This document shows, in pieces, positions 1 through 64,000 of a DNA stretch of 64,000 bases. Within the stretch, counting starts at the first letter, position 1; each line of letters begins with the position of its first letter. Source of the DNA: Christensenellaceae bacterium. GTDB taxonomy: Bacteria; Bacillota; Clostridia; Christensenellales; SZUA-584. The position numbers were made by a program, and so were the translations under genes. A model generated the notes under the pieces. That model was not told the origin of the DNA and searched no databases. It was given only the letters and a program-made list of their open reading frames with translations. The stretch is from contig CAXXXL010000005.1 of the NCBI GenBank assembly GCA_963666505.2, positions 15,566 to 79,565 on the forward strand, written 5' to 3'.

Positions 1-1404
1 ATGTTTGGGTATAATAAAAAAGATGTTATAGGTAAGAGGTTCGATAAATTCATAGTTCCGGATGAAGCAAATAAGTTCGAAGAAGCTTTTCAGAATTTCA
101 AGGGAATAGGCAACAATATTGTTGATCTCAGGATGGTTAAAAAGGACAATAGCATTATTACAGTGAAATTTACAAGCAGGAAAGCACACAAAGGCCCGGG
201 TAGTTTGAAGAATGCGCATTGTCACTGTATACTTAGCGATATCACGGATCAGCTCGAAGCACAGAAAAAGCTGGAAAGCAACGAGAGACGACTGAGACGT
301 TCACAGAAAATAGCCAAATCCGGCTCTTGGGAGATAGAAGAAGGCAGCGACATGATATGGGCTTCAGAGAATGCTTTTGCAATATACGGGATGCCAGAGG
401 ATACAGGACATGTCAGCGTAGATTATGTTGAACAGTGCATCCATGAAGATGACAGAGAGATGGCGCATAAGGCTCTTATCGACTTTAGAGAAGGCAAAAG
501 AGGATATGACCTCATTTTTCGTATCAAACCTCCGCTAACCGGGGAAACAAAATATATAAGATCGGTAGCCGAACTTGAAGTAAGCAGCGATAATAAAACA
601 CAGAGGGTGCTGGGTGCTATAAGAGATATAACCGAACAGGTCCACATGGAAAAAGAAAAGGAAAAGGCAGACAGCATACTCAGAAACCAGCAGAAGCTGG
701 AATCGATAGGTACACTTGCAAGCGGAATTGCACACGAAATAAACAACCCGATAAACGGCATACTTAACTATGGTCAGGTAATTTCAGACAGTGTAGAGGA
801 TGGCTCCGAGATTAAGGGGTTTGCAAAAGAGATAATCCGAGAGACTAACAGGGTTTCCGTTATAGTCAAAAACTTACTTGATTTCTCAAGACAAAACAAC
901 CAGCAGCACAGTTATGCACGCCTGGAAGATATAGTGGAGAGCACACTTTCGCTAACGCGGACGATATTCAGGCACGATAACATTGAATTAAATGTCAAGA
1001 TCGCAAATAACATCTGCAAAATAAAGTGCAGGAGCCAGCAAATACAGCAGGTTTTGATGAATCTGCTTACGAACGCAAGGGATGCGCTAAACGAGCGGTA
1101 TCCGGGTGCTGATAAGAATAAGATAATCAATCTTACCTGCAAACAGTACACTAAGGATAAAAGAAAATGGGTATCCATAGAAGTTGAGGATTTCGGATAC
1201 GGTATAACCGAAGAAACCAAACAGAGGATATATGATCCTTTCTTCACTACAAAGAAAGGAGATAAAGGTACGGGGCTTGGGCTGTCTATAAGCTATGGCA
1301 TTGTTAAGGAACATCACGGACAGATCATTGTGGAATCAGAGCCGGATAAGTTTACCAGGTTCACGTTACACCTGCCGTGTGACAACGGCTGGGATCTAAA
1401 ATAG
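1..1404 (+). CDS. PAS-domain sensor histidine kinase (5' end cut by window edge)
   Basis: ORF open from base 1. PAS-like N-terminal part, H-box SGIAHEINNPINGI, and HATPase_c G-boxes DFGYGI / GTGLGLSI. Confidence 0.85.
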   Translation: MFGYNKKDVIGKRFDKFIVPDEANKFEEAFQNFKGIGNNIVDLRMVKKDNSIITVKFTSRKAHKGPGSLKNAHCHCILSDITDQLEAQKKLESNERRLRRSQKIAKSGSWEIEEGSDMIWASENAFAIYGMPEDTGHVSVDYVEQCIHEDDREMAHKALIDFREGKRGYDLIFRIKPPLTGETKYIRSVAELEVSSDNKTQRVLGAIRDITEQVHMEKEKEKADSILRNQQKLESIGTLASGIAHEINNPINGILNYGQVISDSVEDGSEIKGFAKEIIRETNRVSVIVKNLLDFSRQNNQQHSYARLEDIVESTLSLTRTIFRHDNIELNVKIANNICKIKCRSQQIQQVLMNLLTNARDALNERYPGADKNKIINLTCKQYTKDKRKWVSIEVEDFGYGITEETKQRIYDPFFTTKKGDKGTGLGLSISYGIVKEHHGQIIVESEPDKFTRFTLHLPCDNGWDLK

Positions 1405-1427
1405 AAAACATATAAACGGGGAAAGCG

Positions 1428-3149
1428 ATGAAAAGAATCATAATTACAGCTATCTTATTTGCTATATTATTTTTCCCAATGTCAGCGCTATGCAGTGATG
1501 ATGCCGAGAATAAATACAAGAGCGCAACAGAATATGACTACCCTCCCTTTTCTGTAACGACCGATGGCAATGCAGACGGTTTTTCGGTTGAGCTGTTAAA
1601 AGAGGTTGCCGATGTAATGGGTCTGAAAATCTCTTTCAAAGTTGATAGCTGGGCAAATATAAAGGGAGAACTCAAAGAAGGGGAACTGGATGTTTTACCG
1701 CTTGTTGGATACACACAGGAAAGAGATGAATACTTAGACTTTTCCGTGCCGTATATTATTATGCACGGGAATATTTTTATAAGAACAGACAATACTGACA
1801 TTCGAACAGAGGATGACCTGTTTGGCAAACGAATATTGGTCATGGAGGGCGACAGCGCACACGAATATGCCATAAAGATGGGTCTTGGAGACGAGCTTAC
1901 TTTAACGAGCACATATCAGGAAGCTTTTGAGCTGCTGGCGTCTGGGGAATATGATGCAGTTCTTGCCCAAAGCCTTGTGGGTGAGCAGCTTATCTCGCAG
2001 ATGGCGCTTAGCAACGTTAAGGCAGCAACAAAGATAGATGAAGACGGACTGACTGAGATAAGAACGAACCTTACAGGTTTCGAGCAGAAGTTCTGCTTTG
2101 CAGTCAGGGAAGGGGATAAAGAACTTCTTTCGAAGCTTAATGAAGGGCTTGCAATAGTTTCTACCAATGGTACATTCGATAGGCTTTATATCAAGTGGTT
2201 CCCGTTCCTTACAGACACTAAACCGAGTTTTCATGATATAGCTGATGCTTCAGCCATAGTAATATTGCCGGTGCTGCTCATAACGCTGATATTAGTTGTT
2301 ATTTTTGTTAGAAGGCATATCAAAAAAAAGACTCTGGAGCTGGAGAAGTCAAACAGAGCCATGTTAGAAATGGAATCCCACTTAAGGTCTCAGCAAAAAT
2401 TAGAGTCGGTAGGTGTTCTTGCAAGTGGCGTTGCTCACGAAATAAACAATCCGCTCAACGGCATACTCAATTACGGACAGGTTATACTGGACGTCGTAAA
2501 GAATGAAGAATTAAATTGCAATGATTACAGGGACTCAATCGCCACGTTTTCAAAGGAAATAATAAAAGAGTCGGACAGGATATCCGGAGTCGTAGGAAAC
2601 CTTCTTCAGTTTGCTCGCACGGGCAGCAAGCGGTTTGTTGAAATACAGATAGCAGATATAATCAACAATATCTTAAATCTTATTGACACAGTAATCAAGC
2701 AGGACCAGATTGCACTCGAAATTGACATACAGCCGGATCTGCCAAAAATCGAATGCAGGAGCCAGGAGATACAACAAGTTCTGCTTAATCTTATAATCAA
2801 CGCAAAAGATGCGCTCAACGCAAAATACAAAGGATTTGATGAACAAAAAACTATTAACGTCAACGTGTCAGAGGTCGATTCTGACAAACAAAAGATGATA
2901 AGAATAACAGTAAGGGACAACGGCAACGGCATACCAAAGGATATTGGAGAGAACATATTCGATCCGTTCTTTACTACAAAGAACAGGTCTGAAGGAACGG
3001 GACTTGGCCTTTATATCAGCTTTGGTATAGTCAAAGATCACGGCGGGCAGATGAGTTTTAAAACAAAGCAGGGAGAGTTCACTCAGTTTATTGCTGATTT
3101 GCCTGTCAAGCAGAAAAATGAGGGGAATGAGGGGGAAGATATCAGTTAA
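1428..3149 (+). CDS. sensor histidine kinase with extracytoplasmic solute-binding (SBP_bac_3-like) sensor domain
   Basis: Signal/TM segment, about 250 aa of type-2 periplasmic-binding-like sequence, a TM segment (AIVILPVLLITLILVVIFV), H-box SGVAHEINNPLNGI, and G-boxes DNGNGI / GTGLGLYI. Confidence 0.85.
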   Translation: MKRIIITAILFAILFFPMSALCSDDAENKYKSATEYDYPPFSVTTDGNADGFSVELLKEVADVMGLKISFKVDSWANIKGELKEGELDVLPLVGYTQERDEYLDFSVPYIIMHGNIFIRTDNTDIRTEDDLFGKRILVMEGDSAHEYAIKMGLGDELTLTSTYQEAFELLASGEYDAVLAQSLVGEQLISQMALSNVKAATKIDEDGLTEIRTNLTGFEQKFCFAVREGDKELLSKLNEGLAIVSTNGTFDRLYIKWFPFLTDTKPSFHDIADASAIVILPVLLITLILVVIFVRRHIKKKTLELEKSNRAMLEMESHLRSQQKLESVGVLASGVAHEINNPLNGILNYGQVILDVVKNEELNCNDYRDSIATFSKEIIKESDRISGVVGNLLQFARTGSKRFVEIQIADIINNILNLIDTVIKQDQIALEIDIQPDLPKIECRSQEIQQVLLNLIINAKDALNAKYKGFDEQKTINVNVSEVDSDKQKMIRITVRDNGNGIPKDIGENIFDPFFTTKNRSEGTGLGLYISFGIVKDHGGQMSFKTKQGEFTQFIADLPVKQKNEGNEGEDIS

Positions 3150-3183
3150 CCTTACCTTTCAAGCTTCGCGGAAGAATAATAAT

Positions 3184-3220
3184 AGGGAGCCCTTATAAAT
3201 AAGAGCTCCCTTTAGTTTTG
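3184..3220. terminator. bidirectional stem-loop between convergent genes
   Basis: AGGGAGC (3184-3190) pairs with GCTCCCT (3205-3211) and is followed by a T-rich run. It lies between the stop at 3149 (+) and the stop at 3243 (-). Confidence 0.5.
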
Positions 3221-3242
3221 GTTAGTTTCACTTTACTTTATG

Positions 3243-4691
3243 TTATTGTGGAATAATCTCTTCGCCTGTAGTCGAGTTGACATATACGTTATCTGCTTTC
3301 CAACCAAACACACGTCCAAAGTATGCAAAGTCAAATGTGTAGGTAACCGATATCAACTTACCGTCTTCAAACATAAATTCATAGGCGGAATCGTCAGCCA
3401 TAAATGCGATTTCAGTGCAGAAATGTCCGTCGTATACTGCGTTTGCTTCCACTCTCAGCACATCATCTCCGAAAATATTAACCATTATATTATTAACATA
3501 TTCTTCATATTTTGTGCCGCCCATGGCATTATATTTGATTTTTGTAAGGTCATAGTCAGGGTTCCAAAGCTGGTCACAAGTAAGATTTACTATCCACATG
3601 CTGTTTGATGCCACATCCATAGTCAGCTTCTCGCCTTCCATGTGCCAGTAGTTCTCTCTAACACCCGAATTATCTATGTAGAATGTCATTGAAGGATCGT
3701 CATAGTCACCGTCACCGTTAGCAAGGGTAAGGAAAGACATATACAATCCCAGCGCCTCGTCTTGAGTCATGTCGTCGCTTCCCGGCTCGCCTTCCTCAAA
3801 ATCCTGTGGAACGGCGTTCTTTACAACAGTAGGATCGCGCTGTATATCCGCTTCGAAATATACGCATTCATTCATACAAGCCTGTGTAGGATAAACACTG
3901 ACAGAATAACATTCTCCGTTTAGCAGTCCAAATTTGATGAAACCATCGTCATTTGTTAAGATATCAAAAGTTTTCACAGCAAATTCCTGCTGATACCCGC
4001 CGCCGCCGGAACCACGGACATCCTTAACGGTGGTGCCAAATACGTCTGCAATTTCATTGGCTGTTGCCGACACTTTATCTGTGATAGACTCGTTTTCCAG
4101 AGAATCTTCTTCTGTGACTTTCTGTGAAGGAACATAGTTATAGTCGATGTTTATCAGATCCAGTGTATCCGCTGCCAGCGTGCATACTATAGAGTCGTCA
4201 CCTGTCGCAAATTTTATGAAATCGCTGCGTAATTCGCTGCTGTCGGTATAATACCAGAAGTTGTCGGGCGTTTCAGTTAGTTCAAGTCCAAAGAAATCTT
4301 TTGCATACTGCTTTGCTTTATCAAAAGCATCCATCTTCAGGTCGTAATAGTTCTCTGGCTCAATGCTGTTCCAGGTATCAGCCTCTTTGGGTACAACGCT
4401 GTCTGTAACAGGAATAAGGTAACTCCTGCGGTATTCCTTATTCATGACTATTCTGCGCAGCCCTTCTGCACTGATCGGGCCGGAACTTGCGGCAGACTCT
4501 GCGGCTGCATTTTGAGCATCTTCGGATAGTGACGTGTCAATGACTGCCTCGTCTTCAGCTGTTTGAATCTGCTGTTCAGCCTTGGCGGTGTTGGCAGTTA
4601 TGCTCAATACTACCGCAAGACAAGCTCCAATAACGAGAACACCAGCCAGAACGATGAAAAGCGTTTTGTTTGTTTTAACTACTTTAATCAT
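3243..4691 (-). CDS. membrane-anchored extracytoplasmic protein of unknown function
   Basis: 482-aa ORF with an N-terminal TM anchor (LFIVLAGVLVIGACLAVVL) and an acidic low-complexity linker. It lies directly downstream of the two-component genes on the same strand. I recognise no family. Confidence 0.7.
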   Translation of the reverse strand: MIKVVKTNKTLFIVLAGVLVIGACLAVVLSITANTAKAEQQIQTAEDEAVIDTSLSEDAQNAAAESAASSGPISAEGLRRIVMNKEYRRSYLIPVTDSVVPKEADTWNSIEPENYYDLKMDAFDKAKQYAKDFFGLELTETPDNFWYYTDSSELRSDFIKFATGDDSIVCTLAADTLDLINIDYNYVPSQKVTEEDSLENESITDKVSATANEIADVFGTTVKDVRGSGGGGYQQEFAVKTFDILTNDDGFIKFGLLNGECYSVSVYPTQACMNECVYFEADIQRDPTVVKNAVPQDFEEGEPGSDDMTQDEALGLYMSFLTLANGDGDYDDPSMTFYIDNSGVRENYWHMEGEKLTMDVASNSMWIVNLTCDQLWNPDYDLTKIKYNAMGGTKYEEYVNNIMVNIFGDDVLRVEANAVYDGHFCTEIAFMADDSAYEFMFEDGKLISVTYTFDFAYFGRVFGWKADNVYVNSTTGEEIIPQ

Positions 4692-4757
4692 TTTATCATC
4701 CCCTTTCTGGTGAAATAATACAACGGGGCAAATAACCGAGTCCTCACAGAGATGTAA

Positions 4758-5876
4758 TTAAGTTGTAAAAGTTATCGTGGCTGTTGTACCGTTTCCTTCT
4801 TCAGAAGTGTAGTGTAGTACTGCTTTGTGAAGCTTTGCGATTTCGTGACATAGAGGAACGCCAAGCCCGTTTCTGCCAAACGGATTATTTTTTCTGAACG
4901 GATCATTAACGTATTCCAGCTCTTCGCTGCTCATGCCTTTTCCAAAGTCGCGAACAATGATTTTACCGCTGCTGGCAGTCAGTTCAACCGTGCTGTCCTT
5001 TGGTGATGCTTTGATAGCATTTGCTGTCAGGTTGTTGATAAGGCTCTGTAAAAGAAGCCGGTCGCCCGTTACCCGTTTCCAGCTCACTTTATATTTGACA
5101 CTGCCATATGTTTTTTGAGCGTGTATAAAAAGGTCTTCGATATCTACACTCACCTTGTCTATTTTCCGCTGACGCAGGTTTGCTATCGTAAGCAGCTTCT
5201 CAGATACCTGCGTTAAGTGTTTGCTCTCATCCAAGATATAGCGGGTTGCAAGATACCGCTGCTCCTCCGACATATTGGAGATCATCAAGGCTTCAGCATA
5301 GCCGCTTATCACAGTCAAAGGAGTGCGCAGCTCATGAGCAAGCCTGTCGATAGGTTTATTTATCTTCTTGAGTGAGAAATAGAGCAGTGTAAACAAAGCA
5401 AGTATTACGCCCACTCCCAACAAAACTGCGCTAACACATTGTTTATTGCTGGTACCTACTACTTCAGTTACTGACTTCATATAAATAAAATAATATCCGC
5501 TGGTCAGTTGGTCAGAGATATTAATATATGTATCATTGTTTTGCTTTACCCAGGATAAAGTACCACCCTTTGTTGTATGCGAAAAAGGCAGATTGCTGAA
5601 CAGTACTCCTGAATCGCTGCCTATCTCCAGAAATATACCGCTATCCTCATAGTTCCTGGCGAAAAGCTCTGCCGAGCTTTTGTGGCTTTGTTTTTTTAAA
5701 TTGTTAAAAGTGCTGTCCAGTGAACGGGAAATGGCATATTCTTCACTGATGGCAGTTTCTTTTGAATGTTCCAGCAAAGAAATAATGGAAGGCGTTACGA
5801 GAAGGAAGATACAAGCATATAGTATTATTGTGAAAATAAAAGCTACAAAAATAAAGTTTTTCTGCCAGATATTCAT
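4758..5876 (-). CDS. sensor histidine kinase (two TM segments, HisKA/HATPase_c)
   Basis: H-box LAHELRTPLT and G-box DFGKGM / GLGVPL. I prefer the ATG at 5876, preceded by GAGGA, over the TTG at 5903 used in the ORF track. Confidence 0.85.
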   Translation of the reverse strand: MNIWQKNFIFVAFIFTIILYACIFLLVTPSIISLLEHSKETAISEEYAISRSLDSTFNNLKKQSHKSSAELFARNYEDSGIFLEIGSDSGVLFSNLPFSHTTKGGTLSWVKQNNDTYINISDQLTSGYYFIYMKSVTEVVGTSNKQCVSAVLLGVGVILALFTLLYFSLKKINKPIDRLAHELRTPLTVISGYAEALMISNMSEEQRYLATRYILDESKHLTQVSEKLLTIANLRQRKIDKVSVDIEDLFIHAQKTYGSVKYKVSWKRVTGDRLLLQSLINNLTANAIKASPKDSTVELTASSGKIIVRDFGKGMSSEELEYVNDPFRKNNPFGRNGLGVPLCHEIAKLHKAVLHYTSEEGNGTTATITFTT

Positions 5877-5880
5877 AGAG

Positions 5881-6527
5881 TCAATCCTCGAAACGGTATC
5901 CAACTTTAAATACCGTGTTTATGCGCTCACCCAGCTCAAGTTTTTTGCGAAGCTTTTGTATATGGACATCTATGGTATGGGTTTCTCCCAAATAGTTGAT
6001 GCCCCATGCTTCTTTTAAAAGACGCTGCCGGCTGAGCGCGACGTTTCTGTTTTCTATCAGCACCTTCAATAAATTAAACTCTTGCAGTGTCAGATATACT
6101 GGCTTGTCTCTAAGAAATACCTGTTTTGCTTCAAAGTTGACCATAAGGTCGCCAGATGCATACGAAGTTTCTTCTTTTGCGTTCTCCTGAGAACTGCCTG
6201 CACCCTTAAAAGAAGCTCGGTTATTTCAAATGGTTTTGTGATATAGTCGTCTGCACCTTGTGTAAAACCGCGAACCTTATCGCTTGTTTCGTGCTTTGCA
6301 GTAATGAATATCGTGGGGATGTTCTCTACCTTATCCAGCACGCTGAACCCATCAATATCCGGCAGCATAATATCAAGAAGAAGCAGGTCAAAATCGCCGT
6401 CTTTGGCAAAAGTTATTGCATCTTTTCCGCAAAACGCCTGGATGCAGTTATGGCCTGTCATTTGTAAGTTGAGTGTGATCAGATCGCTGATAGGACGCTC
6501 GTCTTCAACAATCATTATATTAGCCAT
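5881..6527 (-). pseudogene. OmpR-family response regulator, frameshifted between receiver and winged-helix domains
   Basis: The receiver domain (6090-6527, motif LLLLDIMLPDIDG) and the winged-helix domain (5881-6144, YLTLQEFNLLKVL...GYRFED) are in different frames. They rejoin at the A-rich run around 6165-6185 (minus-strand CAAAAGAAGAAAC). Confidence 0.8.
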
Positions 6528-6767
6528 GCTTTACTCCATAATTATTATCGTGAATTTTCTTACTTGTTAAATTATAACACTAAAGCATTTTTTGGTCTAC
6601 TTGACTAATATCTATATTTTTATTTAAGTCTGGTCAAATGCAATACAATAGTTTTAAACCTAAAGTTTTAAGAATCGTAGAGCGTTAAATACTTTTTCAT
6701 AAAGAAAAAAAGCTAACTGTTGTGATATGGTTACTACAGTTAGCTAATATTGTCTTAGATCAAGACA

Positions 6768-7181
6768 TCAATATGCATTGACTACAGTGCTTTCTCTATT
6801 ATCACTAGACCAAGCATAGAAATATACTCTTAATCGATATGTATATCCTTTCGATACGCTATGAGAGCTGCTCCAAGAACAATAATTAGTGCTGCTGTAC
6901 TTTGAATAATGCTGTACATTCACCCAGGCCCCGTTCTCATACCGCTGCAGATATGCAGATATACTGCAGCTATCCACACTTGCAGAGCAGTTTAAATCTG
7001 CGGACATATATGCAGTTCCCGATACTATATCCAAATCTGCATCAGCATATAAAATATAAGTATATCTTGTGCTGGGGGGAGTACTTGATAGTTCACTTTC
7101 GGAACTATCAGCGGCTAACGTTGTTCCTGTGAAAGCTAGTAAAAAAAGCATCACTAATAAAACAGTAATAAATTTTTTCAT
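6768..7181 (-). CDS. small secreted protein, unknown function
   Basis: Signal peptide MKKFITVLLVMLFLLAFTGTTLA. The ATG at 7181 is preceded by GAGGT. Last gene of the sigma/anti-sigma transcription unit. Confidence 0.6.
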   Translation of the reverse strand: MKKFITVLLVMLFLLAFTGTTLAADSSESELSSTPPSTRYTYILYADADLDIVSGTAYMSADLNCSASVDSCSISAYLQRYENGAWVNVQHYSKYSSTNYCSWSSSHSVSKGYTYRLRVYFYAWSSDNRESTVVNAY

Positions 7182-7325
7182 ATTATACCTCAATCTAATA
7201 ATTTATTGTAAGATGTAAAAGATAAAAAGATGCATTATATAAAAAGCTATATCCGTTTTTTCTTTACCTCTTACTAATTAAAACGAATATAGCAATAAAA
7301 TGTTACAAGTTTTTATAAAATAAAT

Positions 7326-8018
7326 TTATTTCGGTAAACTTTCTATAACTTTGATAAGCTCATCAACGTCAACAATTCCTGATAAATTATATACATATAT
7401 GTCTCCGAAATAGTATATACTGTTCATATCAGGACTGGAAATAACTAGCGCCTTGTTGCCGCTTATAGTTGTTTCGTAAACTGTTGAGCGCTCTGTATCG
7501 TAAGTAATGGTGCCTACACTTTTTCTTCGGTTAATACGTACTGTATTTCCGTTCGAATCTTCATAAATACTCACAGCCATAATTTCATCTACTGACCCAC
7601 TTACATAATGATATCCCTCGGGCAAATATCCGGGTAAAATATCATCTTGTACATCAGAATCGTCACTAACGATTATAGTTTCTGAAACTTCATCAGAGGT
7701 TTTAAAGAAGTCGAAGAATCTTGTTCGTATCGCTTCAGAGCTGGCAATAGTTATGGTTGAAACAATAAGGACGATTATTAATCCGGCGGCTACTCTGGTT
7801 GCGATTTTGAGAGATCTTTTTCTTCGTCGCATATTCACTTCTTTATTAATCGTTGCAGAAATTCTTTGGTCGATATTGTTTGATGGTATTTCAAAATCAG
7901 CCAATTCTTCTTCGGAAGGAGCTTCTTCGGCAAGTTTGCTGAGCAGTTCTTCACCTGCGTATTTTAAATATGAATCTACAAATTCATCGTGGCGATTTTT
8001 ACCCATTCGCTTCACCAT
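7326..8018 (-). CDS. anti-sigma factor-like membrane protein (DUF4367-type C-terminal domain)
   Basis: Cytoplasmic N-terminus, a single TM segment (VAAGLIIVLIVSTITIA) and an extracytoplasmic domain. It overlaps the 3' end of the sigma gene. Confidence 0.7.
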   Translation of the reverse strand: MVKRMGKNRHDEFVDSYLKYAGEELLSKLAEEAPSEEELADFEIPSNNIDQRISATINKEVNMRRRKRSLKIATRVAAGLIIVLIVSTITIASSEAIRTRFFDFFKTSDEVSETIIVSDDSDVQDDILPGYLPEGYHYVSGSVDEIMAVSIYEDSNGNTVRINRRKSVGTITYDTERSTVYETTISGNKALVISSPDMNSIYYFGDIYVYNLSGIVDVDELIKVIESLPK

Positions 8019-8550
8019 CCATAATCGTGCTTAACAATTTTTTTCTTCCCCTGTGGCATCTGACTCTTGCATTCTCAACGGTTATTTCAAGCATCTGAGC
8101 TATCTCAATGATTGAGAAACCAAGGATATATCTGTGGAACACCGCAGAGGAATACTTCGGGTCAAGGTTATCTATACAATCCATAACTTTCTTTATTTCA
8201 AGCTTGGAAATGACTATTCGCTCTGTGTCATATTTGTCATCTTCAATATATGCTGTATGCATTTCAAAGGGTACAGTCATCACGTTGTCGCTTTGCTTTA
8301 GAAAATCTATAGAAAGGTTTCTAACAATATAAATTATATACCCTTTTTGTATCTTGGGTGTAAATGATTCTATTTTTTTGATATGTTTGATAATACGTAA
8401 GAAAGCAGAGTGAACTATATCGTCTGCGTTGTCGGTGTTGTTGACTAATTTCATAGCAGTATAATACATAAGCTTCTTGTACTCATTATAAATCTGCTCA
8501 ACACTTTTTCTATATTCTTTTGGTAAATATGTGCTTGTTATATTTAGCAT
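7999..8550 (-). CDS. sigma-70 family (ECF-type) RNA polymerase sigma factor
   Basis: Region 2 (DIVHSAFLRI..., YIVRNLSIDF) and region 4 HTH (FSIIEIAQMLEITVENARVRCHRGRKKL). Confidence 0.85.
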   Translation of the reverse strand: MLNITSTYLPKEYRKSVEQIYNEYKKLMYYTAMKLVNNTDNADDIVHSAFLRIIKHIKKIESFTPKIQKGYIIYIVRNLSIDFLKQSDNVMTVPFEMHTAYIEDDKYDTERIVISKLEIKKVMDCIDNLDPKYSSAVFHRYILGFSIIEIAQMLEITVENARVRCHRGRKKLLSTIMDGEANG

Positions 8551-8834
8551 ATATCATATATTTTACCTTTCAAATTACAAATAAATAAGTCAAGTTACAA
8601 ACAAATACACTTTTTATATTATCCATGCAGTATTGACGATATAAGACGGGGCACTATTTGTCTATCGACAACTATAGCCAATATTATAACAAATAATAGC
8701 TATCAATGCATTAAATATTTTAAGGCATCTTTTTTATAAAAATGAGAAAAAAATGAAATCAATTGTAACATTTTGTATTTTGTTTTGTTTTGTATAGTAA
8801 GAACGAAATTCAATTAATTTAAAAGGAGCCTGCC

Positions 8835-8960
8835 ATGTCTGTAATAAACAATAATAATTTTACTAGAAGAATCGTATCAGTTATACTAGTGATAGCATTT
8901 TTTATCTTAAGCTCTGGAATACCTTCAAATATATCGGTAATTTCTAGGCAGCAAAATTAA
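8835..8960 (+). CDS. possible 41-aa hydrophobic peptide (below ORF-track cutoff)
   Basis: AAAAGGAG lies 7 nt upstream of the ATG. Sequence MSVINNNNFTRRIVSVILVIAFFILSSGIPSNISVISRQQN has one TM-like segment. No homology support. Confidence 0.25.
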   Translation: MSVINNNNFTRRIVSVILVIAFFILSSGIPSNISVISRQQN

Positions 8961-9044
8961 ATATAATTTACGTAAAAATAAAACATATATATACTGTGTA
9001 AAAACCTTTATAATTAAATACATATGATCAAGCAAGGGGAAAAT

Positions 9045-10048
9045 ATGAAAAATACATATAAATTAATAATTTTATTTCTCGTTGTTGCTATATTGCTTAG
9101 CCCTGCAGTATGGACGCCGCTCCCGGGCCTAGTGAAATTCTCTCAAACAAGGACGAATCGGAACAGAAACTTAAATTCGTAGGTATATATCCAATGGCTT
9201 CTTACGACTATTTTACCGACCATAAACGTGGCTTTGTTATTGCGGGCGAAGAGCTAAACGTCATAGCGGAGTATGTGGGACCGGCAGATAACGATTTGGA
9301 AGAGATGGAGGAGAGTTTCCAAAAAGCGATAGCTGAAAAGGTAGATGGAATAATACTTTTTGGCGCAGACGACTCGCTTGCGTATCTCATCGACCAAGCA
9401 GCTGACGCCGGTGTACCAACTGTCACAGTCGACGGAGATGTTAAAGACAGCAGGAGGATAGCGTTTGTAGGCACCAACAACATCCAGGCTGGAGTCATTG
9501 GCGGAGAGCTGATAGCAGAGCTTCTAAACTATTCGGGACAGATAGCGGTGCTCACAGAGCCAGATGTAGACCTGCATATAGACAGGACAAAAGGATACCA
9601 GTCTGTAATAGACCAATATCCCGCTATGCAGATTGTAGACATCGGAGACACAAGAGCTACACCGGACGATTCTCATGATGCGGCAGTAAAGCTGATTCAA
9701 AATAATCCGGGGCTGGATGCAATAGTATGTACGGACTATTTCGGAGGAATAGGAGCTGCCGTTGCAGTTGAAGAGCTTGGCAAGGTTGGTGAAATCAAAA
9801 TAATTTCTATGGACAGGAACAAATATGTGCTGGATAAAATCGAAGAAGGAGTTATTTACGCAACACTTGTCCAACAGACCGCACTGATGCCTTATTATGC
9901 AATGAAAATATTATACGATTATGTAACAAAACCGATAGAGATAGTAGCGCAAGATGAAAACTCAAGTGTTACAGGAGTTCCGGCATATATTGATACAGGA
10001 GTAATCATCGTAGACAAAGACAATTATTCTGAATTCTATAGAAACTGA
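9045..10048 (+). pseudogene. sugar-binding-protein-like sensor partner (XylFII-like), signal peptide out of frame with body
   Basis: The leader MKNTYKLIILFLVVAILLS (ATG 9045, RBS AAGGGGA) is in frame 0. The body (9101 onward, PCSMDAAPG...) is in another frame and is a paralog of the 13650 binding protein. The junction is at the CCC run 9101-9103, where the lipobox Cys (9104-9106) sits. Confidence 0.7.
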
Positions 10049-10057
10049 GGATAGAGA

Positions 10058-11854
10058 TTGTTTTTAAGGAGACTTCGTAAAAATCTGAAGGGAGTCGAGC
10101 TTGGCTATAAGCTATTAGCCTTGTTTCTTATAGTTTTCATTTTTCCGCTTGTTTTATTTGGCTTACTGTCATACCAAAATCTAAACAAAACACTTCAAAA
10201 AAATGCCATTGATTACAACAATGATAAAATCGTACAGGTAAACGCAAAAATCGATGATTTTTTTGAAGAGCTCAACACAACGGTAAATTCTCTTCAGGCA
10301 GATTATGGGTTTATAAACAATGTGCTGATGCAGGAATCAGACTTTGAATCAACTATAGATTATATAAACAGAGATGAGAGCATATACAATAAAATAAGCA
10401 ACATACTAATTCAAAACAATGAGCTGGTTTCTGTCTATGTATATGTAGACGGCGGCGATGCGTTTTACATAAACTTTCACTCTTCTATCGATACAGAGTA
10501 TTCACCGGAGTCGGAAAGCTGGTATAAACGTCTGATTTCCGGTTCAGGAGAGCCGGTTCTATTACAAAAGATGACGGATAAGCAGTCAGAAGATAAAACA
10601 AAGGTCGTTCCTTACGTAAGCATCATCAGACCAGGGACAGAGGAGGAAAACCAGGAGACGAAAATAGTACTACAACTGAATATTTCTCAGGATTTTACAA
10701 CTGAGTTTATTGAAACGCCGACAAATTAAGCTACAGAACTTTATATACTTGAAGCGAACAAGAGGATACTCGTAAGCTCCGCAAATCCCACAATAGAAAA
10801 CATGGGATCGGCAGGGTTCGACTTCAGGATGGTTCATGGTGTAGATTTAAATGCAAGATACGGAAACGAAAGGCTTCTTGTTTCGCACATTATAAATGAT
10901 GAATCCGGGCTTATAGTAGCCGCAATTTCAAACAATGAAATTATAATGGATGCCAGCAAGGATTACAGGACAACACTTATATTGTTCACTGCTGCCATGC
11001 TGATACTGTTTATAATAGTATCCGTGGTAATCTCCATTGGTGTGTCACGGCCGATTAAAAACCTGAAAAAACTAATCGGAGACGTTGAAAAGGGGAATCT
11101 CGAAGCAATACAGAAGAGCTCAATAGGAGGCAGCTCGTGGCTTATGTCTGCCCATTTTGATCAGTATGTGAAAACTATAAACGAACTTTTAAAACAGATA
11201 AACGAACATATAAACAAACGCCACGAGCAGGAAATAAAGATACTGCAAGCACAGATAAATCCGCATTTTATATATAATACGCTCAACACCATAAAGTGGC
11301 TCGCAAAGTTCGAGGGCAACGAGAAAACTGAAGAAGGTATAACAGCGCTAATACAGCTTCTTAAATCCACAATCCAGTTCGGACGAAACTTTACGTCGAT
11401 AGAGGAAGAGCTGCAGCAGATAAACGACTATATTAAGATACAGATGCTGAGGTATGACGATTCGTTTAGCGTAAAAATCGAAGCAGATAAAAAGCTGTAT
11501 AAATATAAGACGCTTAAGTTCATGCTCCAGCCGATTGTCGAAAACGCTATATTCCATGGCATTGACCACGAAAAGAAAAATGGACTAATAGAAATTAAAA
11601 TAGTTAAGGAAAACAATGATATAATATATACTATAAGTGACAACGGCTGTGGAATGAATGAAAAGCAGATTTCAGTTCTCACGGCGAAGGCAAAAAACAA
11701 TACCTTTACAGGAATAGGCATTCAGAATGTTTCAGAGCGTATAAAGAAATACTTCGGTGAAAAATACGGCATAAAGATACTGTCGAAAAAAGGAGAGGGA
11801 ACTAAAATAATAGCTACGGTTCCCGCGCTTCTATATGAGCAAGAGAAAGAATAA
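10058..11854 (+). pseudogene. YesM/LytS-type sensor histidine kinase interrupted by an in-frame TAA
   Basis: ORFs 10058-10729 and 10802-11854 share one frame. They are separated only by TAA at 10727-10729, with no other stop in the 72 nt between them. Joined length is about 598 aa: TM, extracytoplasmic domain, TM, HAMP, His_kinase motif (QINPHFIYNTLN) and HATPase_c. Confidence 0.8.
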
Positions 11855-11887
11855 AAAGTAACAATTCTGTTTATTGAGAGGGCGAGA

Positions 11888-13444
11888 ATGAAGATTTTAG
11901 TAGTTGACGATGAGCCTCTTGTAAGAAGAGGAATAATCAGCATGCTGGAGCAGGACATAGAAGACGCCGAAATAGTTGGAGAGGCCGGAACTGGAAACGC
12001 TGCAATCAAAATAATCGAAAAAGAAAACCCTGAAGTGGTTCTGACAGATATAATAATGCCTTCGATGAATGGTATCGAGCTTCTAAAATGGACTATGCTT
12101 CATAGGCCTGAGATTAAGTCAGTCGTTCTTAGCTGCCATCAGGAGTTTCAGTATGTTAAAGATGCGTTTCTTTACGGTGCTGTAGACTACGTTTTAAAAT
12201 ATGATATTGACAAGCAGGCGCTTATAGAGATGATAGAGACGCTGCAAAAAGCGCTTGTGGAAGATAAAAAGATAGCGGGAACTGAACAGGCAGATTTTTT
12301 TGATAACGACCTTGATATGATAAAAAGCAGCTTTATTAGGAATATTATCAATGGGCGGATAGTCGAAGAAGCGGAGATATTCAGCAAGGCAAAAAAATAT
12401 CAGCTTTCTATAAACTTAATTGAACCCTCATATATTTTAAGTATAGCTATAGACAACAAGCAAAGTGTCGGCAAAGAGAAAAAAGACAAGTACGTAAAAG
12501 AATTCCAGGGTATAGCGAAATCAGTGTTGTTGGAAAGCTGCGGCTTCGAACTAGTATACGAAGGACAGCATAGTTTTATAGTGATTCTGCAGCCAAAGAC
12601 AGATGATTTTTCAATAAACAGCGCATGCACCACGCTGCAGTGTAAAATAGAATCAAGCTTTAATATCGGCTTGTCCATAGGGATATCGCAAAGCGGAAAC
12701 AACTTTAAGCACTATGCTGAGATGCTCTCTTCGGCCAAGAAGGCTCTGGAACAGAAATTTTTCAAGGATAGCTCAAGCATAGTTTTTTCCGAAGATTTCG
12801 GTCAGCAGATGGACGATACTCAGGCAAAAAACGTAAAGAAAAGTATAATACAGAGCATAGGAGAGTCGAATCTTAGCGATGCGTTGCTAAAGCTGGGGAC
12901 TCTTTATAAACTGCTTAAAGATACTGAATGCTGCACAGTGCTTCAGGCAAAGCTTATATATATATCATTGGAAGAAGCGCTCGTTAATTCAGTAAAAGAT
13001 CAGATAAAGGACATAACGACAAGCAATAAGGAAATATTGGAGAGTGAATTTCTATATGATTTGAACGAGCTTTTAAAAGAAAAGCTGGTATCGGCTGCAA
13101 ACCGGGTAATAAGAATAGTCGACATAAAAGAATGCTCGAGCCCAACACATAAAACAGTAGTTTATATTAATTCATATTACTCCGACAATACAATAAGCTT
13201 GGAGTTGATAGCGGGCAAGTTCGGGTATACTCCTGCATACCTTAGTAGGCTGTTTAAAAAAGAAACCGGCAAGAATCTTGTTGACTATGTAAACGAAGTT
13301 CGAATATACGCAGCTAAAAAGCTGCTCAGGCAGACGGATAAAAAAGTATACGAGGTTGCAGAACAGGTTGGATACAGCAATTATAACTATTTCAGCAAGG
13401 TTTTTAAGCAGTACGAGGGAGTCTCACCGTCAGAATTTTCGTAA
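11888..13444 (+). CDS. YesN-type response regulator (receiver + AraC-family HTH)
   Basis: Receiver motif MKILVVDDEP...VVLTDIIMPSMNG. The C-terminal AraC HTH ends ...GYSNYNYFSKVFKQYEGVSPSEF. Confidence 0.9.
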   Translation: MKILVVDDEPLVRRGIISMLEQDIEDAEIVGEAGTGNAAIKIIEKENPEVVLTDIIMPSMNGIELLKWTMLHRPEIKSVVLSCHQEFQYVKDAFLYGAVDYVLKYDIDKQALIEMIETLQKALVEDKKIAGTEQADFFDNDLDMIKSSFIRNIINGRIVEEAEIFSKAKKYQLSINLIEPSYILSIAIDNKQSVGKEKKDKYVKEFQGIAKSVLLESCGFELVYEGQHSFIVILQPKTDDFSINSACTTLQCKIESSFNIGLSIGISQSGNNFKHYAEMLSSAKKALEQKFFKDSSSIVFSEDFGQQMDDTQAKNVKKSIIQSIGESNLSDALLKLGTLYKLLKDTECCTVLQAKLIYISLEEALVNSVKDQIKDITTSNKEILESEFLYDLNELLKEKLVSAANRVIRIVDIKECSSPTHKTVVYINSYYSDNTISLELIAGKFGYTPAYLSRLFKKETGKNLVDYVNEVRIYAAKKLLRQTDKKVYEVAEQVGYSNYNYFSKVFKQYEGVSPSEFS

Positions 13445-13459
13445 GAGAAAACAATATAC

Positions 13460-13490
13460 AGAGCCTGTATACACGCAGGCTCTTTTTTTA
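13460..13490 (+). terminator. rho-independent terminator
   Basis: GAGCCTG (13461-13467), loop, CAGGCTC (13476-13482), then TTTTTTT. Confidence 0.6.
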
Positions 13491-13649
13491 TGCATTTTTT
13501 TGATATTTTGATGTTTTATCAGCAACAGAGGCGTTTTGGAAATAAAAATAGATATCTTTTGGGGTGATAATGTTAATTCAATTTTTAGCTCTTTTCAAAT
13601 ACCATTTATGACAGGATTGTATCCTATTAAAAAATTAGGAGGAAAAGAC

Positions 13650-14645
13650 ATGAGGAAAATCTTAAGTATTTTACTGGCGGTTGCCATGCTTGCTATCATC
13701 TTCTCTGGTTGTGCACAGGAAGCAGCAACAGACATGGATGCCGCTGATACGGCAGACTACAGCGACGAGCTATACATAGGTGTATACTGCCTCGGTGATC
13801 TTGAGTATTTCTATGATCACAAGATTGGTCTTGCTGCAGCAGGAGAGATGATGGGTGTTCAGACTAAGTATGTTGGCCCGCCGGACTACGACATTGATGC
13901 GATGGTTACTGCATTTGAGCAGGCGATTGCAGAACAGCCGGACGGAATAATCACATTTGGTGCAGAAGCGGCGCTAGCGCCTGTTATAGATAAAGCGGAA
14001 GCAGCAGGTATACCAGTCATAACAGTTGACGGCGATGTATCGGCTTCAAACAGAACAAGCTTTGTTGGCACAGGCAACTATTCAGCCGGATACCTTGGCG
14101 GCACAAAGCTCGGCGAAACGCTTGACGGCGAAGGTTCAGTTATAATCCTCACAGAACCGGGAGTGGAGCTTCATGACGAAAGAGCTCAAGGGTATACGGA
14201 CGCTCTTGGTGAGTTTGGCGGAATAGAGGTAGTGCAGGTTGGAGATACAAAAGCAGACCCGGTCCACACTCTCCAGATAGTAGCGGCAATGCTGCAGCAG
14301 TATCCTGACATCGACGGTATAGGCTGCACAGACGCAGTCGGCGGCGCAGCAGCAGCAACGGCTGTAGAGGAAGCTGGCCTTGCAGGGCAGGTAAAGATAA
14401 TATCCATGGACAGAGACAGAACAGTGCTTGAAAAGATAGGTGAAGGAGTTGTAACTGGAACGATAGTTCAGAAATCCGCCATGATGCCTTTCTATGCACT
14501 GCAGATACTCTTTGCAATGAAGCATGCAAACGTTGAGATTTCAACAGACAACGCTGCAGCTGGCATTACACTCGCTCCGAATTCAATCGACACGGGTGTT
14601 ATCTATGTAGATGAAACAAATGCAGAGTTCTTCATAAGAGACTAG
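13650..14645 (+). CDS. sugar ABC transporter substrate-binding lipoprotein
   Basis: AGGAGG at 13637-13642. Lipoprotein signal MRKILSILLAVAMLAIIFSGC. Type-1 periplasmic-binding fold. The track start at 13536 (TTG) is unlikely. Confidence 0.9.
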   Translation: MRKILSILLAVAMLAIIFSGCAQEAATDMDAADTADYSDELYIGVYCLGDLEYFYDHKIGLAAAGEMMGVQTKYVGPPDYDIDAMVTAFEQAIAEQPDGIITFGAEAALAPVIDKAEAAGIPVITVDGDVSASNRTSFVGTGNYSAGYLGGTKLGETLDGEGSVIILTEPGVELHDERAQGYTDALGEFGGIEVVQVGDTKADPVHTLQIVAAMLQQYPDIDGIGCTDAVGGAAAATAVEEAGLAGQVKIISMDRDRTVLEKIGEGVVTGTIVQKSAMMPFYALQILFAMKHANVEISTDNAAAGITLAPNSIDTGVIYVDETNAEFFIRD

Positions 14646-14680
14646 GACGAAGTAACTAACTAAATTAACAATTGGAACGG

Positions 14681-14715
14681 CGGGAGGCATGGCTCTGTCA
14701 CGCCTCCCGATTTTG
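14681..14715 (+). terminator. intra-operon stem-loop / weak terminator after the binding-protein gene
   Basis: CGGGAGGC (14681-14688) pairs with GCCTCCCG (14702-14709) and is followed by ATTTTG. Confidence 0.5.
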
Positions 14716-14736
14716 TAAAAGGAGATTTTCGTTATT

Positions 14737-16245
14737 ATGCAGGAAAACTATGTACTTGAAGCAAAAGGCATATCAAAGCTTTTCCCCGGTGTGCTGGCTC
14801 TGGATAAGGTTGACTTTAAACTGAGAAAAAGCGAAGTACATGCAGTAGTAGGAGAGAACGGTGCCGGCAAGTCAACACTTATGCATGTTCTTGGTGGCAT
14901 ACATAGGCCAAACAACGGTCATATCTTTATGAACGGCGAAGAGATAGTATGCAAAAGCCCGACTGATGCACAGGAACAAGGGATAGGGATAGTGTTCCAA
15001 GAGCTTTCGCTTATACCAGAGCTGAGCGTAGCGGAAAACATATTCACGAAGAACCAGCCGGCTAATAAGCTTGGTATAATATCAAAAGAAAAACTAAAAA
15101 TGCAGACAAAAAAGTTACTAGAGACATTTAAAGAAGACATTAATCCGCTGATGCCCGTTAAGTTCCTTACCATAGCAAAGCAGCAGGTGGTTGAAATATT
15201 AAAAGCTATATCCACTAAACCAAAGGTGCTTATACTTGACGAGCCTACGTCATCGCTGACACAGGTAGAAACAATGAGGCTATTCGAGAATATCCGGACG
15301 CTTAAAAACTCAGGTATATCAATAATTTATATATCCCATCACCTTCAGGAGATTTTCGAGATAGCCGACAGGGCTACAGTCCTAAAAGACGGGAAATTCG
15401 TAGATACGGTAAACACCAGTGATGTGGATGAAGAAAGAATAGTAAGCCTGATGGTAGGCAGAGACGTATCACATGAATATGTAGACAGGCAAAATAAAAT
15501 AGATTATAAAAAAGTGGTTCTTGAAACTAAAGCTCTTACTCATGAATCGCTTTTCAGAGATATTTCTATAGAAGTGCACGCAGGAGAGATACTCGGAATG
15601 GCAGGTCTCATCGGAGCAGGACGTAGTGAATTCGCCCGGACGCTCTTTGGTCTGGATAAAGCAAAGTCAGGGGAAGTTTTTCTTGAAGGCAGGCCAATTA
15701 AAGCCAGCTCCTCAACCGAAGCAATCGGTCTTGGGATAGCGTACACATCAGAGAACAGGAAGCTTGAAGGCCTTTATCTTAATTCAACTATAAAAGAAAA
15801 CTGCGTGTCCCCAAGGCTCGACAGGTTTTCAAAAAAAATCCTTGGTATTCTCGATAACAAGCTGATGGAGGATTATGCAAAGATGTGTGTTGAAAAGTTC
15901 AATATATCGACGCCGTCCATAGGTCAGTTTGCAAGGAATCTTTCGGGCGGCAACCAGCAGAAAGTGCTCTTGTCGATGTGGCTTGGCATCCAGCCAAAGG
16001 TGCTTATAGCGGACGAGCCGACAAAGGGCGTGGATGTTGGCGCCAAAGCAGAGATATACGAGATACTAAAAAAGCTTGCAGACTCAGGAGTCGCAGTTAT
16101 AGTAATATCTTCAGACCTCTTAGAGGTTCTCAGCATAAGCGACAACATTGTAGTGATGAAAAGTGGCAGGATTGTCGGCGAAATGAACAATAAAGAAGCA
16201 AACGAAGAAAACATAATTTCATACGCTACAGGCGTTAGAGTTTAG
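14737..16245 (+). CDS. sugar ABC transporter ATP-binding protein (duplicated NBD, RbsA/MglA/XylG type)
   Basis: Walker A GENGAGKST, LSGGNQQK signature in the second NBD, and Walker B ILDEPT / IADEPT. Confidence 0.95.
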   Translation: MQENYVLEAKGISKLFPGVLALDKVDFKLRKSEVHAVVGENGAGKSTLMHVLGGIHRPNNGHIFMNGEEIVCKSPTDAQEQGIGIVFQELSLIPELSVAENIFTKNQPANKLGIISKEKLKMQTKKLLETFKEDINPLMPVKFLTIAKQQVVEILKAISTKPKVLILDEPTSSLTQVETMRLFENIRTLKNSGISIIYISHHLQEIFEIADRATVLKDGKFVDTVNTSDVDEERIVSLMVGRDVSHEYVDRQNKIDYKKVVLETKALTHESLFRDISIEVHAGEILGMAGLIGAGRSEFARTLFGLDKAKSGEVFLEGRPIKASSSTEAIGLGIAYTSENRKLEGLYLNSTIKENCVSPRLDRFSKKILGILDNKLMEDYAKMCVEKFNISTPSIGQFARNLSGGNQQKVLLSMWLGIQPKVLIADEPTKGVDVGAKAEIYEILKKLADSGVAVIVISSDLLEVLSISDNIVVMKSGRIVGEMNNKEANEENIISYATGVRV

Positions 16246-16262
16246 TATTGGAGGAGACAGAC

Positions 16263-17258
16263 ATGATTAAAGTAAAGGATTGGGTCAAAAAAATATTTGA
16301 AGCAAGAGAGTCCGTGCTGGTGGTGCTTATAATACTAGGTTCGATAGTACTCAGTATCGTTTCAAAAAAGTTTTTTACATTCGGCAATATTAAAGCGATT
16401 TTCCTGGGTCTCAGCGTTGAAGCGATGATAGCGGCAGGTATGGCAGTGCTTCTTGTATCGGGCGGTCTCGATTTATCGATAGGTTCAACAATGGCGCTCT
16501 CGGGCGTAATCACATGTTTGTTCATCAACAGCGGTGTGCCTGTAGTAATAAGTATAATAATCGGCCTGCTCATTGGCGCCCTTATCGGCCTTATAAGCGG
16601 CACGATAATATCAAGGTGGAATATAAATCCGTTTATTGTTACGCTTGGGATGATGCAGATCATCAGGGGTTTCGTACTCATTTTTGCAAAGGGTGTCACG
16701 GTAATAAACCTTCCGGATTCATATAAAGCTATAGGACAGGGTTTGGTAGGGGGAGCAAACGGAATACAGATACCTATAATAATCACTCTGGCAATAGTAA
16801 TAATTTTCGATCTATTGCTAAGAAAAACGAAATTTTTCAGGCAGAGCTATTACGTCGGCGGCAACGAAAAAGCTGCAATTATGACGGGTATAAAAGTTAA
16901 GAAAGTCAAGATAACCAACTATATCATTGTAAGCGTTCTTGCAGCGCTTGCGGGTATAGTTATGTCAGCGAGGCTGTCAAGTGCTTCAACAAACATAGGG
17001 CAGGGTCTGGAGATGAAGGTAATAACAGCATGCGTGATCGGCGGGGCCAGTCTTTCCGGCGGAGAAGGAACGGTTCTCGGTGCTTTCCTTGGTTCGCTAC
17101 TTATGGCGATAATAATCAACGCTCTTAATATGATGGGCGTTGATGTATACTGGCAGAACGTTATGACTGGTGCAATACTAATATTTGCAGTAGTTCTTGA
17201 TACAGTTCTGAAGCGCAGGCGAGAAAATGCCGTCAATGTCGTAAAAGTCAAGGCATAG
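16263..17258 (+). CDS. sugar ABC transporter permease (RbsC/XylH family)
   Basis: About ten hydrophobic segments and the conserved VIGGASLSGGEGTVLG motif. GAGGAG at 16251-16256 favours the ATG at 16263. Confidence 0.9.
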   Translation: MIKVKDWVKKIFEARESVLVVLIILGSIVLSIVSKKFFTFGNIKAIFLGLSVEAMIAAGMAVLLVSGGLDLSIGSTMALSGVITCLFINSGVPVVISIIIGLLIGALIGLISGTIISRWNINPFIVTLGMMQIIRGFVLIFAKGVTVINLPDSYKAIGQGLVGGANGIQIPIIITLAIVIIFDLLLRKTKFFRQSYYVGGNEKAAIMTGIKVKKVKITNYIIVSVLAALAGIVMSARLSSASTNIGQGLEMKVITACVIGGASLSGGEGTVLGAFLGSLLMAIIINALNMMGVDVYWQNVMTGAILIFAVVLDTVLKRRRENAVNVVKVKA

Positions 17259-17288
17259 TTTCACCGCTTATTTGGATTTAAAGGGGGC

Positions 17289-17413
17289 AGTTTATAAGAC
17301 TTAAAGACAAGGTTTGTGTAGTGACAGGATGCAGAGAATTAATTTGCAAAGAGATTGTTTTAAGACTTACTCAGGAAGGCGGAAAAGTTGTGTGCCTCTC
17401 TAGAAGGACACTC
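17289..17413 (+). pseudogene. degenerate copy of the 5' end of the SDR gene at 24191
   Basis: The 125 bp align position-for-position with 24186-24310, with about 19 mismatches by hand count. The ATG is changed to ATA. Both copies lie directly after a permease stop codon. Confidence 0.75.
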
Positions 17414-17445
17414 TGTATTATGAACCGGTTGTTGAGGTAACGAAT

Positions 17446-19383
17446 ATGTATTTATCAAAAAAGTCATTTGTAACAGAGCTGATGCGGATGAACGAAGAGA
17501 GTATTTCAATGAAAGCCGATGTGTATAGTTTTGATAAAGATGATGATAATAGTACCGTTGTATTGTCGAAAAAGCTCGCAGGTATTGAAAATATTTATAT
17601 TCAATCCGTAGATCATCCCCAGGGGATCGAAGGCATAAGACACTCAAATGATTTTTTTGAAATACTGTATTCACCTTCCGGGGATATAACTTTAGAAATA
17701 TACGGCCGGGAAGAAGTGCTGAATAAAAACGAAACGCTTTTTTTAAACAAAAATGTAGTTTATAAGGTGAGCAAAGTTCTGAGCGATACTGACCTTCTCT
17801 GTCATGTTTTTGTGAATGAAGAATTGTTCGATGACGATTTTTTTCATCTGCTGCAGGAAAATAATGTTTTTTCGCTGTTTATAGTCAAATCCATGTTACT
17901 TTCGAGCATGTATAAGGACTATATAAAGACAAAAAATATTGATAAAACTGTATTTATATTGTTGGATCTTCTGCGAAGGCAAACAAAATATAAAAACAGC
18001 AGTAGAGAAATTTTAATTTCTTATTGTGCCATATTATTCGACAAACTTAAGGATTTTGAAAACAATCTGCTTGAAACGGATGAGTTTATCTGTTATTACA
18101 GAAAAAATGCTCAGATATTAAGGATAATCGGCTATATACGAAAGAATTATCAAAATGCTGATTTAAAATCGGTTGCTGAGAACGTACATCTGCACTCCAA
18201 CTATTTATGCAATCTTGTAAAGTCTGTGACCGGAAAAACATTTACGGAACTGCTTAACAGCATCAAAGTTCAAGCAGCGAAATATATGCTTGAAAGCACA
18301 GATTTGAGTATTGAATATGTCTCCGCAGCCGTTGGCTACGACAACACCAGCTACTTTTATAAAACCTTTAAAAAAATCATAGGGAAAACACCGGGCGAAT
18401 GCAGAATAGACGGCTGCCAAAAGCAAAACAACCCTATTGCGTATACAAAAAGTATATATTCAGCAAGCTACAATGATATTGCATACCTCACATCGCACAA
18501 ACTGATTTACAACAGGGATGACAATCCAAAGATTGCATTTATGCCTATGGGAACGGAATTGAATTATTATATGGTTTCGATAGAAAATGGGCTGTTTGAT
18601 GTAATTCATGATAGAAGCGTTGAATTGTATACTGCAGCTCCTAAAAACGCTGCAGACAGCAAAAAGCAAATCAAAATACTCAAAGAAGTGATAGAACAAA
18701 AGCCACATGCAATTATTATTTGCTCACATGATCTTTATCTAGCGGCGCCGCTTTTTCGAAAGGCGATAGAGACGGGCATCGCAATTTGTCTGATAAACCA
18801 TGACAATATTAATTTGCCGGTACCTGTTCATGCAGTTGTAGGGTATAGGCAAAAGGAAGCGACAAGAAGAATGGGGGCATATATTACAGAAAAGTTTTGC
18901 AGCGGTAATGTAAAGGCAGGGATTATTAGGGGCGTTCCGGGATATCATTCAACAGAAAGATTCATGGGCTTTATTGAGCCGCTGGCAGGCAGAGAGAACT
19001 TCAGCATCACATCAATACAAAACGGACTTTGGACGGAGCAGAGCGGCTTTGACACAGCGCATCAGATGCTGCTTGAACATCCGGAAATAAATCTCATTTT
19101 TGCAGAAAATGACCATCAGGCTGTAGGCGCCATCAAGGCTGCAAGACAATTGAGACGGCTGGATGTAAAAATTTTCGGACACGACGGGGCAGTTTCCGGG
19201 CTCAGAAACATTGTGTCCGGCCGACTTACAGCAACAACCGACACCCATCCTGTGGAAATGGGAAACATGGCTATCATGTCGGTGCTAAATTGTCTTGACG
19301 GAAATATTACAGGAAGCTTTATAGAAACTCCGACGGATATAGTGGATAAAAGAAATGTTGTAACGGCGCTTGTGAATAATTAA
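17446..19383 (+). CDS. three-module transcriptional regulator: AraC-type cupin + AraC HTH + C-terminal periplasmic-binding-protein-like (LacI-type) sugar-binding domain
   Basis: About aa 40-130 resemble an AraC ligand-binding cupin. About aa 215-320 form a double HTH (…GYDNTSYFYKTFKKIIGKTPGECR). About aa 340-645 are Peripla_BP-like (…IAFMPMGTELNYY…, IFAENDHQAVGAIKAARQ…). Confidence 0.8.
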   Translation: MYLSKKSFVTELMRMNEESISMKADVYSFDKDDDNSTVVLSKKLAGIENIYIQSVDHPQGIEGIRHSNDFFEILYSPSGDITLEIYGREEVLNKNETLFLNKNVVYKVSKVLSDTDLLCHVFVNEELFDDDFFHLLQENNVFSLFIVKSMLLSSMYKDYIKTKNIDKTVFILLDLLRRQTKYKNSSREILISYCAILFDKLKDFENNLLETDEFICYYRKNAQILRIIGYIRKNYQNADLKSVAENVHLHSNYLCNLVKSVTGKTFTELLNSIKVQAAKYMLESTDLSIEYVSAAVGYDNTSYFYKTFKKIIGKTPGECRIDGCQKQNNPIAYTKSIYSASYNDIAYLTSHKLIYNRDDNPKIAFMPMGTELNYYMVSIENGLFDVIHDRSVELYTAAPKNAADSKKQIKILKEVIEQKPHAIIICSHDLYLAAPLFRKAIETGIAICLINHDNINLPVPVHAVVGYRQKEATRRMGAYITEKFCSGNVKAGIIRGVPGYHSTERFMGFIEPLAGRENFSITSIQNGLWTEQSGFDTAHQMLLEHPEINLIFAENDHQAVGAIKAARQLRRLDVKIFGHDGAVSGLRNIVSGRLTATTDTHPVEMGNMAIMSVLNCLDGNITGSFIETPTDIVDKRNVVTALVNN

Positions 19384-19580
19384 ACCCAATAAGCATGCAA
19401 AGTTTTAAGCCGATTATATTAAAACAGGACAAAAAATAGCTTTATATTAATATAGAGTATCGTTTGCTTAATATAGTTTCTTATATTTAGCAGTAACATC
19501 ATAATATAATCAGTATATCAATAGATAATATAAACATAAGACGACTGACAAGATACAAAGTAACATGAAAGGCGGCTGAG

Positions 19581-20495
19581 TTGCATAAAGTAGTGCGTGA
19601 GGTAGTAACATATAAAAACCATAAAGAATGCATTAGGCTGAATAATGGCGTAGTTGACATTGTTGTTACAGTAAGCGAGGGGCCGAGAATTATAAGATAT
19701 GGTTTTACAGGCATGCAAAACGAATTTTGTGACGATGCGCAGATGACAATGTCTGTTAATGACGGGGAATGGCGCCTTATGGGGGGGCACAGGCTGTTGC
19801 ACAGCCCTGAAGAATTTCCAAGGACATATGAACCGGATAACGAAGCTGTCAGATGGGAAAAAATACAAAACGGTGTAAGGGTGCTATATGAGCAAAACAG
19901 GATAGCCAATATAACAAAAGAAATGGAGATTACACTTTTCCCGGAGAAGACAAAAGTACAGGTTTTGCATAGGCTTATTAACAAAAACGCATGGGCTGTT
20001 AAAACCGGTCCCTGGGCCTGTACTGTGATGGCAAAAGGCGGTACAGTCATAATCCCGTTTAATTCCAGAAAAGCGCATTTTAAAAATGGAGCAGCAGATG
20101 CCCGATATGCAACATTCTGGTCGTATACTGATACAGGTGACAGCAGGGTAAAATGGGGCTCAAAATACATTGCAGTCGGCTATGACCCGGAAGTAAAAGA
20201 CAATCTTAAACTAGGGTTTTCCAATAAAGCAGGCTGGTGCGGATACATCCATCAAGATCATCTTTTTATAGTAAGAGCGGAATATATAGAAAATGCAAAA
20301 TATCCGGATAATGGCTGTTCATGCGAGGTGTTCGCATGTGACTTTATGTCCGAGATAGAGACATTAGCGCCATATAAAATACTGGCTCCGGGTGAGGAGT
20401 CAGTACACACAGAACAGTGGGAGATTCATGAGAACGTCCGCATTACATCAATGGAAGACATAGAAATTGATAAAGCAGTAAGGCAATATATTTGA
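19581..20495 (+). CDS. hypothetical protein (304 aa), family not recognised
   Basis: Long ORF with a TTG start after GAAAGGCGG, positioned between the regulator and the transporter. No motif I can name; a sugar-related role is inferred from context only. Confidence 0.55.
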   Translation: MHKVVREVVTYKNHKECIRLNNGVVDIVVTVSEGPRIIRYGFTGMQNEFCDDAQMTMSVNDGEWRLMGGHRLLHSPEEFPRTYEPDNEAVRWEKIQNGVRVLYEQNRIANITKEMEITLFPEKTKVQVLHRLINKNAWAVKTGPWACTVMAKGGTVIIPFNSRKAHFKNGAADARYATFWSYTDTGDSRVKWGSKYIAVGYDPEVKDNLKLGFSNKAGWCGYIHQDHLFIVRAEYIENAKYPDNGCSCEVFACDFMSEIETLAPYKILAPGEESVHTEQWEIHENVRITSMEDIEIDKAVRQYI

Positions 20496-20542
20496 CGTAG
20501 ACAAAATGTGTGCGTCAATAAAAGATATGTTAGGAGGAGATT

Positions 20543-21580
20543 ATGAAAAAAAAGTTAACAATTGGACTTTTGTGTCTTGTGGTGCTAATCTCGTTTTTTA
20601 CAGGCTGTACTAAAACAGATGAACCTGTTCAGAATGAAAACCAGGAGGACAATACTGTAACAGATGCAGAGGAAGCTGAAACGACTGCTGATGAAGCTAC
20701 AGGAGAAAGTGTGACTGAGAGCAAAGAAATAGCATTTATACCGCCTACGATGGGAAATCCGTTCTATACGAACACTGTAAAGGGAGCGGAAGCAGCATGT
20801 GAAGAGCTTGGGTATGAACTTTTGGTACAGGCGCCGTCGTCAGACCAAGATGCTAATGCTCAGGTTGCGATTGTGGAGAACATGATACTAAAAGGCGTTG
20901 CAGGTATTGCTGTATGCGCACTGGACTCAGCCGCTATCGTACCTGCTATTGAAAAAGCCAACAAAGCGGGGATACCGGTTGTTGTGTTCAATACACTGAC
21001 AGACCTTGACGGCGGGGATGTGTATTCTTATGTCGGATATGATGAAGCTGCCGGAGCTGCTATGATAGCGGATTGGGTTGCTGAAAACGGCCAAGATCCG
21101 ATCAATGTGCTTATGCTGCTAGGCTTACCCGGGTTCCACGCGACATTAAGAGAAGACGGCTTTGTGAACCGGGTGGAAGCAATGTATACAGATAGAATAA
21201 ACATCGTTGCTCGTGAGGTGGCTGACTGGAATACCGAAAAAGGGTTAAACGTAACACAAAACCAGCTGCAGACTTTCCCGGAGATTAATGTGATTTACGG
21301 GGCGAACGACGACTGCGCTCTTGGGGGAGCGCAGGCGGCAACACAGGCAGGAAGGACGGATGTATTGAGCATCGGTATAGACGGTAATCCGTCTACGATG
21401 GAAGCAATTGAACGGGGCGATTTATCTGCTACGTTGTATGTGAATCCGTATGGTATCGGATTCGGAGCGATAGGAGCGCTTGATGATGCAATAAACGATA
21501 TACAAAAACCTGAGAACAATAAGATCGCAGTTGATATTGCTGTGGTAGATATCAAAACAGTAGCTGACTATTTAGAATAG
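20543..21580 (+). CDS. sugar ABC transporter substrate-binding lipoprotein
   Basis: AGGAGG RBS, lipobox LISFFTGC, acidic linker and type-1 binding-protein fold. Confidence 0.9.
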   Translation: MKKKLTIGLLCLVVLISFFTGCTKTDEPVQNENQEDNTVTDAEEAETTADEATGESVTESKEIAFIPPTMGNPFYTNTVKGAEAACEELGYELLVQAPSSDQDANAQVAIVENMILKGVAGIAVCALDSAAIVPAIEKANKAGIPVVVFNTLTDLDGGDVYSYVGYDEAAGAAMIADWVAENGQDPINVLMLLGLPGFHATLREDGFVNRVEAMYTDRINIVAREVADWNTEKGLNVTQNQLQTFPEINVIYGANDDCALGGAQAATQAGRTDVLSIGIDGNPSTMEAIERGDLSATLYVNPYGIGFGAIGALDDAINDIQKPENNKIAVDIAVVDIKTVADYLE

Positions 21581-21672
21581 GATTACACAAGAAACTAAGC
21601 TATAAAAAAGTTTAAAGCTTTTCGGGGGAGTTTTCCTCGAAAAGCTTTATGCCGATTGAAAGGGGCCATCCG

Positions 21673-23187
21673 ATGGCTGAAACAGTCCTAGAAATGAGAT
21701 CTATAACAAAAAGATTCCCCGGTGTTTTAGCACTGGACAATGTATCTTTGGAAGTGAAAAAAGGCGAAGTACACATTCTTCTTGGAGAGAATGGTGCTGG
21801 CAAATCTACCCTGGTAAAAGTGCTTGCAGGAATAAATGCAAAAGATGATGGGGAAATCGTTTTAAAGGGCAGGAAGATTGAGATAACGTCTCCAAAACAC
21901 GCGCAGAACCTTGGTATTAGCATGATACATCAGGAGTTAAACCTTGTACAGACAATGTGCGTTGCGGAAAATATATATCTTGGGAGGGAACCGGTAACGG
22001 TAAAACCGATAGGCAAAATAGGCTGGAAACAGATGCATAAGGCTGCAAAAAAAATATTAGATGAGCTTCATATAGATATAAACACTAAAACGATTTTAAA
22101 AGACTTGGGTATCGCACAGCAGCAGATGGTTGAGCTTGCAAAAGCGCTTTCGTTTGAAACTGATATAATTATTATGGACGAACCTACATCTGTATTAACA
22201 AACAAAGAAATTACAACCATGTTCGAGGTAATTAAAAAAGTTACAAGTAAAGGAGTATCAATAATATACATTTCCCACAGACTGGAAGAGTTTAGGGAAA
22301 TCGGCGACAGGGTAACTGTCTTGCGTGACGGCAGGAAGATAAATACACTTGATATAAAAAAAACGAGTACAAAAGAACTGATACGCTTGATGGTGGGCAG
22401 AGAATTAAAAGAGATGTTTCCGAAAATGAAGATTCCTATCGGTGAAGAGGTTTTAAGAGTTGAAAATTTGAATAGAACTGGTGTTATCAGAGATATCAAC
22501 TTCAGCTTGAGACGTGGCGAGATATTGGGCGTCGCTGGTTTGGTAGGAAGCGGCAGAACCGAGTTAGCACGTGCAATCTTTGGTGCAGATACGGTTGACA
22601 GCGGCTCAATTTACATAAACAACCGGAAAGCTAAAATTAAACATCCAAGGGATGCAATCGCAGCAGGGGTAGGTTTTGTTACTGAAGACAGAAAAAAACA
22701 GGGCCTTATACTATCAATGAGTGTTATAAAAAATGTATCTCTGGCAAAACTAAAATCATTTATCAAGCTTGGGAAAATCAATCTTTCCATAGAAGAAAAA
22801 ACTACCGGCGAATATATTGCAAAGCTTAGAATAAAAGCGCCAAGTTCGAAAGCGGTTGTGAGAAACCTGAGCGGGGGAAATCAGCAAAAGGTTGTGTTAG
22901 CGAAATGGCTCTTAACAGAATCAAAGATATTTATATTTGATGAGCCGACACGGGGTATTGATGTCGGGGCGAAGGTCGAGGTATATAATCTTATGAATAC
23001 ATTGCTGCAAAACGGTGCTTCGATAATTATGATATCTTCGGAACTGCCGGAGATAATGGGAATGAGCGACAGGGTGATGGTTATGTGCAGGGGTGAAGTG
23101 CGGACGGTTATAGATATTGATGCTGCTGATCAGGAGAAAATACTGTATTTTGCAACCGGAGGAGGAAAATACGATGCAAAACACTGA
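21673..23187 (+). CDS. sugar ABC transporter ATP-binding protein (duplicated NBD)
   Basis: GENGAGKST, LSGGNQQK, IMDEPT / IFDEPT. ATG at 21673 (MAETVLEMRSITKRF) preferred over the track start. Confidence 0.95.
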   Translation: MAETVLEMRSITKRFPGVLALDNVSLEVKKGEVHILLGENGAGKSTLVKVLAGINAKDDGEIVLKGRKIEITSPKHAQNLGISMIHQELNLVQTMCVAENIYLGREPVTVKPIGKIGWKQMHKAAKKILDELHIDINTKTILKDLGIAQQQMVELAKALSFETDIIIMDEPTSVLTNKEITTMFEVIKKVTSKGVSIIYISHRLEEFREIGDRVTVLRDGRKINTLDIKKTSTKELIRLMVGRELKEMFPKMKIPIGEEVLRVENLNRTGVIRDINFSLRRGEILGVAGLVGSGRTELARAIFGADTVDSGSIYINNRKAKIKHPRDAIAAGVGFVTEDRKKQGLILSMSVIKNVSLAKLKSFIKLGKINLSIEEKTTGEYIAKLRIKAPSSKAVVRNLSGGNQQKVVLAKWLLTESKIFIFDEPTRGIDVGAKVEVYNLMNTLLQNGASIIMISSELPEIMGMSDRVMVMCRGEVRTVIDIDAADQEKILYFATGGGKYDAKH

Positions 23188-24163
23188 AGGTGTAAAGCAG
23201 GGCAAAAACAGAGTAAAAAAAATTAGAGGCATGATGAATCAACTTCAAGCTTTTTTGGCATTGATTATATTGTGCGTCATACTTTCGATACTATCTGATA
23301 ATTTTCTGACAATACCGAATTTGATAAACGTATTGATGCAAAACACTATTATCTGCATAATAGCGATGGGGATGACTTTCGTAATACTGATGGGCGGCAT
23401 CGACCTGTCCGTAGGGTCAAATGTTGCAGTAGCCGGGCTTATACTCGCGGTGTTGATGAAAGACATGGATTTTCCGATTCCCCTTGCAATTTTGATAACA
23501 ATATTAATAAGCGGCATCATTGGGCTTATCAACGGGGGGCTGATAACAGGGTTTAACCTTCCGCCGTTTATTGTCACTCTGGGGACTATGTCGGCGGGCA
23601 GAGGTCTGGCACATACATTAACAGGAGGGGCAATAGTCAACGGATTCGACGAAAGCTTCAAAGCATTGGCAGGCAATTTTCTTGGCATACCGATACCCGT
23701 AATTATTATGTTTATTATTTTCCTTATACTTTGGTATATGTTAAAATATACTAAACTGGGGAGGTATTCATACGCTATCGGCGGGAACGAGACGACTTGT
23801 GTTCTTTCTGGTATCAATGTGAAGAAATATAAACTTATTGTTTATGTGCTGCTTGGATTATTGTGCGGTGTTGCGGCAGTCATTCTCGATGCGCGGCTTG
23901 ATTCTGCATTGTCAACAAATGCTACCGGTTATGAGTTAACAGCTATAGCAGCTGTAGTAATCGGCGGCACAAGTATGTCCGGCGGCGAGGGTACTCTGGT
24001 TGGCACATTAATTGGTACGTATATAATGGGTGTTGTCAACAACGGATTATCACTTCTGATTGTTCCGTCTGGCATACAGCAGATGTTCCTCGGAGGGATC
24101 ATAGTACTTGCTGTATGTATAGATACATTGAGGAAAAGACAAGGTAAGAAAGCAAAGGCGTGA
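23174..24163 (+). CDS. sugar ABC transporter permease (RbsC family)
   Basis: Polytopic, with motif VIGGTSMSGGEGTLVG. The ATG at 23174 follows GGAGGA and overlaps the end of the ATPase gene. Confidence 0.9.
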   Translation: MQNTEGVKQGKNRVKKIRGMMNQLQAFLALIILCVILSILSDNFLTIPNLINVLMQNTIICIIAMGMTFVILMGGIDLSVGSNVAVAGLILAVLMKDMDFPIPLAILITILISGIIGLINGGLITGFNLPPFIVTLGTMSAGRGLAHTLTGGAIVNGFDESFKALAGNFLGIPIPVIIMFIIFLILWYMLKYTKLGRYSYAIGGNETTCVLSGINVKKYKLIVYVLLGLLCGVAAVILDARLDSALSTNATGYELTAIAAVVIGGTSMSGGEGTLVGTLIGTYIMGVVNNGLSLLIVPSGIQQMFLGGIIVLAVCIDTLRKRQGKKAKA

Positions 24164-24190
24164 GCTGAATATAAAAACAGGAGATAGTTT

Positions 24191-25006
24191 ATGAGACTTA
24201 AAGACAAAGTTTGTGTAGTGACAGGATGCGGGGCAGGAATTGGCAAAGAGATTGCTTTAAGGTTTGCACAGGAAGGCGGCAAAGTTGTGTGCTCTTCTAG
24301 AAGGGCGCTCACAGGCAAGCCGGTCAGCAAACAAATAAACGATGCAGGCGGCAGTTCGATTTTCGTCGAATGCGACGTTTCGATTGAAAAGCATGTAGAC
24401 AGGCTGTTTGCTGAGGTTGCAGAGGCATACGGAAAAGTAGACGTTCTTGTAAACAATGCAGGCGTGAATTATGATAAACCGTTCCTTGACACAACGCTTG
24501 AAGATTTCGACAGGGTCATAAACGTAGATTTGCGGGGAACTTTTATGTGTACTCAGAGAGCTATCAAACTTATGACTGAGATGAGGCAGGGCGGCAGTGT
24601 AATAAACATTACGTCTGTTCATACTCTGCAGTGTATGCCGGGAGCAGCTCCGTATGATGCGGCAAAGTGGGCAGTAGTAGGCATGACTAAATCACTGGCG
24701 GTGGAATTTGCGCCCAAAGGAATAAGAGTAAATGCGCTCTCGCCAGGGCTTATCGCAACGCAGATATGGGACGATATAATGGATGCTGCGCCAGACAAAG
24801 ATGAATGCGCAGAGTACTGGAACAGCAATATACCGGCCGGACGACCGGGAACGGCAAGAGAAGTGGCTGACGCTGCGTTGTTTCTTGCAAGTGACGAGGC
24901 AAAGTATTTCAACGGCGCAAATATCCTTATCGATGGCGGCATGACCAGCCAGCTCGTCAGCACACCTTCATATGAGTCTTCGGCTATAGAAGGCGGCAAG
25001 AGGTAG
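24191..25006 (+). CDS. SDR-family oxidoreductase
   Basis: TGxxxGIG dinucleotide motif (VTGCGAGIGKE), NNAG, and catalytic YxxxK (YDAAK). Confidence 0.9.
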   Translation: MRLKDKVCVVTGCGAGIGKEIALRFAQEGGKVVCSSRRALTGKPVSKQINDAGGSSIFVECDVSIEKHVDRLFAEVAEAYGKVDVLVNNAGVNYDKPFLDTTLEDFDRVINVDLRGTFMCTQRAIKLMTEMRQGGSVINITSVHTLQCMPGAAPYDAAKWAVVGMTKSLAVEFAPKGIRVNALSPGLIATQIWDDIMDAAPDKDECAEYWNSNIPAGRPGTAREVADAALFLASDEAKYFNGANILIDGGMTSQLVSTPSYESSAIEGGKR

Positions 25007-25012
25007 ACTGCT

Positions 25013-25885
25013 ATGAGCAAAGCTCGACTTGTACTAGATGCGAAAGCAAAGCACGGCGAAAGTCCTTTTTGGGACTCGAAAAAGAAAATATTATACTGGC
25101 TGGATATTTTAAGCAGAAAGGTGCATACATACGACACAGAAGCGGGTGTTGACAGTGTATACAATCTTGATATTCTTCCAACTTCGCTGATAGCAAAAAG
25201 CGATGGCGGGTTTGCAGTGACAAGCGAAGACGGTATATACATGTTTGATGAAGAGTTTTTATCCAAGAGGTTTTTTCTCCCACTGGAAGCGGACAATGAG
25301 AGCACGAGATTTAACGATGCAAAAGCAGATCCGCAAGGGCGTCTTTGGGCGGGTACTATGAACGCCGGCGGTGAGCCGGGCGGCGGATCGTTATATCGTA
25401 TCGACGATGACCGCTCATATAAAGAAGTGCTTTCACCTGTAGATATATCCAACGGCATAGTATGGTCAAACGACAGCAAGATGTATTATACAGACTCGCT
25501 TTCGGGAGAGATACAAAAATTTGATTACGACCCGAAGACCGGTGAAATAACCAACGCAAAGGTTGAGTATAAGTTTGACAGTTCGATTCCTGACGGGATG
25601 GCTATAGACAGTGAAAACAACCTATGGATTGCACTTTGGGGCGAAGGAAAAGTAGTTTGCGTTGATACTAAACGTCATATTGTTACTGAAACTATAAGTG
25701 TTGATGCTAAGCTGACAAGCGCTGTAGCTTTCGGCGGAGAAAACCTGAAAACACTATATGTTACGACATCAAGACTTGGTATGTCAGAAGCAGACATCGG
25801 GAAAGATCCTTTAGCAGGAGGGTTATTCAGGTTTGAGACTGAAGTAAAAGGAACTCTGTTTCACGAATTCATAGAAAAGAGCTAG
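25013..25885 (+). CDS. SMP-30/gluconolactonase/LRE-family lactonase
   Basis: 290 aa with beta-propeller-type repeats and the conserved ...GESPFWD..., NDAKADPQGRLWAGTM and PDGMAIDSENNLWIALWG segments. Confidence 0.85.
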   Translation: MSKARLVLDAKAKHGESPFWDSKKKILYWLDILSRKVHTYDTEAGVDSVYNLDILPTSLIAKSDGGFAVTSEDGIYMFDEEFLSKRFFLPLEADNESTRFNDAKADPQGRLWAGTMNAGGEPGGGSLYRIDDDRSYKEVLSPVDISNGIVWSNDSKMYYTDSLSGEIQKFDYDPKTGEITNAKVEYKFDSSIPDGMAIDSENNLWIALWGEGKVVCVDTKRHIVTETISVDAKLTSAVAFGGENLKTLYVTTSRLGMSEADIGKDPLAGGLFRFETEVKGTLFHEFIEKS

Positions 25886-25889
25886 AATA

Positions 25890-26918
25890 ATGAAAGCATT
25901 AGTAAAGACAAAACCCGGTAAAGGGAATATTGAATTAATGGATATGCCAAAACCTTTGCCAAAGGCGAATGAAGTTCTGATTAAGGTCAAATCGTGCGGT
26001 ATATGCGGTACAGACTTAAAGATTCAGGACGGTGACTTTTTCGCAGACACACCGGTTATAATAGGACATGAATTCTCTGGTATCGTGGAAGAAGTCGGAG
26101 AAGATGTTACATGTGCGCAGCCGGGTGACAGGGTGGCGTGTGAGCAGCACTCCAAAGCCTGCGGCAAGTGCAAGTTCTGTCTTTCGGGCAGGCGTCATCT
26201 GTGTGCGCATAAACGTTCTCCGGGATATCTTTCAAACGGAGCATTTGCAGAATACATCTGCATGGAAGAGGGCTTGGTGCATAAGATACCGGAAAATATG
26301 TCTTTTAAAAAAGCGGCAGTGCTGGAACCGATGGCGATTGCGGCCCATGCCTTGTTCGAAAAAATAGGTATCGGCGGCGGACTTAATACGGTTATACTCG
26401 GCTGCGGACCGATTGCCCTACTTACGATTCAGATATTAAAGGCATGTGGGACGGCAAAGGTATACATGACCGGAATAGACGCAGACGCAGACTATAGATT
26501 CAAAAAGGCACTGGAATACGGAGCTGCAGAGACAATAAACGTTATGAGAACCGATGCCGTACAAATGGTAAGGGAACTGACGAACGGCGGAGCAGAGCTT
26601 GTTATTGACTTGTCCGGTGCGCCTTCGGCCATAAGACAGGGGATAGATATGCTGTGTAGGGACGGCAAGTTCTGTGCTATAGGACTTCCTCATGCCAATG
26701 TCGAAATAGACTGGGCGGCAACAGTACTCAAAGCAATAAATATATTTTTTAGCTACAGTTCGGGATTCGCAACCTGGGAGAAGTGTATAGAACTCATAAG
26801 CAGCGGTAAGGTAAATCTTGATGATTTCACCAAAGACGTTTATGCACTTGAGGACTGGGAGAAAGCTTTTGATAAAGCTAGAAGCGGCAATGCTATGAAG
26901 GTGATCATTGATATTTAA
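25890..26918 (+). CDS. zinc-dependent alcohol/polyol dehydrogenase (MDR family)
   Basis: CGICGTDL, GHEFSG, structural-zinc Cys cluster (CGKCKFCLSGRRHLC) and GxGxxA Rossmann motif (GCGPIAL). Confidence 0.9.
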   Translation: MKALVKTKPGKGNIELMDMPKPLPKANEVLIKVKSCGICGTDLKIQDGDFFADTPVIIGHEFSGIVEEVGEDVTCAQPGDRVACEQHSKACGKCKFCLSGRRHLCAHKRSPGYLSNGAFAEYICMEEGLVHKIPENMSFKKAAVLEPMAIAAHALFEKIGIGGGLNTVILGCGPIALLTIQILKACGTAKVYMTGIDADADYRFKKALEYGAAETINVMRTDAVQMVRELTNGGAELVIDLSGAPSAIRQGIDMLCRDGKFCAIGLPHANVEIDWAATVLKAINIFFSYSSGFATWEKCIELISSGKVNLDDFTKDVYALEDWEKAFDKARSGNAMKVIIDI

Positions 26919-27121
26919 AATAGTTACTAGGCTTGAATACCGCGAAGATTTCTGCACGCTAAAAGTGTTTTATAAAAACTAGTACAAATAGAGTAAAAAA
27001 ATTAAATCTTGTTAGGGGTCAGATAAGGGGTCAACTTCAAGGAGAAAAATCAAAAAACCCCGGTTTAAGAGGGCACTGAAAAATCACTGTTTCCAGACGG
27101 GCCAGTGATTTTTTCGTATAT

Positions 27122-28594
27122 TTATGCGTAACAGAAAAGATATGAATTATAAAAATCTCCGTACTTTTCATGATAAGCCGGATGGGTTGGGCCCAAAAGC
27201 TCATCTTTACCCATCAATTTAATGATTCTCTTGATATTCACTGCAAAAGCTGTAAAGTAAGCTTGTAATCGCATGGCGGAAAGACCCGTGGATTCAGCTG
27301 TTCTGAGACCGTGAGCCTGTTTAAGTTCTCCGTTCTTCTCCTCAATTCGGTATCGGATTCTTAAACGTTCGTTGAAATATTCGCTCTTCTCAAAATCTAA
27401 ACGTTCCCGGTTCCGTTGACTTGTGATGGTGACACAGTAAGTCTTGGTCTTTGATTGGCCAACTCTACATTTGTCCGCATATGGACACTGTTGACATGTG
27501 TTTCTGTTGAAGTCGTAAATGAAATATTTATTATCGTATTTGCCCTGACGTTTATGCACCTTCTTGGCCAGCTCTCCCGCTGGACATTGCATCAGTCCTG
27601 CATCCTTATTGTATTCAAAACCGTCATTTTTAGGTTCAGCCGCATTTGCGATAACGGGATTGGATTTTGCAATCAGAGTAATTTTCTCCCCGTCACAATA
27701 TTTAATGTTATCTATACTTGAATATGCTGTATCGCCGAGTATTTCCTTGACTTCAATGCCATTGCTTTTTGACTGCTCAAGCAGAGATTTTAGCATATAA
27801 CCGTCGGATACTTCTCCGCTTGTAACGCCTATGCCTGTAATCAAACTCTCTTCTGTCATGGCGATATGATTCTTGTATCCAAAGAAGGTAGATGTGGCGC
27901 TCTTGTGGCCGAATCTGGCATCCTCATCATGCTTTGACTGGATTCCCCGGATACGATCGCTTTCTAACAATTCCTTGATATGGGCGTAGAGCTTTTGGAT
28001 TTTTGGCTGACCACTGCCTAGGATATCTTCGCCAATATTCTCGAGAAGCTGTTGCGTATATTTAATCTCTTCTTCCAAATCTGCTGTTTCCAATGGTTTC
28101 TCTGGGAATTTCACGGACAGATCATACATGCTCTTATATATTTCCTTGCGCAGTTGTTTGCTTAGCCCCCGTAATATCTGAGTAGGTGTGGATGGCCTTG
28201 CGGAAGCTTTGGTATGGGTAGAATCCACGATTATTGCCGTGGATTTGATCAGCCCTTTTTGTATCGCCTGGGTGATCGTCTCTTTAAGCATTTCCTCCAG
28301 TATATCTTCTGTGATCCTCGTTTTACGGAATTTTGTCAGCAGGCTTGAGTCAATCATGCCATCTTCCGGGTCTAAATCCAGAAAGTATTTGTATGCCATA
28401 TTGACTGCCGCATTTTGTATCAATGCCTCATCCGACAAATCATACAGCCTTTTCAAAAATAGCAGTTTGAACATCATCTCCGGCTCCTTTGCCGGACGCC
28501 CGTAGTGTTCACAGTAGCTTTCCCTCAACATCGGGTTTACAAAGCTGAAGTCTATGTTATCTTTGATCTTTCGCAGTAAATGGTTTTTGGGTAC
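27122..28594 (-). pseudogene. IS1182-family DDE transposase, main part (codons 21-510 of the interrupted gene)
   Basis: Begins ...VPKNHLLRKIKDNIDFSF and carries DDE-type motifs (VDSTH, GDTAY, EEKNGELK). The track ORF continuation to 28741 is read-through into the inserted IS. Confidence 0.75.
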
Positions 28595-28601
28595 AATGAT
28601 A

Positions 28602-30100
28602 CGACCTGTTGACAAAATACCCAGGCAGCCCTTTATATGGTATAATAAGCATGACGGAGGGTACTGCATATGATGGGAAAACAAAGCGGACAGCAAGAGA
28701 TGGTCTTTATTGATATGGAATCCATGATACCAGAAAATCATTTACTTAGAAAGATTAACAAGCTGGTTGATTTTAGTTTTATATATGAAATCGCATCTGG
28801 TTATTATGCAAAAAGGGGGCGCCCATCAATTGATCCTGTTTTATTGATAAAGATGCTATTGATTGGGTACTTATACGGGATAAAGTCAGAAAGGCGTCTA
28901 GAGCAAGAAGTCAATTTAAATATCGCATATCGTTGGTTTTGTGGACTCAATTTGTCAGATCGGGTTCCGGATCATAGCACCTTCAGCCAGAACAGGCGAA
29001 GACGGTTTCGTGATAACGGTTTTTTCAAAGCTATCTTTATTGAAATCGTAAAACTGTGTGTGGATAATGGACTGGTGGACGGGCAATGCGTTGTATGTGA
29101 TGGCTCTTTTTTACCATCCGAAGTAGCGGCGCAGAGCGGCATGATTATTGAACAGACAGTTCAGAAAAGTATGCAAAGTTATTTGGACGAACTGGACAAA
29201 GAGCTGGCTATGCAGCCGGGTTATAAAGCAGTACAACCTAGCTCAACAGTCATTTCGAAGCATACGAGTAAAACAGATCCTGAATGTGGGTACATACGTA
29301 AGAGGAAAAAGGCTGGACTAGGGTATCTAGCGGAAACAACTGTTGATTGTAAGCATGGGATTATAACAGGAATGGATGTTTATCCCGCAAACACAAAAGA
29401 GAGCAGTATTGTTCTTAAGCACTTAAAAGATCAAATGGTAAACAGCGAATTTGAGATAAAGCGGCTGGCACTTGATGGCGGTTATGATATGGGTGCAGTA
29501 CATCGTGGATTAGAGCTTCTAGGCATCGAAGGATATATACCAGCTATACCTTATTCAAATGGACCAGAGAAACATGGATTTACATATCAGCCGGGGGACG
29601 ATTGCTTTATCTGTCCACAGGGACACGCTCTTCATTATGATAAGCTTTATTGCGTACGGTCAACTGGAAACTATCTAAGGTGTTATATCTCTTCCAATGA
29701 TGCATGCGACACCTGCCCTCAACGAGATTCTTGCTTAGGTAAAGAAAAGAGGCGTCGAATTATGGCCAGTAGTTTCTATCCTGCATTTTCTAGGGGACAT
29801 AAACGTACAGAATCCCAAACTTATGATTGGATAATGCGGATGCGAGCCATCTGGGCAGAGGGTACGTTTTCAGTATTGAAGAGAGAACATAATCTCCATA
29901 ACATAAGAAAAAGAGGCCTTCTGAGAGCAAAAGAAGAAAGTCTTCTAGCTGCAGTTGCCTTAAATCTTAAAAGGATGGCAAACTCGGTGTTTAATGGCCT
30001 TTCTGAAACATTTAGATATCCTTTCTATAAACTAATTTGCAATTGTTACTCGGTATTTAATGTGTGTGCGGCATGAATTAGTGCTTTTGTCAACAGGTCG
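28602..30100 (+). mobile_element. IS1182-family-like insertion sequence nested in the first IS
   Basis: 16-bp perfect terminal inverted repeats CGACCTGTTGACAAAA (28602-28617) and TTTTGTCAACAGGTCG (30085-30100). Flanked by the 7-bp direct repeat AATGATA (28595-28601 and 30101-30107). Confidence 0.8.
28670..30076 (+). CDS. IS1182-family DDE transposase (intact)
   Basis: 468 aa. N-terminal IPENHLLRKINKLVDFSF motif, catalytic-type motifs VCDGSF, LDGGYD and AEGTFSVLK, and RBS GGAGGG. Confidence 0.9.
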   Translation: MMGKQSGQQEMVFIDMESMIPENHLLRKINKLVDFSFIYEIASGYYAKRGRPSIDPVLLIKMLLIGYLYGIKSERRLEQEVNLNIAYRWFCGLNLSDRVPDHSTFSQNRRRRFRDNGFFKAIFIEIVKLCVDNGLVDGQCVVCDGSFLPSEVAAQSGMIIEQTVQKSMQSYLDELDKELAMQPGYKAVQPSSTVISKHTSKTDPECGYIRKRKKAGLGYLAETTVDCKHGIITGMDVYPANTKESSIVLKHLKDQMVNSEFEIKRLALDGGYDMGAVHRGLELLGIEGYIPAIPYSNGPEKHGFTYQPGDDCFICPQGHALHYDKLYCVRSTGNYLRCYISSNDACDTCPQRDSCLGKEKRRRIMASSFYPAFSRGHKRTESQTYDWIMRMRAIWAEGTFSVLKREHNLHNIRKRGLLRAKEESLLAAVALNLKRMANSVFNGLSETFRYPFYKLICNCYSVFNVCAA

Positions 30101-30160
30101 AATGATATTATACAATCCACGATATAGTGATAGCTTGATCTGAACTTCATTCCTGAGCAT
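30101..30160 (-). pseudogene. first 20 codons of the interrupted IS1182 transposase
   Basis: MLRNEVQIKLSLYRGLYNII, with AAGGA RBS and a TATAAT box upstream on the minus strand. It joins 28594 in frame once the nested IS plus one 7-bp repeat are removed. Confidence 0.7.
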
Positions 30161-30286
30161 TTTATCACATCCTTGCTTCCTGTTTATATGCATAATTATA
30201 CCATAAATATGATAAAAAGTCCTTTCGTTATTCACAATTGGACTTTTTCAGTGCCCTCGTTTAAAGGGGTTTTTTAGCGCTAATTA

Positions 30287-30310
30287 TGGCGGAGAGGGTG
30301 GGATTCGCTC
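30287..30310 (-). other. tRNA 3'-end-like fragment (T-arm half + acceptor + CCA), no full tRNA
   Basis: The minus strand reads GCGAATCCCACCCTCTCCGCCA. This matches the generic ...TTCGAATCC-stem-acceptor-CCA end of a Ser/Leu-type tRNA. Upstream sequence does not fold into a cloverleaf. Confidence 0.35.
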
Positions 30311-30446
30311 CGGGCTGCGCCCTATCACGCCAGGTCGCTAAAAACGTGCACCCCGGCATGTTTTTTAACGCTCCCGTTCGAATCTCTTCAATCACAACTA
30401 AAACAATAAAACAGACATACCCTTCAGGCACGCCTGTTTTATTGTT

Positions 30447-30472
30447 TGGCGGAGAGAGAGACCATCCGAACG
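30447..30472 (-). other. second, more degenerate tRNA-3'-end-like fragment
   Basis: The plus strand starts with the same TGGCGGAGAG decamer as 30287. The minus strand reads ...GTTCGGATGGTCTCTCTCTCCGCCA. Confidence 0.25.
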
Positions 30473-30666
30473 ATGCACTCTAAATGGAAAGTGTTGAAGA
30501 GAAGTAGTTCAGCCAATTAAAATTTATGAATTAGAATGTAGCTAAATATAATTGTTATTACTAAAATATCTTAATAAAGGAAAACGAAAAGTCAAAATCT
30601 TTAGTTTTTATCCAATTCCGATTAAGAATTGAAATATGTGTTTATATATTTAATGAGGTTGTATTT

Positions 30667-31596
30667 ATGAATAAGAACAGAACAAGAGAAGGATTCACTT
30701 TGGTGGAGATTATAGTAGTTGTAGCGGTTTTAGTTATCCTTGCAAGTGTAGCTATACCAAACTTCGTTTTTATATCTAGCAAAGCTGCTATTACAACTGA
30801 CATTGCGAACTTAAGGATTTTAAATAATGCAACACAGTATTATAAAATAACAAAAAATATAAAAAGCGAAGATATTTTCAATGGAATAGGTTCTGATTTA
30901 GATAGGATAATAAAACTCATTAATGAGGGATACTTGGCAGAAGAAATTGAAACACAAAAAAACGACACCTTTTTTTATTGGAACGTTGCTTCCCAGAAAT
31001 GGTTATATAGCTTACTAGAATTAACAGAAACACCGCTTCCAAGTTATCTTTTTAGCGGACTCGATTATGAGAATTATTTGTATACTGGTAATTGGGATAA
31101 TAGTAAAGAAGGGTTCTCTTCAAGGTATGGATTGCTTTTTATGGATAACAATAAGGATGAATATACTATTTCAACTAAAGCACAGCTTGCTGAAGGTACA
31201 TATGGTGGATACGGGATCTTATTTGAAACTTCTCTAGTTGATGAAGATCATGACTCAGGTTATGTACTTCAATTCGATAGAGGGTACAATGCTATAATCA
31301 TAAGGCCAAGAAATAACGGAAATGAAGAAAGCCCTGTACTCGTATTAAGAAACAGCGATTGCCCCTTGATTCCTGAAAACAAAGAAGATGATTGGTGGAG
31401 CCAAGAACATGAAATAACCTTGCAAGTGAACAATATCGATACGGATTCTGGCAATAAAGAGTTGAGCGTCTGGATTGATAACGATTCGATTTTAGATGAT
31501 TGGTATTTTGAGAGCAACACTGAAAGTGAAAACAATTATACGGGGTTTAGGTCTTGGGGAGTAGAAACTACATACAAAGAAATGGATATAGAATAA
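30667..31596 (+). CDS. prepilin-type N-terminal cleavage/methylation domain protein with a large C-terminal globular domain
   Basis: Class-III signal MNKNRTREG/FTLVEIIVVVAVLVILASVAIPNF. The C-terminal ~170 aa carry jelly-roll/LamG-like sequence patterns (GYGILFETS..., SGYVLQFDRGYN, ELSVWIDNDSILD); that fold is inferred. Confidence 0.75.
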   Translation: MNKNRTREGFTLVEIIVVVAVLVILASVAIPNFVFISSKAAITTDIANLRILNNATQYYKITKNIKSEDIFNGIGSDLDRIIKLINEGYLAEEIETQKNDTFFYWNVASQKWLYSLLELTETPLPSYLFSGLDYENYLYTGNWDNSKEGFSSRYGLLFMDNNKDEYTISTKAQLAEGTYGGYGILFETSLVDEDHDSGYVLQFDRGYNAIIIRPRNNGNEESPVLVLRNSDCPLIPENKEDDWWSQEHEITLQVNNIDTDSGNKELSVWIDNDSILDDWYFESNTESENNYTGFRSWGVETTYKEMDIE

Positions 31597-32087
31597 ATAT
31601 GTGTCAGTATACAAAGAAATACAAATAAGAAATCACTTTCCAATGAAGAGATACGATATATATTATGTATAAGTTATTGTTATATGCTATATATTGTGGT
31701 ATCATAAATAATATTTTTAAATAATTATATTAGCGTTATATTTATACAGACTTCCGGAGTAAAAGCAAAAAGATTTCAATTTTAGGTAGATCATATATAT
31801 TTTTTGAAGAATGGTATCAAATATTTTGATAGCGGGGTTGAAAAATGCTTAAGCACATGTGTGTTTTGGTTAAAATACTTATTTCATTTTTAATTTTTTT
31901 TATTATATTTATTGAACTGCCCCCAAAGTTTAGTCCGAAACGATTTTGTAATAGATGAGTACGGAGATTGTGAAAGAGATTATATTTTTTGTGTAATTGA
32001 AAATGGCGCAATTGTTAAATTGGATTAAATAGCATACTGATATAATTCTTATTTCAAATGAGTGGTCAAATATAGGAGGGATATTAC

Positions 32088-32154
32088 ATGTCAAAAATTC
32101 TCGTTGTTGATGATGAAAAAAGTATCAGGAGCACTTTTGAAATATTTCTTGTAA
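32088..32154 (+). pseudogene. 5' stub (about 21 codons) of a response-regulator receiver gene
   Basis: GGAGGG RBS followed by MSKILVVDDEKSIRSTFEIFL. Receiver homology then stops at the junction with the IS1595 remnant. Confidence 0.5.
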
Positions 32155-32964
32155 AAGAAGCCAAATGGCTTTATCTGCCCCAGATGTGGTTGCAGAGAAT
32201 ATTATCAGATTGCAACACGAAAAAAGTATCAATGCAAAAACTGCCGATACCAGACATCTGTTACTGCCGGTACTGTAATGGATAGAAGCCATCTAGACCT
32301 GCGAATTTGGATATGGGCGATTTATCTGGTCGCACGAGATAAACGGGGATATTCTGCAAAGCAACTTTCTATTGAATTGAACCTACCGTATAATACTGCT
32401 TGGTTTCTACTTCATCGTATTCGGAAAGCAATGGCGCAGCGGGATGACAATTACGTGCTCAGCGGCATCGTCGAATTGGACGATACATACTTCGGGAAAG
32501 CGAAAAAAGGCGGTAAAAGGGGTCGTGGAACCGTGAAAACTAAGGTTCTGGTGGCATTATCCAAGGATGAGGACGGTAATCCGCAATTTGTTAAAATGCA
32601 GGTTGTTCCAAATCTTAAAGGAAAGACACTTGGCAAGTTTGCTAAGTGTTCAATCGCTGAGGGTTCTGTCGTTTAGAGTGATGCTTATCGCAGTTATCGA
32701 AAGCCATTAGCCGAGAAATATCTGCACGATTATCAGGTTTTCGATGCGGATTCCGATATGCTGCACTGGCTGCATATTATCATTGGAAACGCCAAAGCGT
32801 TTGTGCTCGGTACGTTTCATGGCTTAGGGAAAAAGCATCTGCAAAGCTATTTGGATGAGTTCTGTTATCGGTTTAATCGTAGGTTTGTACACGGTGAAAT
32901 ATTTAGTAGGTTGGCATGTGCGGTGACAGCTTCAGCACCTTTGCGGCTTGCTGACTTAACTTAA
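32155..32964 (+). pseudogene. IS1595-family (ISXO2-like) transposase, 5'-truncated with an in-frame TAG
   Basis: Zn-ribbon CPRCGCREYYQIATRKKYQCKNCRYQTS followed by an ISXO2-like core. It has no start codon. TAG at 32674-32676 is in frame with the continuation through 32964 (…LQSYLDEFCYRFNRR…). Confidence 0.75.
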
Positions 32965-33010
32965 TAGCCATGTTAATTAATATAGCATATTTATTAAATA
33001 TTATTTCAGA

Positions 33011-34048
33011 TCAGAACTTTTTAATTTTTACAGTTCTATGTGTTGAGGTCACAGATTCTCTTTCGTTAATATTGTTGGATGGCAATACAATATTTGTAAA
33101 GGGTTTCTTATTAATAATATTGATTATTGATTTCATTGCAATACGACCCATAAAATCTGTGTCAATGCTCAAAGTGCTTAGTGCAGGAGTAATATATCTA
33201 GATAACCTTACATCGTCCATACCAAAAAATGAGATGTCATAAGGTAAAGAATATCCTTTATCTTTTGCACATTTCATAGCTGTTAAAGCAAACACATCGC
33301 TTGCACAGAAAACTGCAGTTGGTATTTTATTTGATTTTAGAATGTTTTCCATACAAACGTATGAGGACTCTTCGTCATAAGCACTTGCTTGTATCCAAGT
33401 TGGATTTACAGTTAGATCATTATTTTCCAATGCTTTTTTATATCCGGAAAAAGTGTTCAAATAAAACAATGGATTAGTTTCCATTCCAATAAAAGCGATT
33501 GAATTGTGACCTTTCGATATCAAATATTCAACGGAAGTTTTTGCCGCATTATAATAGTCTATTCGAATATTATTATAATTACAATCTTTATGCTGCGTGT
33601 CAACAATTATAAAAGGAATATCCAAGCTGTTTACTTTTGAGAAAAGACCTTGGCTTGCATCTGATATAAAAATAATTCCATCAACATCCTTTGAACTTAT
33701 GCTATTAAACAATCTGCTTTCGTTTTTTAAGCAAGTGATATCCGATAATACAATACTATAGTCGAAATTTACACTTTCATTTAATATACCTTGAAGTATT
33801 TCCAAATAAAACATATTGCAAAAAGGGCTTAGGTTTTGTTTTAAAACTACTTGAACATTAAAACTTTTGCCCAGATTTAATTTTCTTGTATGCGCATTAG
33901 GAACAAATCCTTCTCGATCAATAATATCTTTTATGTGATTTCTGACTTCGTCACTAATTCCTTTTCTATTATTAATTACGAAAGATACTGCCGTAGGTGA
34001 TACACCGGCTAAATCCGCTATTTCTTTTATTGTAATCTTTTTATCCAT
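33011..34048 (-). CDS. LacI-family transcriptional regulator
   Basis: N-terminal HTH (ITIKEIADLAGVSPTAVSFVINN) plus a periplasmic-binding-like effector domain. Confidence 0.9.
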   Translation of the reverse strand: MDKKITIKEIADLAGVSPTAVSFVINNRKGISDEVRNHIKDIIDREGFVPNAHTRKLNLGKSFNVQVVLKQNLSPFCNMFYLEILQGILNESVNFDYSIVLSDITCLKNESRLFNSISSKDVDGIIFISDASQGLFSKVNSLDIPFIIVDTQHKDCNYNNIRIDYYNAAKTSVEYLISKGHNSIAFIGMETNPLFYLNTFSGYKKALENNDLTVNPTWIQASAYDEESSYVCMENILKSNKIPTAVFCASDVFALTAMKCAKDKGYSLPYDISFFGMDDVRLSRYITPALSTLSIDTDFMGRIAMKSIINIINKKPFTNIVLPSNNINERESVTSTHRTVKIKKF

Positions 34049-34122
34049 ATAAAGTCCTAAACTAATTTAGTATATAGATATCATATAATAAAAAATTAAA
34101 TAAGTAAATACAAAATTAGCTA

Positions 34123-34151
34123 TTGACAAAACATCTAAATTTGAATACAAT
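34123..34151 (+). promoter_or_regulatory. sigma-A-type promoter of the aminotransferase/ABC operon
   Basis: TTGACA (34123-34128), 17-nt spacer, TACAAT (34146-34151). Confidence 0.45.
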
Positions 34152-34154
34152 AAA

Positions 34155-34168
34155 CTAAACCACTTTAG
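34155..34168. promoter_or_regulatory. candidate LacI-type operator (palindrome CTAAA-N4-TTTAG)
   Basis: CTAAACCACTTTAG lies immediately downstream of the -10 box. A second copy, CTAAACTAATTTAG, is at 34057-34070 next to the lacI-family gene start. Confidence 0.35.
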
Positions 34169-34191
34169 TATTTTAGTAAAAGGAGAGAATA

Positions 34192-35454
34192 ATGAAAGAA
34201 TTAGCATTGAACGGAGGAACTCCAATTAGAACAAAACCTTGGCCGCTTATGTACCCAGGGGGGACAGTGTATGACGATCGTGAGGTTGAAGCGGCAATAC
34301 AAGTAATTAGAGCAAAATCCCCTTTTAGGCATTATGGTGTAGACCTTCAAAATAAAACTGATGAACTAGAAATGGCATTTAGCAAATATTTAGGCAACAG
34401 ATATTCACTTGCAGTTGCAAGCGGATCAACTGCACTTACTACTATTCTTGCCTCATTAGGTGTTGGTCCAGGTGATGAAGTTATATTGCCAACACTTCTT
34501 TGGATTTCAGATGCTAATTCTGTTATGTGGTTGCGAGCGATGCCTGTTTTCTGTGATATCGATGAAACTTGGAATTTAGATGCTGAACAACTAGAAAAAT
34601 TAATTACACCACGAACAAAAGCAATTATTGCTATACACATGGCTGGTAGTGCTGCAGATATGCCTGCTATTATGAAGGTTGCAAATAGTCATCAAATACC
34701 TGTCGTAGAGGATTGTTGTCAAGCTTCCGGAGGTTCGATTGGTACAAAAAAACTAGGGTCTTTTGGCGACATTGCTGCGTTTAGTTTACAATACAATAAA
34801 AATTTAACGTCAGGAGAAGGAGGGCTTATATCAACAAATGATGAAAAGCTGTATAGGGCCTGTAAATGTTTTTCGGATGTTGGGTTTGAACGTGATGTAG
34901 ATGGGGTTTCAAAGCCTCTAAACTCACCATTTGAGAGTTATGGTATAGGCTGCCGTATGGATGAAATTAGGGGAGCGATAGGTCTTGAGCAACTAAAAAA
35001 GCTTGATAATATATGCTCATTAATGAGAACAAGACAGATATCAATAAAAGAAAAACTTAGTAGCATAGAAGGTCTTTCATTTAGAAAACAAATCGACCCA
35101 CAGGGTGATTCAGGTGCTGCGCTAGGATGGCTTATGGATACGTCAAATTTAGCTGAGAAATTCCGAAAAGCAATTCAGGCTGAGGGAATACCGGTAACAA
35201 CTGCGCCGGGCGGAATACATCAATTTCGCAATATTTCAACGCTCTTCGATAAAGTACCTGTAACAAGCGCAAATTGTCCTTGGAGCTGTCCGTTTAATGA
35301 AGAGTGTTCACAGGAACTAAGGCCAGACATGTTCCCGAAAAGTGATGATATTTTAGATCGTTCGTGTATGTTGTATCTACCGCCTATTATGACTGACGAA
35401 GATGAAGATGACGCAGTCACTGCAATAAAAAAGGTATCTGAGAAGTTGTTGTAA
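34192..35454 (+). CDS. DegT/DnrJ/EryC1/StrS-family PLP-dependent aminotransferase
   Basis: 420 aa with family hallmarks: ...SGSTALT..., EVILPT..., and the PLP-lysine context FSLQYNKNLTSGEGG. Confidence 0.85.
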   Translation: MKELALNGGTPIRTKPWPLMYPGGTVYDDREVEAAIQVIRAKSPFRHYGVDLQNKTDELEMAFSKYLGNRYSLAVASGSTALTTILASLGVGPGDEVILPTLLWISDANSVMWLRAMPVFCDIDETWNLDAEQLEKLITPRTKAIIAIHMAGSAADMPAIMKVANSHQIPVVEDCCQASGGSIGTKKLGSFGDIAAFSLQYNKNLTSGEGGLISTNDEKLYRACKCFSDVGFERDVDGVSKPLNSPFESYGIGCRMDEIRGAIGLEQLKKLDNICSLMRTRQISIKEKLSSIEGLSFRKQIDPQGDSGAALGWLMDTSNLAEKFRKAIQAEGIPVTTAPGGIHQFRNISTLFDKVPVTSANCPWSCPFNEECSQELRPDMFPKSDDILDRSCMLYLPPIMTDEDEDDAVTAIKKVSEKLL

Positions 35455-35565
35455 TGTTTGGTGGTTGTTGTATTCCGAAATCATTAAGAAGGAAAGTTTT
35501 TATTGAACAAGGTATAGTATTAAAGCTTCCAAAAATGGAAGAAAAAATAACAGGAGGAAATTAAA

Positions 35566-36729
35566 ATGAAAAAGATTTTATTGGTTGTTCTGTGCGCAAT
35601 ACTTGCTGCTTCGCTATTTACAGTAGTTGGTTGTAAATCGGAAGTGCCCGCAGAAACCGGCGAGGAAGTGTCCGCAGAAACCGGCGAGGAAGTGTCCGCA
35701 GAAACCAGCGAGGAAGTGTCCGCAGAAAGTGAACAGGGGAAACCATTGGTTGCGTTCCTGATGCCCACAAAAGAGCAGACGCTATGGGCATCACAGGGTG
35801 ATAGACTTACCGCAGCATTCGAGGGGGCAGGATACCCGACAATTATTGAATTCGCTGAGGATGATATTGCTCGTCAAGTATCACAGATAGAAAATGCTGT
35901 TTTGCAAGGAGCTAAGTATCTAATAATCGTTAGTGTGGATTCGTTTGCTTTGTCAAGTGCTGTAGAAAATGCTAGTGCAGCCGGTGCAACGATAATAGCT
36001 GATGATAGATTAATAATGGATTCAGAGTCCGTAGATTATTACGTTACTTATAATCTTGCAAGGTTAGGTGAATTACAGGGAGAACATATTGAGGAGGAGC
36101 TTGGACTAAAGGAAGGAAAGGGACCGTTCAATCTAGAAATATTCTCAGGGAGCCCAGATGATTCAAACAGTATTTACTTCTATGATAGTGCGATGAGTGT
36201 TCTGAAACCGTATATTGACAACGGGCAGCTAGTTGTTAGGAGTGGGCAAGTTGATATTGAAACAAATAGCATTCTTAAATGGGACAGCGCAACAGCTCAA
36301 TCCAGAATGGATAATATCTTAAGCGCATATTATTCGGATGGAGAAAAAGTTGATGCAGTTCTAGCTGCAGCTGATTGTTTATCGCTAGGAGTAATTTCTT
36401 CTTTGGATTCATTGGGATATGGACAGGATCCTGATCTTCCTTTCCCGCTTGTTACCGGACAGGATTGTGAACTAACTACAGTAAATAATATGATTGAAGG
36501 CAAGCAGTCAATGTCTATATTCTTTGACACAAAAGTATTTGCAGAAAAGGCCTTGAATCTTGTTAATGAACTCGAAGCAGGTCAGGAACCAACAATTGAT
36601 ACTACGTTCGATAACAATATTAAACAGGTACCAACAGTATTGTATGACCCAGTTGCTGTAACTGTAGATAATTACGAAGTTTTAATTGAAAGAGGTTTCT
36701 ATACAGAAGAAGAACTTTCAATGGATTAG
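35566..36729 (+). CDS. sugar ABC transporter substrate-binding lipoprotein (ChvE / multiple-sugar type) with repeat-containing linker
   Basis: Lipobox LFTVVGC, an EVxAETGE repeat linker, then a type-1 binding-protein fold. Confidence 0.85.
   Translation: MKKILLVVLCAILAASLFTVVGCKSEVPAETGEEVSAETGEEVSAETSEEVSAESEQGKPLVAFLMPTKEQTLWASQGDRLTAAFEGAGYPTIIEFAEDDIARQVSQIENAVLQGAKYLIIVSVDSFALSSAVENASAAGATIIADDRLIMDSESVDYYVTYNLARLGELQGEHIEEELGLKEGKGPFNLEIFSGSPDDSNSIYFYDSAMSVLKPYIDNGQLVVRSGQVDIETNSILKWDSATAQSRMDNILSAYYSDGEKVDAVLAAADCLSLGVISSLDSLGYGQDPDLPFPLVTGQDCELTTVNNMIEGKQSMSIFFDTKVFAEKALNLVNELEAGQEPTIDTTFDNNIKQVPTVLYDPVAVTVDNYEVLIERGFYTEEELSMD
35641..35729 (+). repeat. 24-bp tandem repeat, about 3.7 copies, in frame inside the binding-protein gene
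   Basis: GAAGTG[C/T]CCGCAGAAACC[G/A]GCGAG at 35641, 35665 and 35689, plus a partial copy from 35713. Each unit encodes EVxAETGE. Confidence 0.9.
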
Positions 36730-36751
36730 AATTGAAAGATATTTGATTAGT

Positions 36752-36787
36752 AGAAGCATATGGCACTTAAAAGTGCCATATGCTTCT
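36752..36787 (+). terminator. 15-bp perfect stem-loop between the binding-protein and ATPase genes (attenuator or mRNA stabiliser; no T-tract)
   Basis: AGAAGCATATGGCAC (36752-36766), loop TTAAAA, GTGCCATATGCTTCT (36773-36787). Confidence 0.55.
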
Positions 36788-36833
36788 CAAATCCTTAGAA
36801 AAATTTTATTTTAACTATACTTGGAGGTAAAGG

Positions 36834-38351
36834 ATGTCTAAGACATTGCTTGAAATGAAAAATATTTCGAAAGAGTTCCCCGGAGTTCTTGCTCTTGATA
36901 AAGTGAATTTTAATATAGAAAAAGGCGAGATACATGCTTTGGTTGGAGAAAATGGAGCAGGGAAATCTACACTTATGAATATATTAAGCGGTGTTTATTC
37001 AAATGGTAATTATACAGGTGAGATTATATTTGAAGGGCAAAAATATGAGGTTAAAGGAATAAAGCAAAGTGAAGATAGAGGAATCTCAATAATACATCAA
37101 GAGTTTACTTTGATACCATATTTAACTATTGCTGAAAATATTTACATGGGAAATGAGATTCAAAAACACTGTCTGGTGAATTTAGAATTAACTCAAAAAA
37201 AAGCAAGTGAACTAATAAAAGTTGTAGGACTGGAAGAAGACGTTAACACCTTGATAAAAGATATTGGTGTTGGAAAGCAACAACTAGTCGAGATAGCTAA
37301 GGCACTTTCCAAGAAAGTAAAATTGTTAATATTAGACGAGCCAACGTCTGCTTTAAATATTGATGATAGCAAAAATCTATTAGACTTACTAGTTAAGTTT
37401 AAAGATGAAGGTATAACATCTATCTTAATATCTCATAAACTTCAAGAAGTCGCAAGAGTTGCTGATAAGATAACAATACTCCGTGATGGCAAGACAATTG
37501 AAACTATTGTTGTTAAAAATAAAACGATTTCTGAAGATAGGATTATTAAAGGTATGGTAGGACGAGATTTGTCAGATATGTTTCCAAAGCGCAAAAATAA
37601 GATTGGGGATGTTTTTTTTGAAGTTAAAGATTGGACAGCTTATCATCCGTTAAATACAGAGCGTAGAGTCTCTGAAAATATAAATTTATATGTTAGATCA
37701 GGTGAAGTGATTGGGATAGCTGGATTAATGGGAGCAGGAAGAACAGAGTTAGCTATGGGCATATTCGGAAAATCCTATGGAACTAATATTACTGGTGAAG
37801 TTTATAAAAGAGGCAAAAAGATAGATGTGAACACAGTAGGAAAAGCAATAAAAAACGGAATTGCATATATTTCAGAAGATAGAAAAGGATTAGGATTGAT
37901 AGTAAATAACAGCGTTAAGAATAATATTACATTATCTAATTTAAAAAGAATATCAAAGAATAATGTTATCAATGAAAATGAGGAAATTATTTCTGCAAAC
38001 GAAGCTGTTGAAGCTTTTAAAATCAAGTGTACCTCTATTGTTCAGGAAGTTAGGAGCTTAAGCGGCGGTAATCAACAAAAGGTTGTATTAGCAAAATGGC
38101 TGTTCTGTGATTCTGACTTATATATTATGGATGAACCTACGAGGGGTATTGATGTAGGAGCCAAGCATGATATCTATGAATTAATAAATGATTTAGCTAT
38201 GGCAGGCAAAGCAATAATATTTATTTCATCTGAGCTTCAAGAAGTACTGGGGGTATGTGATAGATTATATGTTATGAATAGTGGGAAACTGGTAGGGGAA
38301 TTAGATAAGAATAATGCCAGCCAAGAAAAAATAATGAAACTATTAGTATAA
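36834..38351 (+). CDS. sugar ABC transporter ATP-binding protein (duplicated NBD, GguA/XylG/MglA type)
   Basis: GENGAGKST, LSGGNQQK, ILDEPT / IMDEPT. Confidence 0.95.
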   Translation: MSKTLLEMKNISKEFPGVLALDKVNFNIEKGEIHALVGENGAGKSTLMNILSGVYSNGNYTGEIIFEGQKYEVKGIKQSEDRGISIIHQEFTLIPYLTIAENIYMGNEIQKHCLVNLELTQKKASELIKVVGLEEDVNTLIKDIGVGKQQLVEIAKALSKKVKLLILDEPTSALNIDDSKNLLDLLVKFKDEGITSILISHKLQEVARVADKITILRDGKTIETIVVKNKTISEDRIIKGMVGRDLSDMFPKRKNKIGDVFFEVKDWTAYHPLNTERRVSENINLYVRSGEVIGIAGLMGAGRTELAMGIFGKSYGTNITGEVYKRGKKIDVNTVGKAIKNGIAYISEDRKGLGLIVNNSVKNNITLSNLKRISKNNVINENEEIISANEAVEAFKIKCTSIVQEVRSLSGGNQQKVVLAKWLFCDSDLYIMDEPTRGIDVGAKHDIYELINDLAMAGKAIIFISSELQEVLGVCDRLYVMNSGKLVGELDKNNASQEKIMKLLV

Positions 38352-38367
38352 AGGGAGGACAGAAGAC

Positions 38368-39555
38368 GTGAAGAAAAAGATTAAAGAAGGTATTTTAAAA
38401 GGGAATTTAAGACAATACAGCATGGTTTTGGCCCTTGTTCTTATTCTCATTCTATTTTATTTCATAACAGATGGTATGACATTAAAACCTCTCAATGTTA
38501 CCAACTTAATACTTCAGAATGGATATATTCTTATTTTAGCGATTGGTATGTTACCAGTAATAATAACAGCTAGAATTGATTTATCGGTAGGTTCGATTGT
38601 TGCATTTGTTGGCGCAGTAGCAGCAATATTAACTGTTAACTATAAAATGTCTTTCTTACCTGTAGTAGTAATTAGTTTGGCATCAGGTGCGTTAATTGGC
38701 GCTTGGCAGGGATTCTGGACCGCATATTTAAACATTCCAGCTTTTATCACAACACTCTCTTCAATGTTGGTATTTAGAGGCTTAACAATTGCGGTTCTTG
38801 ATGGTCGCTCTATTGGTCCATTAGGTGATGATTTTAGAGCAATTAGCAACAGTTTCATACCTGATATTGGAAGTGGAATAAATTTGTTTGGCATTCAACT
38901 AAATTTATTAGCTATCTTAGCGGGTTTGATTATTTGTGTATTTATAGTTTTTTCTCAAATTTCGAAAAGAAGATCAGCAAGTAAATATAAATTTGAAATT
39001 TCAGGTATTCTAGTTTTTATTATTAAACTAGTTATAATTTGCGGAGCAGTCATATTGTTCTTCTATTTTCTTGCAGCATATAATGGGATACCGACATTAT
39101 TGATATTGTTAATTGCTTTAGCTCTATTGTATTCATTTATTACAAGAAGAACAGTAATTGGGAGACGCATTTATGCAATAGGAGGGAATGAAGCTGCAGC
39201 AAAATTATCAGGGATAAATACTAAGAGAATAGTTTTTTTAACATTTGTAAATATTGGAGTATTGTCGGCGATAGCCGGCATTGTATTTGCAGCTCGACTA
39301 AATGCTGGCACTCCAAAAGCCGGAACTGGCTTTGAGCTTGATGCAATTGCTTCTTGCTTCATTGGTGGCGCATCGATACATGGCGGTACTGGAACTGTTA
39401 TGGGTGCTATAATTGGTTGCCTAATAATGGGCATTATGAATAATGGTATGTCTATTATGGGGATTTCAGTAGACTACCAACAAGCAATAAAAGGTTTAGT
39501 AATATTAATAGCAGTTGCTATAGATATGGTTGCAAAAAATAAAAAAGCAATTTGA
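38368..39555 (+). CDS. sugar ABC transporter permease (GguB/XylH type, 395 aa)
   Basis: GTG start after AGGGAGGA. Polytopic, with motif FIGGASIHGGTGTVMG. Confidence 0.9.
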   Translation: MKKKIKEGILKGNLRQYSMVLALVLILILFYFITDGMTLKPLNVTNLILQNGYILILAIGMLPVIITARIDLSVGSIVAFVGAVAAILTVNYKMSFLPVVVISLASGALIGAWQGFWTAYLNIPAFITTLSSMLVFRGLTIAVLDGRSIGPLGDDFRAISNSFIPDIGSGINLFGIQLNLLAILAGLIICVFIVFSQISKRRSASKYKFEISGILVFIIKLVIICGAVILFFYFLAAYNGIPTLLILLIALALLYSFITRRTVIGRRIYAIGGNEAAAKLSGINTKRIVFLTFVNIGVLSAIAGIVFAARLNAGTPKAGTGFELDAIASCFIGGASIHGGTGTVMGAIIGCLIMGIMNNGMSIMGISVDYQQAIKGLVILIAVAIDMVAKNKKAI

Positions 39556-39659
39556 TAAAAATAATAGATAAAAGAAGTAAAAGAATTTATTGTTTTAATC
39601 AATAAGGAGTATAAAGAAAAATAGAGAGTTATTTACTAAAAATAAAATAGAGGTTAATA

Positions 39660-39862
39660 AATGTCAAAATTTAAATATTCAGCAGGTCATGGAACGTGCA
39701 AAGCGGTGCGGACACATTCGGGCCCCAGTAAGGGATGAGATAGACTTTGTCACAAAGGTAAAGAAGTATAAGCAGATAGGCTTCGACGCAATGCAGTTCT
39801 ACGACGACGCCGTTCCCAATACCAACGAACTTTCCGACGACCAGATAATCAAAGAGGCACAG
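39660..39862 (+). pseudogene. 5' fragment of a xylose-isomerase-like TIM-barrel sugar isomerase gene (frameshifted, 3'-truncated)
   Basis: MSKFKYSAG is in one frame and ...APVRDEIDFVTKVKKYKQIGFDAMQFYDDAVPNTNELSDDQIIKEA in another. Homology to the isomerase-like N-terminus ends near 39840-39870. Confidence 0.5.
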
Positions 39863-39976
39863 ATAATTATAGAGCAATGGCGGCGATACTACAATGCGAT
39901 ACGTACACACAGTTCTTGGGGATACAAAACACCTGTGCCCCAATCATACTTAATAGAGACTAATGCATTAGGTTAG
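39863..39976 (+). pseudogene. 3'-terminal fragment of an IS3-family-type (rve integrase core) transposase
   Basis: ...IIEQWRRYYNAIRTHSSWGYKTPVPQSY... matches the conserved C-terminal W-x-x-x-YN...RPHSSLGY.TP signature. It is fused in frame to the preceding fragment. Confidence 0.55.
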
Positions 39977-40134
39977 AAATACTAACTTGAAAACTGGATA
40001 CAAGACTGTGGTGAGGCCATTATAGTTTCCCAGGTAAAAAGAATGTGGATAATAATAAGGGTTTACGGAGGTCAATAATATAGCCTCCGAATGACATACT
40101 GAATGGTTGACAAATTTTTTAGGAGGGCAATACA

Positions 40135-41139
40135 ATGGATTTAAGAGTTGGAGTTGTGGGTACAGGATCGATGGGCTCCGAACATATTTGGAGAATTAAC
40201 GAGGTTCTTTCTGGAGCGAAAGTTGTAGCGGTAACGGATATCATCCTGGATTCAACGAAAAAGGTTTCAGAAAAGTATGGGGTCCGTGTTGAAAATTCAG
40301 ACGATGATTTAGTCAAAGCGGATGATGTAGATGCGATCGTGGTTGCATCGATTGGTTCAGCGCATGAACAAACCGTACTAAAAGCAATTACGGCAGGTAA
40401 GTTTGTTTTCTGTGAAAAACCGTTAGCGGATACTGCAAATGCAAGTAGACGTATTATAGATGCAGAAATAAAGAATGGAAAACGGCTGATACAAGTGGGT
40501 TATATGCGCCGTTTCGATAAAGCATATAATCAGTTAAGGGATAAGTTGAATACAGGAGAAGTCGGGCAGCCGTTGACAGTACACTGTAAGCATCGGAATC
40601 CTTATGTACCAGAATATATGGATACATCTTCTGCGATTTATGAAGCGTTGAGCCATGAAATAGATATTTTACATTGGCTAGTCAATGATAATTACGTATC
40701 GGCACAAATTGTTGTTCCAAAAACATCGAAACATGCACCTTCTAACTTGAGAGATCCGATCGTTATGATACTGAGAACTGAAAAAGGGCTCTATCTAGAA
40801 GTTGAGCTTTTTGTTCATTCACAGTTTGGATATCAGATTAAAACAGAAGTGCTGTGTGAAGAAGGCGTTTTGTCGATGGCGCAGCCACCGGCGGTTGAGA
40901 TGATCAAACAAGGTATTCAATCTAGGGATGTTGATATGACATGGTCTTCACGTTTCGTTGAGGCGTATAATATTGAATTTCAGGCATGGATTAATTCGGT
41001 CAAAGCGGGTGTTGCAACGGGTCCCTCTGCATGGGATGGCTATGTGGTTTCTGTTACATCCGACGCTTGCTTAAAATCGCTTAAAACAGGAGCCATTGAG
41101 CCAATTATTTATGATGAGTATCCTAGCTTTTATAAATGA
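40135..41139 (+). CDS. iolG: Gfo/Idh/MocA-family oxidoreductase, inositol 2-dehydrogenase-like
   Basis: It aligns from memory along its length with Bacillus subtilis IolG: RVGVVGTGSMGSEHIWRIN, FCEKPLA, VGYMRRFD, HEIDILHWLVND, GPSAWDGYV. Substrate not proven. Confidence 0.8.
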   Translation: MDLRVGVVGTGSMGSEHIWRINEVLSGAKVVAVTDIILDSTKKVSEKYGVRVENSDDDLVKADDVDAIVVASIGSAHEQTVLKAITAGKFVFCEKPLADTANASRRIIDAEIKNGKRLIQVGYMRRFDKAYNQLRDKLNTGEVGQPLTVHCKHRNPYVPEYMDTSSAIYEALSHEIDILHWLVNDNYVSAQIVVPKTSKHAPSNLRDPIVMILRTEKGLYLEVELFVHSQFGYQIKTEVLCEEGVLSMAQPPAVEMIKQGIQSRDVDMTWSSRFVEAYNIEFQAWINSVKAGVATGPSAWDGYVVSVTSDACLKSLKTGAIEPIIYDEYPSFYK

Positions 41140-41344
41140 TAATTGGGATAATGTAAGAATAAAAAATGGAGAAGAAGCATATAATGCAATACAAAAATAA
41201 AGCCTAAATGTACATAATTTATTTACTATATTTTTTATAAGGCTGTTAGTTTAAAGCAAAAACTAGAAATCAATAAAACATACAATACAGAGTATAGAAT
41301 GAAGCCATAGGAACGGCAAGGTTGAGAAAAAGCAGATCATGGTA

Positions 41345-41556
41345 TGAAATGATATATTGACAACAGTTGTGCTTGGAGGAACCAGCATCTATTGGGGAAA
41401 GATAAGATTTTTTGGACACTACTTGGAGTGTTAATGATCGGCATGATTTATAACGCCATGACTTTGCTTAAGGTATCGACATTTTACCAGATGGTTGCAA
41501 GTGGTTTAATATTACTATATGCTCTTGCACTAGGCAGAATTAATTCAAACTTATAA
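41345..41556 (+). pseudogene. 3' remnant of an RbsC-family ABC permease gene (frameshifted)
   Basis: ...ILTTVVLGGTSIYWG (one frame) then KDKIFWTLLGVLMIGMIYNAMTLLKVSTFYQMVASGLILLYALALG (next frame). Only the last ~70 codons of a permease are present. Confidence 0.6.
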
Positions 41557-41615
41557 AGAAAGTAAATAAACTATTTTTAAAGATGAACCAAATAATTAGA
41601 AAGGGATATTTAATC

Positions 41616-42284
41616 ATGAAGCGCTCACAAATTAATCAAATCATTAGGGAGGCTATTAGTTTTATAGATATGCATGGATTTAAGCTACCTCCTTTTGCAT
41701 ATTGGAGTCCAGAAGAATGGGCTAAAAAAGGAGACGAGTATAGAGAGATTAAAGATAATATGCTAGGATGGGATATTACGGATTTTGGAAGTGGAGACTA
41801 TCTAAAGGTCGGACTGCTAATGTTTACAATTCGAAATGGCAACTTGAAAAATAGCAAGTATATTAAAACTTATGCGGAAAAACTACTTATTACTGAAGAA
41901 GAACAAGTAACCCCATACCATTTTCATTGGCATAAAATGGAAGATATCATTAACAGGGGAGGAGGCAACTTGCTAGTAAAGTTGTATAATTCTACTCAAG
42001 ATGGAGCATTTGCTGATACAGACATAACCATATCCATGGACGGACGCAACTATACAGCTTCTGCGGGCACTATAGTAAAACTTACACCTGGAGAGAGCAT
42101 AACTCTTTCAGCAAAACAATATCACAAGTTTTGGGGCGAAAAAGGCACAGGCAAAATACTTCTAGGAGAAGTATCTAAAATAAACGATGATAATGTTGAT
42201 AATCGTTTTTATGAAGTAGTAGGACGCTTTCCAAAGATTGATGAAGATGAGCCACCAGCATTTTTATTATGTACCGAATACTAA
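41616..42284 (+). CDS. D-lyxose/D-mannose isomerase family (cupin) protein
   Basis: Lyx_isomer-type sequence with metal ligands in TPYHFHWHKMEDIINRGGG and ...QYHKFWGE.... Start at ATG 41616 (MKRSQINQ). Confidence 0.8.
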   Translation: MKRSQINQIIREAISFIDMHGFKLPPFAYWSPEEWAKKGDEYREIKDNMLGWDITDFGSGDYLKVGLLMFTIRNGNLKNSKYIKTYAEKLLITEEEQVTPYHFHWHKMEDIINRGGGNLLVKLYNSTQDGAFADTDITISMDGRNYTASAGTIVKLTPGESITLSAKQYHKFWGEKGTGKILLGEVSKINDDNVDNRFYEVVGRFPKIDEDEPPAFLLCTEY

Positions 42285-42824
42285 GGAAATTATAGCAACT
42301 AAGTGTATTTTGTAAAGAAAAAGTGTAGCATTTCAATCAACCAATGGATTATTAGTAGTAGTGCAAAGATTCTAAACTAGATATTGATATAATTTCTGTA
42401 TGGTATAATTAACAAAATAGTTATTCTGTATTACACCGAAAATGTCTTCACCGAAAATGTAGAAAACTTGAAAGTTCAAAGGTGTTAAGGCTATTGGGTC
42501 AGCTAAAGATATCTGTATTTGGCGTGCCCCCCAAGAATTGTACTAACTCCAAAGTTAGTATAGAATAAAAAAATACTAATATACAAGCCCGTTACCCTAG
42601 ACAGTTGTTTCTTTGGAAGGTTTGCATTGAAATACTCGGTTCCTTTAGGAGCACGCTTTTTCGCATTAAATGTTTAAAGCAAAACATAAATATCGATTTA
42701 TAACAGGTAATTCTTGACTTATTGAAAGTCGGCTGGGGTACTTGTTCTCAGAGTTGTTTCATTAATTGAATCAAAGAATCTTATAAATGTTATAACAAGT
42801 AAACTAAGATATAGAGGTGTTATT

Positions 42825-44090
42825 ATGAGAAAAAAGTATGAGCCGTATAAAGAGGTCATCAAGTTGATAGATGACACTGCAAGGGTTATGGGGCTAGATG
42901 AGAGCGAGTATATCACACTAAAACATCCGGAAAGAGAACTGACCGTCTCGCTTCCCGTAAAGATGGATGACGGAACTGTAAAGGTGTTTAAGGGTTTCAG
43001 GGTACAGCACTCCAGCATCAAGGGACCGTGTAAAGGTGGTATAAGATATCACGAGAGCGTAGAGATCGAAGAAGTTAAAGCGCTTGCAGCATGGATGACC
43101 TTTAAGTGCGCCGTAGTCAACATACCGTACGGCGGAGCAAAGGGAGGCATCACCGTGGACCCCGCAACGCTTTCAAGGGACGAGCTTGAAAGGCTGACGA
43201 GAAGATATACGGCTTCGATACTTCCGCTTATAGGGCCGGAAAAAGACATACCGGCACCTGACGTTAACACAAATGCTACTGTCATGGGATGGATAATGGA
43301 CACATACAGCATGTTTGCGGGCTATGCCGTTCCGGGAGTTGTTACCGGCAAGCCGATAGATATCGGCGGTTCCTTAGGCAGAAGCGGTGCAACAGGCCGA
43401 GGCGTTATGTTTATGACAAGAGAGATAATGCACAGGCTGGGCAAACCGCTCATGGGAGCAAAAGTTGCTATACAGGGCTTTGGTAAGGTGGGTGCAACTG
43501 CGGCTCAGGCGCTGGCAGACGAAGGCGCAAAGATTATTGCGATAAGCGACGTTTCAGATGGCCTTTTCTGCGAGACGGGGATTGATGTCGGCAAGCTGGC
43601 GGAGTATGCTGCGAACGGCGGCAAGGCAAGGCTGTTCAAAGATTACGAGGAAAACGGCGTAAAGCACATTTCCAACAAAGAGCTGCTTACGGCGGATGTT
43701 GATATACTGATACCGGCGGCGACAGAAAACCAGATCACCGAAGAGATTGCCAAAGATGTTAAAGCTTCTGTAGTAGTCGAAGGCGCAAACGGCCCGACGA
43801 CGATGGAAGCGGACAAGATACTCTATAAAAAAGGCGTGACGCTGGTGCCGGATATTCTGGCCAACGCAGGCGGCGTCGTTGTTTCCTACTTCGAGTGGGT
43901 GCAGAACATACAGTCACTCATGTGGGACATAGAGGAGATAAACAGGGCTCAGGAAAAGATAATGATACGTGCGTTCAACTCGGTCTGGGATCGTGCTCAG
44001 GAGTTAAAGGTCTCGATAAGGACGGGCGCATATGTCGTGGCTATAGACAGGCTGGTAAGAGCAAGAGATATACGTGGTCAGCTGATGTAA
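42825..44090 (+). CDS. glutamate dehydrogenase (Glu/Leu/Phe/Val dehydrogenase family, GluD/RocG/GdhA type)
   Basis: Active-site KGGIRYH, GGAKGG, and the GFGKVG dinucleotide fold. 421 aa. Confidence 0.95.
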   Translation: MRKKYEPYKEVIKLIDDTARVMGLDESEYITLKHPERELTVSLPVKMDDGTVKVFKGFRVQHSSIKGPCKGGIRYHESVEIEEVKALAAWMTFKCAVVNIPYGGAKGGITVDPATLSRDELERLTRRYTASILPLIGPEKDIPAPDVNTNATVMGWIMDTYSMFAGYAVPGVVTGKPIDIGGSLGRSGATGRGVMFMTREIMHRLGKPLMGAKVAIQGFGKVGATAAQALADEGAKIIAISDVSDGLFCETGIDVGKLAEYAANGGKARLFKDYEENGVKHISNKELLTADVDILIPAATENQITEEIAKDVKASVVVEGANGPTTMEADKILYKKGVTLVPDILANAGGVVVSYFEWVQNIQSLMWDIEEINRAQEKIMIRAFNSVWDRAQELKVSIRTGAYVVAIDRLVRARDIRGQLM

Positions 44091-44432
44091 TAACTACGGA
44101 TTAACTGATGTTTTTTGCGAAACCTATTTGACACTATCTATATGCTAAGCGAAAATATAATCAGAAAATGAAAGCGACTGATATTTATTAGTTAACTTAT
44201 CGATTAAGATAGAATCACTAAAATATCGGCCCATCCGCTATGCTCTTTTTTCTGTAATAAAAGATTTATTCTACTTTCGGGCAGCCGTTTCAATTTACAT
44301 TTATAAAAAAGAATTTATAATATTGGAATAATTGACAATTAGTGAAATATAAATGAAAGCGGGTGTGATGTTAGATTAAAAGATAATGTGGCTATTAAGA
44401 TGAATCATCAGAGATAAATACAATAGTTATCC

Positions 44433-44777
44433 TTGACCGCTTTGCCAACTCAGAGGGATACAAGCTCTTACTGGGTTAAGGATATGCGGGAGAGACGGTA
44501 TCTGACTTTTGATATGGAGAACCCTCGTCATCAGAAAGCATTTGAGCTTTACACTGCGCAGTCGGGGAAACTGCGCAGCGAATATGTTGTTGATTGTATT
44601 CTTAAGGTACAGCATGATAACAGGTTAGAGGAGATAATAAGGCAGATCATCAAGGAAGAGCTGAAAAATGTTTCATTTTCTGTTACTGCTTATAAAAGTA
44701 AATCCGAAGATTTACATACAACAGATAAAATATCCGAGCTGCCGGAAGCGCTTATATCGTCTTTAGACGATATATGA
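44433..44777 (+). CDS. small hypothetical protein upstream of the relaxase remnant (possible mobilisation accessory protein)
   Basis: ORF with TTG start. An alternative ATG at 44484 gives MRERRYLTFDMENPRHQKAFELY.... Function is inferred only from its position before a MobV gene. Confidence 0.45.
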   Translation: MTALPTQRDTSSYWVKDMRERRYLTFDMENPRHQKAFELYTAQSGKLRSEYVVDCILKVQHDNRLEEIIRQIIKEELKNVSFSVTAYKSKSEDLHTTDKISELPEALISSLDDI

Positions 44778-44991
44778 ACCATGATGGTTCACATCTTGAT
44801 AGCAGCCGGTGAAAATATGCGCCATGACGGTGCATTTTTTATTCTCAGCGGGTACAATGCGCATATCAAAACGCCGCTGGAAATTGGATTTGCGAAGCAA
44901 ATCATCCGAAGTATTAAGCCTCGCAGAGCCCCGCGGGAAGCGCCCACTTGGCATCTTTGCAGCTTCGCTGAAAGTGTCATAGTGGGTAAAA

Positions 44992-45008
44992 CACTTCCTT
45001 CGGAAGTG
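44992..45008. promoter_or_regulatory. hairpin, candidate oriT inverted repeat
   Basis: CACTTCC-TTC-GGAAGTG lies about 40 nt upstream of the relaxase RBS. Further inverted repeats are CCCACT (44943-44948) / AGTGGG (44981-44986). Confidence 0.3.
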
Positions 45009-45049
45009 CCCGTATTTAAAGCACCGATAAGGAAAGGAGGTGAGGTGAT

Positions 45050-45745
45050 ATATCCAAGGTTGACCGTACAGTTGTAAGAAATAAAGCGTATCCACGCAGT
45101 AACTTTTCTATAAGGGAACGTCATAACGAGCGCAAGAACGAAGTTTATTCCAATCCGGATATCGTACTTGAAAGAAGCAGCCTCAATATCAGTTTTAAAA
45201 GCTGTGAAGGCACATATACGCAGGAATTTGACAAATTACTTGAAGAAGGAATTATCAGTACACGTGGATTAAAACAGGATGCTGATGTATTTGCTGAGAT
45301 GGTGTTCGATGTTAACACTTTGTATTTTGATAAGCACGGAGGATATGAATATGCAAAAGACTTTTTTGCTGAAGCATACCGGATGGTTGTTAAAGAAGCC
45401 GGAGGCGAGCATTATATCCTATCTGCAGTTATGCACGCCGACGAGCGCAACAGGAGCCTCTCGGAGGAGCTTAAACGGGATGTCTATCATTATCATCTGC
45501 ATGTAGTATATATACCCGTTGTGGAGAAAGAAATCAAATGGACTAAGCGTTGTAAGGACAAAGAGCTTGTCGGAACAGTTAAAGAAGTTATTCACCAGGT
45601 AAGCCATTCAAAAAAATGGGCTTCTGTCAAAGCGGTAGATGAGAAAGGAGAGCCAATAATTGCAGAGAACGGTAAAGCAGTGTTAATACCATCGTATTCA
45701 CTGCTGCAGGACAGGTTCTTTGAGCATATGAAGAATTGCGTGTAA
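45050..45745 (+). pseudogene. MobV (Mob_Pre) family relaxase, N-terminal domain only, no canonical start codon
   Basis: Motif I ...IRERHNERKN... and motif III AVMHADERN...YHYHLHVVYIPVV. The frame is open from 45044 but the first ATG/GTG/TTG in frame is at 45299. ATA at 45050 sits 9 nt after GGAGG. About 231 codons, shorter than typical MobV proteins. Confidence 0.7.
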
Positions 45746-46401
45746 AGCCTTAGAAGCTCGCTCAGCGGCTCAAAGTATTTTTCGCATTATTCAGGATATT
45801 TTGGGTATATATGGCCAGTGTGTCTTGATTTATATTTACCGAGAGCAGCGGAATTGCAGGGCTGTGATGAGCTCGGCTATTAGGTTGAAATGATATAAAA
45901 AGATATCTAGCGGATGTTCATTTCATTTAAAAATAATAGATGGTTAAAAACAATAGACGAAAAGTACGATTGGAAGCTAATTTTTATTATTAGTTTGCGT
46001 GCAAGGTAAATGCCTTAGAAGCATGATAAAGTAGCTTAGACGAGTGCATAACCGGTCTTAGAGGATGTTAGACTTAGATAGCGTTTATATTAAAATTATG
46101 CAATTGCTATCAATGAATTAATAGAAAATTTGTTGTTTACGGCTATAAAGACTTGGTTTTATTAACATATGAACATATAATTAAATTATGGTAATAGAAA
46201 CAACTTTTCCTAGTTTAGACTCCGTAAAAAGAATATCGGTACAAATATACAAAAACGAGTTCCATAATAATAAATTATAAAATAATAATTGCATATTTGG
46301 TGAGGAACAGAAAAAATAAGAATATTTATTTTTAATAATTATCTGAAGGCGACTAGCCAAAACGGAGCACAAAAAGATTAAACAGAAAGGAGTGAGAAAC
46401 A

Positions 46402-46560
46402 TTGTTAAAGCTTAAAGAAAAAGCAATACCTACGAAGATTACAAGAGAAAATGTAGAGATATTAATAACCGGGGATTCTGCCGATGAGTTGATAAAGGAT
46501 ATAGACTTTGCTATAGATAGGTTAGTGATGATAAGAGACTTCCTGCTTACAGAGAAGTAA
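46402..46560 (+). CDS. possible 52-aa protein (below ORF-track cutoff)
   Basis: AAAGGAG lies 8 nt before the TTG. Sequence MLKLKEKAIPTKITRENVEILITGDSADELIKDIDFAIDRLVMIRDFLLTEK. No homology support. Confidence 0.25.
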   Translation: MLKLKEKAIPTKITRENVEILITGDSADELIKDIDFAIDRLVMIRDFLLTEK

Positions 46561-47199
46561 GGCACAGAAAAATATAGAATATATAAACATTAAAATACTC
46601 AGGCTATGGGTATATTTTTTTCCTTTGCATTGAGAATATTATTCCTTGCTTTCGATCTCGTCAAAATATTTAAGTAAAATAAATTCAATAAGATTAGTCA
46701 TAGAGCGATGCTCTTCTTTGGCTAAACTTTCATCTTTGCATGTAAGAAGTAAAAAAATTGGAAGAGCAACTACTTTTTCTTGTACGAAAAGTTATTTTGT
46801 GGTATTATTATATGAGATTATGTTTATAAATAGCTATACGAAAAATATCGTCTCTTTTGTTTTTAAAGCTATTCTTTTTTATAAGAACCAACTATAATTT
46901 GCATTAAAGAATATTTTGGGAAGTACAATATAAACTTAAAACCATTTACTAAATCATATGGTAAATAACCTTGTATTAGATACTCTAACATACTGACAAA
47001 ATAATGGTAAATATATATTTTGTAACAACATGTTACTGTTCAAATGATTGTTTCCGCGAAGATACTCACTTGTTATTTCGAAAGCTCGATTAATATTTCA
47101 AAGCTGCCAGTTATTACGCATGAGTATAAAAAATGCCCCAAATTGTTTATTCCAAAAAACTATATTGTACTAATAGATAAATGGTTGAGGAGGTAAGCG

Positions 47200-49524
47200 A
47201 TGCCTAATTTTGATAAAACTACAAAATTTATCAAGCCAGAGATATTTTCCGGTTCTGATATTCTGTTGAGCATTTTCATTGGGGATAAGCCTCCGACTAT
47301 TGTTGATCTTCGGGGATATAAGTCAAATACCGTTCGATTTGGCCGAACAGAAAATAACAATGACTTTGTGATTGAGTCAAGTTTTGTATCACGAAATCAT
47401 GGATATTTTAGAATTAAAAACAACGAGCTGTATGTGCAGGATTTGGACAGTACTAACGGCATCTTTATTAACGGCTCATTGATTACGGAAGAGAGGCTGC
47501 TGTCAGATGGAGATGTTCTAAGAATTGATGATCCTGTTAATCCCAACAAAAAGGGTGTACTGATTATTTATTCAAAATCTTTTGCTAAGACTCAGTGGGA
47601 AACATACAAGATTACGGATGAAGAAACAATCAGAATAGGCAGGGATCCATGCTGTGAAATCCGCCTTAACCATATAAGTGTTTCAAAAATTCACGCAATT
47701 ATAAAAAGAGAGGGCGATTCCTTCTATATAGAAGATAATAACAGCACAAATGGATTAAGCGTTAACGGAGAAACAATCACTAAAAAAACAAGGCTAAATG
47801 AAAAAGACCTGATACTTATAACCAATTCAAAAATCACCTTTACTTCAGTCGGCATAAGTTATTTTTGTTATCGCTATGGTATAAGTCTTGCTGCATCCAG
47901 GCTGAACAAATTTGTCGGGCGAAAGAAGAGCAAAAGGAAAATATTAAACGACGTATCGGTTTGCATAAAGCCCAATGAGCTGGTTGCAATAATTGGCGGT
48001 TCGGGAACTGGTAAAACAACTTTTATGAACTGTGTATCAGGATACAACAAAGCAACTTCGGGAGATGTTTTTGTAAATGGCGAGGAGCTTTATGCTAATT
48101 ATGGTATCATAAAAAGCATAATTGGTTTTGTACCTCAAAAGGATATTGTATATGACAATCTTACCCTGAATGATATGCTGAAATATAGTGCTTTGCTAAG
48201 AATGCCAAAGGACACCACAGAGGCTGACAGGGATGAGAGGATAAAAGAAGTAATAAGTCTTGTACAGCTTGAGGGCAGAGAAAACACATATATCAATAAG
48301 CTGAGCGGAGGTCAAAAGAAGCGTGCGAGTATTGCCGTTGAAATGCTGTCGGATCCTAATTTGTTCTTCCTTGATGAGCCAACTTCAGGGCTTGACGCTG
48401 GCACAGAATATAATCTCATGAATACACTTCGGAAGATGACTGACATGGGGAAAACCATAATTTTAGTAACTCATAGCACCTTGTATCTAAATATGTGTGA
48501 CAAGATTGTACTACTAGGGCGTGGGGGAAATCTGTGTTTTTACGGTTCACCACAGGAATTGTTTGACTTTTTCGGCACAAAAGATTTTGCACAGGTCTAT
48601 CTTGAAACTGATTCAAAGCCCGATCTCTGGAAAAAGAATTTCAAAAAAATGGCCAGAGCAGAATATGAGGCCCCCGATATTTCAGTAAATAAAGTGAAAA
48701 GAAAGAAGGCTAACAAAAAAGCATCCGGTTTAAGGCAGCTTCTAATTCTTTGCAGAAGGTATCTTAAGCTTATGGTAAACGACAGGCTGCGTATGCTTTT
48801 GCTTATCTTCCAGGCTCCTTTATTAGCTTTATTGCTGTTCCTGGTAGTGCTGGGTAATGATGAGGTTTATGTGGAGTTCCCCTTTACAAAATCAATTTTA
48901 TTTGCTCTTTCATGTTCTGCTTTTTGGCTTGGGACATTGAATGCTATCCAAGAAGTGTGCAAGGAAAAGGTTATATTAAGGCGGGAGTACATGAACGGGC
49001 TTAGGCTTACTTCATATATTTCTTCGAAATTTATAAACCTGGGTCTTCTTTGTTTATTGCAATCGGTATTGATGGTGACTTTGTTTTCAGTTTTGGTCGG
49101 AGCTCCTAGGGAAGGGCTGCTCTTCGGCTCATCAGCCTATATAGAAAATCTTATCACAACTTTCCTTACAACCTTATCAGCCGTCGGCCTTGGGATAATG
49201 GTATCTTCAATATTTACAAACGCAGACCGGGTAATGGCACTTGCACCTCTTTTACTGATTCCTCAGATACTTTTTTCCGGAGCCTTATTTGATGCTGAAG
49301 GCGCAAGAGAGTATGTTTCCTATTTCATTACCTGCAGATGGGCAACCGATGCATACGGAACCACAACCAATTTAAATAATATGGAAGGCGTATATGGCTC
49401 TTCGGGATTTTTCACACAGACTTCAGAGCATCTTTTAACAGCATGGGGAGTTTTGCTGGGTTCTGCTGTTATATTCGTAATTCTGTCGATATTCTTCTTA
49501 AGAAAAGAGCTGAGAGTTAGATAA
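47200..49524 (+). CDS. ABC exporter with two N-terminal FHA domains (FHA-FHA-NBD-ABC2 membrane domain)
   Basis: FHA1 about aa 44-112 (VRFGRTENNNDFVI...SRNHGYF...STNGIFINGSLI). FHA2 about aa 143-213 (IRIGRDPCCEIRL...SKIHAII...STNGLSVNGETI). Walker A GGSGTGKTT, signature LSGGQKKR, Walker B LFFLDEPTSGLD, and six C-terminal TM segments. RBS GAGGAGG. Confidence 0.9.
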   Translation: MPNFDKTTKFIKPEIFSGSDILLSIFIGDKPPTIVDLRGYKSNTVRFGRTENNNDFVIESSFVSRNHGYFRIKNNELYVQDLDSTNGIFINGSLITEERLLSDGDVLRIDDPVNPNKKGVLIIYSKSFAKTQWETYKITDEETIRIGRDPCCEIRLNHISVSKIHAIIKREGDSFYIEDNNSTNGLSVNGETITKKTRLNEKDLILITNSKITFTSVGISYFCYRYGISLAASRLNKFVGRKKSKRKILNDVSVCIKPNELVAIIGGSGTGKTTFMNCVSGYNKATSGDVFVNGEELYANYGIIKSIIGFVPQKDIVYDNLTLNDMLKYSALLRMPKDTTEADRDERIKEVISLVQLEGRENTYINKLSGGQKKRASIAVEMLSDPNLFFLDEPTSGLDAGTEYNLMNTLRKMTDMGKTIILVTHSTLYLNMCDKIVLLGRGGNLCFYGSPQELFDFFGTKDFAQVYLETDSKPDLWKKNFKKMARAEYEAPDISVNKVKRKKANKKASGLRQLLILCRRYLKLMVNDRLRMLLLIFQAPLLALLLFLVVLGNDEVYVEFPFTKSILFALSCSAFWLGTLNAIQEVCKEKVILRREYMNGLRLTSYISSKFINLGLLCLLQSVLMVTLFSVLVGAPREGLLFGSSAYIENLITTFLTTLSAVGLGIMVSSIFTNADRVMALAPLLLIPQILFSGALFDAEGAREYVSYFITCRWATDAYGTTTNLNNMEGVYGSSGFFTQTSEHLLTAWGVLLGSAVIFVILSIFFLRKELRVR

Positions 49525-50330
49525 TGAAATGCCAACTGGATTCAGCATGTATAAGTCACATCGGAACAGTTAGAAAAACGAATGAGGATAATATCTTTTT
49601 CAACGGTACATATCTTGAAAAAGATAATATAGGAACCCGCAATATATTGACAGATACTGTTAGCTGCAGGCAAGGGGCGATTTATGCGGTATTTGATGGA
49701 ATGGGGGGAGAATCAAGTGGCGAATGGGCATCTTTTTTAGCTGCGGCTCAGATGTACAAAGCTGCGAGTAAAAGATTGAGTATTAACGAAATAAAAGAGT
49801 TTCTTTTATCATATGCACATCAAGCCAATGAACGAATTTGTGAGACAATGCGAGTGGAGAATATCTCCAGAATGGGAACAACAGCAGCCATTGTATATAT
49901 TAAGAACAACGAAGCTACAATCATGAATATTGGTGATAGCCGGGTTTATTTACTTGGGGAAGAAGGCATCGAAATTTTATCAGTTGATCATACTGATGTG
50001 AAATTGATGCAGCAGTCAGGCATAAGCAGACCGCCGAAACTTACCCAGCATCTTGGCATATTCCCTGAGGAAATGATAATAGAGCCGCATATCATATCCA
50101 CGCAAATAAGTGAAGGAAACAGAATGATGATATGTAGTGACGGATTATATAACGCACTTTCAAAGGATGATATCCGGGAGTTGATGGGACTTGAAACGGT
50201 TGCATCTGAAACTGTGGATTTAATGGTTAATGAAGCCTTGCAGAAAGGCTCAAAAGATAACATAACTGTTATTGTAATTGATATAAAGAGAGAAAAATGC
50301 TCTTTGAAAGGGAAGAATCATGGACAATGA
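49524..50330 (+). CDS. PP2C-family Ser/Thr protein phosphatase
   Basis: NEDN, VFDGMGG, GTTAA, NIGDSRVY, CSDGLYN and GSKDNITVIVIDI motifs. The start overlaps the upstream stop (TAATG). Confidence 0.9.
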   Translation: MKCQLDSACISHIGTVRKTNEDNIFFNGTYLEKDNIGTRNILTDTVSCRQGAIYAVFDGMGGESSGEWASFLAAAQMYKAASKRLSINEIKEFLLSYAHQANERICETMRVENISRMGTTAAIVYIKNNEATIMNIGDSRVYLLGEEGIEILSVDHTDVKLMQQSGISRPPKLTQHLGIFPEEMIIEPHIISTQISEGNRMMICSDGLYNALSKDDIRELMGLETVASETVDLMVNEALQKGSKDNITVIVIDIKREKCSLKGKNHGQ

Positions 50331-52944
50331 AAAATTCCGGGAGGAACAAGAAAAGGTATGGAATGGCTGGTTAATTGAAGGATTAATCGGTGAAGGAAGC
50401 TATGGGAAGGTATATAAGATTTCAAGAACCGATCATGGCCACAAGTATTTTTCTGCAGTCAAAATAATATCCATCCCATCAAAGGATCAATATCGAGAAG
50501 CTGTCAATACTTTAGGGCGAGATAAAGATTCGTTAAAAGATTATTTCATAGACATGGTCGATGAAATAATAGGTGAAGTCAACATACTGTATTCTTTAGC
50601 TGGCCATAGTAATATTCTGGGATATTTTGACCACAAGATAATTGATCACGGCGACGATGTTGGCTGGGATGTTCTTATAAGAATGGAATATGTCAAATCG
50701 CTCAGGAAACATCTTAAAGAAAAACAGATGACAAGGGGGGATGTTATTAGCCTTGGTATAGATATCTGCAATGCACTGGAGGTGTGTTCAAAGAAGGGCA
50801 TCGTGCACAGGGACATCAAAGATGAAAATATATTTGTAAACAATGAAGGGATATTCAAATTAGGCGATTTTGGCATAGCCAAGATTGCTCAGGATCGCAG
50901 CATGGCTTCGATGAGAGGCACGCCCCTATACATGGCGCCTGAAATATACAAGGGAATTAAGTATGATGCCAGGATAGATATCTACTCACTCGGATTGGTT
51001 TTATATAAACTGCTGAACGATGATAGGATGCCATTTCTTCCGGAGTATCCGAAACCAATAAGGTTCAGAGATAATGAAAAGGCTATTGAAAAAAGAATGT
51101 CAGGAGAAACCATGCCGCTGCCTTCAAAAGCTCAGGGAAGCCTTGGGAAAATAGTACTTAAGGCCTGCGATGTCAATCCTAATAAACGGTATAATTCAGC
51201 AAGGGAATTAAGGGAAGAGCTACAGACAGTACTGAACAACATGGAAGAGAGGTTCAAGAATGAGGCTATAACTCATACTATTGATGAAGATATAGAGAAT
51301 ATACCCGTCGCTGACAAAACAGAAAGTATTATTACTAATAATAATGAAAAGACAGAGGAAATATCCATTAGCGAAAAACAGCCTGACAAAACTGAATTGA
51401 TAAGCAATAAACCTGTAAAGAAAGCAGCGTCAGATAAAAAATCAAAGCAACTCAGCAAACGAGTTATTGCCGCTATTTCTGCTGCTGGCGCCATATTGCT
51501 TGCCGGCATAGTAATTATAGTTCTATGGCTTACAGGTGTATTATTTAACAATAGCGCTGAAAAAGATAATGCCCAGGTAACGCAGGGAGCGCTTACAGCA
51601 GAACAGCAGCAGCTATTGCAAAGTTTGCGCAGTGATCAATGGGTGTATTCTGAATCGTCATACAGAACGAAAGAAGTTATTGGTACTTCCTACGAAAACT
51701 TTGTAGCCTTCGGCGCTGATGGCATTAAATTTTATGATAACATGGAAATGCGTGATTTCTCTCTTGTTTCCGGAGTAGCTGCCTTTAATACTGCAAAAGA
51801 ATACAGTATTGATAATTTCGATGGCAAAGACTATGCGGTCGTTTTTATTGAAGAATGCGATCACTACGGGAAAGACTACGAAGTTAATGCAAACTATTAC
51901 ATTAATGAAGACGGAAGCCTGGTCGAGTTTATTGTCTTCGTAGATATGGATACTGACGAGGCATACTTGGTTTCCAACTACAATATATTTATTCCTCTTT
52001 CAGAGTATGACCAGGATGTTTCAATACAGCAGGATAGTGAAGCTTCGCAGGAGAACGAAACATCGCAGGAAACTGAAGCGCCGCATTATGATAATGCACA
52101 GAAACAGGTTTTTATCGATAAACTTTGTGGCGGCAAGTGGACATATCACGGTTCAGACCCGACAAACATAGACCTTACCGGGACGGATTATGAAAACATT
52201 ACTCCGGACGGAATTATTGTCTTATCATTTGAGGAAAACGGCGAAGGTACTGCAAGCTTAAAAAATGAAGGGTTTGGGGACATTGTTTATAGCGAAAGGT
52301 TTGATTATGAGATCGGCTTTGATGAAACAGATTCCATTTTCTATGCGTATATTTGGCTTGAGGATTACGAGCATAATGGCGTTTTATATCATGTGTATAC
52401 ATATTTCTATTTTGAACAGGATGAACTTGTCGAATTTGTAGCTTTTACTGATATCGAAACCGATGAATGGTTCCTTGTTTCAAATAATAATATCTATTAT
52501 AAGGAGCTGGAGGAATGGCCACAAGTGCTTTGGAGCGGCGATTGGTATTATGTAGGTACTTTCAATAACACGCAAGAGCTTTTTGAAAGCCCAGTAATCT
52601 CAGGAACAAAATATGAAGACATTACACCAATAGGCAGAGATGTATTGACATTTGACCCGGATGGAACGGTGTATGGGATTTCAGAGGATTTTGATACTGG
52701 AGAAGTGATTTGGGAAGGAGAATATGAATACTATTTCCACGAAACGATATCGGAGCTAATATACATTATATTCGGCGAGTATGAATTTAATGGAGTTATA
52801 TACGAAGTATATCGTGATTTTTGGTATGGTGAAGGAACGATAGTAGAGCTCGTATATATGAGAGACACAAACACCGGTGAGTTCTATATAGCATCAAATC
52901 ACAACAGGTATTCGCAAGATGAAAACTTCGAGGCAACTGAATAA
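50320..52944 (+). CDS. transmembrane Ser/Thr protein kinase with triple-repeat extracellular domain
   Basis: Hanks motifs GEGSYGKVYK, AVK, HRDIKDENIF, DFGIAK and YMAPE. TM segment about aa 382-408. About 465-aa ectodomain with three ~135-aa repeats. It overlaps the PP2C gene by 11 nt. Confidence 0.9.
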   Translation: MDNEKFREEQEKVWNGWLIEGLIGEGSYGKVYKISRTDHGHKYFSAVKIISIPSKDQYREAVNTLGRDKDSLKDYFIDMVDEIIGEVNILYSLAGHSNILGYFDHKIIDHGDDVGWDVLIRMEYVKSLRKHLKEKQMTRGDVISLGIDICNALEVCSKKGIVHRDIKDENIFVNNEGIFKLGDFGIAKIAQDRSMASMRGTPLYMAPEIYKGIKYDARIDIYSLGLVLYKLLNDDRMPFLPEYPKPIRFRDNEKAIEKRMSGETMPLPSKAQGSLGKIVLKACDVNPNKRYNSARELREELQTVLNNMEERFKNEAITHTIDEDIENIPVADKTESIITNNNEKTEEISISEKQPDKTELISNKPVKKAASDKKSKQLSKRVIAAISAAGAILLAGIVIIVLWLTGVLFNNSAEKDNAQVTQGALTAEQQQLLQSLRSDQWVYSESSYRTKEVIGTSYENFVAFGADGIKFYDNMEMRDFSLVSGVAAFNTAKEYSIDNFDGKDYAVVFIEECDHYGKDYEVNANYYINEDGSLVEFIVFVDMDTDEAYLVSNYNIFIPLSEYDQDVSIQQDSEASQENETSQETEAPHYDNAQKQVFIDKLCGGKWTYHGSDPTNIDLTGTDYENITPDGIIVLSFEENGEGTASLKNEGFGDIVYSERFDYEIGFDETDSIFYAYIWLEDYEHNGVLYHVYTYFYFEQDELVEFVAFTDIETDEWFLVSNNNIYYKELEEWPQVLWSGDWYYVGTFNNTQELFESPVISGTKYEDITPIGRDVLTFDPDGTVYGISEDFDTGEVIWEGEYEYYFHETISELIYIIFGEYEFNGVIYEVYRDFWYGEGTIVELVYMRDTNTGEFYIASNHNRYSQDENFEATE

Positions 52945-53215
52945 TCTGTATTTAGCGTTGCTGCATTAAATATGCATTGCCGGCACAAATTCCGGGACGG
53001 CGCAAGGCAATAGCCTGAATAAAAACAACAAACTGTTTTTGTGTACGCTTTTACGACATATAAAAACAACCAATTCTTTTCGTTTATACGAAAACACCTT
53101 ATAAAAACATCAATATTACATGCTAAAACCCTTCAAAAATATAAACGAAACGTTGAAAGGGTTTTCTTTTGTACCTATAATATGATTATACATATTATGG
53201 AAGGTGGTTGTTATT

Positions 53216-53809
53216 ATGATATACGGATATGCACGATGTTCAACAAACGATCATAAACAGGACATAGAGCAACAGATTGATTTACTAGTGTTGAGAGGGG
53301 TTCCGCAAGATAACATCTATTTTGAGTATCAGAGCGGTGTTAAGAAAGATCGCATTCAACTTAATAGATTATTAGACGCTTTGAGCGAAGGTGATACAGT
53401 TATTGCTACAGAGGTTAGCAGGATAACAAGAAGCACCAAGCAGTTATGCGAAATCATCGAGATTGCATTAGAGAAAAAGCTATGCCTGATATTTGGCACG
53501 TTCAAAGTTGATTGCAGCACAGAACTTGATCCTATGACAGAGGGAATGATCAAAATGATGGGCGTGTTCAGTGAGCTTGAACGGAACATGATAAGCCAAA
53601 GAGTCAAAAACGGGATAGCTCATGCTCGTAGCAACGGAAAGCAAATAGGTAGAAAGTCAACAACAAAAGATGATATACCTCAGGCGTTCTATAAGCACTA
53701 TCCTATGTTTATACAGGGTAAGATCAATAAAAAAGAGTATGCTCGGCTATGTGGATTGTCATATCCGACGATTTACAAGTATTTAAAAATATGTGCTTAT
53801 AATGCATAA
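53216..53809 (+). CDS. small serine recombinase (resolvase/invertase family)
   Basis: MIYGYARCSTNDH catalytic-serine motif, resolvase core, and C-terminal HTH (YARLCGLSYPTIYKYLK). Confidence 0.9.
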   Translation: MIYGYARCSTNDHKQDIEQQIDLLVLRGVPQDNIYFEYQSGVKKDRIQLNRLLDALSEGDTVIATEVSRITRSTKQLCEIIEIALEKKLCLIFGTFKVDCSTELDPMTEGMIKMMGVFSELERNMISQRVKNGIAHARSNGKQIGRKSTTKDDIPQAFYKHYPMFIQGKINKKEYARLCGLSYPTIYKYLKICAYNA

Positions 53810-53954
53810 ACATACGAAAGGTAAATAAATAATATCGGGATAATATGTTAATATATTACGACCTCTATTTGCATAAAAACAAAATAAAATGAATATATAT
53901 GCAACAATATGATATATAATATTAATTTTATGAAATAATATTCATGATTTTGCA

Positions 53955-53983
53955 TTGACAGGATGATTTCTTGGTGCTATCAT
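53955..53983 (+). promoter_or_regulatory. sigma-A-type promoter
   Basis: TTGACA (53955-53960), 17-nt spacer, TATCAT (53978-53983). Confidence 0.4.
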
Positions 53984-54057
53984 ATAAGAGAAATAATTTA
54001 AAAATCAATATCATTTCTGGGATGAAAAGCCAACAGACGATAAAATGTCTGCGTGAA

Positions 54058-54127
54058 GCCCCAGAGCAAATCTATGGAGAAGATACGTTCCAAGCTCCAG
54101 AAAATTTGCTCTGGGGCTATTTTATTT
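54058..54127 (+). terminator. long hairpin plus U-tract (intrinsic terminator / attenuator)
   Basis: GCCCCAGAGCAAAT (54058-54071) pairs perfectly with ATTTGCTCTGGGGC (54104-54117). There is an inner TGGAG/CTCCA helix. TATTTTATTT follows. Confidence 0.55.
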
Positions 54128-54281
54128 CAAATATATTGATTTTAGTCGACAAGGAATAGAGGTGAAAAGTATGTAGAGTATTAATAAAACATGAGCTCAG
54201 TTAACTCGAGCTAAAGACAATATCACTATGAGATATAGAGAAGGACTTATCGAAAAAATTATCGATATAAGGAGAAGGATA

Positions 54282-54515
54282 ATGATAATGAACAAAAATT
54301 TAATTAATAGCTTTAAAGAATTTTTTAATCGAGAGCTAGACAAGACGACGATTTTTAATGCTGATTTTTTTGACTCAATTCCAGCAGAATTTCATGATTA
54401 TATTTACGTATATTCAATAAAAGAATTTAACGGTATTTACTATTTTGGCGTTTTAGATTTACCGATTGGGGAATTGATACCATTGAAAGAAGCTAGAATT
54501 AGAGGGTTATTATAA
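54282..54515 (+). CDS. hypothetical small protein
   Basis: AAGGAG RBS then ATG at 54282 (MIMNKNLINSF...). Tightly packed with the following genes. Confidence 0.45.
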   Translation: MIMNKNLINSFKEFFNRELDKTTIFNADFFDSIPAEFHDYIYVYSIKEFNGIYYFGVLDLPIGELIPLKEARIRGLL

Positions 54516-54662
54516 ATGCAGAGTATTAGAGAGTCTGAAATCGCAATATTAAACAATGAAGATATTATTGATAAAATTATCATTGATAATATCATGTTGG
54601 ACAGAAGAGCTATAAAAGCTATCCTTAAAACGCTTGAAGAGAATATTGAGGAGGATATTTAA
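54516..54662 (+). CDS. hypothetical 48-aa protein (below ORF-track cutoff)
   Basis: The ATG comes directly after the previous stop. Its own stop overlaps the recombinase ATG (TAATG). Sequence MQSIRESEIAILNNEDIIDKIIIDNIMLDRRAIKAILKTLEENIEEDI. Confidence 0.35.
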   Translation: MQSIRESEIAILNNEDIIDKIIIDNIMLDRRAIKAILKTLEENIEEDI

Positions 54663-56347
54663 TGAATAACGCTAGAGATAGTGTAGCTACTGCCAAATTG
54701 CGGGCAGTAGCCTATACAAGATTTTCATCAACAATGCAGAGTGATGGCAATTCTATAGAAGCGCAGCTATCCGCAATATGCGATTATGCAAAGTGCGAAA
54801 ATATGATATTGGTCGGCGAATATACTGATCGTGCAAAATCAGCTGTGACGGACGACAGACCAGAATTCCTGCGTATGATCGAAGACGCGAAGAGCAATAA
54901 GTTTGATATCGTAATTGTGCACAAACTTGACCGTTTTGCTCGAAATAGATATGATTCTGCAATGTATAAACGCGAACTAAAAATGAACGGGGTTCAAGTT
55001 ATGTCTGTTACTGAACGTCTTGATGGCAGTCCTGAATCGGCTATACTTGAAAGCGTTATTGAAGGGATGGCAGAATATTACTCCAAAAACCTTGGACGTG
55101 AAACAATGAAGGGGCTTGTTGAGAATGCAAAAAAGGGTCTTTCGACTGGGGGACCACCGCCGTTTGGTTTCCGGACAAATCCGGAAACAAAGAAGCTTGA
55201 GTTGCATGAAACGGAAGCTAAGGGTATAAAGCTGATATTTAATATGATCCTTGAAGGAAATAGTTATCGGGAAGTTATAACAGAGTTAAACGAGCAAGGG
55301 TTCAAGACACGTGCGGGCAGACCTTTTGTAACTACCTCGTTGTATTCGATATTGAGGAATGAAAAGTATCGTGGTTGCTACGTCTTCAATAAGTCCGCAT
55401 CGAAGGACATGAACGGTAAGCGCAACGGACATCACTATAAGAACGCTGAAGACATCATCAGAGTCGAAGACGGTTGCCCACGGATCGTGTCGAATGAAGA
55501 CTTCTTCGCTGTACAGAAGAAGATGAACACAAGGCAACATCCGAAAAGCCACGCCGTTTATAAAGAAACGTATTTATTGACAGGCAAAGTTTACTGCGGC
55601 TTGTGTGGCAGCACATACATTGGGTCTCGGCGTAAAAAAGGAAGCAGCAAAAGCTGGTGGGCTTATTATGGGTGCGGGCAGCAATCACGTAATAAAGTAG
55701 AACGGTGTAGTAACAAAGTGATTAGCCGAGACCATCTTGAAGGAGTCGTACTCGACAATATTGCTAAGACCGTATTCTCTGAAGCTATGATTCCGAAATT
55801 GACGGAAGCATATAACGAGTACTTAAAAGGCGACGGCAGCGGAAACAAGGAGTTAACGACGTTGAAGAGGCGGCTAGCTAAGCTCAACAGCGATGTTGAC
55901 TATTTAGTTGAGGCCCTTCTTGAACACAAGTCAAACTCGCTCTTTTCCAAGCTGGACAAGCTGGAAGATAAGAAGCAGGAGCTGGAAGCAAAAATATATC
56001 AAATGCAGCTGTTGAAGCCGGTGAAGTCGGTGAGTGAGCAGGACATCGCCAAGGCCTTTGAGCAAATAAGAAAAAAACTGCTGAGCGGAAAGCTCGAAAA
56101 TGTACGGCAGATTATCGAAGTGTACGTTGACCGCATAGAGGTCTATCCAGACCGTGCCGTCGTGCAGTTTAACTACATGCCGAAGGTCACATTGCCAAGG
56201 CTCAGACCGCCGAATAATGCAAAAATTAAAGAAGAAAGCTCCAACGCCTCTAAAACGAATGAGCTTTCTTCTGACAAAGACCCAAAAAATATGGGTCATT
56301 TTGGCGGAGCGAAGGGATTAATACCCGAATTTTTTGAATGGGACTAA
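54662..56347 (+). CDS. large serine recombinase (resolvase domain + recombinase domain + Zn-ribbon/coiled coil)
   Basis: AVAYTRFSSTMQ catalytic-serine motif, VHKLDRFARN, Cys cluster CGLCGS...YGCG...C, and a C-terminal coiled coil. Confidence 0.9.
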   Translation: MNNARDSVATAKLRAVAYTRFSSTMQSDGNSIEAQLSAICDYAKCENMILVGEYTDRAKSAVTDDRPEFLRMIEDAKSNKFDIVIVHKLDRFARNRYDSAMYKRELKMNGVQVMSVTERLDGSPESAILESVIEGMAEYYSKNLGRETMKGLVENAKKGLSTGGPPPFGFRTNPETKKLELHETEAKGIKLIFNMILEGNSYREVITELNEQGFKTRAGRPFVTTSLYSILRNEKYRGCYVFNKSASKDMNGKRNGHHYKNAEDIIRVEDGCPRIVSNEDFFAVQKKMNTRQHPKSHAVYKETYLLTGKVYCGLCGSTYIGSRRKKGSSKSWWAYYGCGQQSRNKVERCSNKVISRDHLEGVVLDNIAKTVFSEAMIPKLTEAYNEYLKGDGSGNKELTTLKRRLAKLNSDVDYLVEALLEHKSNSLFSKLDKLEDKKQELEAKIYQMQLLKPVKSVSEQDIAKAFEQIRKKLLSGKLENVRQIIEVYVDRIEVYPDRAVVQFNYMPKVTLPRLRPPNNAKIKEESSNASKTNELSSDKDPKNMGHFGGAKGLIPEFFEWD

Positions 56348-56423
56348 AAAAGAATAATTACTTCAAAAAACGGGATTTTTAAGTGCCAAATTAAGAAATC
56401 CGTGAAAAAAAGGAGTAATTTTC

Positions 56424-57332
56424 ATGAAAAACACACAAATCACCGGTAACGGTGATAACATTCTGTCCAATTTATTAATTTCAAAATTAAAACCATTTCC
56501 AAAACATCCATTTAAAATGTATGACATTGAGAAGATGCTTGGATTAGCAGACAGTATAAAGGAACAAGGAGTTGTAGTTCCAATACTCGTTAGACCTATT
56601 AAAGACAATAGGTATGAGTATGAGATCATTGCTGGTCATAACAGAGTTCAAGCATCAAAACTGGCAGGTATTGATAAAATACCATGTAATATTCGAGAGA
56701 TGGATGATGAGACCGCAACAATATTAATGATCGATACAAATCTTCAGCAGCGAGAAACAATACTACCGTCTGAAAAAGCATGGGCATATAAGTATAAACT
56801 TGAAGCTCTAAAATCACAGGGAAAACGAAACGATTTAACTTCGTCCCAACTTGGGACAAAGTTAAGAGCTGACGAATGTATTGCTGAGAATAGCCAAGAA
56901 AGCAGGAATCAAATTCAGCGGTATATCAGACTTACAAACCTATTGCCTAAATTACTTGATAAAGTAGATGAACGAAAGCTAGCGTTCATACCAGCCGTAG
57001 AATTATCCTATCTTACAAAAGAACAGCAAAACTGGCTTTATGACATACTTTCTCGTGAAGAGAAATTTGGTATACCTGTAAAGCAAGCAACAAAGCTAAA
57101 AGGCATTAGTCAAAGCGGTAATCTTACATATGATAAAATTGATAATATAATTGTGCAGAAAAGCCATGAACCGCCGAAAGCAATAAAAGTTCCATACAAA
57201 GCGATAAGAGGCTTTTTTCCTCCAGATACAACACCAAAGGAATTTGAGGAGACTATTCAAAAAGCTTTGACAGAATACTTTAAAATTCATTCTGGAAAGC
57301 AAAAACGGAATTTATCTGCGATAGAAAGATAA
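56424..57332 (+). CDS. ParB/Srx N-terminal-domain protein (mobile-element type)
   Basis: ParB-box-like VVPILVRP...YEIIAGHNRVQASKLAG. Confidence 0.8.
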   Translation: MKNTQITGNGDNILSNLLISKLKPFPKHPFKMYDIEKMLGLADSIKEQGVVVPILVRPIKDNRYEYEIIAGHNRVQASKLAGIDKIPCNIREMDDETATILMIDTNLQQRETILPSEKAWAYKYKLEALKSQGKRNDLTSSQLGTKLRADECIAENSQESRNQIQRYIRLTNLLPKLLDKVDERKLAFIPAVELSYLTKEQQNWLYDILSREEKFGIPVKQATKLKGISQSGNLTYDKIDNIIVQKSHEPPKAIKVPYKAIRGFFPPDTTPKEFEETIQKALTEYFKIHSGKQKRNLSAIER

Positions 57333-57520
57333 AGGAGTGTCAATTATGACTCTCTTTTTAAATACAAAAATTTTATGCTAACGGATGTACACAGCTATAA
57401 TCAAATCAAATCTAGATAAAAAATAATCAAAGATTTTCTTATGTAATTCTAATATCTGTTTAACTATTCTCTAAAATTCTACATGTATCATAGCGTTATA
57501 TTAAAAACGAGGTAAGTAAA

Positions 57521-58246
57521 ATGCTTGAAACAAAGAATCTAACAAAAGAATTTGGAGATTTCACCGCTGTAGATAATCTAAACTTATCAGTAAAAGAAGG
57601 CTCGATATTTGGATTTTTAGGGCATAACGGCGCAGGGAAAACCACGACACTCTCTATGCTAACAACACTCATACTGCCAACTGAAGGAAGTGCAAGTATA
57701 GACGGGTACGATATAAATCGTCAAAGCATGGAAGTAAGAGGTCTTCTTGGCTATCTACCTGAAAACGTTATGTTGTACGGTGACCTTTCTGCAGCTGAAA
57801 ATTTAAGATTTTTCGGAAAGCTGTCAAATGTCAGCAAGCTAAATTACAGGATAGATGAAATCTTGGTACTTTTGGGTTTGTCTGAATGGAAAGATAAAAA
57901 GATTAAAACTTTTTCAAAAGGCATGCGGCAAAGGATAGGAATAGCTCAAGCGATTCTCCACAAACCAAAACTGTTATTTCTGGATGAGCCGACATCAGGA
58001 CTTGACCCAAAGGGAACAAAGGAAATGAGGGAGATATTAAAAATCATCAATGAAGAACTTGGAACGACTATTTTTATGAATACACATTTGCTGTCTGAAG
58101 TTACAAAGATCTGCACTGATATAGGCATAATAAGCAGGGGGAAGCTATTATTTTCAGGATCTATTGCCAGTCTGGAAAAGGATTTTGGAAGCGCAAAGAC
58201 TTTGGAGGAGATATACTTCGAAATAGAGGGAGGGCTTCAGCAATGA
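57521..58246 (+). CDS. ABC transporter ATP-binding protein (ABC-2 type)
   Basis: Walker A GHNGAGKTT, signature FSKGMRQR, Walker B LLFLDEPTSGLD. Confidence 0.9.
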   Translation: MLETKNLTKEFGDFTAVDNLNLSVKEGSIFGFLGHNGAGKTTTLSMLTTLILPTEGSASIDGYDINRQSMEVRGLLGYLPENVMLYGDLSAAENLRFFGKLSNVSKLNYRIDEILVLLGLSEWKDKKIKTFSKGMRQRIGIAQAILHKPKLLFLDEPTSGLDPKGTKEMREILKIINEELGTTIFMNTHLLSEVTKICTDIGIISRGKLLFSGSIASLEKDFGSAKTLEEIYFEIEGGLQQ

Positions 58247-59169
58247 AACAGGTGTTAATTGTTGCAGGACAAAGCATCAGAACAGCTTTTAAGGACAAGG
58301 TGTTTTTAATCATAGCAATATTATTCATGCTGCTGTCTATAGTTTCTGTCTTCATTGGCTCAAGCACAAAAAATGCCGAGATGAACGCTTATAATGATAT
58401 TGTCGCTATTTTACAGTCACAAGGAGCAACGAGCCTGCCTCAATCTCCGGCAATTGCCCCATTAAGTATACTTATTAACATTATAAAGTATATCAGTATG
58501 ATAGGGGCTGTTCTAGCAGTTTTTTTGGGCTTTGACGCTTTCAGTGATGAGCGGGAGATGGGAACGCTTTCGTTAATATTAACCAGACCTATATACAGGG
58601 ACCAGCTTCTCACAGGTAAGCTGCTGGGAGGAGCGGGAGTGATCGGGCTACTTCTAGGTGCAACATTTATATTTAATACCGTATTATTTGCTTTTGTATC
58701 AAAGCTGGTACCAGACTTCAATGATATTGGCCGCCTTTTAATATTCATTATATTAGGATTTTTATACATGATGAGCTTCTATATTGCATCAATGTATGTG
58801 TCCATTAAAGTCAGAAACAAGGCATTTGCTTTTATTACGATGATGATAGTATGGATATTTGTTAGCTTTGTTATTCCTCAACTTGCCGATGCGCAGCGAA
58901 ATTTTGCGTATACTCTTAACGCAACCGCACAAACGGTAACTCAAGTGCCTTCTGATACAGTAGCTTCAAAAACAATCGAGATATTTTCACCTGCGGTACA
59001 ATTCCAAAATGTTGGTAAAGACCTGCTGCAGGCTGTGGATGAAACTGTAAGCATGAGTGTCTTTAAGATAATAGGTCTAAGAGTGCTGCAGCTGCTATAT
59101 ATGCTGGCGCCGGGAGCCATAATGCTTTTTGTTTCATACAGAGCAGTAAATAAGGAGTCGGTATTATGA
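58243..59169 (+). CDS. ABC-2 family permease
   Basis: Six hydrophobic segments. Start overlaps the ATPase stop (ATGA). Confidence 0.8.
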   Translation: MKQVLIVAGQSIRTAFKDKVFLIIAILFMLLSIVSVFIGSSTKNAEMNAYNDIVAILQSQGATSLPQSPAIAPLSILINIIKYISMIGAVLAVFLGFDAFSDEREMGTLSLILTRPIYRDQLLTGKLLGGAGVIGLLLGATFIFNTVLFAFVSKLVPDFNDIGRLLIFIILGFLYMMSFYIASMYVSIKVRNKAFAFITMMIVWIFVSFVIPQLADAQRNFAYTLNATAQTVTQVPSDTVASKTIEIFSPAVQFQNVGKDLLQAVDETVSMSVFKIIGLRVLQLLYMLAPGAIMLFVSYRAVNKESVL

Positions 59170-59978
59170 GAAGAAAAAGAATAATGATGGTTATGATATT
59201 TACGTTAATTGTACTATGTATTGCACCGTCAGCAGCATTAGCGGCAGATACACCTGCTGTTATAGTAGATACACTTATGGCTCCGGGAGGGTCTGGGATG
59301 ATAAGGATAGCACTTAACAACAGCGATGCGATTGACCATAGCTACAAGCTCGAAGTAAAAGGGCTTGATGATGGATTCAGTGTTTACTTTTCTGCCAACG
59401 GATCAGCTGCAGACACTATATTGATACCGTCGTCTAGCAGTGTGGTTGCTGAGCTGAACATAGAAGCGCCAGCGGAGCTTGTGCAGGACAGTTATATCTT
59501 TACGATTGATTGTGTCAGGGATGACGGAGAAACTGTTTCATTGCCATCGCAAATAACAATAAACAGCGACTATACGATCAATATAACATCTGATACCAAT
59601 CAGATTGAAACGCTTAACGGCAAAAGTATTTCCGTGGACATCGCAGTTACTAATACAGGGAATAAACAGCTTAGCGATATAAGTATTACACCAAATCTCC
59701 CGTATAAATGGGTTGCTGAAAGCGTTATGCCGGATAAGATATCACTTATGCCCGGCGAGAGCGGTGTTTTCAAGGTGAGCGTTATGATACCGACAACACA
59801 AGGAGCAGGCAGCTCGGAGATTAGCTTCAGTGCCGGTAATACTGAAGTCCAAAGCAAAACACTGACGATACCTGTAAAAGTATCTGCAAATGCGAACTTT
59901 GCATTTATCATAATAGGATGCGTTGCGGTTGCGGGGCTGGTAACAGTAATATATTTCCGCAGACACGGAAGGAGGTAA
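59166..59978 (+). CDS. secreted, C-terminally anchored protein with NEW3/CARDB-like Ig-fold repeats
   Basis: Signal peptide ...APSAALA, two beta-rich modules (…SISVDIAVTNTGNKQLSDISI…) and a C-terminal TM segment plus RRHGRR. Domain assignment is from sequence pattern only. Confidence 0.6.
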   Translation: MRRKRIMMVMIFTLIVLCIAPSAALAADTPAVIVDTLMAPGGSGMIRIALNNSDAIDHSYKLEVKGLDDGFSVYFSANGSAADTILIPSSSSVVAELNIEAPAELVQDSYIFTIDCVRDDGETVSLPSQITINSDYTINITSDTNQIETLNGKSISVDIAVTNTGNKQLSDISITPNLPYKWVAESVMPDKISLMPGESGVFKVSVMIPTTQGAGSSEISFSAGNTEVQSKTLTIPVKVSANANFAFIIIGCVAVAGLVTVIYFRRHGRR

Positions 59979-59983
59979 TGCAT

Positions 59984-60952
59984 ATGAATGCTGCATTTAT
60001 AATTGCAAAAAAAGAGATTACTGACGCATTTAAAAACAAGCTTTTTATCATCATACTTGTTATGCTGGTGGTTTTGACAATAACGTCAGTGGTTCTAGGA
60101 GCATATCAGGTAAGGACATCAATTGACGAATACAATAAATCGGTAGAGTTTTTAAAATCGATAGGGAAAACTGATTTGCCAGGCATGCCGAACTTAAACC
60201 CGATTGCGGCATCAAAAAGCTTTGTTAATTATATAGGAATGCTTGGCGCACTGATGGCCATGGTTCTTGGAAATCATGCGATAGCATCAGAGAGAAAGAA
60301 CGGGACTTTAAGACTGATACTTTCAAAAAAAGTCTTTCGTGACGGGTTTTTAAGCGGCAAGCTCTTGGGTAACCTTGCAATACTGTTTGCAATAACATTT
60401 GTGTGCGCTGTGATAACGTTTGCTGCGATAATGATTATAGGAAGTGTAGCGCTGTCAGGAGCTGAAATCGTCCGGATGCTGCTGTTTTTCCTAATGTCAT
60501 TCTTGTTTATGGTGTTCTTCCTGGTGCTCGGACTTGCTTTTGCGGTGTTTATAGGAAGCGGGAAAAAGGCATTGTTATTAACGATAGTTGTTTGGCTGAT
60601 ACTTGCTTTCGTATTACCACAGATAGGTGACACTATGGATATGGATAATCAGCTGCCCGGAGGGTTCTTTGCGCAAATGGGGATGACAAAGCAGCAGGAG
60701 GAGCAGGTTTTATCAAAGTTCCAGTTTTATGAAACGTTGCGGGACAGCATAGAGGAAATGTCTCCGACAAAGCACTATGAAAGAGTAAGCTTTGCATTGC
60801 TTAATGTAAAACCCGGCTTCGAGAGCAATACACCTGCGCAGGTATTAGGTCTTAAATGGGTAAATCTGGTCGGGCTTACTGCGCCGAGTATTATATTATG
60901 GTTGATCGCCTATATGGTTTTCCTGCGGCGTGATAATATATATCAAAATTAG
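59984..60952 (+). CDS. ABC-2 family permease (second membrane component)
   Basis: GGAGG lies 8 nt before the ATG at 59984 (MNAAFIIAKKEITDAFKNK). Polytopic. Confidence 0.75.
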   Translation: MNAAFIIAKKEITDAFKNKLFIIILVMLVVLTITSVVLGAYQVRTSIDEYNKSVEFLKSIGKTDLPGMPNLNPIAASKSFVNYIGMLGALMAMVLGNHAIASERKNGTLRLILSKKVFRDGFLSGKLLGNLAILFAITFVCAVITFAAIMIIGSVALSGAEIVRMLLFFLMSFLFMVFFLVLGLAFAVFIGSGKKALLLTIVVWLILAFVLPQIGDTMDMDNQLPGGFFAQMGMTKQQEEQVLSKFQFYETLRDSIEEMSPTKHYERVSFALLNVKPGFESNTPAQVLGLKWVNLVGLTAPSIILWLIAYMVFLRRDNIYQN

Positions 60953-60968
60953 AAATGGAGTGATAATA

Positions 60969-61724
60969 ATGAATAAAAGAAAAATAATATCAATGGCATT
61001 AGGGATAATAATTGTACTTAGTTTGGGTTTGACGGCAGGATGCACACAGCAAACTCCGACTACTGCCGCAAATGATACGGGGAGTTCTCAGGCAAACGAT
61101 ACTGCTGCATCTGCAGTGGCTGACACAGGCAGCGTACAGGCAGACGGGACGGACACACCTGCTGAGACCGATACGAGCAGTGCACAGGTAGCAGGTACGG
61201 ACACAGATGGCGATGGTATCCCCGATGATATTGAAAAAACGTACGGGACCAACCCCTACACAGCCGATACCGATGGCGACGGACAAAATGATAAGGAAGA
61301 TCAGCAGCCGACCACTGCTACGGATATGATTAGTGAAACGAGCACGACAGAGCTGCCTGTAAGTGTTGAGGATATACGTGTTGAGGATAATGCGACTGAC
61401 GATCATTTGGAAATGACTATAAAGAATACCGGCAGCACAGTATTAGAAAATTTCGATATTTTCTATACGATAACCGACAAACTGGATAACACAACTGAGT
61501 CTTACTATTTCAAACTGGACGGGTTAAGTCTTGCGGCTGGTGAAACAAAAACTATACATTTTGACAATCTGATAGACCAGTCAGGACATTATTACGGCAA
61601 CCCTTACGGACTCTACGGGACTTCGGCAAACGGATTGATTTTTAATATTGAACTGCATAGCAAAGGCTATAAGGTTATGACAATGTCTATTGAGAAAGAT
61701 CAGGGTGTGGAAGTTCCAGACTGA
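60969..61724 (+). CDS. lipoprotein with thrombospondin-type-3-like calcium-binding repeats
   Basis: Lipobox LGLTAGC, DTDGDGIPDD and DTDGDGQNDKED motifs, and a beta-rich C-terminal module. Confidence 0.7.
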   Translation: MNKRKIISMALGIIIVLSLGLTAGCTQQTPTTAANDTGSSQANDTAASAVADTGSVQADGTDTPAETDTSSAQVAGTDTDGDGIPDDIEKTYGTNPYTADTDGDGQNDKEDQQPTTATDMISETSTTELPVSVEDIRVEDNATDDHLEMTIKNTGSTVLENFDIFYTITDKLDNTTESYYFKLDGLSLAAGETKTIHFDNLIDQSGHYYGNPYGLYGTSANGLIFNIELHSKGYKVMTMSIEKDQGVEVPD

Positions 61725-61830
61725 TAAAAGCTTGTTTCGGGATATCGGTGAACACGGATGCGGTGTCTGCATAATGATTTACAGGCATCGCATTTCGTGG
61801 TAATATATAAACAGTGCGGAGGAAAACGTA

Positions 61831-62991
61831 TTGAATCTAACGAAAAAAGCTATCCGACTCGTCTTGCTGCTGGTGGTTGCTGTGTTATTATTAGCATCAT
61901 GCGGCGAATCTTCAGGGCAGACTAGACAAGTAGAAGAAACAGATAAAGCAAACTCGGGTCTTCAAGTGGTATTCTTGAACGTTGGGAAAGGGGATGCTGC
62001 GTTTATCGAGATACCCGGGGGATACTACGTAATGATAGACACCGGCCCTGAAGAAGGATTTCCAGAGGTCGGAAGAAGGCTTATCCAATATGGCGTTACA
62101 AACTTGTCAGCTGTTTTTATAACACATGGGCATAATGATCATATTGGGAGCCTGAATGAAGTCTTATCTTTAGTTGAATGCAAAAAAATCTATACGTCAA
62201 GGGAGACTTTAGAGGAAAAAGAAATTTCAAACGCAATGGATGAAAATATTGATGTCGAGGTTATATCAAGTAACCAAACTATAAATATTGGTGAAGCGGC
62301 ATTTACGGTAATAGGACCAGTTGAAGATTATAAAGACAAAAATAATAATAGCATTGTTATAATGTTTGAATATAAGGGCACAAAAATATTGTTTGCAGCA
62401 GATCAGCTTTCTGAGGCGGAAAATGGTCTGTTAAACTCTGGCGTTGATTTGAGAGCCGATGTATTGAAAGTAGCACACCATGGCAGTAATGACTCATCAT
62501 CTGCAGAGTTTGTAAATTCCGTAAACCCGAAATATGCTGTTATAAGCACTGATAAGTCAACTCAGCCTTCACAGCAGGTTCTGGATAATATATCAAAATC
62601 CCGTGCAGAGGTATTCGTGCTCGGAAACACAGGTACTATTATTTATAATGGATATGAGATGCTGCCAGCACAGTATGTGGATTGTACTGCAGCGAAAGTA
62701 CTTATCAGCGAAAAAGATACAACATATGAGTATGTAATTATTAAAAATCTATCTAACTATACTGTAGATTTGACCGGCTGGTGTCTATTTTCAAAAAGAG
62801 GTGCTGAAACTTATTTTTTCCAAAAAGGAACAGCGATACAATCAAATGAAGAAATTATTATTTATAGCGGGGAAGCAGCGCAAAACAATGAGGGCTTTGT
62901 TTGGTCAGTAAAAAATATCTGGAGCAACAAGAAAGAAGACGAATGTGTATTGTACGACAATTGCGGAAGACAGATCAGCGCATTGAAATGA
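61831..62991 (+). CDS. secreted metallo-beta-lactamase-fold (ComEC/Rec2 C-terminal-like) hydrolase with lamin-tail domain
   Basis: Lipobox LLLASCG, HGHNDH metal motif, AHHGS, and a C-terminal LTD-like segment (YVIIKNLSNYTVDLTGWCLFS...). TTG start after GGAGGA. Confidence 0.75.
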   Translation: MNLTKKAIRLVLLLVVAVLLLASCGESSGQTRQVEETDKANSGLQVVFLNVGKGDAAFIEIPGGYYVMIDTGPEEGFPEVGRRLIQYGVTNLSAVFITHGHNDHIGSLNEVLSLVECKKIYTSRETLEEKEISNAMDENIDVEVISSNQTINIGEAAFTVIGPVEDYKDKNNNSIVIMFEYKGTKILFAADQLSEAENGLLNSGVDLRADVLKVAHHGSNDSSSAEFVNSVNPKYAVISTDKSTQPSQQVLDNISKSRAEVFVLGNTGTIIYNGYEMLPAQYVDCTAAKVLISEKDTTYEYVIIKNLSNYTVDLTGWCLFSKRGAETYFFQKGTAIQSNEEIIIYSGEAAQNNEGFVWSVKNIWSNKKEDECVLYDNCGRQISALK

Positions 62992-63016
62992 AAGCCTGTA
63001 CATAACGAGGTGTGTA

Positions 63017-63190
63017 ATGGATGATAAGAAGAGTATACTTGTAATAGAAGATGAAATCAAAATAGCAAGATTCTTAGAGCTTGAACTAAAGCACGAAGGA
63101 TATAGTGTTCACTGTGAACATAACGGCAGAGACGGGTTGGAGGAAGCGCTGAATTCCGCTTATGACAATCTTTTAAAAATATTGAATTAA
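63017..63190 (+). pseudogene. OmpR-type response regulator, only the first ~50 receiver codons
   Basis: MDDKKSILVIEDEIKIARFLELELKHEGYSVHCEHNGRDGLEEALNSAYD, then unrelated NLLKILN* in place of the expected D-containing LILLD segment. Breakpoint near 63166. Confidence 0.7.
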
Positions 63191-63339
63191 TAACATATGA
63201 TGAGATATATAATGGCTTAATTGAGTTGAATAATGAGCTAAATAAAAGAGCCTTATAGAAGGTTAAATACATATAACTAATAAAGAGCGTCAGTGATGGC
63301 GCTCTTTATATATACAAATAAAAAGAACGAGGTGCAAAA

Positions 63340-64000
63340 ATGATAATTGGAATCGATCATGGTTACGGCATGATGAAAACAGCCAACACCATGTTTACAA
63401 CTGGATTGACAGAGTACGAGAAAGAACCATACACCATGCAGAATGTGGTGAAGTTCAATGGCAAGTACTATGTTTGCGGAAGCGGAAGACAAACGCTGAT
63501 TCGAGATAAAACTTCGGACGACTGCTATTATATTCTGACACTGGCGGCAATCTCAAAAGAGATGCTTCACAGAAATGCCGGAACAAAAGCAAACGTAATT
63601 CTAGCAGCAGGTCTTCCTTTAACCAGTTTTGGCAGGGATAAAGATAAGTTTATCAAATACTTAAAACGGACTACTTTTCAACCGATCAGATTTGAGTTTG
63701 AATGTCAGGAATATAAAATCACGATTGATGACGTAAGAGTGTATCCGCAAGGATATTCAGCTATTGCGGATTATATAGACAGGCTGAAAAAAGAACCATC
63801 TGTTATTATCTGCGATATCGGAAGTTGGACAGTTGATGTGATGCGAATAGACAACGGTGTTCCAAACGCAGATACTTGCAGAAGCCTTGAGCTTGGAATA
63901 ATTCGATTGATTGATAAAACTCTTGAAGAGGTGCGCCGGAGCACGGGCCTTTCCATTACCGCTGCACAAATAGAACAAATACTAAGGAATCAATCATGCA
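63340..64000 (+). CDS. ParM/StbA-family actin-like segregation ATPase (3' end beyond the window)
   Basis: My own translation finds no stop in 220 codons. Phosphate-1 motif IGIDHGYGMMKT and phosphate-2 motif ICDIGSWTVDV. RBS GAGGTG. Absent from the supplied ORF track, presumably because it has no stop. Confidence 0.75.
   Translation, partial: MIIGIDHGYGMMKTANTMFTTGLTEYEKEPYTMQNVVKFNGKYYVCGSGRQTLIRDKTSDDCYYILTLAAISKEMLHRNAGTKANVILAAGLPLTSFGRDKDKFIKYLKRTTFQPIRFEFECQEYKITIDDVRVYPQGYSAIADYIDRLKKEPSVIICDIGSWTVDVMRIDNGVPNADTCRSLELGIIRLIDKTLEEVRRSTGLSITAAQIEQILRNQSC

Follow-up and report, generated by a model that had tools for sequence, protein, structure and literature searches.

A three-gene clostridial operon joining a tandem-FHA ABCG-type transporter, a PP2C phosphatase and a receptor Ser/Thr kinase: a proposed phospho-switch for export

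The window, i.e., the whole stretch of 64,000 nucleotides that was analysed, contains at positions 47200-52944 a three-gene operon that is translationally coupled, as read from its sequence, and that encodes an FHA-FHA-ABC half-transporter, a PP2C phosphatase and a receptor Hanks-type Ser/Thr kinase. We consider it probable that the locus is a self-contained Ser/Thr phospho-signalling operon controlling an ABCG-type exporter, a clostridial counterpart of the Rv1747/PknF pair with a different switch geometry. Most likely, the kinase and the opposing phosphatase switch the ABCG-type pump on and off, and the phosphate switch probably sits elsewhere than in Rv1747/PknF. This operon design is common yet unstudied in gut Clostridia. 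The literature searches turned up no characterised analogue other than Rv1747/PknF, in agreement with the first-pass annotation; Rv1747 is phosphorylated by PknF, and both of its FHA domains bind its phosphothreonine peptides (PMC3138270).

The three open reading frames lie on the plus strand and overlap end to start, occupying about 5.7 kb. The ribosome-binding site GAGGAGG (47187-47193, +), read off the sequence, is located 6 nt 5′ of the ATG of the transporter gene (47200-49524, +; 774 aa), which was delimited by its open reading frame and assigned from Pfam, the AF2 model and Foldseek. It is followed by the gene for a cytoplasmic PP2C Ser/Thr phosphatase (49524-50330, +; 268 aa; Pfam and motifs) and by the receptor kinase gene (50320-52944, +; 874 aa; Pfam and alignments to solved structures). 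At the first junction (TAATG, 49522-49526), the TAA stop and the ATG start share one nucleotide, and the second junction is an 11-nt overlap, ATGGACAATGA, at 50320-50330. The frames and both overlaps are exactly as described in the first-pass annotation, whose domain calls were likewise borne out by Pfam matches far above the curated cut-offs in all three proteins. According to motif reading and structure alignments, the catalytic residues are intact in the ATPase, the PP2C protein and the kinase. A promoter and terminator scan of 45700-53300 yielded background-level counts, with no convincing terminator 3′ of the kinase gene, and an exact-protein look-up of the transporter, GDH and kinase of the window returned no identical protein on record. 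The phosphatase carries a generic PP2C domain (Pfam E 4e-16) and has PstP, PppA and Stp1 as its closest solved structures, to which the DGMGG, GDSR, SDGL and DNxT motifs were aligned; the RKTNED motif was read from the translation. These features agree with the PP2C phosphatase that had been proposed, and the protein scored 150.8 bits against the NCBIfam Stp1/IreP model (NF033484), under the equivalog cut-off of 230 bits.

The transporter matched two FHA domains (E 2e-35), ABC_tran (2e-27) and ABC2_membrane (9e-16) in Pfam, and its AF2 model has a pLDDT of 88.2 and a pTM of 0.84. FHA-1 (residues ~22-125; 47263-47574, +) and FHA-2 (residues ~134-223; 47599-47868, +) were both delimited by Pfam, PDB alignment, conservation and AF2; the former bears G48, R49, S64, H67, S84 and N86, and the latter G147, R148, S162, H165, S182, T183 and N184. 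FHA-1 was aligned in the PDB to Rv1747 FHA-2 and GarA. The phosphothreonine-pocket residues of both domains (G48/R49/S64/H67/N86 and G147/R148/S162/H165/N184) are invariant or near-invariant family-wide; the canonical Arg/Ser/His set, whose lack had been named as counting against the original interpretation, is thus present in both domains on alignment. The NBD (47887-48654, +; ABC_tran at residues 249-396, motifs and PDB alignments) includes Walker A GGSGTGKTT, the Q-loop, the signature LSGGQKKR, Walker B FFLDEP and the H-loop VTHS, all invariant in homologue alignments A1 and A3. It precedes an ABC-2/ABCG-type membrane domain (48727-49518, +) with helices at residues 510-773, assigned from ABC2_membrane (residues 512-710), AF2 and the ABCG fold, so that Pfam and AF2 describe a half-transporter in which the NBD and a six-helix ABC-2-type domain follow each other in one polypeptide. 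The best Foldseek matches of the model were ABCG2, G1, G5-G8 and G25 (E ~1e-25, TM-score at most 0.84), which supports the ABCG-like core that had been suggested. This fold suggests that the substrate is hydrophobic or amphipathic, such as a lipid; considered together with the Rv1747 precedent, the transported molecule may, by analogy, be an envelope lipid or glycolipid, a hydrophobic metabolite or an antimicrobial relevant to gut ecology.

Ahead of FHA-1, which starts at residue 22, the AF2 model and conservation define a flexible N-terminal tail (residues 1-20; 47200-47259, +; N-F-D-K-T7-T8-K-F10) with a pLDDT of 54-58 and no secondary structure. Thr7 was found in 111/111 tailed homologues, with the consensus [FLY]-[DNE]-[KR]-T-[TVM]-x-[FY], this good conservation being limited to the ~50%-identity transporter clade examined. 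Position -3 is occupied by F39/L38/Y12, position -2 by D60/N24/E22, position -1 by K or R and position +3 by F65/Y29/I7 and also M. Based on this pattern, Thr7 is proposed as a candidate phospho-acceptor and FHA ligand, and the motif could instead serve in membrane or partner binding. One clade without the tail also lacks Arg49 of FHA-1 and retains Arg148 of FHA-2, a hint that the tail would bind the FHA-1 pocket, although the two losses were probably a single evolutionary event. Across 80 genome loci, nine of which could not be anchored, the kinase rate was ~70% both with and without the N-terminal motif, the regex and start-codon calls being crude for divergent proteins.

The kinase was matched by Pfam Pkinase at residues 20-294 (E 4e-40), and among solved structures PknB, Stk1 and StkP come closest, with HRD, DFG and GT..PE aligned, as would be anticipated for the Ser/Thr kinase claimed initially. 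Against the NCBIfam Stk1/PknB model (NF033483), it scored 164.4 bits over the kinase domain only, with a cut-off of 450 bits, and no PASTA repeat was matched by Pfam. The juxtamembrane segment (residues ~300-380; 51217-51459, +), identified by sequence, contains [DE]-K-T-E-x-I at T334, T345 and T358, i.e., three motifs compared to 0.08 expected from shuffling; the ortholog P0122 also bears three, and the 29 transporter-adjacent kinases together have 14 compared to 1.0 expected. The tail motif of the transporter and the three DKTExI motifs share one consensus, [DE]-[KR]-T-x-x-hydrophobic. Since this pattern is enriched in kinases not adjacent to a transporter too (6 compared to 0.9 expected), it represents a general trait of these kinases and is not specific to the pair. 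T334, T345 and T358 are proposed as candidate sites of autophosphorylation and FHA docking. A hydropathy scan placed a single transmembrane helix at residues ~381-413 (51460-51558, +), with the positive cluster KKSKQLSKR on its N-terminal, cytoplasmic side and ~460 extracellular residues after it, so the extracellular part attributed to the kinase holds for a single-pass receptor. In the ectodomain, a beta-barrel-like unit of ~125 aa, rare and uncatalogued, occurs three times (residues 436-559, 602-728 and 737-866; 51625-52917, +); the copies were defined by repeat alignment and HMM units and are 27-35% identical to one another. A word-indexed homologue search with the ectodomain returned nothing and was superseded by exhaustive HMMER, which recovered 17 relatives among 1.84 billion representative proteins; Pfam returned no match, and no solved structure is close. 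The AF2 model is all-beta with a pLDDT of 94.6 and suggests, weakly, a general beta-barrel likeness to calycins and lipocalins. Lipocalin membership itself was rejected on Foldseek E-values of at least 0.011 and TM-scores of at most 0.50.

In the mechanism that we propose, an extracellular ligand, possibly small and hydrophobic, would bind the three beta-barrel-like repeats and render the kinase active. The active kinase would autophosphorylate its juxtamembrane [DE]-K-T-E-x-I motifs and phosphorylate Thr7 in the transporter tail F-D-K-T-T-K-F, and the resulting phosphothreonines would be read by the rigid FHA-1/FHA-2 tandem. One FHA domain, probably FHA-1, would bind the phosphorylated Thr7 tail of the transporter itself, either on the same chain or on its partner in the homodimer, while the other would dock on the kinase. 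The FHA module would then shift relative to the NBDs and alter transport activity, and the co-translated PP2C would remove the phosphates and reset the pump. The likely direction is activation, by analogy with Rv1747 only, the function of which is positively modulated by phosphorylation (PMC3138270).

At least 584 species-representative genomes, the majority from Clostridia, contain full-length relatives of the transporter. The first-pass annotation had implied that the architecture is rare; instead, both the architecture and its association with kinase and PP2C genes are widespread in Clostridia, though uncharacterised. Among 58 related loci with enough flank, a contiguous same-strand kinase gene was present in 25 (43%), a contiguous kinase and PP2C in 12 (21%), and both genes within 10 kb in 27, a linkage between transporter and kinase across genomes far above chance. 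For approximately half of the transporter homologues, a kinase gene was missing from the surrounding 10 kb, so some of them must be controlled in trans or not in this way at all. With T, P and K denoting transporter, PP2C and kinase, the orders P-K-T, T-K, K-T, K-P-T and T-P-K were observed. The T-P-K order of the window is uncommon; it recurs with orthologous PP2C and kinase genes in two metagenomic contigs (L085 and L086), with which DNA homology starts at the ribosome-binding site. The ectodomains of the partner kinases vary across loci and include LRR_5, TPR, NPCBM, SBP, SH3 and DUF5050. In some genomes, the transporter is situated within large multi-kinase, multi-FHA clusters.

These clusters, which suggest a wider network, also bear on the possibility that the signal runs the other way. 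The FHA tandem might mainly dock the transporter on the autophosphorylated kinase juxtamembrane segment, and the transporter, as a co-sensor or scaffold, would then inform the kinase of substrate flux or of the state of the envelope, the real targets of the kinase being elsewhere; the logic would be like that of Bce-type transporter/sensor-kinase pairs, and we judge this unlikely. In its favour, the juxtamembrane segment holds three FHA-type docking motifs, which are enriched across adjacent kinases, and freely varying kinase ectodomains fit a transporter acting as the constant partner of many sensors. However, reverse flow leaves the invariant Thr7 tail motif of the transporter unexplained, the sole experimental precedent is a kinase regulating a transporter, and no other obvious kinase target is encoded in the operon. 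Reverse flow is compatible with the phospho-switched exporter that we favour and does not exclude it.

A switch built as in Rv1747 itself was also considered, in which the kinase would phosphorylate inter-FHA threonines and FHA binding there would drive oligomerisation or activation. In Rv1747, T150 and T208, located between or just before the FHA domains, are phosphorylated and bound by both FHA domains (PMC3138270). The first-pass annotation had described a Thr-rich linker joining the FHA domains of the window transporter; the peptide in question, KTQWETYKITDEET, is present at residues 129-142 and extends into the first FHA-2 strand, four threonines occur in the inter-FHA segment, and 79/119 homologues have a Thr or Ser at position 135. 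A regulatory role for this segment is nevertheless not borne out by its fixed length, its mostly beta-strand character and its unconserved threonines. The segment is 27 aa long in 114/119 homologues with W133 invariant, AF2 places strands at residues 120-125 and 134-137 on either side, and ~8 joining residues form the connector (residues 126-133, ending at W133; 47575-47598, +; delimited by the AF2 strands and segment length), whereas Thr131, Thr139 and Thr143 lack conservation and residue 135 is part of a beta-strand. The conserved FHA serines S64 and S162 are 98 aa apart, compared to 201 residues between S47 and S248 in Rv1747 (PMC3138270), which leaves no room for a disordered phospho-linker. 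We therefore regard an Rv1747-style linker switch as very unlikely here.

The operon lies, as noted at first pass, between a mobilisation remnant and a recombinase module. On one side, a truncated Mob_Pre (plasmid recombination enzyme) frame is located at 45299-45745 (+; Pfam, profile positions 84-182 of 196), and on the other, outside the operon as well, Pfam identified a resolvase (53204-53809, +), a large serine recombinase (54662-56347, +) and a ParB_N protein (56424-57332, +). Recombinase and IS genes also flank the operon in L086, and a recombinase homologue was nearby in only 1/84 related loci. Megablast of 44100-57400 against a plasmid collection returned no match and a scan of viral contigs no transporter relative; when direct or inverted repeats were sought at the borders of the operon or of the island, only short matches at chance level emerged. 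The whole window gave nothing when scanned with Rfam and for tRNAs, so by these searches it holds no riboswitch and no tRNA integration site. In an empty-site comparison with two loci whose GDH is 93-94% identical (L087 and L088), homology was limited to the GDH gene and both flanks were non-syntenic. The flanks are no more than suggestive of a mobile origin of the operon. A tentative and rather doubtful extension of our reading is that of a portable ligand-gated export cassette, consisting of calycin-like sensor repeats, a Hanks kinase and an ABCG-type pump switched through a DgcB/GarA-like N-terminal Thr7 tail read by a rigid tandem FHA, that moves between Clostridia with recombinase-rich islands. 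If true, it would represent a second, mechanistically distinct form of FHA control of ABC transport beside the disordered-linker and clustering mode of Rv1747, and the kinase would be driven by extracellular beta-barrel sensor repeats of a class not described before.

The same flanking recombinase and Mob genes, together with PADLOC matches on the kinase (mad6, 3e-51, and many PD-T4-6 models) and on the ATPase (mad3, 2e-29, and mad8) and a sub-threshold match to NCBIfam MADS6 (NF047741; 98 bits, cut-off 460), could be taken to indicate an anti-phage or abortive-infection cassette in a mobile island instead of a regulated exporter. We rejected this as the main explanation and hold it to be extremely improbable: the PADLOC matches do not extend beyond the generic domains of the kinase and the ABC ATPase, the operon and its surroundings yielded no further MADS component, PADLOC having been run on the operon itself, the ABCG-type membrane domain of the transporter is complete, and the relatives of the transporter, rarely near a recombinase and absent from the viral contigs and plasmids searched, are overwhelmingly chromosomal and beside housekeeping genes such as rplU-rpmA-obg in L003.

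The solved type V half-transporters ABCG1, ABCG2, ABCG5/G8 and AtABCG25 share the NBD-then-TMD order of the window transporter, with ~570-600 aligned columns, TM-scores that reach 0.84 and a sequence identity of just 19-25%; the window transporter scored 242.6 against the ABCG family model TIGR00955, below the cut-off of 736, and is bacterial with an N-terminal tandem FHA module that the solved ABCGs lack. As in the Firmicute pairs Stp1/Stk1, PrpC/PrkC and IreP/IreK, the PP2C gene is situated directly 5′ of a membrane Hanks kinase gene and overlaps it. In contrast to Stp1/Stk1-type pairs, both window proteins are well under the NCBIfam equivalog cut-offs, the kinase has an unrelated rare repeat as ectodomain instead of PASTA repeats, and the pair shares its operon with an effector of its own that bears FHA domains.

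The tail, in turn, resembles those of Bdellovibrio DgcB, Corynebacterium OdhI and Mycobacterium GarA, in all of which an unstructured N-terminal extension with a conserved Thr directly precedes the FHA domain; in GarA, it bears the ETTS motif (PMC5448819). The experimentally solved self-ligand peptide of DgcB, L-E-K-pT-S-I-V, has hydrophobic residues at -3 and +3 and an acidic residue at -2 (PMC6733907), and F-D-K-T-T-K-F, known here from sequence, has a like layout at these positions. The window transporter differs in its two tandem FHA domains, where those proteins have one, and in its output, an ABC exporter and not a diguanylate cyclase (FHA-GGDEF in DgcB) or an enzyme-binding adaptor.

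Rv1747 and the window transporter both combine two N-terminal FHA domains with canonical phosphothreonine pockets, an NBD and an ABC-2-type TMD in one polypeptide, and in both cases a Hanks kinase gene belongs to the same operon. FHA-1 of the window aligns to isolated Rv1747 FHA-2 (6cah; E 1e-5), a sequence comparison with that domain alone. In contrast to Rv1747, the clostridial family lacks the ~100-residue disordered inter-FHA linker and equivalents of T150 and T208, and it bears an extra N-terminal tail of ~20 residues with an invariant Thr motif, the first FHA serine being residue 47 in Rv1747 and 64 in the window transporter. The window operon includes a dedicated PP2C, whereas the two-gene pknF-Rv1747 operon is described without a phosphatase; the window kinase bears a large repeat domain on its extracellular side; and the hosts are Clostridia and Actinobacteria, respectively. 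Control of ABC transporters by FHA domains and Ser/Thr phosphorylation is known in outline only, from one mycobacterial protein with a long disordered linker that hinders structural work. The clostridial family offers a compact, confidently modelled FHA tandem in at least 584 species, many of them gut commensals, and a single sharply conserved candidate phospho-site; with writer, eraser and reader in one operon, the window opens this regulation to biochemistry and cryo-EM. In Clostridia, export is probably often controlled by Hanks kinases, a theme that has been overlooked, and the sensor domains of the partner kinases are swapped freely.

The operon comprises three genes on the forward strand, namely an FHA-FHA-ABC half-transporter at 47200-49524 (774 aa; two Pfam FHA domains, ABC_tran and ABC2_membrane), a PP2C phosphatase at 49524-50330 (268 aa; Pfam PP2C), and a Hanks-type Ser/Thr kinase at 50320-52944 (874 aa; Pfam Pkinase). 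All Pfam matches of the three products were far over the curated thresholds. The transporter and PP2C genes meet in a TAATG at 49522-49526, the PP2C and kinase genes share an 11-nt overlap from ATGGACAATGA at 50320-50330, and a ribosome-binding site read from the sequence (GAGGAGG) is situated 6 nt before the first ATG of the operon. The first-pass annotation had placed three ORFs with overlapping stops and starts at these positions and had claimed the same domains; every particular was confirmed. A 16-nt inverted repeat (49588-49603/49615-49630; 94% complementary, 11-nt spacer) lies inside the PP2C coding sequence, in its 5′ portion. Upstream of the operon, an AT-rich segment of 1.45 kb (45746-47199; GC of approximately 32-34%) contained no substantial forward-strand ORF, Rfam match, or tRNA, and is a candidate promoter/regulatory region or decayed element.

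In the transporter, the phosphothreonine-binding pocket is kept in both FHA domains, as G48-R49, S64-x-x-H67, and S84-T-N86-G in FHA-1 and as G147-R148, S162-x-x-H165, and S182-T183-N184-G in FHA-2. These positions align with those of Rv1747 FHA-2 (6cah), GarA, and EmbR and were invariant or nearly so in sets of 20 and 119 full-length homologues. The nucleotide-binding domain (NBD) bears the Walker A, Q-loop, signature, Walker B, and H-loop motifs. An AlphaFold2 model of the transporter obtained from 119 sequences was confident (pLDDT 88.2, pTM 0.84), and its NBD-TMD core matched ABCG2, ABCG1, ABCG5/G8, and the plant ABCG25 (E ~1e-25, TM-score ≤0.84). One homologue, P0007 (1024 aa), carries an additional N-terminal FHA pair, so that its ABC core is preceded by four FHA domains.

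The PP2C aligns with PstP, PppA, and Stp1 and retains DGMGG, GDSR, SDGL, and DNxT, and the kinase aligns with PknB, Stk1, and StkP and retains HRD, DFG, and GT..PE; both fall outside the Stp1/IreP and PASTA-kinase equivalog families. The kinase has a single transmembrane segment at about residues 381-413, with a positive cluster N-terminal to it and some 460 residues beyond, in agreement with the extracellular part previously attributed to it. This ectodomain contains three repeats of about 125 aa each, encoded at 51625-51996, 52123-52503, and 52528-52917, with a mutual identity of 27-35%. It had no match in Pfam or in a word-indexed search; when 1.84 billion representative proteins were searched exhaustively, only 17 relatives emerged, namely P0122 (the orthologous kinase from the metagenomic contig L086), predicted lipoproteins, and zinc-ribbon/TM-anchored proteins. 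An extracytoplasmic location of the repeat fits with the lipoprotein and TM-anchored relatives, and the repeat represents a rare extracytoplasmic domain family that is uncatalogued. P0122 has two repeats and additional C-terminal sequence without a Pfam match. The AlphaFold2 model of a single repeat was all-beta and very confident (pLDDT 94.6); its best PDB matches, to lipocalins, anticalins, FABPs, and avidins, were weak (E ≥0.011, TM-score ≤0.50), and the modelled repeat may be termed a calycin-like barrel, without close relatives among solved structures. Kinases next to the transporter in other loci have LRR_5, TPR, NPCBM, solute-binding protein, SH3_3, or DUF5050 ectodomains, or none recognisable; thus, it is the sensor that is exchanged, while the transporter-kinase(-PP2C) core stays constant.

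The juxtamembrane region of the kinase bears three [DE]-K-T-E-x-I motifs (T334, T345, and T358; 0.08 expected by shuffling), as does that of P0122, and the pattern [DENQ]-[KR]-T-x-x-hydrophobic was observed 14 times in 29 transporter-adjacent kinases, versus 1.0 expected. From their sequence, these DKTExI motifs are likely kinase autophosphorylation sites. The transporter family, for its part, has an N-terminal tail of about 20 residues, with little order in the model (pLDDT 54-58) and a sequence that varies apart from one motif, [FLY]-[DNE]-[KR]-T-[TVM]-x-[FY]. Its threonine, Thr7, was kept in 111 of 111 tailed homologues, with F/Y/I/M at +3, K/R at -1, and D/N/E at -2; the transporter tail and the likely autophosphorylation sites therefore share one consensus. 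The layout of the tail motif is that of the N-terminal self-ligand of DgcB, L-E-K-pT-S-I-V, whose structure was solved in complex with its own FHA domain and which has in common with OdhI hydrophobic residues at -3, +2, and +3 and Glu at -2 (PMC6733907). It also parallels the ETTS motif within the unstructured N-terminal extension of GarA (PMC5448819). Among the eight tail-less homologues, R49 of FHA-1 is replaced by Ser in four (P0038, P0054, P0058, and P0078) and R148 of FHA-2 is kept in all; position 49 is R or K in 108 of the 111 tailed proteins. The four R49S proteins probably form one clade, and the loss of tail and arginine in the same proteins hints at co-evolution of the tail and FHA-1.

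The evidence supports an ABCG-type exporter controlled by a receptor kinase/PP2C pair. A ligand on the ectodomain repeats would activate the kinase, which would phosphorylate both the DKTExI sites of its juxtamembrane region and the tail residue Thr7 of the transporter. The rigid FHA tandem may then bind both phospho-sites, with FHA-1 probably engaging the tail and the other FHA domain the kinase; the FHA module would thereby be shifted relative to the NBDs, altering transport activity, and the PP2C would reset the system. By analogy with Rv1747 and the ABCG fold, control may act in the direction of activation, and the substrate may be a lipid or hydrophobic molecule. A role for the transporter as a co-sensor or scaffold for the kinase is compatible with this model.

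A rival possibility is phosphorylation of the segment between the FHA domains, which the first-pass annotation had described as a Thr-rich linker. The Rv1747 residues phosphorylated by PknF, T150 and T208, are situated between the FHA domains or shortly ahead of them; the T150/T208 phosphopeptides are recognised by each of the two FHA domains, and phospho-ablation attenuates function (PMC3138270). However, the conserved FHA serines are 201 residues apart in Rv1747 (S47/S248) and 98 in the window transporter (S64/S162). The inter-FHA segment (reference positions 120-147) has a fixed length of 27 residues in 114 of 119 homologues, contains an invariant W133, and is modelled by AlphaFold2 as two beta-strands with about eight connecting residues, and its Thr131, Thr139, and Thr143 are not conserved in homologues. 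The segment is therefore not an Rv1747-like phospho-linker, and its phosphorylation is disfavoured.

The transporter had 5744 database matches at E<1e-10, and when each species was represented by a single genome, at least 584 genomes contained a relative. Cultured carriers in the census include Clostridium sp. AF37-5 (L071) and Dorea phocaeensis Marseille-P4003 (L057). The best 120 of the 5744 matches were all full-length FHA-FHA-ABC proteins (the closest 75% identical, others approximately 50%) from Lachnospiraceae, Oscillospiraceae, Acutalibacter, Herbinix, and similar MAGs. The gene neighbourhoods of the best 80 loci were surveyed with the window kinase domain and PP2C as probes, and the gene orders (T, transporter; P, PP2C; K, kinase) were P-K-T in 10, T-K in 10, K-T in 4, K-P-T in 3, and T-P-K in 1. 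Both flanks extended for 3.5 kb or more in 58 of these loci; among them, a Hanks kinase was contiguous on the same strand in 25 (43%), kinase and PP2C were both contiguous in 12 (21%), and both lay within 10 kb in 27 (47%). In one of the 10 P-K-T loci, the transporter gene was immediately followed by an FHA-kinase fusion. Such fusion genes (681 aa) were located directly downstream of the transporter at L003:10357-12402 and L006:12342-14399, in chromosomal loci beside rplU-rpmA-obg that also carry an upstream PP2C and a kinase with an LRR_5 ectodomain.

The T-P-K order of the window was found again in two further metagenomic contigs, L085 and L086, which makes the trio a recurrent module. In L085, the transporter is 75% and the PP2C 63% identical, with overlapping stop and start, and the L086 cassette (L086:5512-13696) shows 76.6% DNA identity over window 47187-52016, a stretch that begins at the ribosome-binding site and closes with the first ectodomain repeat. 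The L086 transporter is split into three ORFs, by long-read frameshift errors or as a pseudogene. In Clostridium sp. AF37-5 (L071:300-22023), an FHA-FHA-ABC gene is situated inside a single-strand phospho-signalling supercluster of about 22 kb, preceded by genes for PP2C, FHA, VWA-FHA, kinase, PP2C, FHA, FHA, and kinase proteins and followed by those for an unknown protein, a kinase, a PASTA kinase, two further kinases, an FHA protein, and a Zn-ribbon protein. Similar superclusters occur in seven Lachnospiraceae loci (L029, L031, L043, L046, L064, L074, and L083), and the window operon looks like a minimal version of them.

The operon lies, as previously noted, between a mobilisation remnant and a recombinase module: a truncated Mob_Pre ORF (45299-45745) on the left, and on the right a small resolvase (serine recombinase; 53204-53809) and a large serine recombinase (54662-56347) in tandem on the same strand, followed by a ParB_N protein. 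This combination suggests a decayed mobilisable element. Also in favour of mobility, a serine-recombinase fragment and an rve-type IS integrase border the cassette in L086, and the window, L085, and L086 have mutually unrelated flanks. The GDH gene (42781-44090) shares 93-94% protein and 85% DNA identity with the two closest relatives, L087 and L088, where homology covers no more than this gene and breaks off precisely at its stop codon, with a housekeeping gene downstream in the relatives. Neither GDH flank is syntenic, a sign of rearrangement around the gene, and since synteny is broken upstream as well, these relatives offer no clean empty site. Likewise against mobility or neutral to it, searches gave no bounding repeats of the operon or island, no tRNA in the window, and no plasmid or viral matches; the GC content was unremarkable, and a recombinase homologue was nearby in just 1 of 84 related loci. 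At a DNA identity of about 75%, the three T-P-K cassettes are old orthologues and no recent transfers. For this sub-lineage, the evidence for a mobile origin is no more than suggestive. The reading of the operon as a defence cassette is disfavoured. The region downstream of the recombinases (57521-62991) encodes a second ABC-2 system, made up of ABC_tran, two ABC2_membrane_2 components, and, between these two, an Ig-like/NPCBM_assoc protein; beyond it come a TSP3-repeat protein and a protein with metallo-beta-lactamase and lamin-tail domains.

The pairing of an FHA-ABC transporter with a kinase is, as such, no surprise for specialists. The family is widespread in gut Clostridia, its regulatory module is compact and amenable to modelling, and it offers a single candidate phospho-site; the gating of an ABC pump by FHA domains thereby becomes directly testable. 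Literature searches found no characterised FHA-ABC/kinase system in Firmicutes and returned mycobacterial work only, which leaves Rv1747/PknF, as first proposed, the sole well-studied likeness. The two systems have in common the tandem FHA domains, the ABC-2 half-transporter, and an operonic Hanks kinase. In contrast to Rv1747/PknF, the window system lacks the disordered phospho-linker; its additions are a dedicated phosphatase, a DgcB/OdhI/GarA-type motif in the N-terminal tail, and a sensor domain that is rare.
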